Assembly (NCBI GenBank): GCA_964628025.1
Contig: CAZVLL010000005.1
Coordinates: forward strand, 667-64,666
Direction of reading: 5' to 3'
DNA from: an uncultured Syntrophaceae bacterium
GTDB taxonomy: Bacteria > Desulfobacterota > Syntrophia > Syntrophales > UBA2192
Length of the DNA stretch: 64,000 nucleotides
The position numbers and the translations under genes were made by a program. Below, in pieces: positions 1 to 64,000 of this stretch (positions within the stretch are counted from its first letter, which is position 1; every line of letters begins with the position of its first letter). Under the pieces are notes generated by a model. It ran no database searches, was not told the origin of the DNA, and was given only the letters and a program-made list of their open reading frames with translations.

Positions 1-1436
1 TCCGCAATCGCGGCGTCCATTTCCTTCGCAATGTCCAGCAAGTGCGCGCCCTTCTTGATGCCCAGCTTGCGCCCCACCAGGTCGAGGGCCTGGATCCCGT
101 TGGTTCCTTCGTAGATCTGGGTGATCTTGCAATCCCGCATGTACTGCTCCACGGGGTACTCGGCGCAGTACCCGTATCCCCCGTAGACATCGATGGCCGT
201 TGAGCAGACCTCCAGGGCCCGGTTCGTCACGTAGGCCTTGCAGACGGGGATGAGCAGGTCCGCCCGGTTTGCATAGCGCTGCCGATCCTCTTTTGTCGCG
301 GCGGCCTCCATCATGTCCTGACAGTAACTTGTATAGTAAAGCAGCGCCCGGCAGCCCTCGACGTGGGACTTCATCCAGAGAAGCTGGCGCCGGATGTCGG
401 CGTGGCGGATGATCGGCACCTGCGGGGCTTCTGGGTTCTTGAACTCGAATATTTCGGATCCCTGGAGGCGCTGCTTGGCGTATTCCACAGCGTGCTCGAA
501 TGCCGCCGTGGCCGTCCCCTGCCCCTGGAGCCCCACCTCGATCCGGGCCTCATTCATGAGATGGAACATGACCTTCATGCCGTCGCGCTCCTTGCTGAGC
601 AGCTCGCCGATGCACTTTCCTTCCTCGCCGAAGATGAGCATGGCCGTGGCCGAGCCCTTGATGCCCATCTTGTGCTCGATGCCGCCTGTGGTCACGTCGT
701 TGGACGGCCCGAGGCTCCCGTCGGCCTTCACGCGGAACTTGGGCACGACGAAGATCGAGATGCCCTTCGTCCCGGCCGGATCCCCCTCGATGCGGGCGAG
801 CACCGCGTGGATGTTGTTCGGCGTGAGATCGTGATCTCCGCTGGAGATGAAGATCTTTGTGCCCTGGATGCTGTAGGTTCCGTCGGGCAGACGCTTGGCC
901 GTTGTCTTCAGGGCGCCCACGTCGCTCCCCGCGCCGGGCTCGGTGAGGCACATGGTGCCCCCCCATTCACCGGTGTACATCCTCTCCATGTACTTCTTCT
1001 TCTGCTCCGCCGTTCCGTAGCGATCAATGAGCCCGGCCGCGCCGTTGGTGAGTCCCGGGTACATGATGAGAGGGTAGTTTGCGGCCTGGAAAAACTCGTA
1101 GCAGGCCTGGGCGACGGCATTGGGCATGCCCTGGCCACCCGATTCCACGCTACGCATGCAGCTGAGCCAGCCGGCCTCGCAAAATTTCTTGTAGGCGTCG
1201 TGGAAGCAGGCCGGCACCTTGACCCTGCCCTTCTCGAAGGTGCAGCCTTCCTTGTCGCCCTTCTCGTAGGTGGGCAGAAGAACCTCGACGGCCAGCTTCT
1301 CGGCCTCGTTGATCATCATGTCCACGGTTTCCTTGTTGTACTCGGCATACTTCTCGGTCTCGAAGAGCTTTTCGATCCCGATTTGCTCATAGAGCAAAAA
1401 CTTCTGATCCCGCGTGTTCACCAGCATGTTACCCAT
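1..1436 (-). CDS. acyl-CoA dehydrogenase, long form (C-terminus cut by window edge)
   Basis: Manual minus-strand translation from ATG at 1436, with GGGAGG upstream, gives MGNMLVNTRDQKFLLYEQ... ACAD-type segments are present: GGTMCLTEPGAGSD, KIFISSGDHD, ITQIYEGTNGIQALDLVGRK. The ORF is open to nt 1, so it is missing from the ORF track. Confidence 0.85.
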   Translation of the reverse strand, partial: MGNMLVNTRDQKFLLYEQIGIEKLFETEKYAEYNKETVDMMINEAEKLAVEVLLPTYEKGDKEGCTFEKGRVKVPACFHDAYKKFCEAGWLSCMRSVESGGQGMPNAVAQACYEFFQAANYPLIMYPGLTNGAAGLIDRYGTAEQKKKYMERMYTGEWGGTMCLTEPGAGSDVGALKTTAKRLPDGTYSIQGTKIFISSGDHDLTPNNIHAVLARIEGDPAGTKGISIFVVPKFRVKADGSLGPSNDVTTGGIEHKMGIKGSATAMLIFGEEGKCIGELLSKERDGMKVMFHLMNEARIEVGLQGQGTATAAFEHAVEYAKQRLQGSEIFEFKNPEAPQVPIIRHADIRRQLLWMKSHVEGCRALLYYTSYCQDMMEAAATKEDRQRYANRADLLIPVCKAYVTNRALEVCSTAIDVYGGYGYCAEYPVEQYMRDCKITQIYEGTNGIQALDLVGRKLGIKKGAHLLDIAKEMDAAIA

Positions 1437-1467
1437 AAATATTGCCTCCCTGTTTCTCTTGGAGTCG

Positions 1468-2139
1468 CTATTGATTCTGGTTCGACCTCAGCCCGCTAAT
1501 GAATGTCTCGAGACCGCCCCGGACATTGGAGCGGACCCGTTTTTCCCGTGCCTCTTCCCTGCCGCTGAAGAGATGCAGGGCGATAATGCCGTTGAGAAGG
1601 CCCCACAGGGCGTTACGGCAGATCCTCACGTCGAGTTCCTGCGGAAATTCTCCGCGTTCGATGCCCATCTGGAGCATCTGCTCGATGATGCTGACGGTCT
1701 GATTGGTAGATCGGACGATGTGATCATTAATATTGGGGGTGAAGTGGACCGCGTTGTGCTGGATCATGAAGTTCATGAAGATCCGGAACAGCTCGCGGTC
1801 GCTGATGAAGAATGCTGCGTAAGCTTCGGAAAACTGACGAAGATTCTCCGAGGCGCTTTTCGACGTGTCCAGCAGAGTCTCCACCCGTTCGTGGAGCTTG
1901 TCGATGTCGCGAAGCAGGATCTGCGCGTAGATCTCTTCCTTGCTCTTGAAGTAAAGATAGATCGCCCCCTTGCTCAACTCGGCGCGCCGGGCGATGTTTT
2001 CGACCGTAACGGAACGGAATCCCTTCTCGAAGAATTCCTTCCTCGCGGCACGGAGGATGGCGCTTCTCCGCTGCTCCTTCTCCCGCTCTCTTCTGCGCGT
2101 CGCTCTCAAGGTCCCCTCCCTGTCGTTTGTTCCATCCAA
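1468..2139 (-). CDS. TetR/AcrR family transcriptional regulator
   Basis: 223-aa ORF. The N-terminal HTH segment AILRAARKEFFEKGFRSVTVENIARRAELSKGAIYLYF is the TetR_N signature. It lies directly upstream of the acyl-CoA dehydrogenase and is co-oriented with it. Confidence 0.85.
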   Translation of the reverse strand: MDGTNDREGTLRATRRREREKEQRRSAILRAARKEFFEKGFRSVTVENIARRAELSKGAIYLYFKSKEEIYAQILLRDIDKLHERVETLLDTSKSASENLRQFSEAYAAFFISDRELFRIFMNFMIQHNAVHFTPNINDHIVRSTNQTVSIIEQMLQMGIERGEFPQELDVRICRNALWGLLNGIIALHLFSGREEAREKRVRSNVRGGLETFISGLRSNQNQ

Positions 2140-2462
2140 AGACCGGAACCGCCTTGTGAATGATGGTCACTTACTGACCGATGGTCATCAATACACGCCG
2201 GTTCCTCCCCTGTCAAGAGAAAAAACAGTTTCCCTGTTTTTCCCGGGGTTGGCCTGCTTCCGTGAGGAACATTGGTCACCGTCGCCACGTCAATCTTAGC
2301 TGTTGACGTTGCCGGTCGCCCTGTGTTATCAACCCTAAGATTTAACAGGCTGTTACTCTTTTTTTTGCGGGTATCTTGCCGATTCTTGCTCAGGGCGGGT
2401 ATCGGCCGGTGGATCGTTCGTCCGCGAAGGAGTGACCCGCTTTCGAAAAACAGGAGGACGCC

Positions 2463-2828
2463 GTGACCCTGAAAGACGTGAAGGATATTCTGGAGGCCGA
2501 GGTTCTTGTCGGCAACGACCAACTGGAGAAAGTCGTAAGAACCGCCTTTGCCGCCGATCTCATGAGCGATGTGCTTGCCTTTGCCAAACCGGACAGCCTC
2601 CTGCTCACAGGGCTGACAAACCCCCAGGTCGTGAGGACGGCCGACATCCTGGATATCACTGCGATCATCATGGTCAGGGGGAAAAAGCCCTCGGAAGAAA
2701 CCGTCAAGCTCGCCGAGGAGTTGAAGATCCCCATCCTTTCCACGAGATACATCCTCTTCGAAACATCGGGGCGCCTGCATGCCAAGGGAGTCACGGGATG
2801 CATTGAAAGGGTCGGCGGCGAGACATAG
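2463..2828 (+). CDS. DRTGG-domain protein (small regulatory protein of hydrogenase loci)
   Basis: 121-aa ORF with a GTG start 6 nt after AGGAGG. The segment ADLMSDVLAF...LLLTGLTNPQVVRTADILDITAIIMVRGKKP fits the DRTGG fold family. It is the first gene of the + strand hydrogenase cluster. Confidence 0.6.
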   Translation: MTLKDVKDILEAEVLVGNDQLEKVVRTAFAADLMSDVLAFAKPDSLLLTGLTNPQVVRTADILDITAIIMVRGKKPSEETVKLAEELKIPILSTRYILFETSGRLHAKGVTGCIERVGGET

Positions 2829-2830
2829 AA

Positions 2831-3301
2831 ATGCGGGAGGCGCTGAAATTCGAAAAAACCTTCGATGTGGAGGGCGGGAGCTTTCAGAACGCGGGAAACG
2901 TATCGGGCCAGATTAAGAGCATCCTGAAAGAATTGGGCGTTTCGACCGACATCGTGCGGAGAGTCGCCATCATCTGCTACGAATCGGAGATCAACATCGT
3001 CTCCTATGCCAAAAAGGGCAAGATCTCCCTGGCCGTGACCGATGAGTCGGTGAAAATAACAACAAAGGACGAAGGGCCGGGAATCCCCGACATTGAGCTC
3101 GCCATGAAGGAAGGATACTCCACAGCAACAGCCGTTGTGAGGGAAATGGGGTTCGGTGCAGGCATGGGACTGGCGAACATCAAGAAATACTCCGATCATC
3201 TCATCATCACCTCCGAAGTGGGCATCGGGACGAGTGTGACGATGACGGTAATGAATTTTCAGAAGCTTCTTCATCCCGACCTTCCGCCGGTAACGATGTA
3301 A
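2831..3301 (+). CDS. GHKL/HATPase_c-type ATP-binding protein (anti-sigma-factor Ser/Thr kinase-like)
   Basis: 156-aa ORF beginning 3 nt after the previous stop. It carries DEGPGIPD and GFGAGMGLANIKK segments typical of the Bergerat ATP-binding fold of SpoIIAB/RsbW-like kinases. Confidence 0.6.
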   Translation: MREALKFEKTFDVEGGSFQNAGNVSGQIKSILKELGVSTDIVRRVAIICYESEINIVSYAKKGKISLAVTDESVKITTKDEGPGIPDIELAMKEGYSTATAVVREMGFGAGMGLANIKKYSDHLIITSEVGIGTSVTMTVMNFQKLLHPDLPPVTM

Positions 3302-3374
3302 TCAGGAAGGGACCGGGTCCCGCTGAAGGAACCGGGACAAGCACCCCGGCTGAACGAAACAGGAAGGATTGTAC

Positions 3375-3710
3375 ATGCAGATTGACGCTCTCGTTCGTGA
3401 ATTGAACCTCAAGGTCCGTTGCGCCGAGGGTCACCTCAAAAGGGATATCCGGGGGGGCTATGTGGGAGACCTCCTCAGCGACGTCATGGCCAACAGCAAG
3501 GAGGGCGATATCTGGATTACCCGCCAGGTGCACCAGAACATCGTCGCCGTGGCAAGCCTCAAGGACCTCGCGGGGATCATCCTCATCCAGGGCAGCGAAC
3601 CCGCACACGACACAGCCGCAAAGGCCAATATGGAGGGCATCCCCATCTTGGTCACGGATCTTCCGGCCTTCGAAATTGTGGGCAAAATATATGAATTGAT
3701 CAAGTCATGA
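3375..3710 (+). CDS. DRTGG-domain protein (second copy)
   Basis: ATG at 3375 lies 6 nt after AGGAAGGA; the track's TTG start at 3369 is less likely. GDLLSDVMANSKEGDIWITRQVHQNIVAVASL...IILIQG parallels the first DRTGG protein. Confidence 0.6.
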   Translation: MQIDALVRELNLKVRCAEGHLKRDIRGGYVGDLLSDVMANSKEGDIWITRQVHQNIVAVASLKDLAGIILIQGSEPAHDTAAKANMEGIPILVTDLPAFEIVGKIYELIKS

Positions 3711-3720
3711 AATTGTAGTA

Positions 3721-3756
3721 AAGGAACGGGCCGGAAAGGGACGTTCCTTTTTTTTT
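3721..3756 (+). terminator. intrinsic terminator-like hairpin inside the hydrogenase regulatory cluster
   Basis: The stem AAGGAACG...CGTTCCTT is followed by a run of 8-9 T, located just after the stop at 3710. Confidence 0.6.
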
Positions 3757-3830
3757 GCGGGTTCGAAACCCATCTCCTGACGCGTGCAGAGACCCGGGGA
3801 AAACCGGAACAGCCCTCAAGGGGTTCCGCG

Positions 3831-4568
3831 ATGATCAGGGAGTTCCGTTGTGATTTTCACGTCCACACCTGCCTTTCGCCCTGTGCCGATCTCGACATGT
3901 ACCCTCGTGCGGTCGTCGCGATGTCGCTTGCGCGCCGCCTCGACATCATCGCCATCTGCGATCATAACGCATCCGAAAACGTCCCCTACGTCATCAAAGC
4001 CGCGGAAGGAACAGGGCTTACCGTCCTCCCTGGCATGGAGATCATGAGCAGCGAAGAGGTTCACATTCTCGCGCTCTTTGAAAAAACAGAGTACCTCCTG
4101 ACGCTGCAGGACCTCGTCTACCGGAACCTGCCGGGGATAAATGACGAGGAGATCTTTGGTTGCCAAGCCGTCGTCAATGAGCACGATGAGGTGGAAGGGT
4201 TGAGCGACCGGCTCCTCATCGGCGCGACACAGCTTCCCATTGAGAGGATCGTTACCGAGATTCACCGGTTGGGCGGGCTTGCCATCGCCGCCCACATCGA
4301 CCGGGAGAGTTTCGGCATTCTCGGACAGCTCGGGTTCATCCCCGACGGCCTCGATCTCGATGCCTTGGAGATCTCCCGCCGGACCGGGGTCGCCGCGGCG
4401 AGGCTCCGCTACCCCCAGCTTTCGCGATACGCGCTCCTCGAGAATTCCGATGCCCACGTCATCGCCGACGTGGGAAAAGGCATCTCTCGGGCTTTCCTGC
4501 AAGAGCCGACGCCGGCGGAGCTGAAGATGGCCTTTGAGAAAAAAGGCGGCCGCTACATCGTGGAGTGA
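3831..4568 (+). CDS. PHP-domain (polymerase/histidinol-phosphatase-like) metal-dependent phosphoesterase
   Basis: 245-aa ORF. CDFHVHTCLSPCAD...IIAICDHN...AAHIDRE matches the His/Asp metal-ligand pattern of the PHP fold. Confidence 0.7.
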   Translation: MIREFRCDFHVHTCLSPCADLDMYPRAVVAMSLARRLDIIAICDHNASENVPYVIKAAEGTGLTVLPGMEIMSSEEVHILALFEKTEYLLTLQDLVYRNLPGINDEEIFGCQAVVNEHDEVEGLSDRLLIGATQLPIERIVTEIHRLGGLAIAAHIDRESFGILGQLGFIPDGLDLDALEISRRTGVAAARLRYPQLSRYALLENSDAHVIADVGKGISRAFLQEPTPAELKMAFEKKGGRYIVE

Positions 4569-4572
4569 GCAC

Positions 4573-5121
4573 GTGCTGGAGCTGGCGCTTCACATCCTGG
4601 ACATCGTCGAGAACTCCGTCCGCGCCGGGGCGACCATCGTCCGTGTCCTCATCCGGGAATGCCGGTCGGAGGACCTCTTCCTGATGCGCATTACGGACAA
4701 CGGAAAGGGAATGACCCCCGAGGAACGCAGAAAAGCCCTGGACCCCTTTTACACGACAAAGACGGTCCGGCGGGTCGGCTTGGGTCTCCCCATGCTTGCC
4801 GACGCGGCGGCCAGGACGGGCGGAAAGATGACCCTGCGTTCTGAACCGGGCGCGGGCACGGTGGTCGAAGCCGTTTTCGGCTTGAGCCATATCGACCGGC
4901 AGCCGATGGGCAACATTACATCGACGCTGCTTACGATCCTCGTGGGCAACCCAGGGATCGATTTCACCTACAGTCACGAAGTGGACGGCAGGACGTACTT
5001 GCTGGACACGCGAGATATTAAAAGAGTTTTGGAGGATGTCCCGCTGAGTCACCCCGAAGTCACCGGCTTCATCCGTGAGCACATCACGGAGGGCCTGGGG
5101 GACGTCGGGGCGACGGCGTGA
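4573..5121 (+). CDS. GHKL/HATPase_c-type ATP-binding protein (second copy)
   Basis: In-frame GTG at 4573 lies just after the PHP stop; the track's ATG at 4534 would overlap the PHP gene. HILDIVENSVRAG...ITDNGKGM...GLGLPML are N-, G1- and G2-box-like motifs. Confidence 0.6.
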   Translation: MLELALHILDIVENSVRAGATIVRVLIRECRSEDLFLMRITDNGKGMTPEERRKALDPFYTTKTVRRVGLGLPMLADAAARTGGKMTLRSEPGAGTVVEAVFGLSHIDRQPMGNITSTLLTILVGNPGIDFTYSHEVDGRTYLLDTRDIKRVLEDVPLSHPEVTGFIREHITEGLGDVGATA

Positions 5122-5149
5122 TACCTTCCCGAGAGAGGAGAAAGGTTCC

Positions 5150-5635
5150 ATGAAGAACGGTTCACTCAAAGAGTTCTCCGCCGAACAGGTGGCGAAATTG
5201 GACGAGATCATCGCCCGCTACAAGGGAAAGCCCGGCGGACTCATCCCCGTGCTGGAGGAAGCCCAGGTCATTCTGGAGTATCTGCCCGTCCCGGTTCAGA
5301 GGAGGATCGCCGAGGGGCTGAATCTCCCGCTGGCGCAGGTCTATGGCGTTGTCACATTCTATTCCCTGTTCACCATGAAGCCGCGAGGGCGCCACACGGT
5401 ACGGGTCTGCCTCGGGACGGCCTGCTATGTCCGGGGAGGCAAAGCCATCGCGGAGAATATCGCGAAAGAGTACAACGTCGAGGAGGGCGAGACGACTGTG
5501 GACCGGCGCTTCACCTACGAGACGATCCGCTGTCTCGGCGCCTGCGGTCTTGCGCCGGTCATCGTGGTGGATGAAAGCGTCCACGGCCGGATAAAAACGC
5601 AGAAGCTGAAGTCGATCATGGAAGAGTACAAATAA
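5150..5635 (+). CDS. NuoE/HoxE/HydC-like thioredoxin-fold [2Fe-2S] subunit
   Basis: ATG at 5150 follows GGAGAAAGG. GGLIPVLEEAQ...VCLGTACYVRG...IRCLGACGLAPV is the NuoE 24-kDa-subunit Cys pattern. Confidence 0.85.
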   Translation: MKNGSLKEFSAEQVAKLDEIIARYKGKPGGLIPVLEEAQVILEYLPVPVQRRIAEGLNLPLAQVYGVVTFYSLFTMKPRGRHTVRVCLGTACYVRGGKAIAENIAKEYNVEEGETTVDRRFTYETIRCLGACGLAPVIVVDESVHGRIKTQKLKSIMEEYK

Positions 5636-5688
5636 AGACAGGATGTAGCGTGCCTGAATCCTTCAACCTGAAGCCAGAGGTAAGCAAG

Positions 5689-6072
5689 ATGTCGAAATTG
5701 AAGATCGAAGACCTGAAGAAGATCAAAGAGAAAGTCCATGCCCAGACGGCCCTTCGAGAGGGCGGGCAGCGGGCCAAGGTAACGGTCCACATGGGAACCT
5801 GCGGCATCGCCTCGGGCGCCCGCGAGGTGCTCGGCGCCCTCATGCGCGAGGTCGAAGAGTCGGCCGTGACGGACGTCATGGTCACCACCTCGGGCTGCAT
5901 GGGGCTTTGCAGTCGCGAGCCCCTGGTCACCATCGAGCTTGCGGGCAAAGAGCCCATCAAATACGAGAAGATGGACGAGAAGAAGATGCGCCAGGTATTC
6001 AAGCGCCACGTATTGGAAGGGGAGATCCAGACGCCTTTCGTGCTTGCGAAGGGAGCCGAGATCGTTCGCTAG
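5689..6072 (+). CDS. thioredoxin-like [2Fe-2S] ferredoxin (HndB-like)
   Basis: ATG at 5689 (MSKLKIEDLKKI...). VHMGTCGIASGA...TSGCMGLCSREP is the Cys pattern of (2Fe-2S) ferredoxin-domain proteins found in NADH-linked hydrogenase operons. Confidence 0.7.
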   Translation: MSKLKIEDLKKIKEKVHAQTALREGGQRAKVTVHMGTCGIASGAREVLGALMREVEESAVTDVMVTTSGCMGLCSREPLVTIELAGKEPIKYEKMDEKKMRQVFKRHVLEGEIQTPFVLAKGAEIVR

Positions 6073-6129
6073 GGGAGAGGGAAAACCCATTCCCTGCTGT
6101 TGAATTTTTCCAGGAAAGGATCCAGTTCA

Positions 6130-9100
6130 ATGAAAGTATTTCGATCGCATTTACTGGTCTGCGGAGGGACAGGCTGTCACGCAACCGGAAGCATCGCGGT
6201 CAAGAAAGCCCTTGTTGAAGAACTCAACAAGAAGGGCCTTGCCGAAGAGATCAAGGTTGTCGAGACGGGGTGCAACGGATTCTGCGCCATGGGCCCCATC
6301 ATGGTCGTTTACCCCGAAGGGATCGTCTACATGAACATTCAGACGGTCGATGTCCCCGTGCTCGTGGAAGAGCACTTTATCAAGGGACGCCCCGTCGAGA
6401 GACTGTTCTACAAGGAGCCGGGAAAAGAGGACCGGATCCCCTCGATGCAGGAGATCCCCTTCTTCGCGCTGCAGGACCTCCGCGTGCTCCGCAACCGCGG
6501 TCTCATCGACCCCGAGAACATCGAAGAGTACATCGCCCGGGACGGCTACGCCGGCATGGCCAAGGCGCTCACCGAGATGACGCCCGAGCAGATCGTCCAG
6601 GAAGTCCTCAAGTCAGGCCTGCGCGGCCGCGGGGGCGCCGGCTTCCCAACGGGACTCAAGTGGCAGTTCGCCCAGCGTTCGCCCGGGGACATCAAGTACG
6701 TCCTGTGTAACGCCGACGAAGGCGACCCCGGTGCCTTCATGGACCGCAGCGTCCTCGAAGCCGACCCACACGCGGTCCTCGAGGGGATGGTGATCGCTGC
6801 CAAGGCGATTGGTTCCGGGTTCGGCTACATCTACTGCCGCGCCGAGTACCCCCTTGCCATCCACCGTCTCAACGTGGCCCTCGGGCAGGCCCGCGAAATG
6901 GGTCTTCTCGGAAAGGACATCCTGGGAACGGGCTTCAATTTCGATATCGCGATCTACCAGGGCGCCGGCGCCTTCGTCTGCGGCGAGGAAACGGCGCTCA
7001 TGACCTCCATCGAGGGCAAGCGCGGCATGCCGCGCCCGCGGCCGCCCTTCCCTGCCGTGGCGGGCCTCTGGGCAAAACCCAGCGTGCTCAACAACGTGGA
7101 GACACTGGCCAACATCGGCCAGATCATGCTCCGCGGCGGTGAATGGTATGCCGGCGTCGGCACCGAGAAATCCAAGGGCACGAAAGTCTTCGCGCTCACG
7201 GGCGACGTGAACAATGTCGGTCTCGTGGAAGTGCCGATGGGAACCACGCTGGGAACGATCGTCTACGACATCGGCGGCGGCATTCCCGGCGGCAAGAAGT
7301 TCAAGGCCGCGCAGCTCGGCGGCCCCTCGGGCGGCTGCATCCCCGTCCAGCACCTCAACGCGGCCGTCGACTACGAAAAGGTTGCCGAACTGGGCGCCAT
7401 CATGGGCTCCGGCGGCCTCATCGTCATGAACGAAGACAAGTGCGCCGTCGACATGGCGCGCTTCTTCATGGATTTCTGCCAGGACGAGTCCTGCGGCAAG
7501 TGCATCCCCTGCCGTGAAGGGACGAAGCGCATGCTCGAGATCCTGACCAACATCTGCAAGGGCAAGGGCAAGGAAGGCGACATCGAGCTCCTGGAATCGA
7601 TGGCCATCGTCATCAAGGACGCATCGCTTTGCGGCCTCGGCCAGACGGCCCCGAACCCCGTGCTGTCGACCATCCGGTATTTCCGGGATGAATACGTGGA
7701 GCACATCCGCGACAAGAAGTGCCGCGCCGCCGTCTGCTCGGCCCTTTTCAAGTCACCCTGCCAGCACACCTGCCCCATCGGAATGGACATCCCGGCCTAC
7801 ACGGCGCTGATCCGCGACGACCGCCTGACGGACGCTTACTCCGTGCTTCTCAAGACGAACCCCTTCCCGTCGGCCTGCGGCCGGGTCTGCGACCACCAGT
7901 GCATGTCCAAGTGTCGCCGCGGCCTCTTGGACGAGCCGGTTTCCATCAAGTTCCTGAAACGCTACATCACCGACAACGCGCCGAGACCCGAGATCAAGCC
8001 TGTCCCGATGACCCGCAAGGAAAAAATCGCCGTGATCGGCGCGGGGCCCGCGGGACTCACCTGCGCACGGGATCTGGCGCTTCGCGGCTACGGTGTGAAG
8101 GTCTTCGAAGAGCTTCCCACCCCGGGCGGCATGCTCAGCTGGGGCATCCCCTCCTACCGCCTGCCGCGGGAGATCCTCGGCAAGGAAATCGACGACATCC
8201 GGAAGCTCGGCGTCGAGATCCAGTGCGGTGTCCGGGTGGGGTGTGACCTCCCCTGGGATGCCGTGAACAAGGATTTCGATATCGTCTACCTTGCGCCGGG
8301 CGCCCACAAGAGCCAGCGCATGGGTGTCGAGGGTGAGGACCTCAAGGGTGTCTGGGGCGGAGTCGAGTTCCTCCGCGACTACAACTTGAACGAGGCGGCC
8401 TGGAACGACGGCAAGAAATCGCTGGGCGCCAGGGTTGCCGTCATCGGCGGCGGAAACTCCGCCATCGATGCGGCTCGCACGGCACTCCGGCTCGGAGCCG
8501 AAGTAACCATCCTCTACCGGCGTCTCCGTGAGGATATGCCCGCCGCCGAGGAAGAAATCGTGGCGGCTGAGCATGAGGGGGTGAAGATCGAGTACCTCAT
8601 CGCTCCGCTTCGCATCGTCGGAACGGGCGGGCGCATCACGGGAATCGAGTGCTTGAGGCAAAAACTCGGCGACTTCGATTCGAGCGGGCGCAAACGGCCC
8701 GTGGCCATCAAGGGCTCCGAGTTCACCCTTGCCGTGGATACCATCATTGCCGCCATCGGCCAGACGCCGGATCTGACCTTCGTGCCGAAGGAAAGCGGTG
8801 TCTCCGTCAACAAGTGGTCCTGCTTCGACGTGGCCACCAACGGGTTCCGTTCCGGGACGACGAACCCGAAGTTCTTTGCCGGCGGCGACGCCGTCACGGG
8901 ACCCAGCACGGTCATCAAGGCCATTGCCGCGGGCCACGAGGCGGCCGATGACATCGACGCCGCCATCCGGAAGCGCAACGGCGAGCCGGCCTGGGTGCCC
9001 CCGACCGGGGAGGAGATCCAGATCCCCTTCGTCATCGACGAGGAAACGGAGGAATGCCCCATGGCCCACATGCCCGAACTGGAGGCCTCCTACCGGAAGG

Positions 9101-9189
9101 CAAACTTCCAGGAAGTCGAGCTTGGCTACGCCAGGGATCTCGCCGTGAAGGAGTCGACCCGCTGCCTGCGCTGTGACGTAGAGCTGTAA
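6130..9189 (+). CDS. NuoF/HoxF-like FMN/NADH subunit fused to a GltD/NfnB-like FAD/NADPH oxidoreductase module
   Basis: 1019 aa from ATG 6130. The N-terminal [2Fe-2S] domain has LLVCGGTGCHATG and CNGFCAMGP. The NuoF core has GLRGRGGAGFPTGLKW and ESCGKCIPCREG. From about nt 7730 there is a GltD-like part with CSALFKSPCQHTCP, ACGRVCDHQC, KIAVIGAGPAGLTCA and RVAVIGGGNSAIDAA. Confidence 0.85.
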   Translation: MKVFRSHLLVCGGTGCHATGSIAVKKALVEELNKKGLAEEIKVVETGCNGFCAMGPIMVVYPEGIVYMNIQTVDVPVLVEEHFIKGRPVERLFYKEPGKEDRIPSMQEIPFFALQDLRVLRNRGLIDPENIEEYIARDGYAGMAKALTEMTPEQIVQEVLKSGLRGRGGAGFPTGLKWQFAQRSPGDIKYVLCNADEGDPGAFMDRSVLEADPHAVLEGMVIAAKAIGSGFGYIYCRAEYPLAIHRLNVALGQAREMGLLGKDILGTGFNFDIAIYQGAGAFVCGEETALMTSIEGKRGMPRPRPPFPAVAGLWAKPSVLNNVETLANIGQIMLRGGEWYAGVGTEKSKGTKVFALTGDVNNVGLVEVPMGTTLGTIVYDIGGGIPGGKKFKAAQLGGPSGGCIPVQHLNAAVDYEKVAELGAIMGSGGLIVMNEDKCAVDMARFFMDFCQDESCGKCIPCREGTKRMLEILTNICKGKGKEGDIELLESMAIVIKDASLCGLGQTAPNPVLSTIRYFRDEYVEHIRDKKCRAAVCSALFKSPCQHTCPIGMDIPAYTALIRDDRLTDAYSVLLKTNPFPSACGRVCDHQCMSKCRRGLLDEPVSIKFLKRYITDNAPRPEIKPVPMTRKEKIAVIGAGPAGLTCARDLALRGYGVKVFEELPTPGGMLSWGIPSYRLPREILGKEIDDIRKLGVEIQCGVRVGCDLPWDAVNKDFDIVYLAPGAHKSQRMGVEGEDLKGVWGGVEFLRDYNLNEAAWNDGKKSLGARVAVIGGGNSAIDAARTALRLGAEVTILYRRLREDMPAAEEEIVAAEHEGVKIEYLIAPLRIVGTGGRITGIECLRQKLGDFDSSGRKRPVAIKGSEFTLAVDTIIAAIGQTPDLTFVPKESGVSVNKWSCFDVATNGFRSGTTNPKFFAGGDAVTGPSTVIKAIAAGHEAADDIDAAIRKRNGEPAWVPPTGEEIQIPFVIDEETEECPMAHMPELEASYRKANFQEVELGYARDLAVKESTRCLRCDVEL

Positions 9190-9226
9190 CCGAAACGGCA
9201 ACCCTTGAGAAAAGGAGAAGCGAGAG

Positions 9227-11011
9227 ATGGCAAAAATACGAGTTACCCTGAACGGCCGTGAGGTCCTTGCGCCGCTGGGCGTCACGATTCTCCAGGCCGC
9301 CAATGAGGCGGGCATCGAAATCCCGACGCTCTGTCACCATCGAGCGTTGGTGCCGATCGGCGCCTGCCGGATATGCGTCGTCGAAATCAAAGGACAGCGG
9401 AACCTCCAGGCGGCATGCGCGTTCCCGATTTCGGAAGGAATGGAAATCGAGACGGAGTCGCCGAAGGTGGTGGCCGCCCGGAAACTGATTCTCGACATGC
9501 TCTTTTCCGAGCGAAACCATTACTGTCCGTTCTGCGAGATCAGCGGCGACTGTGAACTGCAGAATCTCGGGTACCGCTACGGAATCGACCACTGGGTGTA
9601 CCCGACCTACACGCAGGCATTCCCGGTGGATGCCACGCGCAAGTACTTCGTCATGGAACAGAACCGCTGCGTGCTCTGCCAGCGATGCGCCCGCGCCTGC
9701 GGCGAGCTGGTGGCCAACCACACGCTGGGGCTGCGGGAGCGGGGCGCCGGATCCATGATCCACGCCGACGCCGCCGTGCCCTTCGGCGAATCGACCTGTA
9801 TCTCCTGCGGCACCTGCATGCAGGTCTGCCCCACAGGCTCTCTTGTCGACCGGCGAAGCTCCTTCATGGGCCGCGGCGACCAGACGCAGCGCGTCAAGAG
9901 CACCTGCAACAAGTGCAGCGTCGGATGCGGCACGGAGATCGTGACGCGGGGCGGAAACGTCCTCCGTATCGAGGGAGACTGGGATGCAGCGGTGAACGGA
10001 GGCCTGCTCTGCAAGCACGGCCGGTTCGACCCGCTCTACGATGATCGAAAGCGCATCACCCAGCCTCTGCTTCGCAGGAAAGGAAAGCTGGAACCGGTAA
10101 GCTGGAACGATGCCATGCGGGCGGTGGTCAAGCAGCTCGGTGACGCCGAGGCCAAGGAGGTCGGGGTGCTCGTTTCGAGCGACGCGACCAACGAAGCGCT
10201 GTACCTGGTGGATCAGCTGTTCCGGAAAGAACTCCGCACGAAAAATATCGGGATGCCGTTCGTGGCCGCTCCCGATCTGCTCGGCAAGAAACAGGGCACC
10301 TTAGACGATCTCGCCGGAAGCGACCTGATTCTTCTGGCCGGGGCCGACCCCGCCAAGGGTCAGCCTGTCGCGGCCTTCCGGGTCAAGCGCCTCGTAGACA
10401 AGGGAGCAAGGCTGGTCGTCGTCGACGACGGAGAAAACGGGCTCGCCCCCTTTGCCGAGACGGCCCTGAAGATGGCGGACATCGACAAGGCCGTTGAGAT
10501 GGCCGACCACACCGAGCATCCCGTCGTGCTTTACGGAACGGGCATTACCGACAAGGCAGCCAAGACCCTCAAGAAACTAGGAAAGAAAGCGCGCTTCGTC
10601 GCGCTCGAGCCGGGCATCAACACCCGGGCGGCCGTGGCATTTGGGTTGAACAACGGACTCAAGGCATCGACCGCCAAGGTCCTCTATGTACTCCTGGGCG
10701 AAAAGGATTTAGACGGCGGTGAGATGCTGACGCAAATCGGTGAGGATGCCTTCGTTATCGTGCAGGCCAGCTACGCGTCGCCGCTTCTGGACAAGGCGGA
10801 CGTGATCCTCCCCGTGGCGATCTGGTCGGAGCGTCCCGGATCGCTCATCAACACCGAGGGAGTTCTCCGGATGGCCAACCAGGCCGTGGATCCCGCGGGA
10901 GAGGCCAAGCCGGACTGGGAAATCCTCTCCCTGCTGGCCGACAAACTGGGCAAACATCTCGGCGCATCCTTCGCTGACATCTCGGCCCGCGCCGCCAAGG
11001 AACTTAAGTGA
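9227..11011 (+). CDS. NuoG/HoxU-like Fe-S subunit with C-terminal degenerate molybdopterin-oxidoreductase-like domain
   Basis: 594 aa. It carries an N-terminal [2Fe-2S] (LCHHRALVPIGACRICVVE), 4Fe-4S motifs (CVLCQRCARAC, CISCGTCMQVCP) and a MopB-type cluster (CNKCSVGCG...LCKHGRF). It lacks the CAR-L-U/C-H active-site motif present in the FdhA of this same window. Confidence 0.8.
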   Translation: MAKIRVTLNGREVLAPLGVTILQAANEAGIEIPTLCHHRALVPIGACRICVVEIKGQRNLQAACAFPISEGMEIETESPKVVAARKLILDMLFSERNHYCPFCEISGDCELQNLGYRYGIDHWVYPTYTQAFPVDATRKYFVMEQNRCVLCQRCARACGELVANHTLGLRERGAGSMIHADAAVPFGESTCISCGTCMQVCPTGSLVDRRSSFMGRGDQTQRVKSTCNKCSVGCGTEIVTRGGNVLRIEGDWDAAVNGGLLCKHGRFDPLYDDRKRITQPLLRRKGKLEPVSWNDAMRAVVKQLGDAEAKEVGVLVSSDATNEALYLVDQLFRKELRTKNIGMPFVAAPDLLGKKQGTLDDLAGSDLILLAGADPAKGQPVAAFRVKRLVDKGARLVVVDDGENGLAPFAETALKMADIDKAVEMADHTEHPVVLYGTGITDKAAKTLKKLGKKARFVALEPGINTRAAVAFGLNNGLKASTAKVLYVLLGEKDLDGGEMLTQIGEDAFVIVQASYASPLLDKADVILPVAIWSERPGSLINTEGVLRMANQAVDPAGEAKPDWEILSLLADKLGKHLGASFADISARAAKELK

Positions 11012-11025
11012 AAGGAGACTCTTCC

Positions 11026-11571
11026 ATGTCAAAGATCAAGATCGCCACTGACTGGCTGGCCGGCTGCGCCGGATGCCACATGTCCCTTCTGGACATTGAC
11101 GACCGCATCCTCCCGCTGCTGGAGTTGGTGGAATTTACATCAAGCCCGGTGACGGACCTGAAGCACCCGCCGAAAGAAGGCGTGACCGTGGGAATCCTAG
11201 AGGGCGCCATCTGCAATTCGCACAACATCGAGGTGGCCAAACAGATGCGCGAACGCTGCCAGATCCTCATCGCCATCGGCGACTGCGCCACCTTTGGCGG
11301 AGTCCCGGCTATGCGCAACCTCTGCGGCACGCAGGAAGCCCTGAAGCGCGCGTACCTGGAAGCGGAAAGCAATGTGGGCGGCCTGATCCCCGACTCCCCG
11401 GAACTCGGGATACCCCTCGACGAGGTCGTCGGCATCGACAAGGTGGTGAAGGTCGATCTGTTCATCCCCGGCTGCCCCCCGAGCGCCGATGCGCTGTTCT
11501 ATGCGCTCTCGGAACTGCTCGCCGGGCGTACGCCCATCGTTCTGCCGCCCCAATATTTCAAGTACGACTAG
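11026..11571 (+). CDS. [NiFe]-hydrogenase small subunit, cytoplasmic group-3 type
   Basis: ATG at 11026 follows AAAGGAGAC. WLAGCAGCHMS...IGDCATFGG...FIPGCPP are the proximal-cluster Cys motifs of short, signal-peptide-less group-3 small subunits. Confidence 0.8.
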   Translation: MSKIKIATDWLAGCAGCHMSLLDIDDRILPLLELVEFTSSPVTDLKHPPKEGVTVGILEGAICNSHNIEVAKQMRERCQILIAIGDCATFGGVPAMRNLCGTQEALKRAYLEAESNVGGLIPDSPELGIPLDEVVGIDKVVKVDLFIPGCPPSADALFYALSELLAGRTPIVLPPQYFKYD

Positions 11572-11583
11572 AGGAGGACAGCC

Positions 11584-13014
11584 ATGAGCGCTCGCAAGAT
11601 AACCATCGAACCCGTGACGAGAATCGAAGGCCACGGGCGGGTCACGATTCATCTGAACGAACAGGGGGATGTCGATCAGACCTTCTTCCATGTGGACGAG
11701 TTCCGCGGTCTGGAGAAATTTTCCGAGGGGCGCCCCTATCTCGAAATGCCCCAGATCACCCAGCGCATCTGCGGCATCTGCCCCGTCAGCCACCACCTGG
11801 CAGCCGCCAAGGCCTGCGACGGCGTGGCACGCGTGGAGCCCACCCGGCCGGCAACGCTTTTGCGCGAGCTGATCCACATGGGCCAGTTCATCCAGTCCCA
11901 CGGGATGCATTTCTTCCACCTGGCCGCGCCGGATCTTCTCCTGGGCTTTGACGCCGACCCGGCGACACGCAACGTCTTCGGAATCATCAAGGCCAACCCG
12001 GAGCTGGCCGTCAAGGCCGTGCACCTTCGCCGTTTCGGACAGCAGATCATTTCGCGGCTCGGGGGCGGCAAACGCGTCCATCCCAATCTCTGCGTCCCCG
12101 GCGGGGTCAACGCCCCTCTCACCTCTGAGGACCGCGACGCCATCGCCGCCGAGCTCGACGGCATGACCGAGATCGGAAAGGTCGCACTCAGCATCGCGCG
12201 GGGCTGGCTGGAGTCCAACCGGGAGCTCGCCGATACCTTTGCCGCGTTCCCGTCCAACTACATGGGGCTCGTCGACGAGGAAGGGGGCCTGCAGCTTTAC
12301 GACGGAGAGATCCGCATCAAAGACGCCGAGGGGAAATACCTCGCCCAGTTCAGGACGGATGCCTACCTGTCCCACATCGCCGAACACGTGGAGCCCTGGT
12401 CATTCCTCAAGCACCCCTACTACCGCAAGCAGGGATTCCCGCAGGGCTTCTACCGCGTCGGCCCGCTGGGGCGGATGAACGTGATCGACAAGATCGGCAC
12501 ACCTCTGGCCAACGAGGAGTTCAAGCAATTCAGGACGCTCAACGGCGGCAGGCCCGTCGAAGGGTCTCTTTACTACCACTACGCCCGGATGATCGAGCTG
12601 CTCTACAGCCTCGAGCGCGTCGGCCAGCTGCTGGACGACCCGGATATCCTCTCCAGGGATGTCCGCAATTATCCGAAGCTGCAGCTTCCCGGACAGGGAG
12701 TCGGCGTGATTGAAGCGCCCCGGGGGACCCTGATCCACGACTACAGCACCGATGAAAACGGCATTCTGACGAGGGTGAACCTCATCGTGGCCACGGGCAA
12801 CAACAACTGGGCCATGCACACGGCGTCGGGCTCCGTGGCAAAGGCCTTCGTAAAGGGCAACTCGCTCACGGAAGGCATGCTCAACCGCGTCGAGGCGGCC
12901 ATCCGCTGCTACGATCCGTGCCTGTCCTGCGCGACCCATGCCATAGGCAAGATGCCGCTGGACGTCACGCTCATCGCTGCCGACGGGACCGTGCTGGACC
13001 GCGTCTCACGCTAG
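11584..13014 (+). CDS. [NiFe]-hydrogenase large subunit, group 3
   Basis: 476 aa. It has the N-terminal RICGICPVSH and C-terminal DPCLSCATH Ni-Fe ligand motifs, followed by a C-terminal extension for endopeptidase processing. Confidence 0.9.
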   Translation: MSARKITIEPVTRIEGHGRVTIHLNEQGDVDQTFFHVDEFRGLEKFSEGRPYLEMPQITQRICGICPVSHHLAAAKACDGVARVEPTRPATLLRELIHMGQFIQSHGMHFFHLAAPDLLLGFDADPATRNVFGIIKANPELAVKAVHLRRFGQQIISRLGGGKRVHPNLCVPGGVNAPLTSEDRDAIAAELDGMTEIGKVALSIARGWLESNRELADTFAAFPSNYMGLVDEEGGLQLYDGEIRIKDAEGKYLAQFRTDAYLSHIAEHVEPWSFLKHPYYRKQGFPQGFYRVGPLGRMNVIDKIGTPLANEEFKQFRTLNGGRPVEGSLYYHYARMIELLYSLERVGQLLDDPDILSRDVRNYPKLQLPGQGVGVIEAPRGTLIHDYSTDENGILTRVNLIVATGNNNWAMHTASGSVAKAFVKGNSLTEGMLNRVEAAIRCYDPCLSCATHAIGKMPLDVTLIAADGTVLDRVSR

Positions 13015-13041
13015 ATATACCAAGACGGAATGGCCAATAGA

Positions 13042-13076
13042 AAGCGGGTGAGCGCAACGCGTTCACCCGCTTCTTA
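13042..13076 (+). terminator. hairpin between large subunit and protease genes (possible attenuator/partial terminator)
   Basis: The stem AAGCGGGTGA...TCACCCGCTT is followed by a short T-containing tail. The T-tract is weak. Confidence 0.3.
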
Positions 13077-13101
13077 ATTCTGATATCCCGGAAACACCCC
13101 G

Positions 13102-13587
13102 ATGAAACGGACACTGGTGATAGGGTTCGGAAACGTGGACCGCGCTGACGACGGCGTCGCCTTCCACATCGTCAATGCCTTCCGGCATCAGCTGGGGCAG
13201 GAACCGCTCAAAGAAGACAAAACGGGCCTCGAGGAACTCGGCGCAGCGGTGGACTCCGTCTTCATCGGCCAGCTCGTGCCGGAGATGATCGATCTGCTTG
13301 ACGACTACGAACGGGTCGTTTTCGTGGATGCCCATGTCGATCCGGCCATGAACGATCTTTACTGCGCATCCGTCTCGCCCGACGAGGCCGGCCTGACCTT
13401 CACCCACCACATGAGCCCGGCCACGCTTCTTGCCTTTTTCAAGGCCCTCCATGGCCGCGACATTGATGGCCACCTCGTGTCCATCCGCGGTCGCGATTTC
13501 GACTTCCACCGCAATCTCTCCGCTGACACGATTGCGCTCATAGAGCCGGCTGTCGAACGGATCCTGGAACTCACCTCTGCCTCATGA
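13102..13587 (+). CDS. hydrogenase maturation endopeptidase (HoxW/HybD family)
   Basis: 161 aa. The N-terminal LVIGFGNVDRADDGVAFHIV matches the GxGNxxxxDDGxG family signature. It sits downstream of the large subunit. Confidence 0.8.
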   Translation: MKRTLVIGFGNVDRADDGVAFHIVNAFRHQLGQEPLKEDKTGLEELGAAVDSVFIGQLVPEMIDLLDDYERVVFVDAHVDPAMNDLYCASVSPDEAGLTFTHHMSPATLLAFFKALHGRDIDGHLVSIRGRDFDFHRNLSADTIALIEPAVERILELTSAS

Positions 13588-13805
13588 CTGCGGCCGCCCT
13601 TTATCTTGTGTGAATTTATTACCCATCCGCCCGAGAATTATCTTCTCTCTGTCCCTGCGTTGCTTCCTTGATCTTGATTTTGAACGTCGAGTCGTAGACC
13701 GTGTACGTGCCTGCAGCTCCGGCCATGACAAGCGTGGCCGTCCGTATAGGAAGACAGATAAAGAGGGCAGAGCCGGCAACGGCTCTGCCCTGACAGGCAC
13801 GGTTC

Positions 13806-13844
13806 GACGGGCACTCTTCTCAAGGACGGGCACTCTTCTCAAGG
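13806..13844. repeat. perfect 19-bp tandem duplication (ACGGGCACTCTTCTCAAGG x2) at the 3' end of the Hcp-like gene
   Basis: Units at 13807-13825 and 13826-13844 are identical. The stop codon of the minus-strand gene (13820-13822) lies inside the first unit. Confidence 0.9.
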
Positions 13845-14383
13845 GCAGTCGGCCCGCCCGTCCATATCCATTCGGCGCCCTCGTAGGTGAACGAGACCTG
13901 TTCGTAGGTCTCCAGTTTCACTTGATCCGGAATTCTCACGTTCGGCATGACGGTTTTGATCGAAACGATTCGTGCGCTTGTGAGCTTTACCGTATAATTT
14001 TGAACTTCTGTGCCTCCGCCACCGGCCGCACCGCCTACATTCGGAGCCCAGAATTTAATGGTCGCGTCCGGGATGAGCTCGTTATTGAGCAACATCGTCC
14101 GGAGCACCGGCGACGATTTGTCGATCTCCTTCGTGATGGTGATCTGACCGGAACGCAGGCGCCCCGTCGTCATGCCCGTTGCTGCATCTGTTGCGATCCT
14201 CGACTCCTGATCGAATGCGATAACCCCGATGGAGCCCTCTCTTCCCTTCTGCGTGACACCGCCATAAACAGGCCCCGTTTTCTGCCCTTTGACGTAAAGG
14301 TTTGCCATGATTGCAGCGCTGGCAAGGGCTGTAAACACGAACGTAAATGTGACGACGAACACGACAATGGCTTTTTTCCGCAT
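13820..14383 (-). CDS. Hcp (TssD)-like protein carrying an N-terminal Sec-type signal peptide
   Basis: 187 aa. It is collinear with enterobacterial Hcp/TssD as recalled from memory: REGSIGVIAF, TGMTTGR...ITITKEIDKSSPVL, KFW, YTVKLTSARIVSIKTVMPN, ETYEQVSFTYEGAEWIW. The N-terminus MRKKAIVVFVVTFTFVFTALASAAIMA looks like a signal peptide. Confidence 0.7.
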   Translation of the reverse strand: MRKKAIVVFVVTFTFVFTALASAAIMANLYVKGQKTGPVYGGVTQKGREGSIGVIAFDQESRIATDAATGMTTGRLRSGQITITKEIDKSSPVLRTMLLNNELIPDATIKFWAPNVGGAAGGGGTEVQNYTVKLTSARIVSIKTVMPNVRIPDQVKLETYEQVSFTYEGAEWIWTGGPTALEKSARP

Positions 14384-14490
14384 GCAGGCCTCCTTTGCCT
14401 ATGAATTTGCATGATGAATGCTGTCTTATCCGTTCCGCTTCTTCAGGGTGCCGGTATATCCCTCTCTCTGCAGAAGTGATTGCTTAGGAA

Positions 14491-15747
14491 TCAGAACAGT
14501 CCCTTGAGTTTGTTCAGTGTCCCCTTGATGGTCTCGGTGGCCCCGCCGCTCTCCTCACTGGCCGGTTGATCGCCCCGCTTCTGCCGGCTTTCTTTTGACC
14601 TGCCGCCTTCCTTCATTTCCTCCATTCCAAGCGGGAGCATTCCGGTAGACTTGTTCCTCAGCTTCATGGCCCAGATATAGTCATGAGGCTTGGTCGAGTC
14701 TTTTGGCTTTGGCGGATAGGCGATGTTCAACTCATCGCCGTAGCCGATGAACTGCAGCACTGCCCCTTTTCCGTCCTTGAATATGCCCCTGGGTACCGAA
14801 CAGCTTGTTACCTCGGGCCCCATAACCACCTTCTCCCTGATGAACCTGCTGACATCTGCCGGGGAGAGATAGTTTATCAGGCCGAAGCCTGGATCCTGAA
14901 CCTCGCTGGACGACCAGATGATGGTCTCGCCGGTCTGCTCGTTATGGCCCATCGCCACGGAAAAATAGCCGATTGCCGTGGGGATCTTCTTCCACTGGAA
15001 TGCGATACTTTCTGTCAACCCTCCCTTGACGGCGGTAAATTCAACAGGCGCCATGAAGTCATGCCTCTCGCCAACGGCGAATTTAATATCCGGGGTGTAA
15101 TTGCCGTGGATGAAGTGGCTTCCCAGTAAGGAACTGCTTTTCGGCACACTCTGCTGATCGCTCTTGTTGGGCCATTCCGAATAGGCCCATCCTGTCCTCG
15201 GGGATGGTGGAACCTGACCCGACCCGGAGCGGCCCGCCATGGCCTTTCCGAATTCGATCATGCTCATCTTCTCGGTGTCAAGGACCCTCGGTTGTCCCGG
15301 TCGCACCGTCTCGCTGCACCCCCAGTAAAAGAGCATGCGCACCTTGGGTTTTTCCACCTCTCGGTCTGACCCTTCTCCACTGCGCACCGGCTTTTCACGC
15401 TCGGGAATCAGAAGAGGCAGGGTCTTGCCCATATCCAGGCCGGGAGGGATGTCGTGGGTTGCTTCCGGGGCTGCCGGGGGAGTGCCCGGTGCACTGAGTT
15501 GCAAAAGGAGGCTTCTCTTCGGCCCCATTCCCCCGGGCATCATTTTTCCCATGAGCATTCCCTGCATTCCCGTCATTTCTCCCTGCGGCATGCCTGGAAT
15601 ACTTGTATTTTGTATTGCAACACTCACCCAGTACTGGGTTACAGGTTTTTTTTGCTCTTTCTCCGCCGCGCTCACAAGCGAAACAGAAAAGAAAAGAATC
15701 ATTGCCAGAATCGTGCAGCACGATTTTGAGAGAAGAGTCATGTCCAC
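14491..15747 (-). CDS. secreted hypothetical protein with Met/Gly/Pro-rich N-terminal region
   Basis: 418 aa. It has a signal peptide (ILAMILFFSVSLVSAAEK), then IPGMPQGEMTGMQGMLMGKMMPGGMGP, and a basic/acidic tail. No family was recognised. Confidence 0.6.
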   Translation of the reverse strand: MDMTLLSKSCCTILAMILFFSVSLVSAAEKEQKKPVTQYWVSVAIQNTSIPGMPQGEMTGMQGMLMGKMMPGGMGPKRSLLLQLSAPGTPPAAPEATHDIPPGLDMGKTLPLLIPEREKPVRSGEGSDREVEKPKVRMLFYWGCSETVRPGQPRVLDTEKMSMIEFGKAMAGRSGSGQVPPSPRTGWAYSEWPNKSDQQSVPKSSSLLGSHFIHGNYTPDIKFAVGERHDFMAPVEFTAVKGGLTESIAFQWKKIPTAIGYFSVAMGHNEQTGETIIWSSSEVQDPGFGLINYLSPADVSRFIREKVVMGPEVTSCSVPRGIFKDGKGAVLQFIGYGDELNIAYPPKPKDSTKPHDYIWAMKLRNKSTGMLPLGMEEMKEGGRSKESRQKRGDQPASEESGGATETIKGTLNKLKGLF

Positions 15748-15880
15748 TTCACCTCCATGAGTAGTCTTTGAATCCCTGACCGGTTATGACGCAAAGGATG
15801 CAACCGTGAACTGCGGCAGAACAGGATTTTCTTGTTTCTCGTTTGCTCGTCTGAGACGATGAACACTCTTTTAATCGACC

Positions 15881-15909
15881 TTGACACGCAATTTTCTTTA
15901 TTCTATCTT
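15881..15909 (+). promoter_or_regulatory. candidate sigma70-type promoter of the + strand secreted-protein operon
   Basis: TTGACA (15881-15886), a 17-nt spacer, then TATCTT (15904-15909), within the AT-rich divergent intergenic region. Confidence 0.3.
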
Positions 15910-15973
15910 TACCTCCAAAACAAGACAATAATAATAAAGCATACACGTCAAGTCTGCTGAAAACAGGATTCGC

Positions 15974-17152
15974 ATGAGGCATCCACATTCTCGTTTGCGT
16001 CGGTTTTCTTGTTCAATTTTCATGTTGCTCCTGAGTGTCGGTCTGCTTTCACATCCTGTGTCGACAACAGATGTCAGGGCACAGTGGCCGCCTCCCCAGG
16101 ACGCTGCTGCACAAAATCCCCAGGATGTTCCCTCTCAACCGTATCCATCCGGTGAGACCGTCCCTCCCTCCATGCAGTCTCCCACGCAGTCTCAGTCGCC
16201 GATCCAATCGCCACTGAAACAGCAAAGCCAGAAAAGAGGGCAGTCACAGCAACAACAACAGGGCATGCCTTCCGCACCGGGATACCCGCAGGCTTCCCCC
16301 GGTTATCCGCAAGCGGCCCCGATGCAGGGCCCTCAGCAACCGCAGACGAGCTACCCTCAGGGAGCACAAGGGGGAAGTCAGTGGGGCCAGCAGCAACAGT
16401 CGCCTTACCCCCAGGGACCGGCCCAGGGCGGTCAACAGCAGCAGATGATTTACCCGCAGGGAGCAACTGTGCCGGGGAATGTTCCCATGCAGACCGACGC
16501 CTGGGGTCAACCCGTTCCGACGCAGGGTGGCCAGCAGCAGACGGGCTACCCGCAAGGAGTGCAAGGAGGTCAGTGGGGCCAGCAGCAGCAACAGCCGCCT
16601 TACCCCCAGGGACCGGCCCAGGGCGGTCAACAGCAGCAGATGATTTACCCGCAGGGAGCAACTGTGCCGGGGAATGTTCCCATGCAGACCGACGCCTGGG
16701 GTCAACCCGTTCCGATGCAGGGTGGCCAGGTTCCACAGCCCGGGGTTTATCCGCAAGCACAGCCTGGACAGCCGGGGATGATGCCACAGCCCGCCATGCC
16801 TGCCGCCGCACCCCAGGGCTGCAATGTCCAACTCAGCCAGGACCGTCAGACCGTGATTTTGAAGGACTCTGCGGGTCAGGACAGAGATCACATATCGCTG
16901 GGTGAGGACCGCGTTCAGAAGATTTTCAAATCAAAAGAAGGCAGCTGGTCTTTCGTCGTTTTCAAGGTCAGGCGCGTGGAGCAATTCGGAGCTTTTGCCA
17001 TCGACCTGTCCAGTTGCCAGGCGCAGGACCTCGTCGAGATATCGGCGGTGCCGACAGATGCGGCCTTCGAGGGAGAGGACATTCTCCTGACTTTTTCGGG
17101 AGGGAAGACAACACGGCTCAAGCTCGTGAACAGAGTCATCGTCGAGAAGTAG
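15974..17152 (+). CDS. secreted Q/P/G/Y-rich (prion-like, low-complexity) repeat protein with a globular C-terminal domain
   Basis: 392 aa. A signal-like N-terminus (FMLLLSVGLLSHPVS) is followed by about 240 aa of YPQG/QGGQQQQ-type repeats. An ordinary-composition C-terminal domain begins at CNVQLSQDRQTVILKD. Confidence 0.7.
   Translation: MRHPHSRLRRFSCSIFMLLLSVGLLSHPVSTTDVRAQWPPPQDAAAQNPQDVPSQPYPSGETVPPSMQSPTQSQSPIQSPLKQQSQKRGQSQQQQQGMPSAPGYPQASPGYPQAAPMQGPQQPQTSYPQGAQGGSQWGQQQQSPYPQGPAQGGQQQQMIYPQGATVPGNVPMQTDAWGQPVPTQGGQQQTGYPQGVQGGQWGQQQQQPPYPQGPAQGGQQQQMIYPQGATVPGNVPMQTDAWGQPVPMQGGQVPQPGVYPQAQPGQPGMMPQPAMPAAAPQGCNVQLSQDRQTVILKDSAGQDRDHISLGEDRVQKIFKSKEGSWSFVVFKVRRVEQFGAFAIDLSSCQAQDLVEISAVPTDAAFEGEDILLTFSGGKTTRLKLVNRVIVEK
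16381..16729 (+). repeat. tandem duplication (period ~192-195 bp) inside the Q-rich gene
   Basis: 16402-16520 is identical to 16597-16715 (119 nt). After a single mismatch, identity resumes through GCAGGGTGGCCAG. The block encodes PYPQGPAQGGQQQQMIYPQGATVPGNVPMQTDAWGQPVP twice. Confidence 0.9.
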
Positions 17153-17213
17153 CCGTGATTCGTGATCGGTGGCAATCAAAACGCACAAGCATCGATGGAG
17201 GAGTAACGATTCA

Positions 17214-17972
17214 ATGAAACGCGACAAATGGATTCTTGTACTGCTGTCGATAATGCTTTCCGTTCTGCTCTGCGCCCACGTCTCGATGGCGGCGGGGCTT
17301 TTCGGCGACGATGAGGACGCCGTCGTCGACGATTCCGGGACGAGCAAGAAGCTGAAAAACCTGAAGCGGCAAGCGGGACCCAAGCCCGTCGTTGCCATTT
17401 ATGATTTCAGGAGCACGGTCCCTGACGTCCCCACGGCATCGGCACTGGACATGTTTGTCACAGCCCTGGTGAAATCGGGGGCATTCACCGTCGCAGAGCG
17501 TCAGAGAATACAGGAGGGCGTCTCCAAGGAACGGCAATTCCAGGCATCCGGTGCTGCAACCGGACGGGCCGCCAACACCAAGTTTGCAGGCGCCCAGTAC
17601 ATTTTTGAAGCTGCGGTGACCGAAGGCAATCCCAACGAAAAGCAATCGGAAGGAAACATCAGCGTCGGGGGAATGGAGATGGGGCGCGCCGGGGTTACCG
17701 ATTCGATTGGTCTTGACGTACGGATCATCAGCGCCGAGACGGGCCTGGTGATCGACTCCGTGAATGTTCGCAAGAAAATCGAGGCGGCCCAGGGAGGCGT
17801 TTCCGGTATCGGAAAACTGGCCCAGAGTGTCGCGGGCCTTTACAAGAAATCCGTGCCGCTCAATCCCGATGCGAATGTGAAAATTGCCAGGAAGGAAAGC
17901 GTCGACAAGGCCCTGAGATCCTGCATCGAAGCGGCTGTTCTGGAACTGGCGAAGAGGCTTTCTGAGGATTGA
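17214..17972 (+). CDS. CsgG/HfaB-family outer-membrane secretion channel-like protein
   Basis: ATG at 17214 follows GGAGG. It is collinear with E. coli CsgG as recalled: VAIYDFRS..., ALDMFVTALVKSGAFTVAERQ, AQYIFEAAVTEGN, IGLDVRIISAETGLVIDSVNV. A signal peptide is present. Confidence 0.7.
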   Translation: MKRDKWILVLLSIMLSVLLCAHVSMAAGLFGDDEDAVVDDSGTSKKLKNLKRQAGPKPVVAIYDFRSTVPDVPTASALDMFVTALVKSGAFTVAERQRIQEGVSKERQFQASGAATGRAANTKFAGAQYIFEAAVTEGNPNEKQSEGNISVGGMEMGRAGVTDSIGLDVRIISAETGLVIDSVNVRKKIEAAQGGVSGIGKLAQSVAGLYKKSVPLNPDANVKIARKESVDKALRSCIEAAVLELAKRLSED

Positions 17973-17974
17973 GC

Positions 17975-18607
17975 ATGAAACACAAAAGGGCGAATCCGTT
18001 CCTCATCCTTTTTTTCATGGTTGCTGCTGGTGTGATGTGTCCGGATGCGGCGCTTTGTCATGAGAAAGACATCATCCCTGCTTATGTGATGTATGCCGAC
18101 GATTATCCGCTTCATGTCAGTTTTTTCTTTGAGGGTGGAAGCCCGATCGAGCGAATGACAGGCAGAAGGGAAAAGTGGTACGCCCTGTATGAATCCTCTC
18201 TACGTCCCGGGTATTATCGGATCATGTTAAAGCACGGCGGCGAGCCGTCCAGTGTGAGGCTGTACGTGCTGGAAAGCGAACCATCGGAGCGGTTCAATGC
18301 CAGGCTGGAGCTTCCCCTGGAACGGGTTACGTTTTATGACAATTCTCGTCGCAACTATCACCTGTATCAGTCGAATATCGGCATTGCAGGTGATTTCAAA
18401 AGGACGAACATCCATTTCATATTGGAGTGGACGCCGCCTCCGGGAAGACATGAACCGATCCAGGCATCGTTTCAGATCATAACTCTATCCCATACGGAGG
18501 ACAACAACCGGCAATCTTCGTCATTTTTTTCCGATAAGTGGACGGTGCGCAGTCCCCTGGAAAGCCAGAACCGCCGGGGACCGATCATATTGCCCAACTC
18601 GAAATAG
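17975..18607 (+). CDS. secreted hypothetical protein
   Basis: ATG at 17975 lies 2 nt after the csgG-like stop. Signal peptide is MKHKRANPFLILFFMVAAGVMCPDAALC. No family was recognised. Confidence 0.55.
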   Translation: MKHKRANPFLILFFMVAAGVMCPDAALCHEKDIIPAYVMYADDYPLHVSFFFEGGSPIERMTGRREKWYALYESSLRPGYYRIMLKHGGEPSSVRLYVLESEPSERFNARLELPLERVTFYDNSRRNYHLYQSNIGIAGDFKRTNIHFILEWTPPPGRHEPIQASFQIITLSHTEDNNRQSSSFFSDKWTVRSPLESQNRRGPIILPNSK

Positions 18608-18684
18608 CCCGGATAGTCAATTCATCTCCATCAGCGGGGCGGGAGATTCTGCCGGATGTTCCTAAGCGATGGTCCGAGTCGACC

Positions 18685-19194
18685 ATGAACACCGATAACG
18701 GGTGTAAGAGAGGTAATCCATGCCACGGGTGCCCTGCGCCGTGTTGCCAGGTTCAGCTCCATCACTACCAGGCCCCTGCCACCTTGAAGGATCTTGACAT
18801 GGCAAGATACCGGCTCCTCTATCCAAAAACGGAATTCGTCTTTTGCGATACGGGGGACTGGTATCTGCTCCACTGGAAAACATGCTCCTTTTTTCTACGA
18901 GAAACATGTGCTTGTTCCGTGCACAGTTCTTCCCAGAAACCACAGATATGTGACTCTTTCAATCAAGACGATTGCTGGTTTAAACAGAATTTTATCGAAG
19001 CCCCCGAAAAGACCGTCATCCGGATTGATCTCCTGCGTTTCGAGCGTTTGCTGCAAGAGGTAAGACAGACGGAATCGGGGGGAAATGTTCTATTGCCGCC
19101 TTTCGAAGAATCACGCCGCATCGTCTCAGGAATTCCAGTTTCACCTGCCTTTTCCCCCGTCTACCCTGAGGCGGAAGCGGCCCTCGATGCATGA
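18685..19194 (+). CDS. cytoplasmic Cys-cluster protein (YkgJ/CxxCxxCC-like zinc- or iron-chelating domain)
   Basis: The internal ATG at 18685 (MNTDNGCKRGNPCHGCPAPCCQ...) is preferred over the track start at 18538. It is Cys-rich (CHGCPAPCC, CSFFLRETCACS, CDSFNQDDC). Confidence 0.45.
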   Translation: MNTDNGCKRGNPCHGCPAPCCQVQLHHYQAPATLKDLDMARYRLLYPKTEFVFCDTGDWYLLHWKTCSFFLRETCACSVHSSSQKPQICDSFNQDDCWFKQNFIEAPEKTVIRIDLLRFERLLQEVRQTESGGNVLLPPFEESRRIVSGIPVSPAFSPVYPEAEAALDA

Positions 19195-19664
19195 ATCAAC
19201 AAAGGAGGAAGATCATGGCTCTCGTTCGAAGAAGTGTTCACTATACCGTATGGATCGCAGGGTTTCTCGTATCCATGGTGTTTAGCTGGTTTGGATGGTC
19301 TGTCCCCCCATTTGCCGAGGCAGCCAGGATAAAAGCCCCGCGCGTATTTACCTCAGACCAGGCCCTGCAACAGAGCATCCCTTTCACGAAGCAGTTGAAT
19401 GAAGAGACGTCGCGGAGGTTGCTGGCGGATGCCGCCACTGCGCCCAAACCGGACACCTATCAAGGGCAGGTTCCCGTATCCCAGCCGAGACAAGCCTTCA
19501 AGCTGGAGGACAAAAAGGAACTGAAACCATCCCGGTTGCCTGATAAGGAAACGTCTCAACCCAAGCAAGCGTTGAAACTGGAATCCGTCGCCCCCTCAAG
19601 CATGCCGTCGAAAAAGGCGCCACAGACCACACAGCCCCTGCAGACCATGACGAAGACGGATTAG
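19191..19664 (+). CDS. membrane-anchored or secreted hypothetical protein with an internal SQP[RK]QA[FL]KLE repeat
   Basis: 157 aa. Its start overlaps the previous stop (ATGA). It has one hydrophobic segment (VWIAGFLVSMVFSWFGW) and a K/P/Q/S-rich tail. Confidence 0.5.
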   Translation: MNQQRRKIMALVRRSVHYTVWIAGFLVSMVFSWFGWSVPPFAEAARIKAPRVFTSDQALQQSIPFTKQLNEETSRRLLADAATAPKPDTYQGQVPVSQPRQAFKLEDKKELKPSRLPDKETSQPKQALKLESVAPSSMPSKKAPQTTQPLQTMTKTD

Positions 19665-19750
19665 GCACGTGCCGGATCCGGAGATCTTCCGCCCATGATG
19701 ACAAGGAAATGCATGGATCTCTCTCGTGAATGGGAATCAGAGGTGTGGGA

Positions 19751-20515
19751 ATGAATCAACCCCAGGATCCACGCATCTATCTTCTCGGTTCCGGTATCTT
19801 CAGTTTCTACGACTTGACCCTGTACACCCAGCATTTGCTTCAAGAGTGCAAATCCGTTTTTTACCTGCACGATCTTCCGTCCCTTGAGCGGCATATCACC
19901 CGACTCAAACCGGATGCGGTCAACCTGATGCCGCTCTACTATATCGACGGCAGGAACAGGACAACGATTTATTCGGATATCACAAAACACATCCTCCAGA
20001 GTGCCCGGGAAAATCCACCGGTGGCCTTTTTGATGCATGGCCATCCACTGGTCTTTTCCTCCATTTCTCAACTGATTATCGAGGAAGGAGAGAAATCGGG
20101 CATACCTGTTGAAGTGGTTCCAGCTGTTTCTTCCCTGGACCGAATGTTTGTGGATCTGAATCTGGATATTGCTGACAGGGGAATTCAGATTTTTCACACA
20201 TCCATGGCCATTGCGAATCATCTGACATTGAATCCCCATGTCGACAGCCTCTTTTTGCAGATCGGGTCCGTCGGCGACAACACGGCAAGGCGCAACGAAA
20301 CAGTCTCTCTTGAAGGTGTCCGCTCCTTCAGTCAGTATCTGCTCGATTTCTATCCGGGCCATCATGATGTCATCGTCATAGAATGTGCGATTGAACTGGG
20401 GTTTGAGAGCAGACTCACAGAGATAACGATCGACCGTCTGCCGGAGGCGGCCCTGGCGTTCAATTACAATGCCAGTGCATACGTACCTGCTCTTTCGAAG
20501 TCATTTTCACCATAA
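19751..20515 (+). CDS. borosin-type (OphMA-like) peptide alpha-N-methyltransferase, TP_methylase superfamily, stand-alone (split) form
   Basis: It is collinear with the fungal OphMA methyltransferase domain as recalled from memory. Matching segments are IYLLGSGI / IVGTGI, SVFY / KVFY, LYYIDGRNRTTIY / YYDNGKSRLNTY, HGHPLVF / YGHPGVF, VPAVSSLDRMFVDLNLD / LPGVSAEDCLFADLCID, LFLQIGSVG / LVLFQVGCVG and AYVPA / FYIPP. Confidence 0.6.
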   Translation: MNQPQDPRIYLLGSGIFSFYDLTLYTQHLLQECKSVFYLHDLPSLERHITRLKPDAVNLMPLYYIDGRNRTTIYSDITKHILQSARENPPVAFLMHGHPLVFSSISQLIIEEGEKSGIPVEVVPAVSSLDRMFVDLNLDIADRGIQIFHTSMAIANHLTLNPHVDSLFLQIGSVGDNTARRNETVSLEGVRSFSQYLLDFYPGHHDVIVIECAIELGFESRLTEITIDRLPEAALAFNYNASAYVPALSKSFSP

Positions 20516-20648
20516 AAGCGACAAGAATGGCCGTACCGAATATAAAATCGTTTTTCAATCACTGCCAACACAAAGACGAACAGCAGACATGGAAAAATTG
20601 GCAGTGATCTACACGATTATTTTTTATCAGAAACAGGGAGGGAATGTG

Positions 20649-22076
20649 ATGGCTCTGAACACGAGACGATTACAGACAGTACTGATGGGAATGGCGATGC
20701 TTCTTTTTATTTGCGTGGGCATGATGCCGTCGCCTGCCGAATCAGCGGAGACCGGAACGTTTCCCGGCGGGCCTGACAATGCTGCAACTCTCCTTGCGCA
20801 ATTGCAGACCTCACCCGTGAGGCCGGTTGTCCCGTCTGTTCCCAAAACGGCCATCCAACAAAAGGCGAATCTGACGTGTCCGTCCGGGGCGCCGATTTCC
20901 TCCTCCACCGCGGGGTGCCTTAAGGTCGTCTGGTCCAAGAAGATCTGCAATGAAGACGGCAGGCAGTCGGTTCAGTTTTCACCGAACAATATGGACGTTG
21001 ACTGGCAGGGAGGGCGGATATTCGCCGGGTCGTACGAAACGAACAGGGATTATGGAACCGCCCTTCAACGATTGCGCGCGTTTCGTTTCTCCGATGGAGC
21101 ACAGATATGGGAAAAACGCAATACAAGCAAAACCATAATTTATTTCGGGGCCCTGGCCTATACCAATGGACGGATCTTCAACAGCTGGACCGGGCTCGAC
21201 GCCTTCAACGCCAATGACGGCTCACTCTTGTGGCAAGCCCCCCCATTCATCGGGGGCGGCGGCTACAGCAATGCCTGGATAATCGCCAAGAATCAGAATC
21301 TTTACGCGAATCCGACCATTTTCGATAAATCTACTGGCCAATCCCTCCAATATCTCCAGGTCCTCGATCAGGCAACCGGTACGGAACGCTTGCGATATAA
21401 AACGGGCTGGTTATATAGCCAGCCACTGATCATCGGCAATGCTGCCTATGCCAACATGGGGATTAGCGGCATGGTCTTCCTGGATCTGGGGAAGCCTGCA
21501 TTGATGTGGAGTATCGCGCCTTCCGGTCTGTCCAAGACCTCTAAAGGTTTCTACAACAATCAGGTTTACCTGGGAGTCGGCAGTGAAATCTTTGCCGTGG
21601 ACAGCGCCACCGGGAAGATTACGCAACGATATGCCCTGCCAAAATGTGTAACATACACGAACAATCCCGGGCAACAATACTGCTTCAACTACGCGAAAGG
21701 TGTCCTCTCGCCATTCACCTTATCCATCGACCGGGCTGTTTTCATTAACAGCAGCGGTGATCTTCAGGCCCTCAATCTCCAGACCGGATCCCTTCTCTGG
21801 AGTACCTTAGCCGGTGGTTCCACGACAATCTATGAGAATATCGCTCCAGCGGTTGTCAACGGGGTCGTCATCACATCTTCCTGGAAAACTACCTACAATG
21901 CGAGTAATCTCAGTGTAAACACCTATGGCGTGAATGTCTATGATGTCACCAGCGGTCAAGAGCTGGCCAGCGTGCCCACCGGCACTTTGATGGTTCTTGA
22001 TATTAAAGTGGCCCCCGACGGTTCCGCCATCGTGGTTCGAACACCGGAAGATCTCATATTCCTGGCAACACGTTAA
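20649..22076 (+). CDS. secreted PQQ-like (BamB-like) beta-propeller repeat protein
   Basis: ATG at 20649 follows GGGAGGG. It has a signal peptide (LMGMAMLLFICVGMMPSPAESA) and repeated ...DG(S/A)xxW... blades (SDGAQIWEK, NDGSLLWQAP, TGSLLWST). Confidence 0.7.
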   Translation: MALNTRRLQTVLMGMAMLLFICVGMMPSPAESAETGTFPGGPDNAATLLAQLQTSPVRPVVPSVPKTAIQQKANLTCPSGAPISSSTAGCLKVVWSKKICNEDGRQSVQFSPNNMDVDWQGGRIFAGSYETNRDYGTALQRLRAFRFSDGAQIWEKRNTSKTIIYFGALAYTNGRIFNSWTGLDAFNANDGSLLWQAPPFIGGGGYSNAWIIAKNQNLYANPTIFDKSTGQSLQYLQVLDQATGTERLRYKTGWLYSQPLIIGNAAYANMGISGMVFLDLGKPALMWSIAPSGLSKTSKGFYNNQVYLGVGSEIFAVDSATGKITQRYALPKCVTYTNNPGQQYCFNYAKGVLSPFTLSIDRAVFINSSGDLQALNLQTGSLLWSTLAGGSTTIYENIAPAVVNGVVITSSWKTTYNASNLSVNTYGVNVYDVTSGQELASVPTGTLMVLDIKVAPDGSAIVVRTPEDLIFLATR

Positions 22077-22107
22077 CCTTTCGCGCGAAAAAGCAATTCC
22101 ATCAATA

Positions 22108-22140
22108 AAGGCAGGGTCGATTCGATCCTGCCTTTTCTTT
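22108..22140. terminator. intrinsic terminator between convergent genes
   Basis: The stem AAGGCAGG...CCTGCCTT is followed by TTTCTTTT. Confidence 0.6.
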
Positions 22141-22141
22141 T

Positions 22142-23017
22142 CTATTCACGTTCCTCTTTCACGGGGATCCGCGACTCGCAGGGAACTCCTGTCTGGCAAA
22201 GTCCGCAGGCATATCCCTGGAATCCATAGTGCTCGACGATATACTGCTTGCAGGTCTCGTGAACGTGCTTCGAGCAGGTGATCTTGTCGTGCCCTTTTTC
22301 CGAAAGCGCTCCCACGGGGCAGCGTTCCGCGCACTTTTTGCAGATTCCCTGGCTGAACCAGAGGCAGTAGTCCTGGTGCCCCTTGTACGGCCTCGGTGTT
22401 GCGGGGACCTCCGTCTCGGCGACAACGGACCCCACCCGCATAGCCTTTCCCCGGGAAGTGATGAGCCCGTCGGAAAGCCCGAAGGTCCCCAGCCCCGAGA
22501 CAAAGGCCGCGTGGCGCTCGGACCACTTGGAGGCGAAGACGAACTTATCCGACGCCATCCGTGACCACTCGGGCAGGAGCACCGGTGCTGTTGCCGGGAT
22601 GCCCGCCTTCCTCAGTTCCTCCAGCATGTACCTTCGGAGCTTCTCGTTCACCGTCTCGCCGAAAAACCGCGCCCTGGCCCAGCTTTCCGGCGGGTACGTC
22701 TTTTCCTTCCGTGTCTCCGCTTTCGTTTTTCTCATCTGGGGAAGAACCCAGCTGATCACGGTGAGTCTCGACGCCGAAACCCGGCTGCCCGGATAGGCCT
22801 TCTCGAAGGCCTCCTCCGGGGTCCAGTGGAAAGGACCCACGTGCTCCCGGAAGGATTCCCAGTAGGCGTCATCGCCCCGGGAAAAACCGACGAGCGGGTC
22901 GTCCCAGGCCCTGTCATTCGCTGCGTTCCCGAGGGTGTTCTCCGGTGAGGTGTTGACCCACTCGCGTATAATACCGGTCACCCATTCTGATGAGTCTTTT
23001 GGGTTCTTGGTTGTCAT
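22142..23017 (-). CDS. 4Fe-4S protein of the epoxyqueuosine reductase/reductive dehalogenase superfamily
   Basis: 291 aa. SERHAAFVSGLGTFGLS...RVGSVV is followed by two ferredoxin-type Cys clusters (CKKCAERCPVGA, CGLCQTGVPC). Confidence 0.55.
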   Translation of the reverse strand: MTTKNPKDSSEWVTGIIREWVNTSPENTLGNAANDRAWDDPLVGFSRGDDAYWESFREHVGPFHWTPEEAFEKAYPGSRVSASRLTVISWVLPQMRKTKAETRKEKTYPPESWARARFFGETVNEKLRRYMLEELRKAGIPATAPVLLPEWSRMASDKFVFASKWSERHAAFVSGLGTFGLSDGLITSRGKAMRVGSVVAETEVPATPRPYKGHQDYCLWFSQGICKKCAERCPVGALSEKGHDKITCSKHVHETCKQYIVEHYGFQGYACGLCQTGVPCESRIPVKEERE

Positions 23018-23122
23018 GGAGGTCTCCTTCAGTATTCGAGGGCCGCGGGTGGCAAGTAGAGAAAAATAAGTCCCTGCCGCCGAGATGACATCCCTTCCCT
23101 GCGACCTCTCACCTGTTGCCTT

Positions 23123-24193
23123 TCATGGTAATGGCGTTTCCGTGTATGCCACGTTGGCTTCTGATGACTTGTAGAGCGGCAGTTTCTTCCCTTGCTTCAC
23201 GTCCTCGACCCAGTTGGGGTTCAACAGCATCGACTTGGCCGAAAGCGCGATGTCGGCATCTTTCAGGGCGTCCTCGCAGGCGGCCCGGTCGTGGATCTGC
23301 CCGCAGACCATCAGCGGCAGCTTCGTCGCTTCCCGCGTAAGACCTGCCATGGTCTTTTCCGTTCCAAACGCCTTATCGGAATAGCGGTAGGTGGAAACGG
23401 AGACGGCATCGACGGGTTCCATAGATAGGAGTCGGATCATCTCCTGCCACTCCTCCCTGCTCTCGAAAAGGGAAACCTCCATGTCGGCGATGCCCCAGTT
23501 GGAGATGCGGAAGGTGATGAGGCGATCTTCCGGAACGACGGGACGAACGGCCCGGATGATATCGCGGGCAAAGCGGAACCGGTTTTCCACGGACCCACCG
23601 TATTCATCGGTCCTGTGGTTGGATGTCGCCGACAGAAATTGGGTGATGAGGTATCCGTGGGCGCCGTGAACTTCAACACCGTCGAAGCCCGCGGCCATGG
23701 CCCCCTTTGCCGTCTCGACGAACCCGTTGATGACGTGCTCGATGTCGAAACGGCTCATCTCGTCGGGAACAGGGTACGGTTTCCCCGTGAGGGGGTTTTT
23801 CTGTTTCGGGGCCAAGGCGCTTGGGGCAAGAATGCGACCGGCCGGATTCACCTCCGGCCAGGCAGCCCTCCCGCAGTGGAACAACTGCGCGATGGCGACG
23901 GCACCGGCATCCTGTATGGCCTTGACGACCGGTTTCCAGGCATCGAGCTGGCGCTGCGTGAGAAGCCTCCCCTGCCGGGGATAGCCCTGGGCGCTCTCAT
24001 AGTCCGTAACGATACCCTCCGTAAAGACGATGGCGGAGCCGTTCGCTGCCCGCCTGACGAGGAACTCCAGCACATCCTTTCGCGGGACACTGTCGCCCGG
24101 AGAGGACATGCGGGTCATGGCGGCCACACCGAGCCGGTTTTTGAGGCACCGGCTCTTCAACTGAAAGGCGGAAAAAACGACGTCGGGGATCAT
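23123..24193 (-). CDS. NADH:flavin oxidoreductase, Old Yellow Enzyme family
   Basis: 356 aa. FDGVEVHGAHGYLITQFLSATSNHRTDEYGGSVENRFRF is the canonical OYE active-site region. Confidence 0.85.
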   Translation of the reverse strand: MIPDVVFSAFQLKSRCLKNRLGVAAMTRMSSPGDSVPRKDVLEFLVRRAANGSAIVFTEGIVTDYESAQGYPRQGRLLTQRQLDAWKPVVKAIQDAGAVAIAQLFHCGRAAWPEVNPAGRILAPSALAPKQKNPLTGKPYPVPDEMSRFDIEHVINGFVETAKGAMAAGFDGVEVHGAHGYLITQFLSATSNHRTDEYGGSVENRFRFARDIIRAVRPVVPEDRLITFRISNWGIADMEVSLFESREEWQEMIRLLSMEPVDAVSVSTYRYSDKAFGTEKTMAGLTREATKLPLMVCGQIHDRAACEDALKDADIALSAKSMLLNPNWVEDVKQGKKLPLYKSSEANVAYTETPLP

Positions 24194-24416
24194 CGTGCAC
24201 CTCCACGCGGTTCTTGAATTGACGATAAATATATCAGGATCGCTCCCTTCGAGTCCACGGTTTTAGGATAACGGGCGATCGAATCCGGGAGAGGTGTGAC
24301 GCGATTGCGATTTAAGATTTGACACCGCTTCCGTTTGCGTGCATGAATTCACCTGACTCTTGCCCCTTCCAAGGGAAGAAATGCTGTGAAATTTTCAATT
24401 CCGGAGGTATGTCTCC

Positions 24417-24995
24417 ATGACAAGATCGATCAAGGGAACCAGGACAGAAAAAAATCTCCTTGCGGCCTTTTCAGGCGAGGCCCAGGCAAGGAACCGCTAT
24501 ACCTATTTCGCCGGTGCCGCGAAGAAGGAAGGCTTCGAGCAGATCGCTGCCATCTTCCTGGAGACGGCCGAAAACGAGAAAGAACATGCAAAAGTGTTTT
24601 TCAAGTACCTGGAGGGTGGCGACGTGGAGATCACGGCAGCCTACCCGGCCGGTGTGATCGGCGACACGAAGGCCAACCTCGAAGCTGCCGCCCGAGGCGA
24701 ATACCACGAATGGTCGACCCTGTATGCCGATTTCGAGAGAGGGGCCCGGGAGGAGGGTTTCCCGGAGATCGCCGGTTCCTTCCGCGAGATCGCCGAAGTG
24801 GAACAGATCCACGAAGCGCGGTATCGGAAACTGCTGGCCAACATCGTGAACGGAGAAGTCTTCCGGAAGAAATCGCCCGTCAAGTGGCACTGCCGAAACT
24901 GCGGCTACGTCCATGAAGGCGCCGAGGCACCCGAAACGTGCCCCGCCTGCAATCACCCGAAGGCCTATTACGAAATCCTTGCGGAGAATTACTAA
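24417..24995 (+). CDS. rbr: rubrerythrin
   Basis: 192 aa. TEKNLLAAFSGEAQARNRY...ENEKEHA...EVEQIHEARY is the diiron four-helix-bundle part. A C-terminal rubredoxin domain carries CRNCGY...CPACNHP. Confidence 0.9.
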   Translation: MTRSIKGTRTEKNLLAAFSGEAQARNRYTYFAGAAKKEGFEQIAAIFLETAENEKEHAKVFFKYLEGGDVEITAAYPAGVIGDTKANLEAAARGEYHEWSTLYADFERGAREEGFPEIAGSFREIAEVEQIHEARYRKLLANIVNGEVFRKKSPVKWHCRNCGYVHEGAEAPETCPACNHPKAYYEILAENY

Positions 24996-25118
24996 GCTCC
25001 GCAGCCCTTTACCTGCATTCTCTGATGTGTTAAAACAACAAGCATCGGACATCAGAATCAACACCGTTGCTAGAACCGTTCAGACAAAACCGCTTCTTGT
25101 GAAAGAAAGGGTGCCGAG

Positions 25119-26438
25119 ATGAACGCCAGGCTGAAGAAGTTCATCCAGGAAGACATCTGGAGGATCCGTGCGAAAGGCCTGCCGCCGCTCAAATCGTTCG
25201 GAATCCGGTATCTGCGAATCCTCCTCGCCGCCGTAAGCTCTTTCCAGGAGCACCGCTGCCAGCTGCGGGCTTCGGCTCTGACCTTCTTTTCGCTGCTTTC
25301 CATCGTCCCTATCGTCGCCATGGCCTTCGGAATTGCCAAGGGCTTCGAGTTCGAGAAAATCCTGCAGCAAAGGATCCTGGAGCGTTTCGAGGGGCAGGAA
25401 GAAGTTCTCCTCGAGATCTTCGAATTCGCCAATTCCCTTCTTGCGAACACCAAGGGTGGCCTCATCGCGGGTGTCGGCGTCATCCTGCTGTTCTGGACGA
25501 TCATCAAGGTCCTCGGCAACATCGAGAGTTCCTTCAACGACATCTGGTCGGTCAAGAAAGAACGCTCTCTCTCGCGCAAGATTACCGACTATCTTTCCGT
25601 CATGCTCGTGGCGCCGGTGCTGCTCGTCATGTCGGGGAGCGTCACCGTTTTCGTCACGACCCAGCTCGCCGCGATCACGAAGCGGTTCCACATGCAGGGA
25701 ATCCTGGGTCCCGTCGTCGTGCTTTTCCTGGAGATCTCCCCCTTCGTGATCATGTGGGTTCTCTTCGCGTTTCTCTACGTCTTCATGCCGAACAGGCAGG
25801 TGAGCCGAAAGTCAGGGTTCGTGGCCGGTATGATCGCCGGTTCCGTGTACGTCATCGTCCAGTTGATCTACGTAAAATTCCAGGTCGGGGTTGCCAAGTA
25901 CAATGCCATCTATGGCAGCTTTGCCGCCCTGCCACTGTTTCTCACGTGGTTGCAGTTGAGCTGGATCATCGTGCTGGCCGGAGCCGAGCTCTCCTGCATC
26001 CACCAGAATGCCGATGCCCTCGAGTACGGCCCCGATGCGAGGCGCGCAAGTCACTACTTCCGGAGATTCATCGCCCTGAGGGTCCTCAACCATATGAGCC
26101 GGAAATTCGCAGAGGGTAAAGTTCCTCTCACCGCGGCGAGCATATCGGAGAACCTCGAGGTCCCCCGGGGACTCACCGAGGGAATTCTGGAGGATCTCAA
26201 GGCAAGCGGGGTCCTTCTCGAGGCGGTCAACCACGACCGTGACGAGGCCGCCTACGTACCTGCCCGCGACACGGATCTCCTGACGGTGGCCTTCGTCATC
26301 GATGCCCTGGACCGCCGGGGCGTGAACCAGATCCCCGTGGCCATGACAGAAGAGATGGAGCGTCTCACGAAGAGCCTGAAGGCCTTCGGCGATGCCATCG
26401 AGAAATCGCCGGAGAACCTCCGCCTGAAGGATATCTAA
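25119..26438 (+). CDS. YihY/BrkB-family integral membrane protein with C-terminal soluble extension
   Basis: 439 aa. ASALTFFSLLSIVPIVAMAFGI plus multiple TM segments are typical of the YihY family. The C-terminal ~140 aa are hydrophilic. Confidence 0.7.
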   Translation: MNARLKKFIQEDIWRIRAKGLPPLKSFGIRYLRILLAAVSSFQEHRCQLRASALTFFSLLSIVPIVAMAFGIAKGFEFEKILQQRILERFEGQEEVLLEIFEFANSLLANTKGGLIAGVGVILLFWTIIKVLGNIESSFNDIWSVKKERSLSRKITDYLSVMLVAPVLLVMSGSVTVFVTTQLAAITKRFHMQGILGPVVVLFLEISPFVIMWVLFAFLYVFMPNRQVSRKSGFVAGMIAGSVYVIVQLIYVKFQVGVAKYNAIYGSFAALPLFLTWLQLSWIIVLAGAELSCIHQNADALEYGPDARRASHYFRRFIALRVLNHMSRKFAEGKVPLTAASISENLEVPRGLTEGILEDLKASGVLLEAVNHDRDEAAYVPARDTDLLTVAFVIDALDRRGVNQIPVAMTEEMERLTKSLKAFGDAIEKSPENLRLKDI

Positions 26439-26544
26439 AGCCAGGATTGAGGTCCAAGGAACGAGGATCGAGGGAACAGAAGAGAAGTCCTCGCGCTCGA
26501 GCCTCGATCTTCGGTCCTGAAGTAACGAGACCGGGTAGACCTGC

Positions 26545-27231
26545 ATGAGAGAGCCCGTCGTACGTGTTGTCGACCTCTGGAAAGAATATCACGATAACGG
26601 ACAGGTCGTGACGCAAGCCCTTCGGGGTGCAACGCTTGAGGTGGCCCCGGGGGAAATCATCGCCCTCTTCGGAAAGAGCGGTTCCGGAAAGACGACCCTT
26701 CTCAACTGCCTGGCCGGGCTGGACCGTCCTACGCGCGGCACCATCGAAATCGAAGGGAAAAACCTGAATCTCCTGGGGGAAAAGGGCCGTACCGAACTGC
26801 GCAGGATGCGCCTGGGTTTTATCTTTCAGTTTTTCAATCTCCTTCCCACATTGACGGCCTTCGAAAATGTTCACCTTGCCCTCGAGCTGTCCCGAACACC
26901 GAATCCGAAGATTGCGCGCGAGGCTCTGGCAAAGGTCGGCCTGGAGGGCAAGGAATCCCGGTATCCCCACGAGTTATCGGGTGGTGAGCAGCAGCGCGTC
27001 GCCGTCGCCCGGGCCATCGTGAAAGAGCCCGCCCTCATCCTTGCCGATGAACCCACGGGTAACCTGGACACAGCAACAGGAACCCGGATCCTGGAACTTA
27101 TCACTCTGCGCAGCCGGGAATCCAATTCATCTCTGATCATGGTCACTCACACACCGATAGCCTGCCGATATGCCGACCGTATCCTGAAAATGGTGGACGG
27201 TGTGATCGCCGAAGGCGAAACCTGCGACTGA
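26545..27231 (+). CDS. ABC transporter ATP-binding protein (MacB/LolD-type)
   Basis: It has Walker A (GKSGSGKTT), the signature motif ([14 protein letters not shown]) and Walker B ([11 protein letters not shown]). Confidence 0.9.
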
Positions 27232-27284
27232 AATAAGGTTAAAGGACCCAGGGTCTTCGTCCCTGGTCTTTCGCGGAGGTCTTC

Positions 27285-29774
27285 TTGCGCACCGTCACCC
27301 GATCCTTCCTTCGCTCTCTGCACCGGCGGCGCAGCCTCAGCCTACTCCAGCTTTTGGGAATCGCCTGCGGGGTGGCCGCCGTCATCGGGATGACCCTGTC
27401 GGCGCAATCGGCCCTCTCCAGCTTTTCCCGGGCCGTAGAGTTTCTCAAGGGAAAATCGTCTCACACGCTTGAGCGGCTTGCAGGGCCCATGGACGAAACG
27501 ATCCTGCGGGATCTTGTCCATGACCCTGCCGTAGCGTCCCTCGCTCCCGTCGTGGAGAGGCGTCTGAAACTGACCGATGGCAATCTCGTCCGGCTTTTAG
27601 GCATCGATCCCTTTCTCGATCGGGCCATCCGTCCCGAGATCTCCCGAGCCCCCCTCAATAAGCGTCCCGGCAGCTCCTTCGAGGATTCTCTCGTTTTCCT
27701 CACCGACGAGCGGGCCGTGCTCCTCGAAGAAAACCTCGCCCGCGATCTTGGACTCACAAGGGGCGGTGAGCTGGCCACCCTGAAGGGAACCCTCCGGGTG
27801 ATCGGGACATTCCCCAACCCTTCCGGTGAGCCCCTGATCCTCATGGACATCGCCCACGCGCAGAAGTTTCTTGCGATCGCCGGAAAGATCGACCACGTCG
27901 ATCTCATTCTTTCCGACGAAAACGGTTTTGCCTCTCGCTGGCAGGAGGGTTACCGGATCCAGTCCAGGCAAGAGCGGCAGGATACTTTCGCCGCCATGAT
28001 CGGGGCCTTCCGGCTCAACCTGGAGGCCCTGTCGCTGATGGCCCTCTTCGTGAGCGTCTTTCTGATCTACAACACGGCCATGTTTACCGTCGTGAGCCGA
28101 CGACGCGACGCAGGAATTCTCCGGAGCCTGGGCGCCGGCCGGAGCGAGATCGCGGGGGCCTTTCTGACCGAGATCGCCCTTTTCGGTATTTTCGGCGGAA
28201 TCCTGGGCAGCGTATTCGGCTTTCTTTTGAGCCGGGCGCTGTCGGACATCATCGGCGGCACGATCAGCAGCCTCTACTTTTTCCTCCGGCCTGCTCCCAT
28301 GCCCTGGTCGTGGTGGATCCCCGCTGCCGGGGTGGCGGTCGGCCTCGGGGCAAGCCTTTTGGGAAGCCTCTATCCCCTGCTGGAGTTGACCCGCGTCGAT
28401 CCCGTGCTTACCCTGCAAGGTCGCTCGGGGAGCAGGGAAACCCGTCACCAAGCCCGGGCCGTGGCGCTGGTGGGTGTATTCTTCCTCATCGCCAGCATTA
28501 TCGTCCTCGCATTCTTCTCGAAGCAGATTTACGTTGCGTTCATCGGCGTCTTCGGCTTCCTTTTCGGGTTGAGCCTGCTGACGGGTGTTTTCATGGTGGT
28601 CGCCAACCCGCTGCTCCGACTCCTGCTGGGCGGAATGGGGAGACTTCCCGGCCGGATCGCCGCAGGAAACATCATCCAGAACCTCGGCCGGACCGGCGTT
28701 GCCGTCGCCGCCTTCATGGTGGCCCTCTCCATGTCCATCGGCCTGGGATCGATGATCGGCAGCTTCCGTGAATCCCTGATCTGGTGGATGGGCACCCAGT
28801 TGCGCGGCGACATGTACATCTCCAACGCCTCGGACATGGAGGTGCCCGAGAACTTCTACGAAGAGCTCAAGCTCATCCCGGGAATCGGCGGCGTTGACAC
28901 CTACCGCAAGGTGCCCGTGCTTTATCTCGGCCGGACGGTGCACGTGGCGGGCATCAAGGCCGACGTGCTCCAGCGGTTCGCCCGTTTCGGCTGGGTCACG
29001 GGCGGAGACGAGCACTGGGAAGCCGTCAAGAAGGGCGACGTTATTGTCTCGGAAAGCTTTGCCCGAACCTTCGACGCGGCCCCGGGAGGCGTGGTCACCC
29101 TCGCAGGGGTTGCAGGCCCCGTCGATCTGCGCATCGAGGCCGTCTTCTATGACTATTCAACGGAGCACGGCCTCATCATGATGGATCGCGAAACCTACAT
29201 CGCCCTCTACGCCGACAGGACGATCAACAGCGTCGCCGTTTTCATCGACCCGGCCGAACCGCGCAGGCTGAAGATTCTCGACGATGTCCGGAGCAGGGCC
29301 TTGTTGCGGGGAATCCCCGCTTCCACCCGCGAGCAGTTTCACGGCAAAATCCTCGAGGTCTTCGACAGCACCTTCGCCGTAACGCGCTCTATGCGGGTCA
29401 TCGCGATCGTCATCGCCTTCTTCGGGATCACGGGGGCCCTGCTGACACTCTTCATCGAGCGGCAGCGCGATTTCGGAATTCTGAGGGCCCTGGGCTTCTC
29501 CACGGGCCAGGTAGCCGGCATGACGCTTCTCGAGGCAATCGGGATGGGGCTCGTGAGCTTCGTTCTCAGCTCCGGCGTGGGGACGCTGCTGGCAATTCTG
29601 CTCATCCGCATCATCAACCTGCGGAGCTTCAACTGGACCGTTTTCTACTACCCCGACTGGCAGCCCTACGCCCTGACGGCGGCAACGGCGCTGGCCGCGA
29701 GCGTCGGGGCGGCACTCTACCCGATCTGGAAAGTGAAGCGCACCTTCCCGCAGATGCAGATCAGGGAAGAATAG
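27285..29774 (+). CDS. ABC transporter permease with two FtsX-like domains
   Basis: 829 aa with a TTG start. It has two blocks of 4 TM helices with large extracytoplasmic loops, directly downstream of the ATPase. Confidence 0.8.
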   Translation: MRTVTRSFLRSLHRRRSLSLLQLLGIACGVAAVIGMTLSAQSALSSFSRAVEFLKGKSSHTLERLAGPMDETILRDLVHDPAVASLAPVVERRLKLTDGNLVRLLGIDPFLDRAIRPEISRAPLNKRPGSSFEDSLVFLTDERAVLLEENLARDLGLTRGGELATLKGTLRVIGTFPNPSGEPLILMDIAHAQKFLAIAGKIDHVDLILSDENGFASRWQEGYRIQSRQERQDTFAAMIGAFRLNLEALSLMALFVSVFLIYNTAMFTVVSRRRDAGILRSLGAGRSEIAGAFLTEIALFGIFGGILGSVFGFLLSRALSDIIGGTISSLYFFLRPAPMPWSWWIPAAGVAVGLGASLLGSLYPLLELTRVDPVLTLQGRSGSRETRHQARAVALVGVFFLIASIIVLAFFSKQIYVAFIGVFGFLFGLSLLTGVFMVVANPLLRLLLGGMGRLPGRIAAGNIIQNLGRTGVAVAAFMVALSMSIGLGSMIGSFRESLIWWMGTQLRGDMYISNASDMEVPENFYEELKLIPGIGGVDTYRKVPVLYLGRTVHVAGIKADVLQRFARFGWVTGGDEHWEAVKKGDVIVSESFARTFDAAPGGVVTLAGVAGPVDLRIEAVFYDYSTEHGLIMMDRETYIALYADRTINSVAVFIDPAEPRRLKILDDVRSRALLRGIPASTREQFHGKILEVFDSTFAVTRSMRVIAIVIAFFGITGALLTLFIERQRDFGILRALGFSTGQVAGMTLLEAIGMGLVSFVLSSGVGTLLAILLIRIINLRSFNWTVFYYPDWQPYALTAATALAASVGAALYPIWKVKRTFPQMQIREE

Positions 29775-29826
29775 AAAAACAGCGTGCAGGGTGTAGCGTG
29801 TGGGGAAAAGAATCGGAAGCGTGCGC

Positions 29827-30936
29827 ATGAAAAGCAAAACAATTTTATTGCTTATCGTCGTTTATTCGGTACTCGCCTGCCCGTCTGCCCTTGCCGCCGA
29901 TGACTGGAAGCAGGCGGTTGGTCCGCGGACCTGGAGCTTTCCCCGGGATCACGGGACACACCCGGAATTCCGCACCGAGTGGTGGTACTTCACGGGGAAC
30001 CTCCGTGACGGGACAGGAAACCGCTACGGGTACCAACTGACGTTTTTCCGCCAGGGAGTGCGTCTCAAGCCCTCGGATCCGGAAAATCCCTGGTCGCTCC
30101 GCGACCTCTATCCGGCCCATTTCACCATCACTGACGTCCGAGGCAACCGATTCTATTTCGCCGAACGGATCACGCGCCCCGGCCCGGGGCTTGCCGGATC
30201 GGGAACAGATGGATTGAACGTCTGGAACCTCGGCTGGTCGGCAAAGATGAACGGGGATTCCATTATTCTTCGGGCCAGCCATGAGGGCATGGAGCTTTCC
30301 CTTACGCTCACGCCGAGAAAACCCCTCATTCTTCAGGGCGAGCGGGGGCTCAGCCGCAAGGGACCGAACCGGGGACAGGCATCCTACTACTATTCTTTCA
30401 CGGATCTCGCCACGCGAGGGACGATCAGGCCCCCCGAAGCGCAGATTCCCGCACCGGTCGAAGGGGTCAGCTGGTTCGACCAGGAATTCGGCTCCAATGT
30501 CCTCTCGAAAGACCAGGTCGGCTGGGACTGGTTTTCGATCCACCTCTCCGACGGACGGGACCTGATGCTTTTCTTCCTCCGGAAAAAAGACGGAACGGTA
30601 GAAAAGGAATCCTCTGGGACCCTCGTCGATCCCGATGGTAAGTCCCGGCACCTGAAACAGGGCGAGATCCGGATGGAAGTCCTCGGGACCTGGAAGAGTC
30701 CCCAGAGCAACGGTGCCTATCCCAACCGCTGGCGGATCCGTATTCCATCGGCAGAAATCGATATCCAGCTCGCACCGCTTGTGGCGGCCCAGGAACTGAT
30801 CACCGCCGGCTCGACGGGCGTCACCTACTGGGAAGGGGCCGTGGACGGCAAAGGAACCGCTGCAGACCGGGCGGTAACCTGCGAGGGATATGTGGAAATG
30901 ACGGGTTATGCGGAAAATATGGAAGGCATCTTTTAG
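29827..30936 (+). CDS. AttH/CrtC-like (lipocalin-type hydratase-like) secreted protein
   Basis: ATG at 29827 with a signal peptide. WSFPRDHGTHPEFRTEWWYFTGNL is the AttH/carotenoid-hydratase-domain signature. It follows the ABC ATPase and permease, as in att-type clusters. Confidence 0.7.
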   Translation: MKSKTILLLIVVYSVLACPSALAADDWKQAVGPRTWSFPRDHGTHPEFRTEWWYFTGNLRDGTGNRYGYQLTFFRQGVRLKPSDPENPWSLRDLYPAHFTITDVRGNRFYFAERITRPGPGLAGSGTDGLNVWNLGWSAKMNGDSIILRASHEGMELSLTLTPRKPLILQGERGLSRKGPNRGQASYYYSFTDLATRGTIRPPEAQIPAPVEGVSWFDQEFGSNVLSKDQVGWDWFSIHLSDGRDLMLFFLRKKDGTVEKESSGTLVDPDGKSRHLKQGEIRMEVLGTWKSPQSNGAYPNRWRIRIPSAEIDIQLAPLVAAQELITAGSTGVTYWEGAVDGKGTAADRAVTCEGYVEMTGYAENMEGIF

Positions 30937-31421
30937 ATGTAAATGCATATTGACAGGGTCGGTCTTTCCATGCAATGAAAGGCATCGCGTTGGCTGGCCA
31001 TAAGCATGAAAACAATCCGAACCACGATCCTGATCCTGTCGATTCCTTTTCTGGTGCTGGCGATCGTCGCTGATACGGTCGATCAGGATGGTCTTGTACC
31101 CAAATTCCCTCAGCTCAGCACATCCCAGGACAATCTCAGTTTCCAGAGTGATAAGCAACAGTCGCCCCCCGGAATCCACGATTGCTCATCGTCCTCAGAA
31201 ACGGCCTCGCCGGTTTCCTCCGCCTTCACGGATTCCGGACAGTCCGTGCCCCGCCTCTCGCTGACCCTGTCTTTTTCTTCCAGGGCGCCGCCTCTGTCCT
31301 AAGCGCAGTGTTGCCTTCTTGCCGGCCTCTGGCCTGCGTGTCAGGCACTTTTCCGGAGCACCACACAAATAACGATCCGCCGGTCTGCCCACAGGTGGCC
31401 GGGTAATCCCAAGTCGGGGAT

Positions 31422-32885
31422 ATGACAATGCAGCAGAGAAAACCCATCCGCAAGATCCTGATCGCAAACCGTGGGGAAATCGTCCTCCGGGTCATCCGAA
31501 CGATCAAGGAACTCGGCCTGATGACCGTCGTGGCCTATGAAAGACTGGACCGCGATGCCTACTTCATTCGTTACGCCGAGGAAGCGATCGAAATCGGCGA
31601 CGGGCCCATCACGGATTATCTCGATATTGAAAAGATGATCTGGGCGGCCAAGGAAACCGGGGCCGATGCGATCCATCCCGGCTACGGATTCCTCTCGGAA
31701 AACCCCGATTTCGCTGAAGCCTGTGAAAAAGCGGGGATCACCTTTATCGGTCCTCCTTCCTGGGTACTGCGTTATCTATCCAACAAGTCAGCCGTGCGCC
31801 ACATGATGCAGCAGTCCGGGGTCCCGACGATTCCCGGAACCGAACTCCTGAGCCCCGGTGAAAGAGGGCTTATGGAGGCGATGCGTTTCGGGAAAAATCA
31901 CGAGTACCCGCTGATGATCAAGGCGACAGGCGGTGGCGGCGGGCGCGGAGTCCGCAGGGTCAAAAACGAGATGGATCTGATGAAACACCTCATCTACATC
32001 CGGTCGCAGTCCCGGCCTCTCTGGGATGCCGGGGTATTTATCGAAAAATGCATGAATTCTGTGAGGCACATCGAGATTCCCATTTTGGCCGATCAGCACG
32101 GCAACATCATCCACCTGGGGTCCCTCGACGGATCCATCCAACGGCGGCACCAGAAGCTCGTGGAAATTGCACCTGCAAACCTTTCCCCGGGGCTTCTCGA
32201 TGCGCTCTACCGGGCCTCGATTCGGGCGGCCCGGGCCGTCGGCTACGTCAATGCGGGCTCCCTGGAATTCCTCGTCGATCCCGAAACGGAGCAGTTCTGG
32301 TTCATGACCTTCAACAGGCGGCTGACCGTAGAACACCCGGCCACGGAGGAATTGACAACCGTCGATATCGTGCGGGAGCAAATCCGCATCGCCGAGGGCC
32401 ACCGGTTGCAGATTCCTCAGGAGCGCATCAAGCTGTCGGGGAAAGCGATCCAGGTCCGTATCAACGCAGAAGACCCTCTGCAGGATTTCCGTCCCGACGG
32501 CGATAAAACCGTGGATCTCTATCTTCCACCGGGAGGGCCCGGAATCCGGATCGACGGTATCGTGTTCCAGGGATACCGGGTCCCCGCCGAGTATGATCCG
32601 CTTCTCCTGAAGCTGACGGTGCGCGGGTATGACTGGGAGCAGACGACGAGCCGGCTCCGTCAGGCCCTGGATTCGTTCGTGATCGTAGGGCCACAGACAA
32701 CGATACCGTTTTACCGGGCCATCTGCAGCGAGCTCGATTTCCGGAACGAGCGTATGGACACGCGCTACATCATGAACCATCCGGAGATTTTCCAGTATCC
32801 CTCGGCAACTGCTGAAGCAGCCAAACTTGAGTCGTTTTTCATGGAGCTGTACACGGCCGAGTTTCTGCCGGCCAACTGGCTATGA
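31422..32885 (+). CDS. biotin carboxylase (ATP-grasp) paralog 1
   Basis: 487 aa. Diagnostic segments are KILIANRGEIVLRVIRT, HPGYGFLSENPDFAEACEKA, IKATGGGGGRGVRRV and EINTRL-type FNRRLTVEHPATE. Confidence 0.8.
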   Translation: MTMQQRKPIRKILIANRGEIVLRVIRTIKELGLMTVVAYERLDRDAYFIRYAEEAIEIGDGPITDYLDIEKMIWAAKETGADAIHPGYGFLSENPDFAEACEKAGITFIGPPSWVLRYLSNKSAVRHMMQQSGVPTIPGTELLSPGERGLMEAMRFGKNHEYPLMIKATGGGGGRGVRRVKNEMDLMKHLIYIRSQSRPLWDAGVFIEKCMNSVRHIEIPILADQHGNIIHLGSLDGSIQRRHQKLVEIAPANLSPGLLDALYRASIRAARAVGYVNAGSLEFLVDPETEQFWFMTFNRRLTVEHPATEELTTVDIVREQIRIAEGHRLQIPQERIKLSGKAIQVRINAEDPLQDFRPDGDKTVDLYLPPGGPGIRIDGIVFQGYRVPAEYDPLLLKLTVRGYDWEQTTSRLRQALDSFVIVGPQTTIPFYRAICSELDFRNERMDTRYIMNHPEIFQYPSATAEAAKLESFFMELYTAEFLPANWL

Positions 32886-34369
32886 GGAGCAATGAACCCA
32901 TCATGTCCGCCAAAAACGCAGAACGCAAAATCCGACGAATCCTGATCGCCAACCGCGGCGAAATCGCCCTGCGGATCCTCCGGACGGCCAAGGAGATGGG
33001 CATCGAATCGGTGGTCGTCTATGAGAAACCCGACAGCGATGCCTACTATACCCGCATGGCCGAAGAGGCGGTCCTCATCGGAAACGGGCCCCGTTGTGAT
33101 TATCTCGATATCGAAAAACTGGTATGGTTCGCAAAAAAAACCGGTGCCGATGCCGTCCACCCGGGCTATGGTTTTCTTTCGGAAAATCCCGACTTCGCAG
33201 AAGCCTGCGAAAAGGCGAACCTCATCTTCATCGGGCCTCCGGCAAGCGTGATCCGGGATCTCGGCAACAAGGTCCTGGCAAGAGAAATCGCCAGTCGCTC
33301 CCGTATCCCGATTCTGCCCGGATCGCCTGATTTGCCGGAAGGAGACCGAGGAGGTGAAGAGGCGGTCGCTTTTGCTCGGGAACATGGATACCCGGTCATG
33401 GTCAAGGCCACCGGCGGAGGGGGAGGACGGGGCATTCGCAGGGCAGACGGCGACAGGGAACTGGTCAGCCAGCTGCGGAGAGCGCGGGCGGAGGCGAAGA
33501 GCGCCTTCAAGAACGACAGCGTGTACGTCGAACGCTGCGTCGATGCGCCGAGACACATCGAAATTCAGATCCTGGCCGATCAACACGGCAAGGTGATCCA
33601 CCTGGGATCACGAGACTGCTCCATCCAGAGACGGCATCAAAAACTGGTCGAAATCGCCCCGGCGAATCTGCCCGACGAGGTCATGCAGGAACTTTACGCA
33701 GCCGCCATCCGGGCGGCCCGGGAAGCCGGATACGTGAATGCCGGAACAGTGGAGTTTCTGGTCGACCCGAAGACCCATCAGTTCTGGTTCCTGGAGATCA
33801 ACACCCGCCTGCAGGTGGAACACACCGTGACGGAAGAACTCGTCAATATCGATCTGGTTCGGGAGCAGATCCGGATTGCCGAGGGGAGACCACTGAGCAT
33901 TCCCCCCGACCGCATCTGCCTGCTGGGAAAGGCCATCCAGGTCAGGATCAACGCAGAAAATCCTTGGAACGATTTTGCGCCGGACGGTGGCAAGACCATC
34001 GAGCTATATCTGCCGACAGGCGGCCCCGGCATCCGCCTGGACGGGATTGTCTTTCAAGGATACAAGATCCCTCTCGAATACGATTCCCTGCTCGTGAAAA
34101 TGACCGCCCGGGGCTACGACTGGGAACAAACGGTACAGCGCCTTCAGCGGGCATTGGACTACTTTCTGATTGCAGGCCCCCGGACAACGATCCCGTTTCA
34201 CAGGGCCATCTGCCGCGACGCCGACTTCCGCGCCGAGAGGTTCGACACGAGTTACATCGAGACCCACCCGCATGTTTTTGAATTCCCGGACCCGCAAAAG
34301 GAAATCGATAATCTGAGAACCTTTATTTCCAGTGTCCATACCACGGTCATCTTCCCTTACGTGTACTGA
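32882..34369 (+). CDS. biotin carboxylase (ATP-grasp) paralog 2
   Basis: 495 aa. Its start overlaps the paralog 1 stop (ATGA); an alternative ATG lies at 32903. Diagnostic segments are RILIANRGEIALRILRT, HPGYGFLSENPDFAEACEKA, VKATGGGGGRGIRRA and EINTRLQVEHTVTE. Confidence 0.8.
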   Translation: MRSNEPIMSAKNAERKIRRILIANRGEIALRILRTAKEMGIESVVVYEKPDSDAYYTRMAEEAVLIGNGPRCDYLDIEKLVWFAKKTGADAVHPGYGFLSENPDFAEACEKANLIFIGPPASVIRDLGNKVLAREIASRSRIPILPGSPDLPEGDRGGEEAVAFAREHGYPVMVKATGGGGGRGIRRADGDRELVSQLRRARAEAKSAFKNDSVYVERCVDAPRHIEIQILADQHGKVIHLGSRDCSIQRRHQKLVEIAPANLPDEVMQELYAAAIRAAREAGYVNAGTVEFLVDPKTHQFWFLEINTRLQVEHTVTEELVNIDLVREQIRIAEGRPLSIPPDRICLLGKAIQVRINAENPWNDFAPDGGKTIELYLPTGGPGIRLDGIVFQGYKIPLEYDSLLVKMTARGYDWEQTVQRLQRALDYFLIAGPRTTIPFHRAICRDADFRAERFDTSYIETHPHVFEFPDPQKEIDNLRTFISSVHTTVIFPYVY

Positions 34370-34433
34370 TCTTTTTTGCCGATGTTGTATCCCCACGGCA
34401 GGGACGCCCTGGCTTGCGCGCCGAGTGATGAGA

Positions 34434-35162
34434 CTACTTTGCTTCTTTGCCATTTTTTAGATCTGCCGGCGGGTGGGCAAGGCGGTAGAAACGGATGTGC
34501 TCGGCGGGCAGCAGCTTGTCGCCGATCGGGACGTCGCCGATGAACTCCAACCCCCCACCCCCCTCCCAGGACGGGTGCGGCCCCTTGGCCTGAATGGACT
34601 TCGGGTAATAGAAATTCACGACCAGGGAAAGATGGTTCTCCTGTTCCCATGGTGTCTGGATGAACGGGTTTCTCTCGCCGGCCAGGGCCTTCCCTGCAGC
34701 CGTCACGGCCAGTTTCCAGAGGGTGTGCTCCTTCGGGCACAGGAAATCCCGCGAGAAGGGGGATCTCGGCGAGACGGCGGGGTTGAACTGGCCCTTCCGG
34801 AACATCACGCCCACGACGCCGCTGCCGTAGGATTTTTTCATGCTCTCGGAGCGCTCAGCCAGCCGCACGCGGTTCATGACCCCCCAGGCAATGGCCTCGT
34901 GAACGAGGGGGTTGTCGCCGATACCGGTGGAAAGAGCTTCGGCATAGACCAGCCGCGCGAGAAGCTCCTTCTGGGAAAGTTTCGCCTTCGCAGCCACGAA
35001 CTCGACCGAATCCGACGGCTCCCTGGAGAGGCACTTCGGCACTCCAGCAGCCAGTCCGCACACGGCCGTTGACAGGCACAGCAGGATGATCAGCAGGATC
35101 TCGGCAGCGATCTTCACAGCCGGTACTCCACAAACTCGGACTCGCAAAGGAATCCACCGCAT
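34434..35162 (-). CDS. cell-wall hydrolase, SleB/CwlJ (Hydrolase_2)-like
   Basis: 242-aa ORF. ELLARLVYAEALSTG...AIAWGVMNRV...QFNP resembles the Hydrolase_2 core. The true start may be an internal GTG before the hydrophobic segment. Confidence 0.5.
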   Translation of the reverse strand: MRWIPLRVRVCGVPAVKIAAEILLIILLCLSTAVCGLAAGVPKCLSREPSDSVEFVAAKAKLSQKELLARLVYAEALSTGIGDNPLVHEAIAWGVMNRVRLAERSESMKKSYGSGVVGVMFRKGQFNPAVSPRSPFSRDFLCPKEHTLWKLAVTAAGKALAGERNPFIQTPWEQENHLSLVVNFYYPKSIQAKGPHPSWEGGGGLEFIGDVPIGDKLLPAEHIRFYRLAHPPADLKNGKEAK

Positions 35163-35211
35163 TCCATGATTTGTAAACGGTTTGCGTCTTTCATTTCACA
35201 CGTACCCAGGC

Positions 35212-35832
35212 TCAGCTGTATTTGAGGACGATTCCCTCGATGACGTTGGAAACATCCTCGCAATTATCAATGGCGGTTTCGATCCTGCCCAGGATATCCT
35301 TCATTTTGATCAATTCGATGGCATCCTTTTCCTTCTCAAAGAGCCTCACCATCGCAGCGCGGTGCACCTGATCCGCCTCGTTTTCCAGTGTATTGATTTC
35401 CACACAGAGCTCAAGAATCAGCGGCGCATCCTGTTTTTTCCGCATGGAAAAAACAATCGTCTTGATTCTGGCGATCGCCTCACAGAGGATCCCTGTGAGT
35501 GTCATGAGTTCCTGCGGCGGCACTTTCATCCTGTAGAGGTACATGCGCACGGCGGCGGACTCGACCTCGTCGAGGATGCTGTCCATCTTGTTCGCCAGGG
35601 CATAAATGTCCTCCCGGTCCAGGGGTGTGAGGAACGTCTGATGCATTCTCTTGTAGACCTGGTGGGTAATGTGATCGGCCTCGTGCTCGATCTCCTTGAG
35701 CTTGACGACCTTGAATTCCGAGTAGTCATAGTTGTTGATGATCTCGGTGAACAGCTTGCACCCCTCTTCCATCTTCTCGGCCAGCTCTTCAAAGAGATCA
35801 TAAAACTTCTCGCGGCTGGATAGAAATTTCAT
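35212..35832 (-). CDS. DUF47/PhoU-like (TIGR00153-type) protein
   Basis: 206 aa, all-helical. EHEADHITHQV...LDREDIYALANKMDSILD...ENEADQV is the DUF47 repeat signature. Confidence 0.7.
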   Translation of the reverse strand: MKFLSSREKFYDLFEELAEKMEEGCKLFTEIINNYDYSEFKVVKLKEIEHEADHITHQVYKRMHQTFLTPLDREDIYALANKMDSILDEVESAAVRMYLYRMKVPPQELMTLTGILCEAIARIKTIVFSMRKKQDAPLILELCVEINTLENEADQVHRAAMVRLFEKEKDAIELIKMKDILGRIETAIDNCEDVSNVIEGIVLKYS

Positions 35833-35937
35833 CGTGCCCCTGCTTTCATCCGGTTGGAATATTTTCTGATCGTCTTTTCATACCACAGGTGGGTCTGGAA
35901 ATCCCTGGAAAATGATGCCTTGCCACAGGCAGAGGCT

Positions 35938-37239
35938 TCAGCTGCCGGGGCCCTTCCCCGCGTCCCTGAAGAGGACATGCTCCAGGAAGAGCACGGTCAG
36001 CACACCCATGACGAAGCTGTTGCCCGCCACGGGGCGGATGAGGGAGGGAAAGGACCGGATCACTTCCGGCGGGAGGAAGGCCGCGATGATCGCCAGAAGA
36101 AGCGGCATCGCGACGACGAGGCCGTCACTGAATCCGAGAGGTTTGCCCTCCTCCTGCAACATCACAAGACCCACCGCCACCTGAGAGCAGAGGATGTAAA
36201 GCATGGCACTCCCGACGACGACGGAAGGCACGGCTTCCATGAACGCAATGGCCGCAGGGGAAAAAGCGACCAGCAGCATCAGGACCGCTGCCGGCACGAG
36301 GGCGAAGCGCGACAGGCACCGGGAAGAAGCCACGACACCGGGGCTCAGAGAGTAGTTCACCTGGCCGATGACGCCCAGAAAGCCCGCCACCATATTCGCA
36401 AGGCCCGTCACGGTGATCCCTCTCCGGATCCTTTCTTCCATGCCGCCTCCCGGCACGATGGCGTTGAGCGACTCGATGGACCCCATGTCGTTGATGGCCA
36501 GCGCGAGAAAGCAGACCAGAAATGCCATGAACAGGCCCGGTTCGAAAGACAGCGTCGTCGTCAGCCCGGTGAAAAACGGCGCCAGGAAAGCTGCTGAACC
36601 GTCGAGCCCGTGGCCTGAGGAACCGGGAAACAGAAGGCGATAAACGATTGTCCCCGCCACCGTTGCACTGAGGATCAGCGTCGAGCGCCAGATGCCCCCC
36701 AGGAAACGGTTGAGAACCAACATCGACAGGCTCAGCAGCAGGCCGAACAGGATGTTCAGCTGCGGGGCAACCCCGCCTTCGGATCCCGTCAAGAGCCGGA
36801 TGATCGTCGGCATCAGGGTGAATGCGATCAGGAGAAGAACGACGGCCGTGACGCGCCGGGTGAACAACCGCTCGATCTTCCCGAGGAGTCCCGTCGCTGC
36901 CAGGACGGCGAGGACCAGACCGCCTGCCAGGATCGACGTGTGCAATGCTTCGGGATCGGCCCCCGGACTGGCAAGGATCCCGATGAGAATGACTGTCGAG
37001 GGACCAAGAATGAGCGGAAGGCGATGGCCGAGGAAGATCTGGACGAGCATGAAAAGGCCGGCAATGAAGAACAGCTTCTGCAGGTAGAGCATGGGGTCGC
37101 ACGTCCCTGCAGGTCCGGCGAAGCAAATGATCTTGCCGAGGATGATGATGGAAGGAACGGCTACCGCAAACCACTGAAGACCGAGGGAAATCCACTCGAT
37201 GGCAGGCGGACGGTCATCAAGGCCGTAACGGAGCTCCAT
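35938..37239 (-). CDS. NCS2-family (xanthine/uracil/vitamin C permease-like) transporter
   Basis: ATG at 37239 (MELRYGLDDRPP...) lies 10 nt downstream of the crp-like stop, with GAGAGG upstream. It is polytopic, and the N-terminus is typical of the purine permease family. Confidence 0.65.
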   Translation of the reverse strand: MELRYGLDDRPPAIEWISLGLQWFAVAVPSIIILGKIICFAGPAGTCDPMLYLQKLFFIAGLFMLVQIFLGHRLPLILGPSTVILIGILASPGADPEALHTSILAGGLVLAVLAATGLLGKIERLFTRRVTAVVLLLIAFTLMPTIIRLLTGSEGGVAPQLNILFGLLLSLSMLVLNRFLGGIWRSTLILSATVAGTIVYRLLFPGSSGHGLDGSAAFLAPFFTGLTTTLSFEPGLFMAFLVCFLALAINDMGSIESLNAIVPGGGMEERIRRGITVTGLANMVAGFLGVIGQVNYSLSPGVVASSRCLSRFALVPAAVLMLLVAFSPAAIAFMEAVPSVVVGSAMLYILCSQVAVGLVMLQEEGKPLGFSDGLVVAMPLLLAIIAAFLPPEVIRSFPSLIRPVAGNSFVMGVLTVLFLEHVLFRDAGKGPGS

Positions 37240-37249
37240 GACGCGCCTC

Positions 37250-37936
37250 TCAGTCCAGGGCCTGTTTCGCCGACGCCACATCAGCGAGAGCCCCGCGGTC
37301 GAGAATCACGATCTTCTTTCCGGCGACACGGATTATCCCAGCCTGCACCATCTTGCCGAGAATGCGCGACAGCGACTCCCCCGTCGTCCCGAGAAGGCTT
37401 GCGATCAACCCTTTCTTGATGTCGAGATCGAACTCATCGGCGCCGCCGGCCAGGTCGCTCAGGTAAAGCAGATAGGCCGAAAGGCGCTCGGGAACCCCGC
37501 GCAGGGAGAGGTTCTCGATCGTGGCGGCAAACTCCCTGAGGCGCCGCGAGAGCACCGCCAGCATTCCGAGGGCCAGGTCGGGGTTCTTCCGGATCGTCCG
37601 GAGGAGTTCCTCCCTCGGGATGAACAGGATCCTCCCCGCCTCGATGGCCTGGGCACTGGCGGGGTAGTTTCCCCCCTGGAAGACGGGAACCTCGGCAAAC
37701 GGCTCGCCGGGCCCCATGATGTGGAGGATCTGCTCCTTGCCGTTGGGAGAGAGCTTGAAGATTTTGACGCGGCCCGCAGAGACGATGTTGAGTCCTGCCG
37801 CAGGGTCGCCATCGCTGAAGATCATCTCGCCGGCCTTCACCGGACGGTCGACGGCAATCCCCGAGAGGGCGCTCAGCTCCCCGTCGGAAAGCCCCTGGAA
37901 CAGGGGAAGGTGGGAGAGGAAAATTTTGCTATTCAC
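37250..37936 (-). CDS. Crp/Fnr-family transcriptional regulator (HcpR-like by context)
   Basis: 228 aa with a cNMP-binding-like beta-roll (FSDGDPAAGLNIVSAGRVKIFK) and a C-terminal HTH (GLIASLLGTTGESLSRILGKM). It is divergent from hcp. Confidence 0.85.
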   Translation of the reverse strand: MNSKIFLSHLPLFQGLSDGELSALSGIAVDRPVKAGEMIFSDGDPAAGLNIVSAGRVKIFKLSPNGKEQILHIMGPGEPFAEVPVFQGGNYPASAQAIEAGRILFIPREELLRTIRKNPDLALGMLAVLSRRLREFAATIENLSLRGVPERLSAYLLYLSDLAGGADEFDLDIKKGLIASLLGTTGESLSRILGKMVQAGIIRVAGKKIVILDRGALADVASAKQALD

Positions 37937-38050
37937 GGTTCTCGTTGATTCCGTCTTATCGTTGATTTCGTTTGTTTCCTGTATCCGGCCAATGATAATA
38001 TCGTCACATATCCATCAACGGGCCGCTTTTTTCAACTTTTTTTCGTTTTT

Positions 38051-38064
38051 TTGATCCGGATCAA
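38051..38064. promoter_or_regulatory. perfect FNR/CRP-type palindrome TTGATCCGGATCAA upstream of hcp
   Basis: It matches TTGAT-N4-ATCAA exactly and lies about 80-90 bp upstream of the hcp ATG, in the crp-like/hcp divergent region. Confidence 0.6.
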
Positions 38065-38140
38065 GGATTTCCGGAGGGAATTGCAGCAGGATAGGCCAAA
38101 ACGAACGAAAAATTTATCGATCCGGGAAAGGAGACTGTAC

Positions 38141-39769
38141 ATGTTTTGTTTTCAATGCGAGCAGACGGCCAAAGGAGAGGCCTGCACGAAGGGCGGTGTC
38201 TGCGGCAAGCCGCATGATGTGGCTTCCCTGCAGGATCTTTTGATCCACGCCCTTATCGGACTTTCCATCGCGGCGTCCGAGGCGAGAAAGAAAGGCATCA
38301 GCGATCACGATGTAGACGTGTTCGCGGTGAAGGCGCTGTTTTCGACCCTGACCAATGTAAACTTCGATCCGGCCCGTTTCATCGCATGGATCCAACAGGC
38401 TGTTGAATACCGGGATGCTCTCATCGGAAAGGTCATGGCCTCCGGCGGGAGCCTGGATCTTCCGAAAGACGCCCTGACCTTCAAGCCTTCGGACACCCTG
38501 GAAGGGCTTGTCGCCCAGGGGGAGGAGTGGGGATTGAAGTCCTTCCCGGCGGCAAACGCCGACATTCTGTCTCTAAAGCACACCCTGCTCTTCGGGATCA
38601 AGGGGCTCGCGGCGTACGCCGACCACGCCCAGATCCTGGGTCAGGAAGACGCGGCAGTGTACGCCTTTGTCCAGGAAGGGATGGCAGCCTTGGCAGACGA
38701 GAAACTCGGTCTCGAGGCAGCCCTGGGGCTTGTGCTCCGCTGCGGCGAGATCAACCTGAGGGCCATGGAACTTCTCGATGCGGCCAACACGGGCGCTTAC
38801 GGTCACCCTGTCCCCACGGCCGTCTCCCTGGGCGCAAAGAAGGGCAAGGCCATCCTGGTGTCCGGTCATGATCTCAAGGACCTGGAGGAGCTGCTCAAGC
38901 AGACCGAGGGCAAGGGGATCAACATTTACACGCACGGCGAGATGCTCCCCAGCCATGGATACCCGGGGCTGAAGAAATACGGTCATCTCATCGGACATTA
39001 CGGCACGGCCTGGCAGAACCAGGCCAAGGAGTTCGCCGAGTTCCCCGGGGCAATCCTGATGACGACCAACTGCATCCAGCGCCCCACGCCTGCCTACAAG
39101 AGCAACATCTTTACAACAGGCCTCGTCGGCTGGCCCGACGTGGCACACATCCCCGGCAGGGACTTTACGCCTGTGATCAAGCGGGCCCTGGAGCTTCCCG
39201 GCTTTGCCGAGGACAAAAACGGCAAGTCGGTGATGGTGGGATTTGCCCGTAACGCCGTTCTGGGTGTGGCCGACAAGGTTATTGAGGCCGTAAAAGGAAA
39301 GAACATCCGGCATTTCTTCCTGGTGGCCGGCTGTGATGGCGCCAAGCCGGGACGTAACTATTACACACAATTCGTCGAGCAGGTACCGGGGGACTGTATC
39401 GTTCTGACCCTTGCCTGCGGGAAATTCCGCTTCTTCGACAAAGATCTGGGGACCATCGGCGGCATCCCGAGGCTTCTCGACGTGGGCCAGTGCAACGACG
39501 CCTACTCGGCCATTCAGATCGCCGTGGCGCTCTCGAAAGCCTTCGGCGTGGGCGTCAACGAGCTGCCGTTGTCGATGATTCTCTCCTGGTACGAACAGAA
39601 GGCGGCGGCCATTCTGCTGACGCTGCTCGCCCTGGGGATCAAGGACATCCGCCTGGGACCCTCGCTTCCGGCTTTCGTGTCACCGGGCGTCCTCGACGTG
39701 CTCGTGAAGAATTTCGGCATCAAACCGATCACGACGCCCGAAGCGGACCTGAAGGCAATCCTGGGATAA
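38141..39769 (+). CDS. hcp: hybrid cluster protein (hydroxylamine reductase)
   Basis: ATG at 38141 follows GAAAGGAGA. It begins MFCFQCEQTAKGEACTKGGVCGK (N-terminal Cys motif) and is 542 aa with conserved HGEMLP and GCDG regions. Confidence 0.9.
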   Translation: MFCFQCEQTAKGEACTKGGVCGKPHDVASLQDLLIHALIGLSIAASEARKKGISDHDVDVFAVKALFSTLTNVNFDPARFIAWIQQAVEYRDALIGKVMASGGSLDLPKDALTFKPSDTLEGLVAQGEEWGLKSFPAANADILSLKHTLLFGIKGLAAYADHAQILGQEDAAVYAFVQEGMAALADEKLGLEAALGLVLRCGEINLRAMELLDAANTGAYGHPVPTAVSLGAKKGKAILVSGHDLKDLEELLKQTEGKGINIYTHGEMLPSHGYPGLKKYGHLIGHYGTAWQNQAKEFAEFPGAILMTTNCIQRPTPAYKSNIFTTGLVGWPDVAHIPGRDFTPVIKRALELPGFAEDKNGKSVMVGFARNAVLGVADKVIEAVKGKNIRHFFLVAGCDGAKPGRNYYTQFVEQVPGDCIVLTLACGKFRFFDKDLGTIGGIPRLLDVGQCNDAYSAIQIAVALSKAFGVGVNELPLSMILSWYEQKAAAILLTLLALGIKDIRLGPSLPAFVSPGVLDVLVKNFGIKPITTPEADLKAILG

Positions 39770-39868
39770 CTTTCTGCGTGCGATTCACCATCTGCCTCTC
39801 TCCTTTCTGGAACCCCTGCCCTTCTGATGAGGGCGGGGTTCCAGAACAAGGCAGACACAGAAGAGGAT

Positions 39869-40609
39869 ATGAAAGCGAAACGGAACATCATCGAAATCAA
39901 CGAAGACCTCTGCAACGGCTGCGGACAATGCGTTCCGTCCTGCGCGGAAGGAGCCATCGGAATCGTCGACGGCAAGGCAAAGCTCGTGAAAGACATGTTC
40001 TGCGACGGTCTGGGTGCCTGCCTGGGCGACTGCCCTACAGGGGCCCTGAAAATCATCGAGCGTGAAGCCGACACGTTCGATGAAAAAGCCGTGCACGAGC
40101 ATCTGATGAAGATAAAAAAAGGGCCAGGTCCCTCCCCGTTTGTCGCGGTCCAGGGCGGCTGTCCCTCGATGACCCTGCACACCTTCGCCCCGGCTGCGAA
40201 GAAGCCTGCAGCAGCGAAGGAACCCGGGGGGGCATCGGAATCTGCGCTCTCCCACTGGCCCATCCAGATCCGGCTGATCCCCCCTACAGCGCCCTTTCTG
40301 AAGGACGGAGACCTGCTGGTGGCCGCCGACTGCGTGCCCGCCGCCTGCCCCGACTTCCATCGCGACTTTCTTGAAGGGCGTGTGCTTCTGCTGGGTTGCC
40401 CCAAGTTTGACGACAAGGCGGAGTACCTCCAGCGATTCACCGACATCTTCCGGGCCAACGACATCCGTAGCGTCAAGGTCCTTCGCATGGAGGTGCCCTG
40501 CTGCTCCTTCCTGCTGCCCATCGTCACCGAGGCGGCATCTCACGCCGGCAAGGATGTCCCCGTGGAGGAGATCGTGATCACAAGAAAAGGAGAAATGAAA
40601 AAAGCTTAA
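39869..40609 (+). CDS. 4Fe-4S ferredoxin-domain protein associated with hcp
   Basis: ATG at 39869. CNGCGQCVPSC and CDGLGACLGDCP are Cys clusters. The C-terminal domain carries additional Cys residues (VPCCSF). Confidence 0.7.
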   Translation: MKAKRNIIEINEDLCNGCGQCVPSCAEGAIGIVDGKAKLVKDMFCDGLGACLGDCPTGALKIIEREADTFDEKAVHEHLMKIKKGPGPSPFVAVQGGCPSMTLHTFAPAAKKPAAAKEPGGASESALSHWPIQIRLIPPTAPFLKDGDLLVAADCVPAACPDFHRDFLEGRVLLLGCPKFDDKAEYLQRFTDIFRANDIRSVKVLRMEVPCCSFLLPIVTEAASHAGKDVPVEEIVITRKGEMKKA

Positions 40610-40641
40610 TCCGGGGCGTCTTTTCTGGTAAAGTTCCACCC

Positions 40642-41997
40642 ATGAAGACGGCAGTCAAAATCATCAACCTCTCCTTCGTCATCGTCGCCCTGGCCGCGGG
40701 GCTTTGCCTTGCCGGGAAGGGAGAGACGACTCTGGCATCGACGTCCGGCATCCAGGCGCGGCCGGAAAAAGCCGACTACTGGATCACTCGCCACCCGGAG
40801 CCGGACCGCATCATCCTGACTCCCGACGGAATCGAAGCAATGAATAGGGCCGCTCTCGGCCGTCCGGAAACGGAGCTTGTTGATCTCTTCTCAATCCTGG
40901 ACCCGGCGGAAGGCAACGCTGTCCGCACGACCATCTCTGACGTCCTTGCCGAATCACGCCAATCCAAAGGCTATGATCACACGAATCGCATCATCGCGCC
41001 TGCCTTCTATGATCGCATCGAGGCAGCCATCGGAGATGTGCCTTCCGTCATACAGCCCGCCTGGGGAATCATCACCGCAAGAACAAGCCTGAGAAGGTTT
41101 CCCACGAACGAGGCCTTCTACGATAAGCCCTTCGGAAATGAGTTTGACCGGTTCCAGTACTCGACACTGGAATGCGGAGACCCCATCGTCGTGCTGCACC
41201 GGACCCTCGACAGCACCTGGTCCTTTATTCAGACAACCTACACGATGGGGTGGGTCCCCTCTGCAAGCGTGGCCATCGGGGACCATAAGACGGTCCTTGC
41301 ATTTTCCCGGTCGAGCCCCCTCGTGGCGACGGGCAGCATGATTCCCGTCTACACCGACCCGGCCTTTGCCGTTCACGCCGTCTCGATTCCCATGGGCACG
41401 AAGCTGCCCTTCGTGGAGCAGAAGGACCGCTACTATTCCGTGACCCTTCCCTGGCGCGCTCCCGACGGCAGTCTCAAGTTCACGACGGGGTACCTCAAAC
41501 CCGATGCCGACGTCCACGTCGGATTCCTTCCCTACACGGCACGAAATTTTTATCAACAGGTCTTCAAGCTCGTGGGGCAGGCCTACGGCTGGGGAGATCT
41601 TTTTGACGGTCGCGACTGCTCCCGCCTCGTCATGGACGTCTTCTCCGCCTTCGGGTTCAATATGCCCCGCAACAGCCGCCGTCAGGCTTCCTTCAATCCC
41701 GCCGGACAGAAGGATACGGAGGGTCTCGCCGAGAAGGACAAACTCGGCATCCTGAAATCTCTTGAAGGATGGCCCGCGCTTCTCTACATGCCGGGTCATA
41801 TCATGATCTACCTCGGCACCATTGACGGCAGGGTCTACGCCATTCACAGCGCCTGGAGCTGGCGGGAGTCCCGGATCATCGGCAAACGCACGGTCATGGC
41901 CGGACGGGTTGTCGTATCGGATATCGCCCGCGGCACCGGGAGCCGCGGTTCTCTTCTGAAACGGGTTACGGCCGTGATACCGCTTGGTGGACGATAA
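40642..41997 (+). CDS. secreted NlpC/P60 (C40) peptidase with SH3-like N-terminal domains
   Basis: 451 aa with a signal peptide. The C-terminal YGWGDLFDGRDCSRLVMDVFSAFGFNMPRNS ... GHIMIYLG supplies the catalytic Cys/His motifs. Confidence 0.75.
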   Translation: MKTAVKIINLSFVIVALAAGLCLAGKGETTLASTSGIQARPEKADYWITRHPEPDRIILTPDGIEAMNRAALGRPETELVDLFSILDPAEGNAVRTTISDVLAESRQSKGYDHTNRIIAPAFYDRIEAAIGDVPSVIQPAWGIITARTSLRRFPTNEAFYDKPFGNEFDRFQYSTLECGDPIVVLHRTLDSTWSFIQTTYTMGWVPSASVAIGDHKTVLAFSRSSPLVATGSMIPVYTDPAFAVHAVSIPMGTKLPFVEQKDRYYSVTLPWRAPDGSLKFTTGYLKPDADVHVGFLPYTARNFYQQVFKLVGQAYGWGDLFDGRDCSRLVMDVFSAFGFNMPRNSRRQASFNPAGQKDTEGLAEKDKLGILKSLEGWPALLYMPGHIMIYLGTIDGRVYAIHSAWSWRESRIIGKRTVMAGRVVVSDIARGTGSRGSLLKRVTAVIPLGGR

Positions 41998-42078
41998 ATA
42001 ACTCTGGCACTTGCCGGAGGCATGGTTTAGATTATCGCCTTTGCAAAGTTGTCACGCGTCACCGGGAGGAAATACTGG

Positions 42079-44772
42079 ATGGACAGCGGGTTCACCATCA
42101 ACATCGACGGTAGGGAATGTCAGGCGGCAGCCGGGCAGACCATTCTGGACGTCGCAAAACAATACGGCATCTACATCCCCACGCTTTGCTATTTCCCCGC
42201 CACGACCCTGGTGGGCGCCTGTCGCGTCTGTGTCGTCGAGCAGGAAGGGGCAAGAAACCTTGTGGCATCCTGCACCATGCCGGCAAGCCCGGGCATGACG
42301 ATCAGGACGGACACACCCAAGGTCATCGAAGCGCGGAAAATGGTCGTCGAGCTTCTCTGGTCCTCCGGCGATCATAACTGCCTGCAGTGTGAGGCCAACG
42401 GGCAGTGCGAGCTGCAGGACCTTGTTTATCGCCTTGGCATCGAGAAACCCCGGTTCGAGATTTCCCCGCCGGACTGTCCCCTCGACACATCCAACAGCAT
42501 GATCCTCCGGGATCTCAACAAGTGCGTGCTCTGCGGACGCTGCATCCGGGGCTGCAACGAGATCCAGGTCAACGAGGTTCTCGACTTCGCCCGGCGCGGC
42601 AACCACATGAAGGTGGGTCCCGCCTTCGATGAGGATTACTTCCAATCTTCCTGCGTGTTCTGCGGAGAGTGCCTGCAGGACTGCCCGACGGGGGCCATCA
42701 TCAACAGGCAGGGCCGCTTCCGCGGGCGTCCCTGGGAGCTCGAGAAGGTACGCACGACCTGCACGTACTGCGGCGTGGGCTGCCAGCTCGACCTCAATGT
42801 CTTCAACGGAAAAGTTGTCAAGACCACCTCCGACCGGAGCCACGGCGCCCCCAACCGGGGGAGCCTCTGCGTCAAGGGCCGCTTCGCCAACGAGTTCATC
42901 CACAGCCCTGACCGATTGACGTCCCCGCTTATCCGCAGGAACGGCAAGCTCGAGAAGGCGAGCTGGGACGAGGCGCTCGACTATATCGCCGAGAAACTGA
43001 ACGGCATCAAAGAGAAGCACGGCCCCGACAGCATCGGCGGCCTCTCGTCGGCACGCATCACCAACGAGGAAAATTACCTCTTTCAGAAATTCATGAGGGC
43101 GGCCATCGGCACCAACAATGTCGATCATTGCGCACGGCTCTGACACAGCTCCACGGTGGCCGGTCTGGCCGCCGCCTTCGGAAGCGGAGCGATGACGAAT
43201 GCCATCGACGAGATCGAGCTCGCCGACGTGATCCTCGTGACGGGCTCCAACACAACGGAAAACCATCCCATCGTGGGCATGTACGTAAAGCGGGCCGTCC
43301 GCAGGCATGACGCAAAGCTCATCGTCATCGAGCCCCGGGAGATTCCACTCGTCCGCTACAGCACCCTGTTTTTGCGCCAGAAGCCCGGCACGGACGTGGC
43401 CTGGATCAACGGCATGATGAACGTCATCATCGCCGAGGATCTCTGTGCAAAGGAGTACGTCGAGAAACGCACGGAAGGCTTCGAAGAGGTCCGGAAGGTC
43501 GTCGAGAAGTACACACCCGAGTACGTGGAATCCATCACGGGCATCCCGGCGGAGCAACTCCGGGCTGCCGCGCGGCTCTACGCCACGGCCCCGAAGGCAA
43601 CGATCCTGTACGCCATGGGGATCACCCAGCACAAGACGGGTACCGACAACGTGAAGTCGCTTGCAAACCTGGCCATGCTCTGCGGCAAGGTGGGGTATGA
43701 ATCATGCGGCATCAACCCCCTGCGCGGCCAGAACAACGTCCAGGGCGCCTGCGACATGGGCTGTCTTCCCAATGTGTACCCCGCGTATCAGAATGTCGCC
43801 CTGGATGCGCCGAGGGCCAATTTCGAGAAGGCCTGGGGAGTTCCGCTTCCCGCCAAGCCGGGCTTAACTGTCGTCGAGATGTCCAGGGCTGCCGGGGAAG
43901 GAAAGCTCAAGGCCCTGTATGTCATGGGCGAAAACATGATGCTCTCCGATCCGGACCTGCACCACCTCGAAACATCGCTCCGGAAGCTCGATCTTTTCGT
44001 CGTCCAGGACATCTTCCTCACCGAGACGGCCGAGCTCGCCCACGTGGTTTTGCCCTCGGCCTGCTTTGCCGAGAAAGACGGCACCTTCACCAACACGGAG
44101 CGGCGCGTCCAGCGTGTCCGCAAGGCCGTCGAGCCGCCTGGCGAGGCCCGTCCCGACTGGGAAATCGTCGCCGATCTCTCGACCCGGATGGGCTTGCCCA
44201 TGAAGTACACCGGGCCGCAGGAGATCATGGACGAAATTCGCAGGGTGACGCCAAGCTACGCCGGCATCACCTACGAGCGCATCGATCGGGAAGGTCTCCA
44301 GTGGCCCTGCCCGAACACAGACCACCCGGGCACAAAATATCTTCACAGGGACCGCTTCACACGGGGCCTCGGGCTCTTCTCGCCCATCGAGTTCATCCCG
44401 CCCGACGAACTGCCCGACGGAGAGTACCCCCTCTATCTCACGACAGGACGTGTCCTGTATCACTACCATACGGGAACGATGACCCGGAGGTCCAAAGGCA
44501 CAACAGAGCGCTTTCCCGAGAGTCTTGTCGAGATCAACCCCAGGGATGCCGCGAAATACGGCATCACGAACGGCAGGAATGTCCGCGTCGCGTCGCGCCG
44601 CGGCACCGTCGAGGCGAAGGCCTCTGTCACGGCTCGCTCTCCCGAAGGGACCGTCTTCATGAACTTCCATTTCAGCGAGGCGCCGGTCAACCGGTTGACG
44701 AATCCGGTCCTCGACCCGGTCTGCAAGATCCCGGAACTCAAAGTCTGCGCCGTCAAAATCGAAGCAGCATAG
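42079..44772 (+). CDS. fdhA: formate dehydrogenase alpha subunit, selenocysteine-containing, with N-terminal NuoG-like Fe-S domains
   Basis: Track ORFs 42049-43143 and 43156-44772 are in the same frame and joined by TGA at 43141-43143. Read-through gives [29 protein letters not shown], the canonical FDH Sec active site. ATG at 42079 follows GGGAGG. Confidence 0.9.
43144..43180 (+). promoter_or_regulatory. bacterial SECIS hairpin downstream of the UGA
   Basis: Arm CGGTGGCC (43154-43161), loop GGTCT, arm GGCCGCCG (43167-43174). This is 8 bp including one G-U, beginning 11 nt after the UGA. The GGUCU apical loop is the same as in E. coli fdhF SECIS. Confidence 0.65.
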
Positions 44773-44795
44773 AAGAATTGTCCCTGACAAAAAAA

Positions 44796-44824
44796 AGAGG
44801 CGGCCCGAAAGCCGCCTCTTTTTG
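44796..44824. terminator. bidirectional intrinsic terminator between fdhA and the MFS gene
   Basis: The hairpin AGAGGCGGC-CCGAAA-GCCGCCTCT is flanked by an A-run upstream and a T-run downstream. Confidence 0.7.
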
Positions 44825-44848
44825 TATCCGGTATTCTGAACCCTGTCT

Positions 44849-46084
44849 TTACACGGCGCCCTTGGGGGCCGGCCGCTTGAAGCTCATGGAAACAGCGAAG
44901 CCCGCAAGCAAGAGACCCGCCGCCACGTAGAGGGCGATGCCGGGGATCTTGGAGAAGACCAGGGGACCCACGACGCCGGCGCAGGCCCAGGCCGTAAGCA
45001 TCATGCCGTAGACCTTTCCGATGTAGCCGGGACCGAAGGAGTCGGCCGTGAAGGGGGGCATTGTGGCAAACCCGCCGCCGTAGCAGGCCAGCAGGTAGCA
45101 TGCAACGATGCTGAACAGGATCACATTGCCGATCTGGGGCAGCAGGACATACAGGGCGGCCTGTGAAATGAACATGACCATGAAGACCATCCTTCGGCCG
45201 ATCTTGTCGGAAAGCGACGCCCAGAAAAGGCGCCCCAAGCCGTTAAAGATCGAGGCGATGGCGAGAATGGTTCCGCCCTGGATGGCAAGTTCCGCCGCGT
45301 CGATACCGGGCGATGTCTTCCGAATCACGTCCTGTGCCATCGGTGAAAGCTGGGAGATGAGCCCGAGGCCGGCGGACACGTTCAGAAACAGCATGCCCCA
45401 CAGCATCCACCACTGCGGTCTCCGGACGGCTTCCCCGAAGTTGAAGGAGTCGGAAGCCGATATGGCCGTTGAAGGAGGCGTCCACCCCGCGGGGGTCCAT
45501 CCCTTCGGGGGATTCTTGTAGAACTGGGCCGCACCCGTGACAACGACCAGGAAGATGACCCCCCAGATGTAGAAGGTCTTGGCCATCCCCATATCGTTGA
45601 CCATACCGGGGGCGATCTTGCCCATGAAGAAGGCGCCGGCGCCGAATCCCATGACGGCGAGCCCCGTGATCAGTCCGCGCTTGTCGGGGAACCAGCGGAT
45701 CAGCGTGGCAATGGGCGTCACGTAGCCGAAGCCGTTGCCGAGACCGCCGATGATGCCGAAGCCGAGGTAGAGCAGGTACAGGTTGCCCACCTGATCGGCG
45801 TACCCGGCGATCAGGGTTCCGCAACCGAAAAGGATGCCGCCGATGGTGGCCACAAATCGGGGGCCCTTCTTGTCGACGAGGGTTCCGCCGAAGGCAGCCG
45901 AGATGCCGATAACGGCCATGAGGATCATCATGGTGGCCTGAACTTCGAAGTCACTCCATCCATGAACGGTCATCAGGGGCTTCTTGAAGACAGACCATGC
46001 ATAGACGGTCCCCAGGCAGAGCTGCATGATGATGGCAGCCCCGGCGATCAACCAGCGTTTGCTTTCCAGATTTTCCTGACTCAT
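44849..46084 (-). CDS. MFS transporter, oxalate/formate antiporter (OFA)-like family
   Basis: 411 aa with 12 predicted TM segments. The N-terminus is RWLIAGAAIIMQLCLGTVYAWSVF, and FPDKRGLITGLAVMGFGAGA is typical of OFA-family members. Confidence 0.75.
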   Translation of the reverse strand: MSQENLESKRWLIAGAAIIMQLCLGTVYAWSVFKKPLMTVHGWSDFEVQATMMILMAVIGISAAFGGTLVDKKGPRFVATIGGILFGCGTLIAGYADQVGNLYLLYLGFGIIGGLGNGFGYVTPIATLIRWFPDKRGLITGLAVMGFGAGAFFMGKIAPGMVNDMGMAKTFYIWGVIFLVVVTGAAQFYKNPPKGWTPAGWTPPSTAISASDSFNFGEAVRRPQWWMLWGMLFLNVSAGLGLISQLSPMAQDVIRKTSPGIDAAELAIQGGTILAIASIFNGLGRLFWASLSDKIGRRMVFMVMFISQAALYVLLPQIGNVILFSIVACYLLACYGGGFATMPPFTADSFGPGYIGKVYGMMLTAWACAGVVGPLVFSKIPGIALYVAAGLLLAGFAVSMSFKRPAPKGAV

Positions 46085-46301
46085 AGAACGATTCCTTTTT
46101 CGCTCCCCGGCTCTCCCGATACAGAACGAAGGGAACGGATCGACGATTCTTTGTTGCAGGCTTGGGTGGCGAAAGAACGTACTTGCGGCATCGGCCTCAG
46201 CGCCACTGCCCTGTTATCATTATATTTTTGCTGATATTCCGTAAACCAATTAAGGAACATACCAGAGGGGGCAAAGAAAATCAAATCCTATATTGAAAAC
46301 A

Positions 46302-48341
46302 TCAAATATCCTCTTCCTGAGGAATGATCAATTTCCGATTTACATACAACGGTTCGTCACGCTTGATCTGGTTTGCCTTCATCAGGGCCTTGCTGGTCGT
46401 GTTATGCTTTACGGCAATTTTCTCGATGGTGTCGCCCCTTTTCACAACGTAAGTCACCGTCTTTTTCTTCGGCTTGGCCGCTGCTTTCTTCTCCGTTGAC
46501 GGGTCCCTCCCCTTCTCCTTTGCTGCTATGGGTACCTTGATCTTCCGGTCGACGTAGAGAGAGTCCTTGCGCTTCATGTTGTTCAGTTTGAGAAGTTCCT
46601 CGACCGTCGTATTGTGGCGGGCCGCGATCTTTTCCAGCGTGTCGCCCTTCTTCACCTTGTAGGATACAAGTTTCTGCGCGGGCTCCACCGGCAGCTCTTC
46701 GTCGGGCTTCTCGACGGGCACCTTGAGCACACGACCGGCTACCACCGGACCCTGGGTCTTCAGGTTGTTCAGCGTCCGGATGGAGCGAACCGTTGTGTGA
46801 TGCTTCAGGGCGATCGTTTCCAGGGTATCCCCCTTTTTCACCTTGTACATCGTGAGCTCGGGGGCCGTCTTCTCCTCCGCTTTCACGGGCGGCGCCGGAA
46901 CCTTCAATTTCCTGTCGACGTAGAGAGGGTCCTTCAGCTTCATGCCGTTGAGCTTGAGGATCTCCGCCACGGTCGTGCCGTTGCGATCGGCGATTTTTTC
47001 GAGGGTGTCCCCTTTTTTCACCCGGTAATCAACGGTGCCGTTTTTCGCTGTCGCCTTCTTCTTCGAAGCCGGCAAAGACTCTTCCTCTTTTGCCTTCTCG
47101 CCGGCCCGGCCTCCATCCCGCTGACGGGGTTTTTCCGCTCTTCCTTCCGGCTTTGCGACCGCCGGGTCCGATTTTTCATCCACCCGGGCGACATGAACCG
47201 GCGCGGACGGCTGGCCCGAAGGAATAAACTTCATGACCGCTGCCGCGATCGCCCCGGCCATTTCTTCCTGGAAGGCCGGTGTCCGAAGCAGCGCCTCCTC
47301 CGTCGGGTTGGAAATGTAGGCCGTCTCGATGAGCACCGAAGGAATCTCGGGAAGTTTGAGGACACGGAACGGCGCCCCCTGAACCTGGTTGAACTTCAGG
47401 GTGTTGATTTCGGAGATGTTCCGCAGCGAAAATTGCGCGAGTTCGCGGGAACGGTTGACGGTGTTGGTCATCACCATGTCGAGGGTGATGATGTCGGATT
47501 CGTCGACGCTGTCGTCGTTGGCCCAGCCGCCGATGACATCGGAGAGATTCTCCTTGCGGGCAAGCAGCCGTGCCGCCTCGTTCGTGGCGCCCCCCGTGGA
47601 AAGCACATAGGCCGACCCGCCCCGGATCGCGCGATTGCGCACGGCATCGGCGTGGACACTGACGAAGACGTCGGCGCCGTAATCCCTGGCAATTTTGAGA
47701 CGCTTCTTGAAGGGAACGTAGTAATCCCCCGTGCGAGTCAGAAATGCCCGATACCCTTCGCGCTTGTTGATCTGGTCATGGAGTTTTTTTGCGATCTTGA
47801 GGACAACGTCCTTCTCGCGAGTGCCCATCTTTCCGATGGCGCCGGGGTCTTCCCCGCCGTGTCCCGCGTCGACGATGACGATCCGCGCCTTCTGGAGTTT
47901 TTTCACCTGCTGCCGGCTGAGGCTTTCCTTCTCCTCGACTTCGGGAAATTGCAGGTCCACGACGATCCGATTCGGTTTGTCCTGGAACTTCTTGAGCTTG
48001 AATACCCGCGCCTCCAGGTCCATCGACAGGGTTAACTCGATACGGACGCTTTCGTCGGGCAGAGTGACAACATCGATCTTTTCGATCCCGGGCTTGTTCA
48101 GGAAGCTCTGGAGCGGTACGTCTTCAAGCACATCGGCGTTCTTCACCGTCAGGGTGATCCGGCGGCCGTCTTTTGACACGGTGTACGTCGCCTCGGCACT
48201 TGTGTCGATGACGACCCGCGTATAGTCCGGCGCGGCCCAGTAACGGATGTTGGAGACATAGAGGAGCCCGAAGGCAGGGGACGCCAGAAACCCCGTCAGG
48301 AGGAGGATTGCGGGCAGGATCATTCCGAAACGTTTGGTCAT
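46302..48341 (-). CDS. N-acetylmuramoyl-L-alanine amidase (AMIN + Amidase_3) with four C-terminal LysM repeats
   Basis: ATG at 48341. IVIVDAGHGGEDPGAIG...VSVHADA is the Amidase_3 core. There are four copies of Y(R/K)VKKGDTLE(K/T)IA...H(N/H)TTV...L..LN LysM units. Confidence 0.85.
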   Translation of the reverse strand: MTKRFGMILPAILLLTGFLASPAFGLLYVSNIRYWAAPDYTRVVIDTSAEATYTVSKDGRRITLTVKNADVLEDVPLQSFLNKPGIEKIDVVTLPDESVRIELTLSMDLEARVFKLKKFQDKPNRIVVDLQFPEVEEKESLSRQQVKKLQKARIVIVDAGHGGEDPGAIGKMGTREKDVVLKIAKKLHDQINKREGYRAFLTRTGDYYVPFKKRLKIARDYGADVFVSVHADAVRNRAIRGGSAYVLSTGGATNEAARLLARKENLSDVIGGWANDDSVDESDIITLDMVMTNTVNRSRELAQFSLRNISEINTLKFNQVQGAPFRVLKLPEIPSVLIETAYISNPTEEALLRTPAFQEEMAGAIAAAVMKFIPSGQPSAPVHVARVDEKSDPAVAKPEGRAEKPRQRDGGRAGEKAKEEESLPASKKKATAKNGTVDYRVKKGDTLEKIADRNGTTVAEILKLNGMKLKDPLYVDRKLKVPAPPVKAEEKTAPELTMYKVKKGDTLETIALKHHTTVRSIRTLNNLKTQGPVVAGRVLKVPVEKPDEELPVEPAQKLVSYKVKKGDTLEKIAARHNTTVEELLKLNNMKRKDSLYVDRKIKVPIAAKEKGRDPSTEKKAAAKPKKKTVTYVVKRGDTIEKIAVKHNTTSKALMKANQIKRDEPLYVNRKLIIPQEEDI

Positions 48342-48476
48342 TTTGAAATCAGCGCGCCTCAAGAGTGCCGAATCTATCAGATTTCCGCCGATTCCACAAC
48401 GACGGTGTTCAGAAAATCTGTTGACAGAATTCCCTCAAAGTGCCATTTACACATGCACTTTTCACAGGAGCCGACG

Positions 48477-49340
48477 ATGCTGATCCGGGATTTATTCGAT
48501 CAAAAAAAGAGGACGCTTTCCTTCGAGGTATTCCCGCCCGTGCGGGAAGGAAACCTGGAGAGCCTCTTCCAGACCATCTCCGAGCTGAAGGAGCTCAAGC
48601 CGGACTTCATCTCCGTCACCTACGGCGCCGGCGGGGGGACGCGGGACAAGACCATCGAGATCGCCTCGCGCGTGAAAACCGAGATCGGAAGTGAAGCCCT
48701 TGCCCACCTCACCTGTGTGGCCGCGACCAGAGAAGACATCGCCCGGATCGTCGGGGACATGAAGGAACAGCACATCGAGAACATCCTGGCCCTGCGGGGC
48801 GATCCCCCCAAAGGGGAGTCAACCTTCGTGAAGCCCGCAGGGGGCTTCGGATTCGCCAGCGAGCTCGTCGCGTTCATCAAGGAACACAACGGCTTCTCCA
48901 TCGGCGTGGCGGGCTACCCCGAGGGGCACCCCGAGGCGTCGAGCTTCGACGACGACATGAAGAACCTGAAGCGCAAGGTGGATGCCGGGGCCGATTTCAT
49001 CGTCACGCAGCTCTTTTTCAACAATGACGATTTCTACCGGTTCCGGGACCGGGCGCTGGCACTGAAAATCGGGGTGCCCATCATCCCCGGAATCTTTCCG
49101 ATTCTCAACTACAAGCAGATCCTGCGCGTCACCGAGCTGTGCGGGGCGAAGATCCCCTCGGCGCTGGGAGAGAAACTGTGCCGTCTCAAGGACAAGCCCG
49201 AGGCCATAGAGAAGTACGGCATCGAGTACGCCCAGAAGCAGGCCGATGACCTCCTCCGCAACGAGGTCCACGGCCTCCACATCTGCACGATGAACCAGAG
49301 TCGCGCAGCCCGGCGTATCGTCCGGGAACTGGGGCTGTAA
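48477..49340 (+). CDS. metF: methylenetetrahydrofolate reductase
   Basis: ATG at 48477 follows AGGAG. SFEVFPP...FISVTYGAGGGTR...HLTC...ALRGDPP...DFIVTQLFF are MetF family motifs. Confidence 0.85.
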   Translation: MLIRDLFDQKKRTLSFEVFPPVREGNLESLFQTISELKELKPDFISVTYGAGGGTRDKTIEIASRVKTEIGSEALAHLTCVAATREDIARIVGDMKEQHIENILALRGDPPKGESTFVKPAGGFGFASELVAFIKEHNGFSIGVAGYPEGHPEASSFDDDMKNLKRKVDAGADFIVTQLFFNNDDFYRFRDRALALKIGVPIIPGIFPILNYKQILRVTELCGAKIPSALGEKLCRLKDKPEAIEKYGIEYAQKQADDLLRNEVHGLHICTMNQSRAARRIVRELGL

Positions 49341-49490
49341 AAAACATTGGATTTTTTCGATCCCGACGTTATAATGAATCTCAACCTGCCCGGGGATCGA
49401 AGCCCCGGGCATTGCCAATCTTATCGTCACAGAAGAAGAAAAGGGAACGGTCATGCCGGACCTGATCCGGCAACCAGTCCACAAAAAATG

Positions 49491-49531
49491 CGGGCGGTTA
49501 GCTCAGTAGGATAGAGCGTTGGTCTCCGGAA
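49491..49531 (+). repeat. attL: orphan copy of the 5' half of tRNA-Arg(CCG) (41-bp direct repeat)
   Basis: CGGGCGGTTAGCTCAGTAGGATAGAGCGTTGGTCTCCGGAA is identical to 59405-59445. Identity ends inside the anticodon loop, and no tRNA 3' half follows. Confidence 0.9.
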
Positions 49532-49662
49532 ACGATAAGGGCCAGCGCTCTATTTTTATATAATCATAGACATATTGCCGATTTTCCTATCTTTTTATCA
49601 TTTCCAGATTGTCACTCCATAACACTCCATTCATCAGGAAAACACCCTTTTCGCCTCTCAAA

Positions 49663-49681
49663 TCACACGAGTTTTCACACG
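49663..49681 (+). repeat. 19-bp repeat TCACACGAGTTTTCACACG (left copy), candidate integrase arm-type site
   Basis: It is identical to 59334-59352, in the same orientation, near both ends of the island. Confidence 0.6.
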
Positions 49682-49745
49682 CCACCCTCCTACGATTGGT
49701 ATTTGAATATATCTACGTTGGTGTTTATTTTTTTTCATTTAGGTA

Positions 49746-49773
49746 TTGACAAGAAAAAAATAAGGACTATACT
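49746..49773 (+). promoter_or_regulatory. sigma70-type promoter of the island's leftmost operon
   Basis: TTGACA (49746-49751), a 16-nt spacer, then TATACT (49768-49773), about 25 nt upstream of AGGAGG-ATG at 49798. Confidence 0.5.
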
Positions 49774-49797
49774 AGATATAGATTCAGGAGGTGAGAC

Positions 49798-50193
49798 ATG
49801 AAACGAGATAGTCAAATTCAGATCAAGATCAGCACGAAGGAAAAAGACCTCCTGGAACGTTTAGCAAAAGATAGGGGTTTGTCCTTGTCGGAGTTAATGC
49901 GGCGCGGTGGGTGGCTTCTGGGGATGCTCGACGAGAAGGTTTTTCACTACATGGAAGATATGAGTAAACGCCTGAATGTGCCCGAGGACGCCGTCATTTC
50001 GAATACGATCATTCGCCGCCTTGCCGAGGATGCTGCGACTGCGGAAGTCTATCCTTGTGACAATCTCTTAATTGAATTCCCAATGACTCAGCAGGGCGTG
50101 ATGATCGGGGCGCGGCTGTTTGAAATGATCAGGGATAATAAATTGAGGCAACTAAAAAATGCGGAAGGTACAGCGAAAAGTCGCGCACGGTAG
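49798..50193 (+). CDS. ribbon-helix-helix domain protein (putative island regulator)
   Basis: 131 aa. QIKISTKEKDLLERLAKDRGLSLSELMRR fits the RHH beta-strand/helix/helix pattern. Confidence 0.5.
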   Translation: MKRDSQIQIKISTKEKDLLERLAKDRGLSLSELMRRGGWLLGMLDEKVFHYMEDMSKRLNVPEDAVISNTIIRRLAEDAATAEVYPCDNLLIEFPMTQQGVMIGARLFEMIRDNKLRQLKNAEGTAKSRAR

Positions 50194-50206
50194 CAAAGGG
50201 GGGGAT

Positions 50207-50464
50207 ATGAACAAGAAGTCGGATCAAAGGAACAAAATCCAATCTCTAAAGAAAATGCAGAAAGATATGAATGAGATCATCGAGAACAAGATTAATGAGC
50301 ACAGGGCTAATTTATTTGAACAGGAACAATCAACAGCAGGAACGGAAGCTAAAATCACAAACAAGAAGTACAATAAAACGGATTCATTGGCAATTGATAA
50401 AGCCATGACTGCATTTGAAGAATCCGGCGGCATTACATCAAAGCGGGGGAAAAATGGAAAATAA
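50207..50464 (+). CDS. hypothetical protein (K/E/N-rich)
   Basis: ATG at 50207 follows AAGGGGGGG. 85 aa. No family was recognised. Confidence 0.4.
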   Translation: MNKKSDQRNKIQSLKKMQKDMNEIIENKINEHRANLFEQEQSTAGTEAKITNKKYNKTDSLAIDKAMTAFEESGGITSKRGKNGK

Positions 50465-50639
50465 ATTCTTCAAAAGACAAACGCTACCGGTGATTGAAAT
50501 GGATACCAGCGAAGGAAAAATCTTAACTCCCTGCGGACAAATGCGATTGATTTTGAAGGACGAGGCCAGCGGAAAAATCTATGTCGTGGGCCGCACTCCT
50601 CGCGGGGGCCTTCAGATGATCGGGGCCGAGTCAACGTAA
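50454..50639 (+). CDS. hypothetical small protein
   Basis: ATG at 50454 (MENKFFKRQTLPV...) overlaps the end of the previous ORF. 61 aa. Confidence 0.35.
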   Translation: MENKFFKRQTLPVIEMDTSEGKILTPCGQMRLILKDEASGKIYVVGRTPRGGLQMIGAEST

Positions 50640-50690
50640 TTTCCCCCAAGGGGGAAAAGATAACCGAATAGCGATCACAGGCAAAGCCGA

Positions 50691-50732
50691 AAGCCAGCCG
50701 ATGCACCTGAGTGGTGCGGGCTGGCTTTTTTT
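50691..50732 (+). terminator. intrinsic terminator inside the island
   Basis: The outer stem AAGCCAGCC...GGCTGGCTT encloses an inner GCACC...GGTGC stem and is followed by TTTTTT. Confidence 0.6.
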
Positions 50733-50746
50733 ATTGAGGTGAAAAG

Positions 50747-50944
50747 ATGGTGCTCTGGAACATCAGGAAGGTTTCCGAACGATTGCAACGGACTGAGGGG
50801 GCCGTCAGGAACATGGTCTTGCGTCGGCAGATCCCGTTCCGCAAGGTATCGGGCCGCTTGATGTTCATCGAACACGAAATCGAAACATGGATCAACAACT
50901 CGCCGGGAGTCACGTTGGATCAACTTAGGAAGGAACGAAGCTAG
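50747..50944 (+). CDS. excisionase/AlpA-like helix-turn-helix DNA-binding protein
   Basis: 65 aa. IRKVSERLQRTEGAVRNMVLRRQIPFRKVSGRLMFIEHEIETWI is the HTH_17/excisionase-family pattern. Confidence 0.6.
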   Translation: MVLWNIRKVSERLQRTEGAVRNMVLRRQIPFRKVSGRLMFIEHEIETWINNSPGVTLDQLRKERS

Positions 50945-50956
50945 GAGCCACAGACC

Positions 50957-52594
50957 ATGCTGAAAGCCGCGCAGGAGTATGTAGAGCAAAAGATCAATAT
51001 CGTCCCTTTCACCTTCATCCCCACAGAGGACGGCAAGGGCCGAAAGGTCCCGACAATATCCTGGACGCCCTATCAAACGCAGTGGGCCACAAACGAAGAG
51101 ATCGTGAAGTGGTTCTCCGGAAAGAAGCCCGCCACGATGCTGGGAGCCGTCACGGGCCAAATGTCAGACCTCGTCACCGTAGACGTGGACACTGACGAAG
51201 GCCGACAGGCGATTGAAGAGTACATCCCCGACAACCTAGAGATCCCGACCTTCACGACGCCATCTGGCGGGTATCAGATGTGCTTCCGGGCGCCGACAGA
51301 GAAGATCCCCGGCAGTGTCAGGTTCTTGCCGGGTGTCGATTATCGAGGAGAGAAGAGCCTCGCCATCCTGCCGCCATCCAGCAACATCAAGGGCAAATAT
51401 GTCTGGATCGAGGGTTGCCCGCCGCTCACTGAGCGCCCGGAACTGCCGCACGCCATACTTTCCCTCTTATTAAAGAATGTTAATTTTTACTCTTATAAGG
51501 CTTGTCACGGTTTTGTCACGCCCGATGCCGAAACGGGAAAAATGTTCGAGCTCGGAAGGCGGGATAATGACCTCTTCCACGTTGCAAACTACCTCGCAAA
51601 AAGCAGGATGCCGGAAACCGAGATTGTGCAAGTGCTTGAAATGCTTGTGCAAGGCTGGGGAGAAAAACCGGACCCGAAGTGGATTTCCACCAAAGTGGAA
51701 AGCGCCCTCAAGCGTGCGGAGACACGAGACCGAAACCTGACACAAGACGTGCGGGAATGGGTGAGCGTGACAAACGGTGACTTTTCCGTGACAGACTGCG
51801 TCCTTTCGTTACGAGGCGGGGCAACCGTGACAAACCGTGACACCATACGGCAGATCCTGCACAGGCTATGGAAGGACGGTGTCACAGAGAAGGCAGGCAC
51901 GAAGGACGGTGTCTACCGTCGCGTCGAAACCGACATCGAGATCATGGACATCTTCAACGCGCCCACCGATGAGTTTGAACTGTTCTTGCCCTTGGGCGTT
52001 CATCAGCTCTGCAAGATTTATCCGGGGAACATCATCGTCGTCGCCGGGAGCAAGAGCGCAGGGAAAACGGCCTACCTGTTGAACCTCGTGAAAGAGAACA
52101 TGAAAGAGTATCCCATCGACTACATCAACTCGGAGATGGGCGAAACAGAATTCAGAAATCGACTTGAACTTTTCCAGGACATCAAGAACGTGCATGACTG
52201 GAAGCTTCGGCCGATTCGTAGAACGCATGACTGGTGGGATCTGATCACAAAGGAAAAAAAGATTTTTGTCATCGACTACATCGAGCCACCCGAGGACAGG
52301 ATCTACATGATCGGCTCCTACCTGCGGAAGATCCACGAGAAGCTCGGCGAAGGCATCGCCGTTGTCGGCCTGCAAAAGCGCCAGGGGCGTGACACGGGCC
52401 ACGGCGACAGCTTCAGCATGGAGAAGGCCCGCCTTTACCTTGCCCTCGACTACGATCCCGCAAACCGTATCAACCGGATCAAGATTGTGGACGCGAAGTC
52501 TTGGCGCACGGCTGAGAATCCACGAGGAAAGGTCCGTGAATATAAGTTGATCAATGGTTCAACGTACGCACCACAAAACGCATGGCACTACTAG
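50957..52594 (+). CDS. bifunctional primase-polymerase (Prim-Pol) fused to a P-loop/RecA-like helicase domain
   Basis: 545 aa. The Prim-Pol N-domain motifs are LVTVDVDTDEG, TPSGGYQMCF and GVDYRGEKSLAILPPS. The C-terminal domain has Walker A (AGSKSAGKTAYLLN) and a Walker B-like segment (KIFVIDYIE). Confidence 0.75.
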   Translation: MLKAAQEYVEQKINIVPFTFIPTEDGKGRKVPTISWTPYQTQWATNEEIVKWFSGKKPATMLGAVTGQMSDLVTVDVDTDEGRQAIEEYIPDNLEIPTFTTPSGGYQMCFRAPTEKIPGSVRFLPGVDYRGEKSLAILPPSSNIKGKYVWIEGCPPLTERPELPHAILSLLLKNVNFYSYKACHGFVTPDAETGKMFELGRRDNDLFHVANYLAKSRMPETEIVQVLEMLVQGWGEKPDPKWISTKVESALKRAETRDRNLTQDVREWVSVTNGDFSVTDCVLSLRGGATVTNRDTIRQILHRLWKDGVTEKAGTKDGVYRRVETDIEIMDIFNAPTDEFELFLPLGVHQLCKIYPGNIIVVAGSKSAGKTAYLLNLVKENMKEYPIDYINSEMGETEFRNRLELFQDIKNVHDWKLRPIRRTHDWWDLITKEKKIFVIDYIEPPEDRIYMIGSYLRKIHEKLGEGIAVVGLQKRQGRDTGHGDSFSMEKARLYLALDYDPANRINRIKIVDAKSWRTAENPRGKVREYKLINGSTYAPQNAWHY

Positions 52595-52607
52595 CTAGGA
52601 GGGACAC

Positions 52608-52877
52608 ATGAAGACCATGGACTTTCTGAACTGCTTTGAAGCATCGACACAGATTGGGCGAGTACGATTCAATGATGAAGCATCCAGCATCTTCATTCAG
52701 GTGAATCCGCACTACGAGTATGACATCGACCTTGAGCGATGCAGGACAGCGGCACAGGCGCTTGATTGGATTCATCAGGTCTGCGTTGACAAGAACTGGG
52801 GCAAGGAAGTGAGCAACGACCTGTTGCAGATGATGTTCATTGTAATACCCAGCACCTTATGGAGTGGAAAAGCATGA
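52608..52877 (+). CDS. hypothetical protein
   Basis: 89-aa ORF beginning 13 nt after the primase stop, with GGAGGGA upstream. No family was recognised. Confidence 0.45.
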   Translation: MKTMDFLNCFEASTQIGRVRFNDEASSIFIQVNPHYEYDIDLERCRTAAQALDWIHQVCVDKNWGKEVSNDLLQMMFIVIPSTLWSGKA

Positions 52878-53083
52878 AAGACATCACAGGAGCACTTCTG
52901 ATCGAGGCGGGAAACAAGATCGAAGAACTGGCAAAGATCATCGGCACCATCAGAGGCCATGGAGACTACGAGTCCGTGGCGCTGCTGTCGTATCAACTAG
53001 GGCAACTATCGCTTAAAGCGATGGAGGGAATACAGCTGATGTACGCGAAGGAGCTCGACCTCAAGGACATCATCAAGCAGTGA
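52874..53083 (+). CDS. hypothetical helical protein
   Basis: ATG at 52874 overlaps the previous stop (ATGA). 69 aa. Confidence 0.4.
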   Translation: MKDITGALLIEAGNKIEELAKIIGTIRGHGDYESVALLSYQLGQLSLKAMEGIQLMYAKELDLKDIIKQ

Positions 53084-53229
53084 CCCGGAACAATTACTTA
53101 ATAAGTGCTAATAATATCAATGTGTTAGTGGGGGCGGGATAGTTTCTTTCCGACTCTTGAAGGAAAACCGCAGCTTCGGCTCGTGTACATCGCCGCGAAA
53201 AAATTTGCTTTTAAAAAAACCGAGGACAG

Positions 53230-53541
53230 ATGAAAGCACCGACAAAAGCACCGATAGACCTGACAGTGGCAGCGAGACGCATTTTCAGGGAGATGGTGGA
53301 CGAGTACGCGATCAGAGATACTGGCGGGCTCAAGATCCTACACGCGGGCTTGACGGCCTGGGACCGGGCCGAGGCCGCCAGGGACCAGATTAAAAAAGAC
53401 GGGATGCTCGTCCCAGATCGTTTCGGAATTCAAAAACCCCACGGATTGCTCTCCGCAGAGCGAGACGCAAGGGCTCAGTGGCTTCAGGCGTTGAAACTGC
53501 TGAACCTTAACATAGGAGGCCACGATGAAGCGGAACGCTAA
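53230..53541 (+). CDS. phage terminase small subunit, P27-family-like
   Basis: 103 aa. The pattern AARRIFREMVDEY...LHAGLTAWDRAEAARDQIKKDGMLVPDRFGIQKPHGLL resembles Terminase_4 (P27) proteins. It is preceded by an AT-rich 146-bp intergenic region. Confidence 0.5.
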   Translation: MKAPTKAPIDLTVAARRIFREMVDEYAIRDTGGLKILHAGLTAWDRAEAARDQIKKDGMLVPDRFGIQKPHGLLSAERDARAQWLQALKLLNLNIGGHDEAER

Positions 53542-53794
53542 GAGCACGACCAGAACGGCCGGATTCGAAAAGCTCGATGCGGGCATCCAGTGTTGGCTCA
53601 GGGACAAGCACGAGGACTTGCGCCACGGTGACGCGACCATCTTTATGATGGACGGATTTGAGGATGACTTCCGCAAGTGGTTTGCTCTTCATCGAAGAGG
53701 CGAAGAATTCCTGCACCCGTATCAATGGTGGCTTGCGCGGGAGAAGGGGGCGCAAAAAGAGCTTGACGAGGATAGTGATAATGGTAAGCAGTAG
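53525..53794 (+). CDS. hypothetical protein
   Basis: 89-aa ORF overlapping the terS-like 3' end. No family was recognised. Confidence 0.4.
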   Translation: MKRNAKSTTRTAGFEKLDAGIQCWLRDKHEDLRHGDATIFMMDGFEDDFRKWFALHRRGEEFLHPYQWWLAREKGAQKELDEDSDNGKQ

Positions 53795-53996
53795 AATATA
53801 CGACGTTGCGTTGCTCGCGTTTCGCCCTTGTTGGCCGAGTTTCGGCAGGGATACGAAAAGGCGGGCGTGGTTTTGCATCGGGCCGAGCTTCCGAGGCGTG
53901 CCACAGCGGAATGGTGAACCCATACCCTGAGGCGCGCCTTTTTTATTGTGCGGTATCAGGGAAAACAAACGCGAAGGCAAAGGACCGAAAAAGAAA

Positions 53997-55346
53997 ATGG
54001 ACAAGAAAGACCTTGCATTCAAGAGACTGTTCCCGTCGATTTCGCTCGACGGAAAACCATTTGTGAACATGGAGTGGTCGGAGCTGCAGGCCAAAAAGAA
54101 GGAACTCACAGCCGCCGGGAAGCGATACCTGGACAAACTGGAGAAGCGCGGTGACGAGCACGAAGCGAATGATGCCGAGGGCGATGCTCTTCGGCTACTT
54201 GAGGACATGCTCGGTGCGGCGGATCGTGAAATCGATGTTCGACTTGAGTCCGGGAGCAAAGGTCCGCGCACTGTCAAGATCGGCCCTTCTCCGAAGAAAG
54301 CTGAAACGGGCGGGCTTCGCTCGGGTGAAGTGGGGCTCCATTACGAGGACCTTTTCGGCAAGGGTGACGGCCTGGGCGGCTTTGAGTCCCGCGATCACTT
54401 TTTCCAGTGCGTTATGGCAAACGCCATACCGGAGAGCCGCACCATGCTGGCCGGTGTGGGCGCACAGGGCGGATTCACAATCCCCACTGAAGTGGCGCGA
54501 GAGATGTGGTCAAGCGTGATTGAGGAGTCCGCTTGTCTCCCATACGTCAAGACCTTTCGCATGGGTACAGGGACACTGAACATCCCTTGCTGGGATTCGG
54601 AAACGAAGTCTGAAGGTGGCATCGGCGGCTTTGAAGGCGACTGGCTCGCCGAGGACGGAACGGCAACCCCGAAGAGCCCGAAGCTTCGGCTTGTGGGGCT
54701 GACGGCCAAGAAGCTTGCGGTATATGTCGACATCTCAAGGGAATGCATCTCTGACAGCCTCACTCTCGGGCAACAGCTCGGCCCGACGATGGTTCGCAAC
54801 CTTGCATACAGCCTGGACGCGGCCCTGATCGACGGCAACGGAGTCGGGCGTCCGCTTGGCATTTTGAACAGCGGGAGCCGCATTCAGGTTGCGCGTGCAG
54901 CGGCGAACCAGATCAGCTTTGCCGATGTTGCTTCGATGTATGTTCGCCTGTATCCGGGCTTTGTGAAAGGCGCCATGTGGCTTGCCTCTCCCGGTGCGAT
55001 TGAGCAACTCTTGAAGCTTCAGGACCCCGGCAACCACTATCTGTGGATTCCGGCCGGTGACGGCTTCAAGACGGGGGTGCCGGGCAACCTTCTCGGTCTT
55101 CCGGTGCAGATCAGCGAGAAGTGCAAGGCGCTCGGGACGGAAGGCGACCTGATTTTGTGCAACCTTGGTCAGATGGCATTTGGGCTTCGCGAGGACTTCA
55201 TCCTGGAGAAGACGAATGCGGCACAGTGGGCTAGGGATCTCGTGAGTCTGAGAGCACTTGTCCGCTGTGATTCGCAGCCCCTTATGGATACTGCAATCAC
55301 TCCCGTGTCCGGCTCGACCCTGAGCTGGGCCGTGACGCTGGTTTAG
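53997..55346 (+). CDS. HK97-fold major capsid protein with N-terminal coiled-coil (delta/scaffold-like) domain
   Basis: ATG at 53997. The helical, charged N-terminal ~110 aa is followed by GGFTIPTEVAREMW..., LTAKKLAVYVDISRE, NGVGRPLGIL and LLGLPVQISEKC, typical of HK97-family capsids. Confidence 0.75.
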   Translation: MDKKDLAFKRLFPSISLDGKPFVNMEWSELQAKKKELTAAGKRYLDKLEKRGDEHEANDAEGDALRLLEDMLGAADREIDVRLESGSKGPRTVKIGPSPKKAETGGLRSGEVGLHYEDLFGKGDGLGGFESRDHFFQCVMANAIPESRTMLAGVGAQGGFTIPTEVAREMWSSVIEESACLPYVKTFRMGTGTLNIPCWDSETKSEGGIGGFEGDWLAEDGTATPKSPKLRLVGLTAKKLAVYVDISRECISDSLTLGQQLGPTMVRNLAYSLDAALIDGNGVGRPLGILNSGSRIQVARAAANQISFADVASMYVRLYPGFVKGAMWLASPGAIEQLLKLQDPGNHYLWIPAGDGFKTGVPGNLLGLPVQISEKCKALGTEGDLILCNLGQMAFGLREDFILEKTNAAQWARDLVSLRALVRCDSQPLMDTAITPVSGSTLSWAVTLV

Positions 55347-55358
55347 GGGGGTGACGCT

Positions 55359-56150
55359 ATGAGCGGAAAAATCAGCGAATTTTTTAAAGTTGACAGCCAG
55401 GTGCTTTCGGTCACTTCCGCTGTGGGAGCTACTTCGATCCCCTTCGATATGCAGAACTTCGATTCGGCGCTTTTGCTCGTGAGCTTTGCGGGTGATGGCG
55501 CGGCGGTTATCGACCTTATGCAGAGCACGGCGGCAACGGCGGCCGGTTCCTCTGCGGCAGGCGGCAAGGTGGGCATCTCTATCGGCTCGTCTGTCTCTAC
55601 TGCGTTCGGGGCGACCGTCGGCGTCAAGGCCATGACCCTGACGTTCACTTCGGCCTCCACGACCGACCAGTATGTCACCCTGTCGGCCGGGACCGTGTCA
55701 AGGAAACTCACCTATACGACCTCAACGGCAAACCTCAACTCGTCTGCGTGGAACTCCACGGGGACGCTGTATTTCGGCAGCACCCTCGGGTCTACCGTCA
55801 ACACGGGCATTTCGCTTACCCTGGAATCCCTCAAGACGGCCCTTGACCATGTGAAGGGCTTCGGCGGCGTGTTCGCGTATTCGACCCCGTCGACCGACAG
55901 CATCAAGATCACGGCCCTCGATTCCGCACCGGGCGGGCTCGGCCTGACGGCGACGGCCATTTTCACCAACGTCATCAATCAGAGCATGGGCGCGTTTGAC
56001 ATCAACGCCGACCAGCTTACAAGCGGAAATCGTTACCTGGCGATCAAGGTTTCAACGGCGACCACGGGCGTTTCCGTCACCATTACGGCGATTAGCGGCG
56101 GCGGGCGGTATCTGCCTCCAGCTGGCGCGAAATTTAAACTTTCGAGCTAA
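55359..56150 (+). CDS. S/T/A/G-rich hypothetical structural protein
   Basis: 263-aa ORF directly after the capsid gene. It has low-complexity beta-rich composition (…TFTSASTTDQYVTLSAGTVSRKLTYTTSTANLNSS…). No family was recognised. Confidence 0.5.
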   Translation: MSGKISEFFKVDSQVLSVTSAVGATSIPFDMQNFDSALLLVSFAGDGAAVIDLMQSTAATAAGSSAAGGKVGISIGSSVSTAFGATVGVKAMTLTFTSASTTDQYVTLSAGTVSRKLTYTTSTANLNSSAWNSTGTLYFGSTLGSTVNTGISLTLESLKTALDHVKGFGGVFAYSTPSTDSIKITALDSAPGGLGLTATAIFTNVINQSMGAFDINADQLTSGNRYLAIKVSTATTGVSVTITAISGGGRYLPPAGAKFKLSS

Positions 56151-56413
56151 ATCCTGGCCAGCGTTTCACGGCCTTGACGGATGCCGAGAGGTGCTTGCGT
56201 GGCCAGGTGGGTTGAACGGCCTTCCACCCTTTCAGACGCAAGCATCGCCGTCTCCTCCTGTCGGCCTGGCCTATCCATCCGGGCCGACTTCAGCGAGCCC
56301 TCTCCGGTGATCATCAGCACCGGAGGGGGCACAAAACGAGGGAAGGCGACCCGAAGCTCCTGCCGGACTATGAGCCCTCACGGCCCGGCGGGAGCGGAGG
56401 TTATAGGTGCAAA

Positions 56414-57145
56414 ATGGGTTATCAAGTAGCAATCGCCACCGTTGTGTGGGTGGGTTCTCGGATCATCACCCGCGCTGCGCTCCGGGCGGGCACGGCAGCG
56501 GCGGCTCGGGCACTTTCAATCCAGACGATGCATCACGTCGAAAGATTCGTTGCCAATCACGCGACGCAGCTCGTCGCAAGGCTGGGGGTTGCTCACGCCC
56601 TGCACTCCGCCATTCGTTCGGGCGCCCGGTATAGGCACGCGGCCGGGGAATTCGAGATTTCTCAGGAAATCCCGTTCGGATTCGAGGTCAACGGCCCGGA
56701 GGTGAAGGCAGACCTCGCGCAGGCGAAGGAGTTTATACAGGGCGAAGGACAAGGCGATGCCCTCCGGGATTCGGCCTCATATCTTGCCGGTCGGATTCGC
56801 CCATTAGTACCCGCTCGAACCGGGCGTGTCCGGGGCTCTGTTGGCTATAGGATCACCGCGCAGGACGATTCAAGCATCGAGGCTGAAGTGGGCCTGAATG
56901 TCCTCTACAGGACGAAGGCAGCGAAATATATAGAACTCGGGACAAGGGCGCACGTCATAGCGCCAGGCCAGAAGCGGGCACTTGCGTGGACACGGGACGG
57001 GGGGATCGTGATGCGGGCACACGTGCACCATCCGGGCACAAAAGGCCTGCACATTGTCGGGAAAACAAAGAACGAGGAAATGCACGCGACGGGCGAGATC
57101 TACATCCAGCGACTTAATCAGAAACTTGCGGCAAGGTACAGGTGA
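56414..57145 (+). CDS. HK97 gp10-like head-tail/neck protein (C-terminal half)
   Basis: 243 aa. The C-terminal AAKYIELGTRAHVIAPGQKRALAW...HHPGTKG resembles the gp10-family YVEFGT...P motif. The N-terminal half is unassigned. Confidence 0.4.
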   Translation: MGYQVAIATVVWVGSRIITRAALRAGTAAAARALSIQTMHHVERFVANHATQLVARLGVAHALHSAIRSGARYRHAAGEFEISQEIPFGFEVNGPEVKADLAQAKEFIQGEGQGDALRDSASYLAGRIRPLVPARTGRVRGSVGYRITAQDDSSIEAEVGLNVLYRTKAAKYIELGTRAHVIAPGQKRALAWTRDGGIVMRAHVHHPGTKGLHIVGKTKNEEMHATGEIYIQRLNQKLAARYR

Positions 57146-57148
57146 CCC

Positions 57149-57319
57149 ATGGATGACACAGGACCCCCTAGGATTGACCAGGAGCCACGAAGTCCCTGCC
57201 GACAGGGCGAAGGTAGGCCATTTACGTTCTCAGCGGGAGATTTCGCCGGTTTCGTCGCCATGACAGCGGCGGCAGTCGTTCTCACTTGTACGATCCTGTT
57301 GGTGCTTCGACTGCTGTGA
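57149..57319 (+). CDS. small protein with C-terminal transmembrane helix (not in ORF track, 56 aa)
   Basis: Manual translation gives MDDTGPPRIDQEPRSPCRQGEGRPFTFSAGDFAGFVAMTAAAVVLTCTILLVLRLL. It starts 4 nt after the gp10-like stop. Confidence 0.3.
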   Translation: MDDTGPPRIDQEPRSPCRQGEGRPFTFSAGDFAGFVAMTAAAVVLTCTILLVLRLL

Positions 57320-57334
57320 TGCCGGACGTGGAGG

Positions 57335-57511
57335 CTAGGCGCCAGGCTTACGGGGTTTCTTCGGGACCTTCTCGGACTTCAGGCCCGATTCGATAAGGCG
57401 GCGGATTGCCTCTGAGCGGTTTGCGATGCGATTCTCGAAACGATAGTCGTCTATCCGTTGCAAGAGGTCCTCTTCCAGGACAAATATGATGCGGGGCTTT
57501 TCGGTTGGCAT
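57335..57511 (-). CDS. ribbon-helix-helix (CopG/Arc-like) protein, 58 aa (not in ORF track)
   Basis: Manual minus-strand translation gives MPTEKPRIIFVLEEDLLQRIDDYRFENRIANRSEAIRRLIESGLKSEKVPKKPRKPGA, the classic RHH pattern. It is the only minus-strand gene in the island and faces an inverted-repeat-rich region. Confidence 0.6.
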   Translation of the reverse strand: MPTEKPRIIFVLEEDLLQRIDDYRFENRIANRSEAIRRLIESGLKSEKVPKKPRKPGA

Positions 57512-57568
57512 GATTCTCTATAACTTAGGCAAGGTTAGCATGCAATAAAAAACATATTGAAGTCATTA

Positions 57569-57597
57569 GGCATATTTGATATGAGTTATGCCATATC
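57569..57597. promoter_or_regulatory. overlapping inverted repeats (GGCATA..TATGCC and GATATG..CATATC), candidate operator
   Basis: These lie in the AT-rich region upstream of the minus-strand RHH gene. RHH repressors typically bind such repeats. Confidence 0.35.
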
Positions 57598-57638
57598 ATA
57601 TCTCCGAAAGATAGGGCGATGAAAATCAGGAACAAAAT

Positions 57639-57707
57639 AAACCCGAAGATCCCTGCATCGGCGACGGTGCGGGCGGCGTCCTACCGCCGGGAGAGGTCTT
57701 CGGGTTT
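57639..57707. terminator. long hairpin with T-rich flanks (terminator or structured RNA)
   Basis: AAACCCGAAGA (57639-57649) pairs with TCTTCGGGTTT (57697-57707). The GC-rich interior has its own GGCGG...CCGCC stem. TATTATTT follows, just before the RBS of the 57732 ORF. Confidence 0.4.
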
Positions 57708-57731
57708 TATTATTTCAGAAAGGAGAAGGCC

Positions 57732-57941
57732 ATGGAAAAGAACGAAGAAGGAAAACTAGTTTTGCACAGTCTGACTTTTGTGAGGGATACGCTGGACATC
57801 ATTCACAACGTACACGAGCATGGGGAACTATGCACGTATGACAAGCTGTACGCGGCGTCGTATCTCACCCAGCAAGCACTGGCTTACGCGGTTGAGAGCC
57901 TTGAAAAACAGATGGTCGAACTTGAACGACTTTTTTCGTAA
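57732..57941 (+). CDS. hypothetical helical protein
   Basis: 69-aa ORF after GAAAGGAGAAGG. No family was recognised. Confidence 0.45.
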   Translation: MEKNEEGKLVLHSLTFVRDTLDIIHNVHEHGELCTYDKLYAASYLTQQALAYAVESLEKQMVELERLFS

Positions 57942-57953
57942 AGGAGGAAGGAC

Positions 57954-58190
57954 ATGGAAGAGCAAGCTGTGCAGGAGACCTTGAGGGAGAAAATTGCGAA
58001 GATACAAGAGGGCCTTTATCAGATTCACTCCTTCGGCCGTATTGCTGAAGAAATGCGGCACGACCCAAACCTCGAGGAAAGAATTAGCGACGGCTTTAGC
58101 GATCCGCAAATGTGCTTGGGCAACGTAATCAGCGAAAAAGCCAAGGCGTTGATCGCCATTACAGATCAAATCGAACTGCGTATCGAGTAA
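57954..58190 (+). CDS. hypothetical helical protein
   Basis: 78-aa ORF after AAGGAGGAAGG. No family was recognised. Confidence 0.45.
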   Translation: MEEQAVQETLREKIAKIQEGLYQIHSFGRIAEEMRHDPNLEERISDGFSDPQMCLGNVISEKAKALIAITDQIELRIE

Positions 58191-58332
58191 CCGTAAAAGG
58201 GAGCTGACAAGGCAAGGCCCCTGGTAAGGAGGGGCAACCAGGGGCCTCATAAAGAGAGATAGTGGGGTAGATGATAAATCCTATTATCATCAGATGATCA
58301 GACAATCAAGGAAAAAGAATAGGGGGTAAACC

Positions 58333-59403
58333 ATGGGCGTCTATAAGGTCGGCAATAACTGGTATATCGACTTTTACATGGAGGGCAAGCGCTACAAAGA
58401 AAGCGTGGGGCCGGTGAACCGGACGATTGCCAAGGAAAAGCTCGTGATCCGAAAGCGGGAAGTTATACAGGGCCAGTATAAGCCGAAAGCCGCCCAAGTC
58501 CCCTTTGAGAAGATGAAGGAACAATATCTTGAGTATTCCGAGGCGAACAAAAAACCATCTTCCTGCGCGCGGGATGATAGCTCGATGAAGCACCTGGAAC
58601 GATATTTCTCCGGAAAGCGTCTCTCCGATATTGCTCCTTTCCTCATTGAAAAGTACAAGGTGCAGCGGCAGGGAGAGAAGGCAGCGCCCGCCACAATCAA
58701 CCGTGAGTTGGGCTGTCTCCGGCACATGTTTAATATGGCGATCAAGTGGGGCAAGTCTCAGAAAAACCCCGTCAGAGAAGTCCGGTTTTTGAAAGAGCCG
58801 AAAGAAAAAGACAGGATACTGAGCCCGGAAGAGGAAAAGAAGCTCCTAGCGGCCGTCAGGGCGGGCCACAAGGCGGGCCATCTTGAGCCGATCATCATTA
58901 CGGCCCTGAATACCGGAATGAGGAAGGGCGAGATCCTGCGCCTGAAGTGGGCAAACGTCGATTTCGGCAACGCCTACATCATCGTTGACGGAACGAAGAC
59001 AGGAGAGATCCGCAAGGTGCCGATGAATCGGGCCTTGACGGAAACGCTCAAAAGGGTTAAAAAGACATCTTCCTGCGAATATGTGTTCTCTGATGGGGAA
59101 AACCCCTACGGGGATGTTAAAACGGGCTGGTGGACGGCCCTGACGAACGCAGGGATAGAAGGTTTCCGATTCCATGACTTGAGGCATACATTCGGCAGTC
59201 GCCTCGGCATGGCGGGCGTGGACATCAAGACGATCCAGGAGTTGATGGGCCACAAAGACATCAAGATGACCATGCGCTACTCACACCCGACGCCGGAGCA
59301 TAAACGGCGGGCGGTTGAGATTTTGGATCGGAGTCACACGAGTTTTCACACGACCCCGGAAAGAGCGAAAAGGAAAAACGTCGTAAGTATCCGTAATAAT
59401 TAA
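58333..59403 (+). CDS. tyrosine recombinase/phage integrase
   Basis: 356 aa. The N-terminal core-binding domain has GVYKVGNNWYIDFY. The catalytic region is TGMRKGEILRLKW...HDLRHTFGSRL...GHKDIKMTMRYSH (R-H-R-Y). Its stop codon lies 2 nt before tRNA position +1. Confidence 0.9.
   Translation: MGVYKVGNNWYIDFYMEGKRYKESVGPVNRTIAKEKLVIRKREVIQGQYKPKAAQVPFEKMKEQYLEYSEANKKPSSCARDDSSMKHLERYFSGKRLSDIAPFLIEKYKVQRQGEKAAPATINRELGCLRHMFNMAIKWGKSQKNPVREVRFLKEPKEKDRILSPEEEKKLLAAVRAGHKAGHLEPIIITALNTGMRKGEILRLKWANVDFGNAYIIVDGTKTGEIRKVPMNRALTETLKRVKKTSSCEYVFSDGENPYGDVKTGWWTALTNAGIEGFRFHDLRHTFGSRLGMAGVDIKTIQELMGHKDIKMTMRYSHPTPEHKRRAVEILDRSHTSFHTTPERAKRKNVVSIRNN
59334..59352 (+). repeat. 19-bp repeat TCACACGAGTTTTCACACG (right copy, inside the int 3' end)
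   Basis: It is identical to 49663-49681. Confidence 0.6.
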
Positions 59404-59404
59404 A

Positions 59405-59445
59405 CGGGCGGTTAGCTCAGTAGGATAGAGCGTTGGTCTCCGGAA
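59405..59445 (+). repeat. attR: 41-bp direct repeat (5' half of the intact tRNA-Arg)
   Basis: It is identical to 49491-49531. Confidence 0.9.
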
Positions 59446-59482
59446 CCAAAGGTCCTGGGTTCGAGCCCCAGATCGCCCGCCA
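59406..59482 (+). tRNA. tRNA-Arg (anticodon CCG)
   Basis: Manual cloverleaf: acceptor GGGCGGT/ATCGCCC, D-arm GCTC-AGTAGGATA-GAGC, anticodon stem TTGGT/ACCAA with loop CTCCGGA, T-arm CTGGG-TTCGAGC-CCCAG, and an encoded CCA. Confidence 0.9.
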
Positions 59483-59491
59483 AGAAAAGCA

Positions 59492-59523
59492 AGGGTCTCA
59501 GAGAAATCTGGGGCCCTTTTTTT
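59492..59523 (+). terminator. intrinsic terminator after the tRNA
   Basis: AGGGTCTCAGA...TCTGGGGCCCT (with G-U pairs) is followed by TTTTTTT. Confidence 0.65.
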
Positions 59524-59644
59524 GACCTATCGAATTATGTTACGTATAGCTTCCTGAAAGTGAGAATTTTGCCTATCTAGTATGTTTTGAACCTTTCAAT
59601 CGGAAATCCTTTAGCGTTTCTTTTTGCTTCTGAAGTCCCTTCGT

Positions 59645-60973
59645 TCATTCTCTATAGTGAAGTGTCTCCATGCCTGCGGAAAAATATTTCGCCACCACCA
59701 TGGTCAGTTCGTCCTTAAGGTCCACGCCCCCGTGACCGGCATAGCGGTCGAACAGCGCCCGGGCAATCTTGCCGAAGGCATCGAGAACCGCCGGGTCGAA
59801 GTGCTTGCCGCGGTCCTGCTCGAGGATATCCATGGTCTCTTTGAAGGTGAGTGACTTCTTGTAGGGCCTGTGGGAGGTCAGGGCGTCAAAGACATCCGAG
59901 ACTGCGAAGATGCGCGCCGTGATCGGGATGTCATCTCCCTTCAGTCCATGGGGATACCCGCCACCAGCGAACTTCTCGTGATGGCAGCCGACGATCGCGG
60001 TCCCCTCGCAGAGCCATGATGACCGCTGTACGATTTCCACTCCCTTGTCCACGTGGGTTTGCATGATCGAGAACTCCTGCGGGTCGAGACGTGCGGGCTT
60101 GAGCAGGATGTTGTCCGGGATGCCGATCTTCCCCACGTCGTGCAGGAAGGAGCCCTTGATCAGGACGCGCATCTCTGCGGCGGTGAGGCCGAGGGCCTCG
60201 CCGATGCGCGTGGAGTAGAGCGTCACTCGGTAATTGTGGGCGTCCGTGTCGCTGTCGCGCTTGGCGATGGCGCTGCCAAGGACCGACAGGGTCTCGAGGT
60301 TCGCCTCGAGCAGATGGGTGGAATAGTCAGACAGCTGCCGTGTGAGCAGGAGGATAATGGGATAGAGCAGCGCCGACACGGCGACGACGATGGCGATTGC
60401 GATCAATGTGTTTCGGACCATCGCTCTCCGCATCACCGCCAGCTCCTGCGGCGAAACCGCGAACATGCCCCGGGTGAAGGCGGCCGTATTCCCGTCCTGA
60501 TCGGCCATGGCGGCCGAAACGAAGACAAACGACGCGTCGCCGATGCTCGTCATCAGGACCTCTTCCTCTCCCGGCCCGGGGAAGAAAAAAGGACGGCTCG
60601 CCATGAAGGCCCTCACCTCGCCGATACCCGGCTGGTCGGAGACCGCCCGCTCGGCTAGGACCACAGACCCGCGGTCATAGACCTGGACATAAACGAACCG
60701 CCCCGCGCGGTAGACCACGGGAGGATCACCACGCCCGAGAACATCACGTAGAGCGGTAACAGCGTCCGTTTGCTGCCGTTCCATCACGAACCGCACCTTT
60801 TCCAGGATGGTGAGCACTCCCCGCCGTCCGAGGTCAGCGACCTCGCGTTGGAACTGCAAATGCTGGGTGTGATAGGTGATCAGTCCCACGACAACAGCGA
60901 TCACGGCCGCGGCAAGACCAAGCCGGACCAAGAGGACCCGGTGGACGAACTTCCGAAGCGGATAGGTCTTCAT
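59645..60973 (-). CDS. HD-GYP-domain cyclic-di-GMP phosphodiesterase with membrane-flanked periplasmic sensor domain
   Basis: 442 aa with two TM segments around a ~170-aa extracytoplasmic region. The C-terminal HD-GYP motifs are SFLHDVGKI and HHEKFAGGGYPHGLKGDDIP. Confidence 0.85.
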   Translation of the reverse strand: MKTYPLRKFVHRVLLVRLGLAAAVIAVVVGLITYHTQHLQFQREVADLGRRGVLTILEKVRFVMERQQTDAVTALRDVLGRGDPPVVYRAGRFVYVQVYDRGSVVLAERAVSDQPGIGEVRAFMASRPFFFPGPGEEEVLMTSIGDASFVFVSAAMADQDGNTAAFTRGMFAVSPQELAVMRRAMVRNTLIAIAIVVAVSALLYPIILLLTRQLSDYSTHLLEANLETLSVLGSAIAKRDSDTDAHNYRVTLYSTRIGEALGLTAAEMRVLIKGSFLHDVGKIGIPDNILLKPARLDPQEFSIMQTHVDKGVEIVQRSSWLCEGTAIVGCHHEKFAGGGYPHGLKGDDIPITARIFAVSDVFDALTSHRPYKKSLTFKETMDILEQDRGKHFDPAVLDAFGKIARALFDRYAGHGGVDLKDELTMVVAKYFSAGMETLHYRE

Positions 60974-61346
60974 GCAATATCCTCTCTACCGTCAGGATTC
61001 ACCTTAACCTGCGTTCTGACCGACAACATTGCAGATCATGCCGGCGTACTCGCCAATATTTTATGTGCTTCGACCGTCACCTTATCAATGAACAGCCGTT
61101 TGATGCAAGCTGTGGAGTATTAGCCCGGTAATAATAAGTATGTCTCTTACGTTGATCTTCCAGGATCCTTTCAGAGCAAGGTTGCAGCCTTTGGGTGAAG
61201 ACGATAGAGCGCCGAGAACGAAGTGTAACCTGACGATGGGTATCAAGCCGAGTAACTTCCTTCCTGTACTCTCTCATTCTCAGTTTTTCTAATCTATGCT
61301 ACATTTCAATTGCAAATCTAGAAAGCAGGCGAAGAACGGGGGAGGT

Positions 61347-62069
61347 ATGAGAAGGCGGATTCGCGAAAGCGGTTTAGTGTTTTGTTTAGTACTCGCGGTT
61401 GTAGTTTTATGCAATGTACAACCGGTAAAGGCTCAGAGTAATCTCACAGTTGAAGGCGTTTGGGAAGTGATGTCAGCAACCCCGCTGACAACAGTAAGTC
61501 AAGGCGACCTAGGGCAAAAGCTATCTATCGTGCAAAAGGGGGATACGTACGAGCTAAAATGGCTGAGTGGCAGTCGCGCCGGCAACCCGAGCGCCTCCTA
61601 CTCCGGAAGCATGATGCAGATTGCGAAAATATATAATGATCCTATCTGGTCAGGTGGGTGGACAGCTGGTGAAGCCCGTGGAGAGGAGCGTGAGCCGGCT
61701 AATCTGGGACAACAAGTTGCTGGGATAATCTACCCCAATACGGTCTCGTATACATTATCGAGTGATGGTCTTTCCCTTCAACGATGTGAGGATGCCGTCA
61801 GAGTTCATTGGAGAGGTGGTCGCTATACGCATTATGAAACATTACCATGCTATTTCAAAGAGACGTTCAGGCGTGTTTCGGGGCCAACGAAAGTAGAAAA
61901 CCGCGGAGACCGGGCATATCAAGCTGATTGCGGCCCAGTTGACCCGAACAGGACAACCCCGATTACGACAGATTTATGCCCAGGAAACCTTGTGGCTATG
62001 ACATATTTCTGCGGGGGGGGGAACTGGATGCCCTTATGTCTGCTGTCCGAAAGGACTCCCTTATCTTAA
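61347..62069 (+). CDS. secreted hypothetical protein
   Basis: ATG at 61347 follows GGGGGAGG. Signal peptide is LVFCLVLAVVVLCNVQPVKAQ. No family was recognised. Confidence 0.5.
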   Translation: MRRRIRESGLVFCLVLAVVVLCNVQPVKAQSNLTVEGVWEVMSATPLTTVSQGDLGQKLSIVQKGDTYELKWLSGSRAGNPSASYSGSMMQIAKIYNDPIWSGGWTAGEARGEEREPANLGQQVAGIIYPNTVSYTLSSDGLSLQRCEDAVRVHWRGGRYTHYETLPCYFKETFRRVSGPTKVENRGDRAYQADCGPVDPNRTTPITTDLCPGNLVAMTYFCGGGNWMPLCLLSERTPLS

Positions 62070-62129
62070 TCACTGCGACTGCAAGTGCTACGCTACTTCG
62101 GATTTTGACTGTCATTCGTATTCTCGTTG

Positions 62130-62246
62130 TCAGGAGCAGCCAAAGCAGTAAAAGAGGAAATTGTGTTTCAGTGTGCCGCCGATGAACAATGCTGCATCAA
62201 ACTTCAGCTTGGCGATGTCGATGCCGAGAACAACAGGATCTGACAT
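62130..62246 (-). pseudogene. IS110-family transposase N-terminal remnant
   Basis: MSDPVVLGIDIAKLKFDAAL matches the characteristic N-terminus of IS110/DEDD transposases (xxGIDxxKxxxDxAx). The frame terminates after ~38 aa. Confidence 0.45.
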
Positions 62247-63015
62247 AAGGACTCCCCTTCCATAAGATGGCCACAGGTAAAAGCTCTGTTCGAATCGACC
62301 TTGCAAATACAAACTCATCCTGATCTCAGGAGGGTTAAGATACCGTACGAGTTGTAGAACAAAGCGTCGAGAAGGGAATCTGTTCTACAAACCATGCTCT
62401 TGCGCATAAGGTGCAATCCAGATTCACCCCTCTCGCTTTACCCTGGCGTCCCAAGGTATCCTATATCCGATTTTGATTGAACCGACGGTAGGCAATATAC
62501 AAGGTGCAATGGCCAATCAGTGATAACACAATGATATCATGAGAAAATATATTTTGAACAGTCGGATTCCCGTTTAGCGCTGCTCTGACTCCCATTCCTT
62601 GAAAAGCCTCCGCCACATTACCTCTTGAAAGTTTTACGTGGTTATTCCCTGGTCGACAGGTCGGGCAGTAGAATCGGCGGTGGCAGTGGTCAATTGTGGG
62701 AAGAAAGGTGGCATCTCGGGATTCAAAAATCCAGGTCCTTAACAGCCTGTCAGAACGATACAACCAAGCCATACTGAATCTTGTTGACTGAAATGCGCAG
62801 GACAATGGTCGGTCACTGAACAGCAGACTTCAAACGGAAATCAATGACGTTCACTTTCTTCAGGACCCTGGATACTTCTAAGATAAATACATCTGAGTAT
62901 AACGCTTTTTGCTTTTGACATACCAGATTCCCTTGTTCTATGCTTCGAACGGCGGTAAGGAAATTCTCATCGATTGAATTCAATTGTTCCAGTTTACTCG
63001 CAGTCCGAGGTTTAC

Positions 63016-63378
63016 ATGTGGAGGCTTGGAATAAGTATCCTCTTTTGGGGCGGACTAGTGTTGACCGTAACGGCTTGGTCATACGAGCAGAATCCCTGTG
63101 TAAGCAATGTTAACGGGAAAATAGTATGTCCTCCGCCAGGCGGTACGTGTCTAATTAACGCGGCCGGCAATATAGCCTGTTCACCGCCGTATGGCGGTAT
63201 CGTGATGATTTTCGACGGCCAGATGCTTTGCGGTCCGGGAAAGTGCATGATCAGTGCGTTCGGACAGGCATTCTGTTCCTCTGAGAAAGATGGGTCGGCG
63301 ACCATTAGCAGCTTCGGCGTACCCGTCTGCACCGGTGGTTGCGTGCCGGCATCTGCGTCAGCCTGTAGCTGGCCATAG
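63016..63378 (+). CDS. small secreted Cys-rich protein with periodic G-x-(I/V/A/L)-x-C units
   Basis: The internal ATG at 63016 gives the signal peptide MWRLGISILFWGGLVLTVTAWS. The mature part has 10 Cys in repeated units NGKIVC, AGNIAC, DGQMLC, FGQAFC and FGVPVC. Confidence 0.5.
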   Translation: MWRLGISILFWGGLVLTVTAWSYEQNPCVSNVNGKIVCPPPGGTCLINAAGNIACSPPYGGIVMIFDGQMLCGPGKCMISAFGQAFCSSEKDGSATISSFGVPVCTGGCVPASASACSWP

Positions 63379-63504
63379 AGTTCTCGGTCCCAGCAGGGTT
63401 GCCGTTTGCTTGCAATCCGGCGCTAAAACGGGATGTACCATCGACAGTCGTCAAATCCTGACGTTCGGATTATTTCGAGGCCGGGCAGACGAAAACAGAC
63501 AGCC

Positions 63505-64000
63505 ATGATGAGCGACACGCTGAAACGGCGATTCTATTGTGACCGGTGGGCAGACTACGGCCTGCTGATGCTGGCATTATTCTGTGTCAATTGCTCAAGC
63601 GCATCGAGCGATGCAATTATTTTTCCCGTTCAGAACGTTCACTATGTGGATTCCGTGGGAACGAACTTCCTTTTCAGGGGCGAGCGCCCCCTAACCGGCG
63701 ATGGCATCAGTTATGCGACGTTCAATGTTGACGGTCTGAAAAAAGCGATTGCGGAACAGGCCGATCTGGCCGGGGTCATACTCCCGCCATCCTATACCCT
63801 TCTGGACATCAGCCTTCTCTGGATGGAAGACATCGATGAGCCGGTACAGGCTGCCAAGGAAAGAGTGTTCTTGGTAGCTGAAATTTCCTTTTTTCAGTCA
63901 AATCCCCAATTGGGGCAGGTGCACTCGTGGACGAGCAAAGGCACCGCCCTGAATCCTCGGGACGCGCCTCTCTCATCTGCCGATCGTGACTATCTGGCCA
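63505..64000 (+). CDS. hypothetical (lipo)protein, N-terminal part (runs off window)
   Basis: Manual translation from ATG 63505 gives MMSDTLKRRFYCDRWADYGLLMLALFCVNCSSASSD...FLFRGERPLTGDG... The frame stays open to nt 64000, so it is absent from the ORF track. Confidence 0.45.
   Translation, partial: MMSDTLKRRFYCDRWADYGLLMLALFCVNCSSASSDAIIFPVQNVHYVDSVGTNFLFRGERPLTGDGISYATFNVDGLKKAIAEQADLAGVILPPSYTLLDISLLWMEDIDEPVQAAKERVFLVAEISFFQSNPQLGQVHSWTSKGTALNPRDAPLSSADRDYLA

Follow-up and report, generated by a model that had tools for sequence, protein, structure and literature searches.

We have found that positions 19215–20515 of the 64-kb window (the whole stretch of DNA analysed here) hold two adjacent genes that are reasonably likely to form a split-borosin cassette. 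In this reading of the sequence, a stand-alone methyltransferase would methylate the peptide backbone of the repeat protein encoded immediately upstream, which has no recognisable borosin-binding domain (BBD), and the methylated protein would then be exported by the Sec pathway. N-methylation of the backbone makes peptides resistant to proteases and able to permeate membranes. The borosin enzymes are, to our knowledge, the only ribosomal route to it, and every new logic of pairing such an enzyme with its substrate is therefore a potential biocatalyst. The host is only suggested to be anaerobic, the hints being rubrerythrin, a NiFe hydrogenase and a relative in Geobacter sp. OR-1. The features of the region are collected in Table 1.

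Table 1 Features of the putative borosin cassette and its surroundings (positions in the window)
Feature	Position	Strand	Basis
Clade-specific accessory gene, 169-aa protein with eight invariant cysteines	18685..19194	+	Alignment A4, 5 homologues
Candidate precursor/substrate protein, 149 aa (P0072)	19215..19664	+	Adjoins the methyltransferase gene across loci
Sec-type signal-peptide-like or signal-anchor segment, 36 residues (MALVRR, 28 uncharged residues, PPFAEA)	19215..19322	+	
Repeat unit 1, QPRQAFKLE, aa 90–98	19482..19508	+	Motif scan; fits the 62-unit family logo
Repeat unit 2, QPKQALKLE, aa 115–123	19557..19583	+	Motif scan
Degenerate C-terminal unit, QPLQTMTKTD, aa 140–149	19632..19661	+	Alignment with the OR-1 precursor
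Stand-alone borosin-type alpha-N-methyltransferase homologue, 254 aa	19751..20515	+	Sequence and fold matches
Secreted PQQ_2/BamB-like beta-propeller gene, downstream	20649..22076	+	Pfam PQQ_2, 2.9e-11

Placement of the methyltransferase

The open reading frame enclosing the methyltransferase gene extends from 19730 to 20515 on the forward strand. Its ATG at 19751 lies 7 nt downstream of a GAGGTG Shine–Dalgarno sequence and gives a protein of 254 residues, identical to the database protein P0001. An earlier note on this DNA had described the protein as a stand-alone relative of the fungal enzyme OphMA, and its description is borne out in detail. All four of the OphMA-like strings that it listed are in the translation (LYYIDGRNRTTIY, HGHPLVF, VPAVSSLDRMFVDLNLD and LFLQIGSVG), and the fungal counterparts that it gave agree with the OphMA sequence in SI Table S1 of 10.1101/2024.01.09.574750. 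BLASTP aligns the two proteins collinearly over 174 residues with one gap (E = 4e-19, 25% identity) and pairs exactly the segments that had been named. As the note also stated, there is no fused C-terminal core peptide: the protein ends 9 residues before the length of SonM is reached, so that neither a core nor a binding domain is attached to it. It has no signal peptide.

Pfam assigns the protein to TP_methylase (PF00590) at 1.2e-17 and 65 bits, well above the cut-off of 27.8. Within this fold family, the borosin enzymes are the closest structures, and the resemblance goes far beyond chance. Searched with phmmer against the PDB, the single sequence matched SonM (5e-19), MroMA (1.5e-15), dbOphM (1.5e-14) and OphMA (3e-13), with the best corrin enzyme at 1.2e-5; the family profile (A1) gave 3e-29 for SonM, 3e-27 for dbOphM and 1.5e-24 for OphMA, followed by the best corrin enzyme, the next non-borosin match, at 0.0096, a contrast that omits the closest outgroup, the YabN_N-like domains, because these have no PDB entry. 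An AlphaFold2 (AF2) model of the enzyme (pLDDT 86.4) shows alternating beta and alpha elements. All of the top 50 Foldseek matches to this model are borosin N-methyltransferases (NMTs), with a probability of 1.00 to SonM, OphMA and MroMA and E = 5e-21 to SonM; with SonM and OphMA the TM-score reaches no more than ~0.45, probably because of the domain orientation in the model. Thus, profile, pairwise and fold comparisons alike group the enzyme with SonM, OphMA, dbOphMA and MroMA and not with the CobA/CysG-type methylases. Together with the residue alignment described below, they support its membership of the SonM/OphMA lineage of borosin methyltransferases, with backbone methylation as its candidate activity.

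The models of other methylase families fit poorly. The NCBIfam corrin and siroheme models score 16–25 bits against cut-offs of 93–400 (cobA_cysG 25 against 185, cobI 23 against 163, CysG 16 against 400), and with the profile contrast in the PDB this led us to reject a corrin or siroheme methylase identity. No cobalamin, siroheme or haem genes are found in the neighbourhood of the enzyme. The YabN model, whose cut-off is 525, reaches 52.5 bits and aligns only over positions 4–223 of its 486; this identity was likewise rejected. The MazG pyrophosphohydrolase domain is absent from the protein, whose sequence stops at residue 254 (NCBIfam).

The clade to which the enzyme belongs is discrete. It comprises at least 61 sequence clusters with E < 1e-47, after which the values drop to 1e-23; when the relatives are clustered at 50% identity, the scores run 363 and 340 bits and then fall across a gap to 198 bits.

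Conserved residues and signature motifs

Alignment shows that Y63, R70 and Y74 of the enzyme occupy the positions of Y58, R67 and Y71 in SonM, so that the catalytic residues whose alignment the earlier note had called for are kept. Mutation of these three residues in SonM lowers kcat/KM by 14- to 100-fold or abolishes activity (PMC8429565). R70 and Y74 also align with R72 and Y76 of OphMA in the BLASTP match. Of 36 homologues, at least 90% keep Y63 and R70, and all keep Y74.

The two signature motifs used by antiSMASH were compared by alignment. In the region of the first (rule YGHP_v3) the enzyme reads HGHPLVF: His96 is invariant in the clade at the position of Y93 in SonM and Y98 in OphMA, and G97 and P99 are invariant as well. 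The Y93F mutant of SonM retains ~50% of kcat, with a 3.8-fold higher KM for SAM (PMC8429565). Among the next-nearest relatives the residue at the His96 position varies (Y, H, V, L, P or D). In the region of the second (rule DCLFAD_v3), SSLDRMFVDL aligns with SAEDCLFADL of OphMA; S127, D130 and L136 are invariant in the homologues, and L129 and D135 are found in at least 90%.

The upstream repeat protein

The gene that precedes the methyltransferase lies on the same strand at a distance of 87 bp. Both genes have a good Shine–Dalgarno sequence, that of the repeat gene being strong (AAGGAGGA at 19202–19209). The product has no match in Pfam or NCBIfam, and its family is made up of 18 database clusters, none of them named. 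It can be divided into three parts: the N-terminus resembles a signal peptide, a short stretch is helical, and a disordered region carries repeats rich in Gln, Lys and Pro. The AF2 model agrees with this division in that its only helices are at residues 5–27 (pLDDT > 90) and 57–73, the remainder having pLDDT < 60.

The N-terminus follows the consensus MA.I[KR][KR]...F.FS..HL.PPxWA, in which the family motif PPxWA is fixed in position at residues 30–34. In all 16 repeat proteins examined an n-region with a charge of +2 to +4 is followed by 17–29 uncharged residues, and 15 of them have a small-x-small motif at residues 32–36.

The repeats have the consensus Q-P-x-Q-A-[M/F/L]-K-[L/I]. There are 62 units in 14 proteins, in tandem arrays of 2–9, and conservation is very strong at the first Gln (61/62), the Pro (60/62), the second Gln (62/62) and the Ala (56/62). 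In the OR-1 protein, QPKQAMTKTD stands at the place of the degenerate last unit of the window protein. An in-frame QP.QA was not found in the open reading frames of the window beyond this protein. Two members of the family are poor in repeats (L008 and L020), and one subfamily has repeats of another kind, DxRMGKFLGDQP.

Conservation of the gene pair

A single-query search of genome contigs gave Geobacter sp. OR-1 as its sole match. In an all-against-all clustering of neighbouring genes at 14 independent loci, only the methyltransferase (14/14) and the upstream repeat gene were conserved. The repeat gene stands immediately upstream of the methyltransferase at 13 of the 14, with a 5′-truncated copy at L025, and the association holds down to a methyltransferase identity of 39% (L026). 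Borosin precursors typically have core motifs that repeat (10.1101/2024.01.09.574750), as in RceA, SliA and AinA. The repeat protein is thus, on genomic grounds, probably the substrate of the enzyme. The proposal of the earlier note that a neighbouring gene encodes the substrate fits this gene, which is the sole universal syntenic partner and carries tandem repeats.

The small open reading frames that the note had suggested as another source of substrate were sought in all six frames, and across the loci only antisense shadows of the methyltransferase gene appeared (e.g. 19661–20365, − strand). Of the other neighbours considered as substrate, the beta-propeller, the CsgG-like protein, a 212-aa protein and the Q/P-rich protein were rejected on finding that they are not conserved at other loci, and the Cys-rich protein on finding that its gene is restricted to the closest clade.

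Surroundings of the cassette

The Cys-rich accessory gene lies upstream of the repeat gene only in the window and at three further loci (L003, which is OR-1, L010 and L022), and its family consists of 5 database clusters, none named. Its cysteines are arranged as CX2CX3CC at residues 13–21, followed by C67, C77, C89 and C97, and the protein probably binds a metal or an Fe–S cluster. It falls just short of the Pfam family CxxCxxCC (PF03692; 22.5 bits, cut-off 23), and no NCBIfam model, FliB included, matched the family at E ≤ 1. FliB is a much larger protein than the 169-residue accessory protein. Eight conserved cysteines are common to the accessory protein and to PF03692 (YkgJ) and the [4Fe-4S] flagellin lysine methylase FliB (PMC8598068), with CX2CX3CC at the N-terminus of the former as against CX4CX3CC in FliB; the resemblance is one of analogy, not of membership.

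The beta-propeller gene on the downstream side is absent from the conserved neighbour clusters of the other loci, and a strong terminator-like hairpin follows it at 22107–22135. Envelope or secreted proteins neighbour the cassette at several loci; in the window they include the CsgG-like protein and the Q/P-rich protein, which is secreted and contains repeats. Rfam and tRNA scans gave nothing near the cassette. Beside the pair, the 14 loci share no gene for a protease, a transporter or any other tailoring function.

Search for a binding domain

The earlier note had found that none of the neighbours resembles the known precursors with a borosin-binding domain, and had supposed that the substrate class might be new. 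Our searches detected no such domain, though the sequence test is insensitive: an HMM of the binding domains of the characterised precursors SonA, SahA, SanA, ParA and SspA, run over 3477 segments from the window and the other loci, came no closer than E = 3.9, with the control itself reaching only E = 7.8. The profile of the repeat protein had no match in the PDB. Using hhalign, neither the repeat protein nor the Cys-rich protein showed similarity (probability 0.1%) to an alignment of NHLP/BBD-like leaders (A5), which was drawn from fused relatives and itself matched nitrile hydratase and NHLP leaders, not SonA. A repeat protein that has no recognisable binding domain fits the supposition of a new class. 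Each of the computational checks that the note had proposed spoke for its interpretation.

Proposed function of the cassette

On the cassette reading, the enzyme, a member of the SonM/OphMA lineage, would use SAM in the cytoplasm to alpha-N-methylate the peptide backbone. The clamp formed by Tyr63, Arg70 and Tyr74 would hold the extended peptide and activate the backbone amide. The backbone amides methylated would lie within each QPxQA unit or directly behind it; the likeliest sites are the alternating hydrophobic residues, by analogy with L63 and I65 of SonA. A Sec signal on the substrate of a cytoplasmic enzyme would require methylation to precede translocation; Sec would then carry the modified protein out of the cytoplasm, and the signal peptide would be cleaved off. 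We infer that the N-methylated repeat protein would resist proteases and be located in the periplasm or extracellularly, or else that the product would consist of peptides cut from it. In the closest clade the eight-cysteine, putatively metal-binding protein may be an extra partner.

Several observations were counted against the cassette reading. Characterised split borosin enzymes mostly rely on a binding domain for their affinity for the substrate, and the Sec signal makes the reading depend on methylation before translocation. The clade has an invariant His in place of the signature Tyr, the PDB contrast omits the YabN_N-like outgroup, the NCBIfam YabN model scores 52.5 bits, and the TM-scores are ~0.45. 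The want of a conserved protease or transporter, the repeat-poor members and the subfamily with deviant repeats were weighed on the same side.

A further proposal, which we hold to be unlikely, is that the 34-residue signal-like N-terminus has a double role, as the leader that recruits the enzyme and as the Sec signal, and that N-methylated Gln-rich repeat proteins or peptides are secreted. Such a product may cooperate with the adjacent CsgG-like channel and the secreted Q/P-rich protein, for example by blocking or modulating, in its N-methylated form, the assembly of beta-sheets (amyloid-like).

Alternative explanations

[quoted passage not shown] The substrates are 110–225 residues long with signal-like N-termini, and protein-sized borosin substrates are already known (types IX and X). 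The envelope and secreted neighbours at several loci, with the two in the window, and the absence of conserved protease, transporter and tailoring genes point in the same direction. The last of these is offset by the fact that RiPP proteases are often encoded elsewhere in the genome. The short units in multiple copies, with variable spacers and flanks rich in Lys and Arg, resemble instead the multi-core precursors such as RceA.

The enzyme could be of genuine borosin type and yet have another substrate, the upstream protein being a membrane tether or an unrelated, co-transcribed envelope protein and the true substrate a distal protein, the Cys-rich protein or another neighbour. A published survey left 733 putative NMTs with no identifiable local precursor and allowed for distal ones; the repeat protein has no binding domain, and its signal peptide would lead it out of the cytoplasm. 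We nevertheless consider this improbable. The strict synteny of the pair at 14 loci, to as little as 39% enzyme identity, contrasts with the variability of the other neighbours. The Cys-rich protein occurs in a single clade, and the six-frame search gave no other conserved small open reading frame except the antisense shadows. The upstream protein also has the repeated-motif character by which borosin cores are recognised.

The near-invariance of the two Gln residues (positions 0 and +3 of the unit) and the frequent Lys or Arg at +6 raise the question of whether a side chain in the repeats is methylated, at the carboxamide of the invariant Gln of QPxQA or at the following Lys. The side-chain amide of Gln would be chemically akin to a backbone amide, and the TP_methylase fold also carries out N-methylation away from the backbone, as in diphthine synthase, to which there is a weak NCBIfam match. 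Such a modification seems very improbable: the residues with which SonM holds the backbone (Y58, R67 and Y71) are conserved, all of the characterised close relatives are backbone methyltransferases, and the invariant QPxQA might just as well serve for recognition or cleavage and flank the methylated residues.

Finally, the ordinary tetrapyrrole (CobA/CysG/precorrin) or YabN-like methylase that the annotations of homologues imply, through the Pfam family name TP_methylase, the JGI label “YabN with tetrapyrrole methylase and pyrophosphatase domain” on many of them and the NCBIfam YabN score, is hardly credible and is effectively refuted by the sequence tests, given corrin, siroheme and YabN scores far below their cut-offs, the missing MazG domain, the family profile's preference for SonM over the best corrin enzyme, the lack of cobalamin and siroheme genes nearby and the conserved partnership with a repeat protein.

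Significance

Under the cassette reading, a clade of at least 61 sequence clusters labelled as YabN or tetrapyrrole methylases gains a concrete candidate precursor family, and the borosin-type placement corrects its functional annotation. The clade itself has been seen before, since the OR-1 homologue is already in a published borosin tree, the tree of SspM homologues, which is the only one in the literature searched to include it. QPQQAMK and its variants were not found in that literature or in the RODEO borosin supplements (Dataset 2 in part). Three features of the precursor family, the lack of a detectable binding domain, the conserved Sec-signal-like N-terminus and the QPxQA multi-repeat core, appear not to have been described among the characterised borosins.

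If the cassette reading is right, recognition of the substrate by a bare borosin enzyme would rest on short repeated motifs or on a signal-like leader, N-methylated products would be able to pass through Sec, and QPxQA would offer a simple motif with which repeated N-methylation could be engineered. The double role of the N-terminus, should it hold, would mean that a borosin-type product is secreted here by means of a Sec leader for the first time, and would add a new mode of recognition.

Comparison with known systems

The YabN_N-like domains (cd11723), used as an outgroup in borosin studies, have the same fold and are the family to which public pipelines annotate the homologues. The window enzyme differs from them in its SonM-type Arg-x3-Tyr clamp, its repeat-protein partner and the absence of MazG, and its YabN score lies ten-fold below the cut-off.

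The fused fungal enzymes OphMA, dbOphMA and MroMA (types I–III) have a homologous methyltransferase domain, collinear over ~174–250 residues, with R72 and Y76 of OphMA kept and the YGHP and DCLFAD regions recognisable. Their binding domain and core are fused C-terminally and methylated in trans within the homodimer, whereas the window enzyme is unfused.

The repeats find their nearest parallel in type V, RceM/RceA of Rhodospirillum centenum, where RceA is mostly composed of ELSGGELDVA repeated nine times; this may be compared with the eight copies of QPQQAMKLK at L015 and L014. The repeats are unrelated, however; RceM has a fused binding domain whereas the window enzyme is bare, and RceA has no signal-like N-terminus.

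Type IV, SonM/SonA of Shewanella oneidensis (PDB 7LTC and others; PMC8429565), shares the arrangement of a stand-alone enzyme of ~255–263 residues with a separate adjacent precursor, and SonM is the best match in both sequence and fold. Y58, R67, Y71, F99 and Q167 of SonM are kept in the window enzyme at an overall identity of ~23–25%, and Y93 and W166 are replaced by His and Leu in its clade. SonA binds through a borosin-binding domain of five helices and is methylated twice in its single core; the window precursor, in contrast, has no detectable binding domain, a signal-like N-terminus and QPxQA repeats.

The split borosins of the Legionellales (LepM and others; “class 4”, PMC11395268), which are covered by the BoroLeg HMMs (10.1101/2024.01.09.574750), likewise have enzyme and core encoded separately in a cluster with no BBD. 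They come from a different bacterial lineage; the precursors listed are ~50–55 residues long, with neither a hydrophobic N-terminus nor QPxQA, and no sequence similarity was found between them and the window precursor set. Since no binding domain is detectable on either the precursor or the enzyme, the cassette described here fits the BBD-less class 4 and not type IV proper.

The methyltransferase is a borosin homologue

Pfam recognises only the generic TP_methylase domain in the methyltransferase (1.2e-17), which is identical to database protein P0001. Against all PDB sequences, its best 25 distinct matches are characterised borosin alpha-N-methyltransferases, including SonM, the split enzyme of Shewanella (5e-19), and the fused fungal enzymes MroMA (1.5e-15), dbOphM (1.5e-14) and OphMA (3e-13), and the first corrin enzyme follows at 1.2e-5; the HMM and BLAST check proposed in the earlier note thus places it with the borosin enzymes. 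A profile of 36 family members matched SonM at 3e-29, against 0.0096 for the best corrin enzyme. The top 50 PDB structural neighbours of the AlphaFold2 model (pLDDT 86.4) are borosin enzymes only (E ~5e-21), with TM-scores of only ~0.45 that probably reflect how the model places its two domains relative to each other. The NCBIfam corrin and siroheme methylase models gave 16–25 bits against cut-offs of 93–400, and that for YabN, matched in its methylase half alone, 52.5 bits against 525; both assignments were rejected.

The earlier note had aligned the protein with OphMA. All four strings it quoted occur in the translation, its OphMA strings agree with those printed in SI Table S1 of 10.1101/2024.01.09.574750, and BLASTP confirms the collinearity (E=4e-19, 25% identity, 174 collinear residues), pairing LYYIDGRNRTTIY with YYDNGKSRLNTY, HGHPLVF with YGHPGVF, VPAVSSLDRMFVDL with LPGVSAEDCLFADL and LFLQIGSVG with LVLFQVGCVG. 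The alignment with SonM located the key residues, whose conservation was read from the family alignment. SonM Y58 and R67 correspond to Y63 and R70, each conserved in at least 90% of the family, Y71 to the invariant Y74, and Y93 to H96, an invariant His. Mutation of Y58, R67 or Y71 lowers the catalytic efficiency of SonM 14- to 100-fold, and the R67A and Y58F/Y71F variants are inactive, whereas Y93F costs only about two-fold, chiefly through a higher KM for SAM (PMC8429565). The antiSMASH borosin rule uses the motifs YGHP and DCLFAD (10.1101/2021.12.24.474128), whose counterparts here are HGHPLVF and LDRMFVDL; the Tyr to His change in YGHP, at a position that varies in the next-nearest relatives, is the sole departure from the signature.

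Searching 5.8 billion proteins yielded 61 clusters at E ≤1e-47 before a drop to 1e-23, and when 1.84 billion 50%-identity representatives were scanned in full with HMMER, three scored 363, 340 and 248 bits before a gap to 198. These gaps indicate a discrete subfamily, whose members public pipelines label 'tetrapyrrole methylase' or 'YabN' and whose only named host found is Geobacter sp. OR-1 (WP_041969518.1, 77% identity). The OR-1 enzyme is placed in the SspM-homologue tree of the RODEO borosin preprint; the enzyme family is already known, and the window protein is a further member.

Among more distant relatives, one at 30% identity (P0062) lies in a different RiPP-like cluster with a YcaO-TfuA fusion, PhyH, a 2OG-Fe oxygenase, an M6 peptidase and a 91-aa protein with an NHLP-like leader. 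Others (at locus L024; P0100, P0103, P0131, P0132) have an NHLP/BBD-like helical leader (BBD, borosin-binding domain) of consensus D..FR..L...P..AL..Y.LT.EE..AL, either on a protein of its own encoded upstream (L024) or joined to the N-terminus of the methyltransferase through a Pro-rich linker, the latter resembling the type 0 architecture. Its profile matches nitrile hydratase alpha and NHLP leaders in the PDB but not SonA, the SonM precursor.

A repeat protein is encoded directly upstream

Genomic contexts were gathered from the window's contig, OR-1, four MAGs and about 15 metagenome contigs. In these the gene directly upstream of the methyltransferase encodes a product of 110–225 aa with a common three-part plan: an N-terminus of MA.[IV][KR][KR] and 17–29 uncharged residues ending in PPxWA at residues 30–34, a conserved helical segment of about 30–40 residues, and tandem repeats. 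When all ORFs of 70 aa or longer lying no more than 6 kb from the methyltransferase were clustered all-against-all over 14 loci, the families common to more than four loci were the methyltransferase (14/14), this upstream protein (13/14) and antisense shadows of the former. At the fourteenth locus, L025, the upstream gene is cut by the contig end, with PQQAKK repeats still visible. The pair is intact in L026, and the association is kept down to 39% enzyme identity. We infer that the upstream protein is the substrate, and refer to it as the precursor.

One set of shadow ORFs inside the methyltransferase gene is common to eight loci. The 234-aa antisense ORF of the window was discarded as a gene candidate; its apparent conservation elsewhere arises because it shadows the methyltransferase frame.

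The repeat logo (62 units, 14 proteins; spacing 8–26 residues) is Q(61) P(60) [Q/K/R] Q(62) A(56) [M/R/N/L] [K/A/R] [L/I/A/M] [K/L/E]. The window precursor has the units QPRQAFKLE, QPKQALKLE and a terminal QPLQTMTKTD, and the motif was found in no other ORF of the 64-kb window. The family comprises 18 database clusters with neither Pfam domain nor name. In one subfamily (L017, L018; P0075–P0078) short D[IT]RMGKFLGDQP repeats replace QPxQA behind the same N-terminus and helical segment; the core has diversified and the leader part has been retained. The public call for the L004 precursor begins at an internal Met (4292) and drops the signal-like N-terminus, and the longer ORF fits the family; similar mis-called starts may hide other members in databases.

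Table. Positions of features in the window and in homologous loci
Feature	Position	Strand	Remarks
Hox-type NAD(P)-linked [NiFe] hydrogenase cluster	6100-13014	+	four genes: Nuo51/NADH_4Fe-4S/Pyr_redox fusion; molybdopterin-fold/2Fe-2S subunit; small subunit; large subunit
Hcp/TssD (type VI secretion tube)	13820-14383	-	isolated; no other T6SS genes nearby
Met/Gly/Pro-rich secreted protein	14491-15747	-	418 aa; adjoins Hcp/TssD gene
Promoter-like site	15881-15909
Q/P/G-rich secreted protein	15974-17152	+	two long internal repeats
CsgG-like gene	17169/17214-17972	+	Pfam CsgG 1e-18
Secreted 212-aa protein	third gene of 15974-18607	+
Cys-rich protein	18685-19194	+	169 aa; CX2CX3CC and four more Cys, eight invariant cysteines in all
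Precursor	19215-19664	+	Shine-Dalgarno AAGGAGGA at 19202-19209
Antisense ORF	19661-20365	-	234 aa; inside methyltransferase gene
Methyltransferase frame	19730-20515	+	ATG at 19751 (254 aa), GAGGTG before ATG
Terminator-like hairpin	22107-22135		strong
Rubrerythrin	24417-24995
L004 precursor, long form	4199-4654
L017 precursor	1890-2234		D[IT]RMGKFLGDQP repeats
L018 precursor	659-994		D[IT]RMGKFLGDQP repeats
L024 distant relative	2687-3729
L027 secreted M10 metallopeptidase	626-1960
L028 RiPP-like cluster	4500-10320		includes P0062

No binding domain is detectable

Characterised borosins mostly have a five-helix BBD, carried by the precursor in types IV, IX and X and by the enzyme in types 0–III and V–VIII; it is absent only from some Legionellales clusters. 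The window enzyme has no fused extension; the earlier note had stated that no C-terminal core peptide is fused to it. In the AF2 model of the precursor, residues 5–27 form a confidently predicted helix and 57–73 a further one, with the remainder disordered, and the family profile had no match in the PDB. An HMM built from SonA, SahA, SanA, ParA and SspA found no BBD in 14–24 kb of the window or in any of the loci, a weak test because the NHLP-like control was barely detected, and when the precursor and the Cys-rich protein were each compared by hhalign with the NHLP/BBD-like leaders of the fused relatives, the probability was 0.1%. Thus no BBD is detectable in the cassette, and the remark that no neighbour resembles BBD precursors has held.

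Neighbouring genes

Seven same-strand genes (15974-22076), lying between the promoter-like site and the hairpin, encode in order the Q/P-rich secreted, CsgG-like, 212-aa and Cys-rich proteins, the precursor, the methyltransferase and a PQQ-type beta-propeller, at spacings that range from an overlap of 4 nt to 133 nt (6/7 below 90 nt; 0–17 nt among the first three genes). At most the last four positions are common with any other locus, and generally the precursor–methyltransferase pair only. Curli-type secretion genes beside a Gln-rich exported repeat protein are suggestive, an arrangement found in the window's genome only.

The Cys-rich protein is borderline for PF03692 (22.5 bits against 23). 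Its family has only five database clusters, is upstream of the pair wherever context exists, and accompanies it at four loci alone, those of the window, OR-1, L010 and L022. The [4Fe-4S] flagellin lysine methylase FliB likewise has eight cysteines, with a similar motif, CX4CX3CC (PMC8598068); as no NCBIfam model matches the Cys-rich protein, the likeness is an analogy only. In L027, a single lineage, a secreted M10 metallopeptidase, possibly a maturation protease, precedes the pair, and a 1567-aa protein, also in L019, lies downstream on the opposite strand.

GC3 is 0.54–0.68 in the block at 13.8–22.1 kb against 0.77–0.85 in the flanking Hox hydrogenase, OYE/oxidoreductase and BrkB genes (methyltransferase gene GC, 0.494), which suggests horizontal acquisition of the whole block, Hcp included. 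The hydrogenase and rubrerythrin fit an anaerobic or microaerophilic host.

Proposed maturation

Each of the 16 precursors examined combines a net n-region charge of +2 to +4 with a hydrophobic stretch (maximum Kyte–Doolittle 15-residue mean 1.9–2.5), and in 15 of them residues 32–36 include a small-x-small motif (AWA, AEA or SWA). By the n/h/c rule the N-terminus is probably either a Sec signal peptide or a signal anchor that leaves the C-terminus outside. SAM is cytoplasmic and the methyltransferase has no signal peptide, so methylation would have to come before translocation. Probably dimeric, as its relatives are, the enzyme would bind the unfolded repeat region in the cytoplasm, through the QPxQA motif, the N-terminal and helical segments, or both, and with SAM would methylate backbone amides within or just after each unit, most likely at alternating hydrophobics (M-K-L, F-K-L) by analogy with SonA L63 and I65. 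The methylated precursor would then be exported and its signal peptide removed.

Relation to known borosins

The RODEO borosin preprint reports 733 putative enzymes without a precursor, possibly new borosin architectures; the OR-1 enzyme and its tree neighbours are absent from the rows examined of its precursor table, and QPQQAMK, QPKQA, QPRQA and PPAWA were not found in the supplements examined. Nor did a text search of 8 million papers find QPQQAMK, QPKQAMK, QPRQALK or QPQQAM. A precursor class without a BBD, with a Sec-like signal and a QPxQA multi-repeat core, is apparently new to the literature. The pair is a concrete, readily tested lead for RiPP enzymology, and would be a conceptual surprise only if the signal serves as leader and the product is exported. 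By architecture the cassette is like the BBD-less 'class 4' borosins; its enzyme resembles that of type IV, and its multi-repeat core that of type V (precursor RceA).
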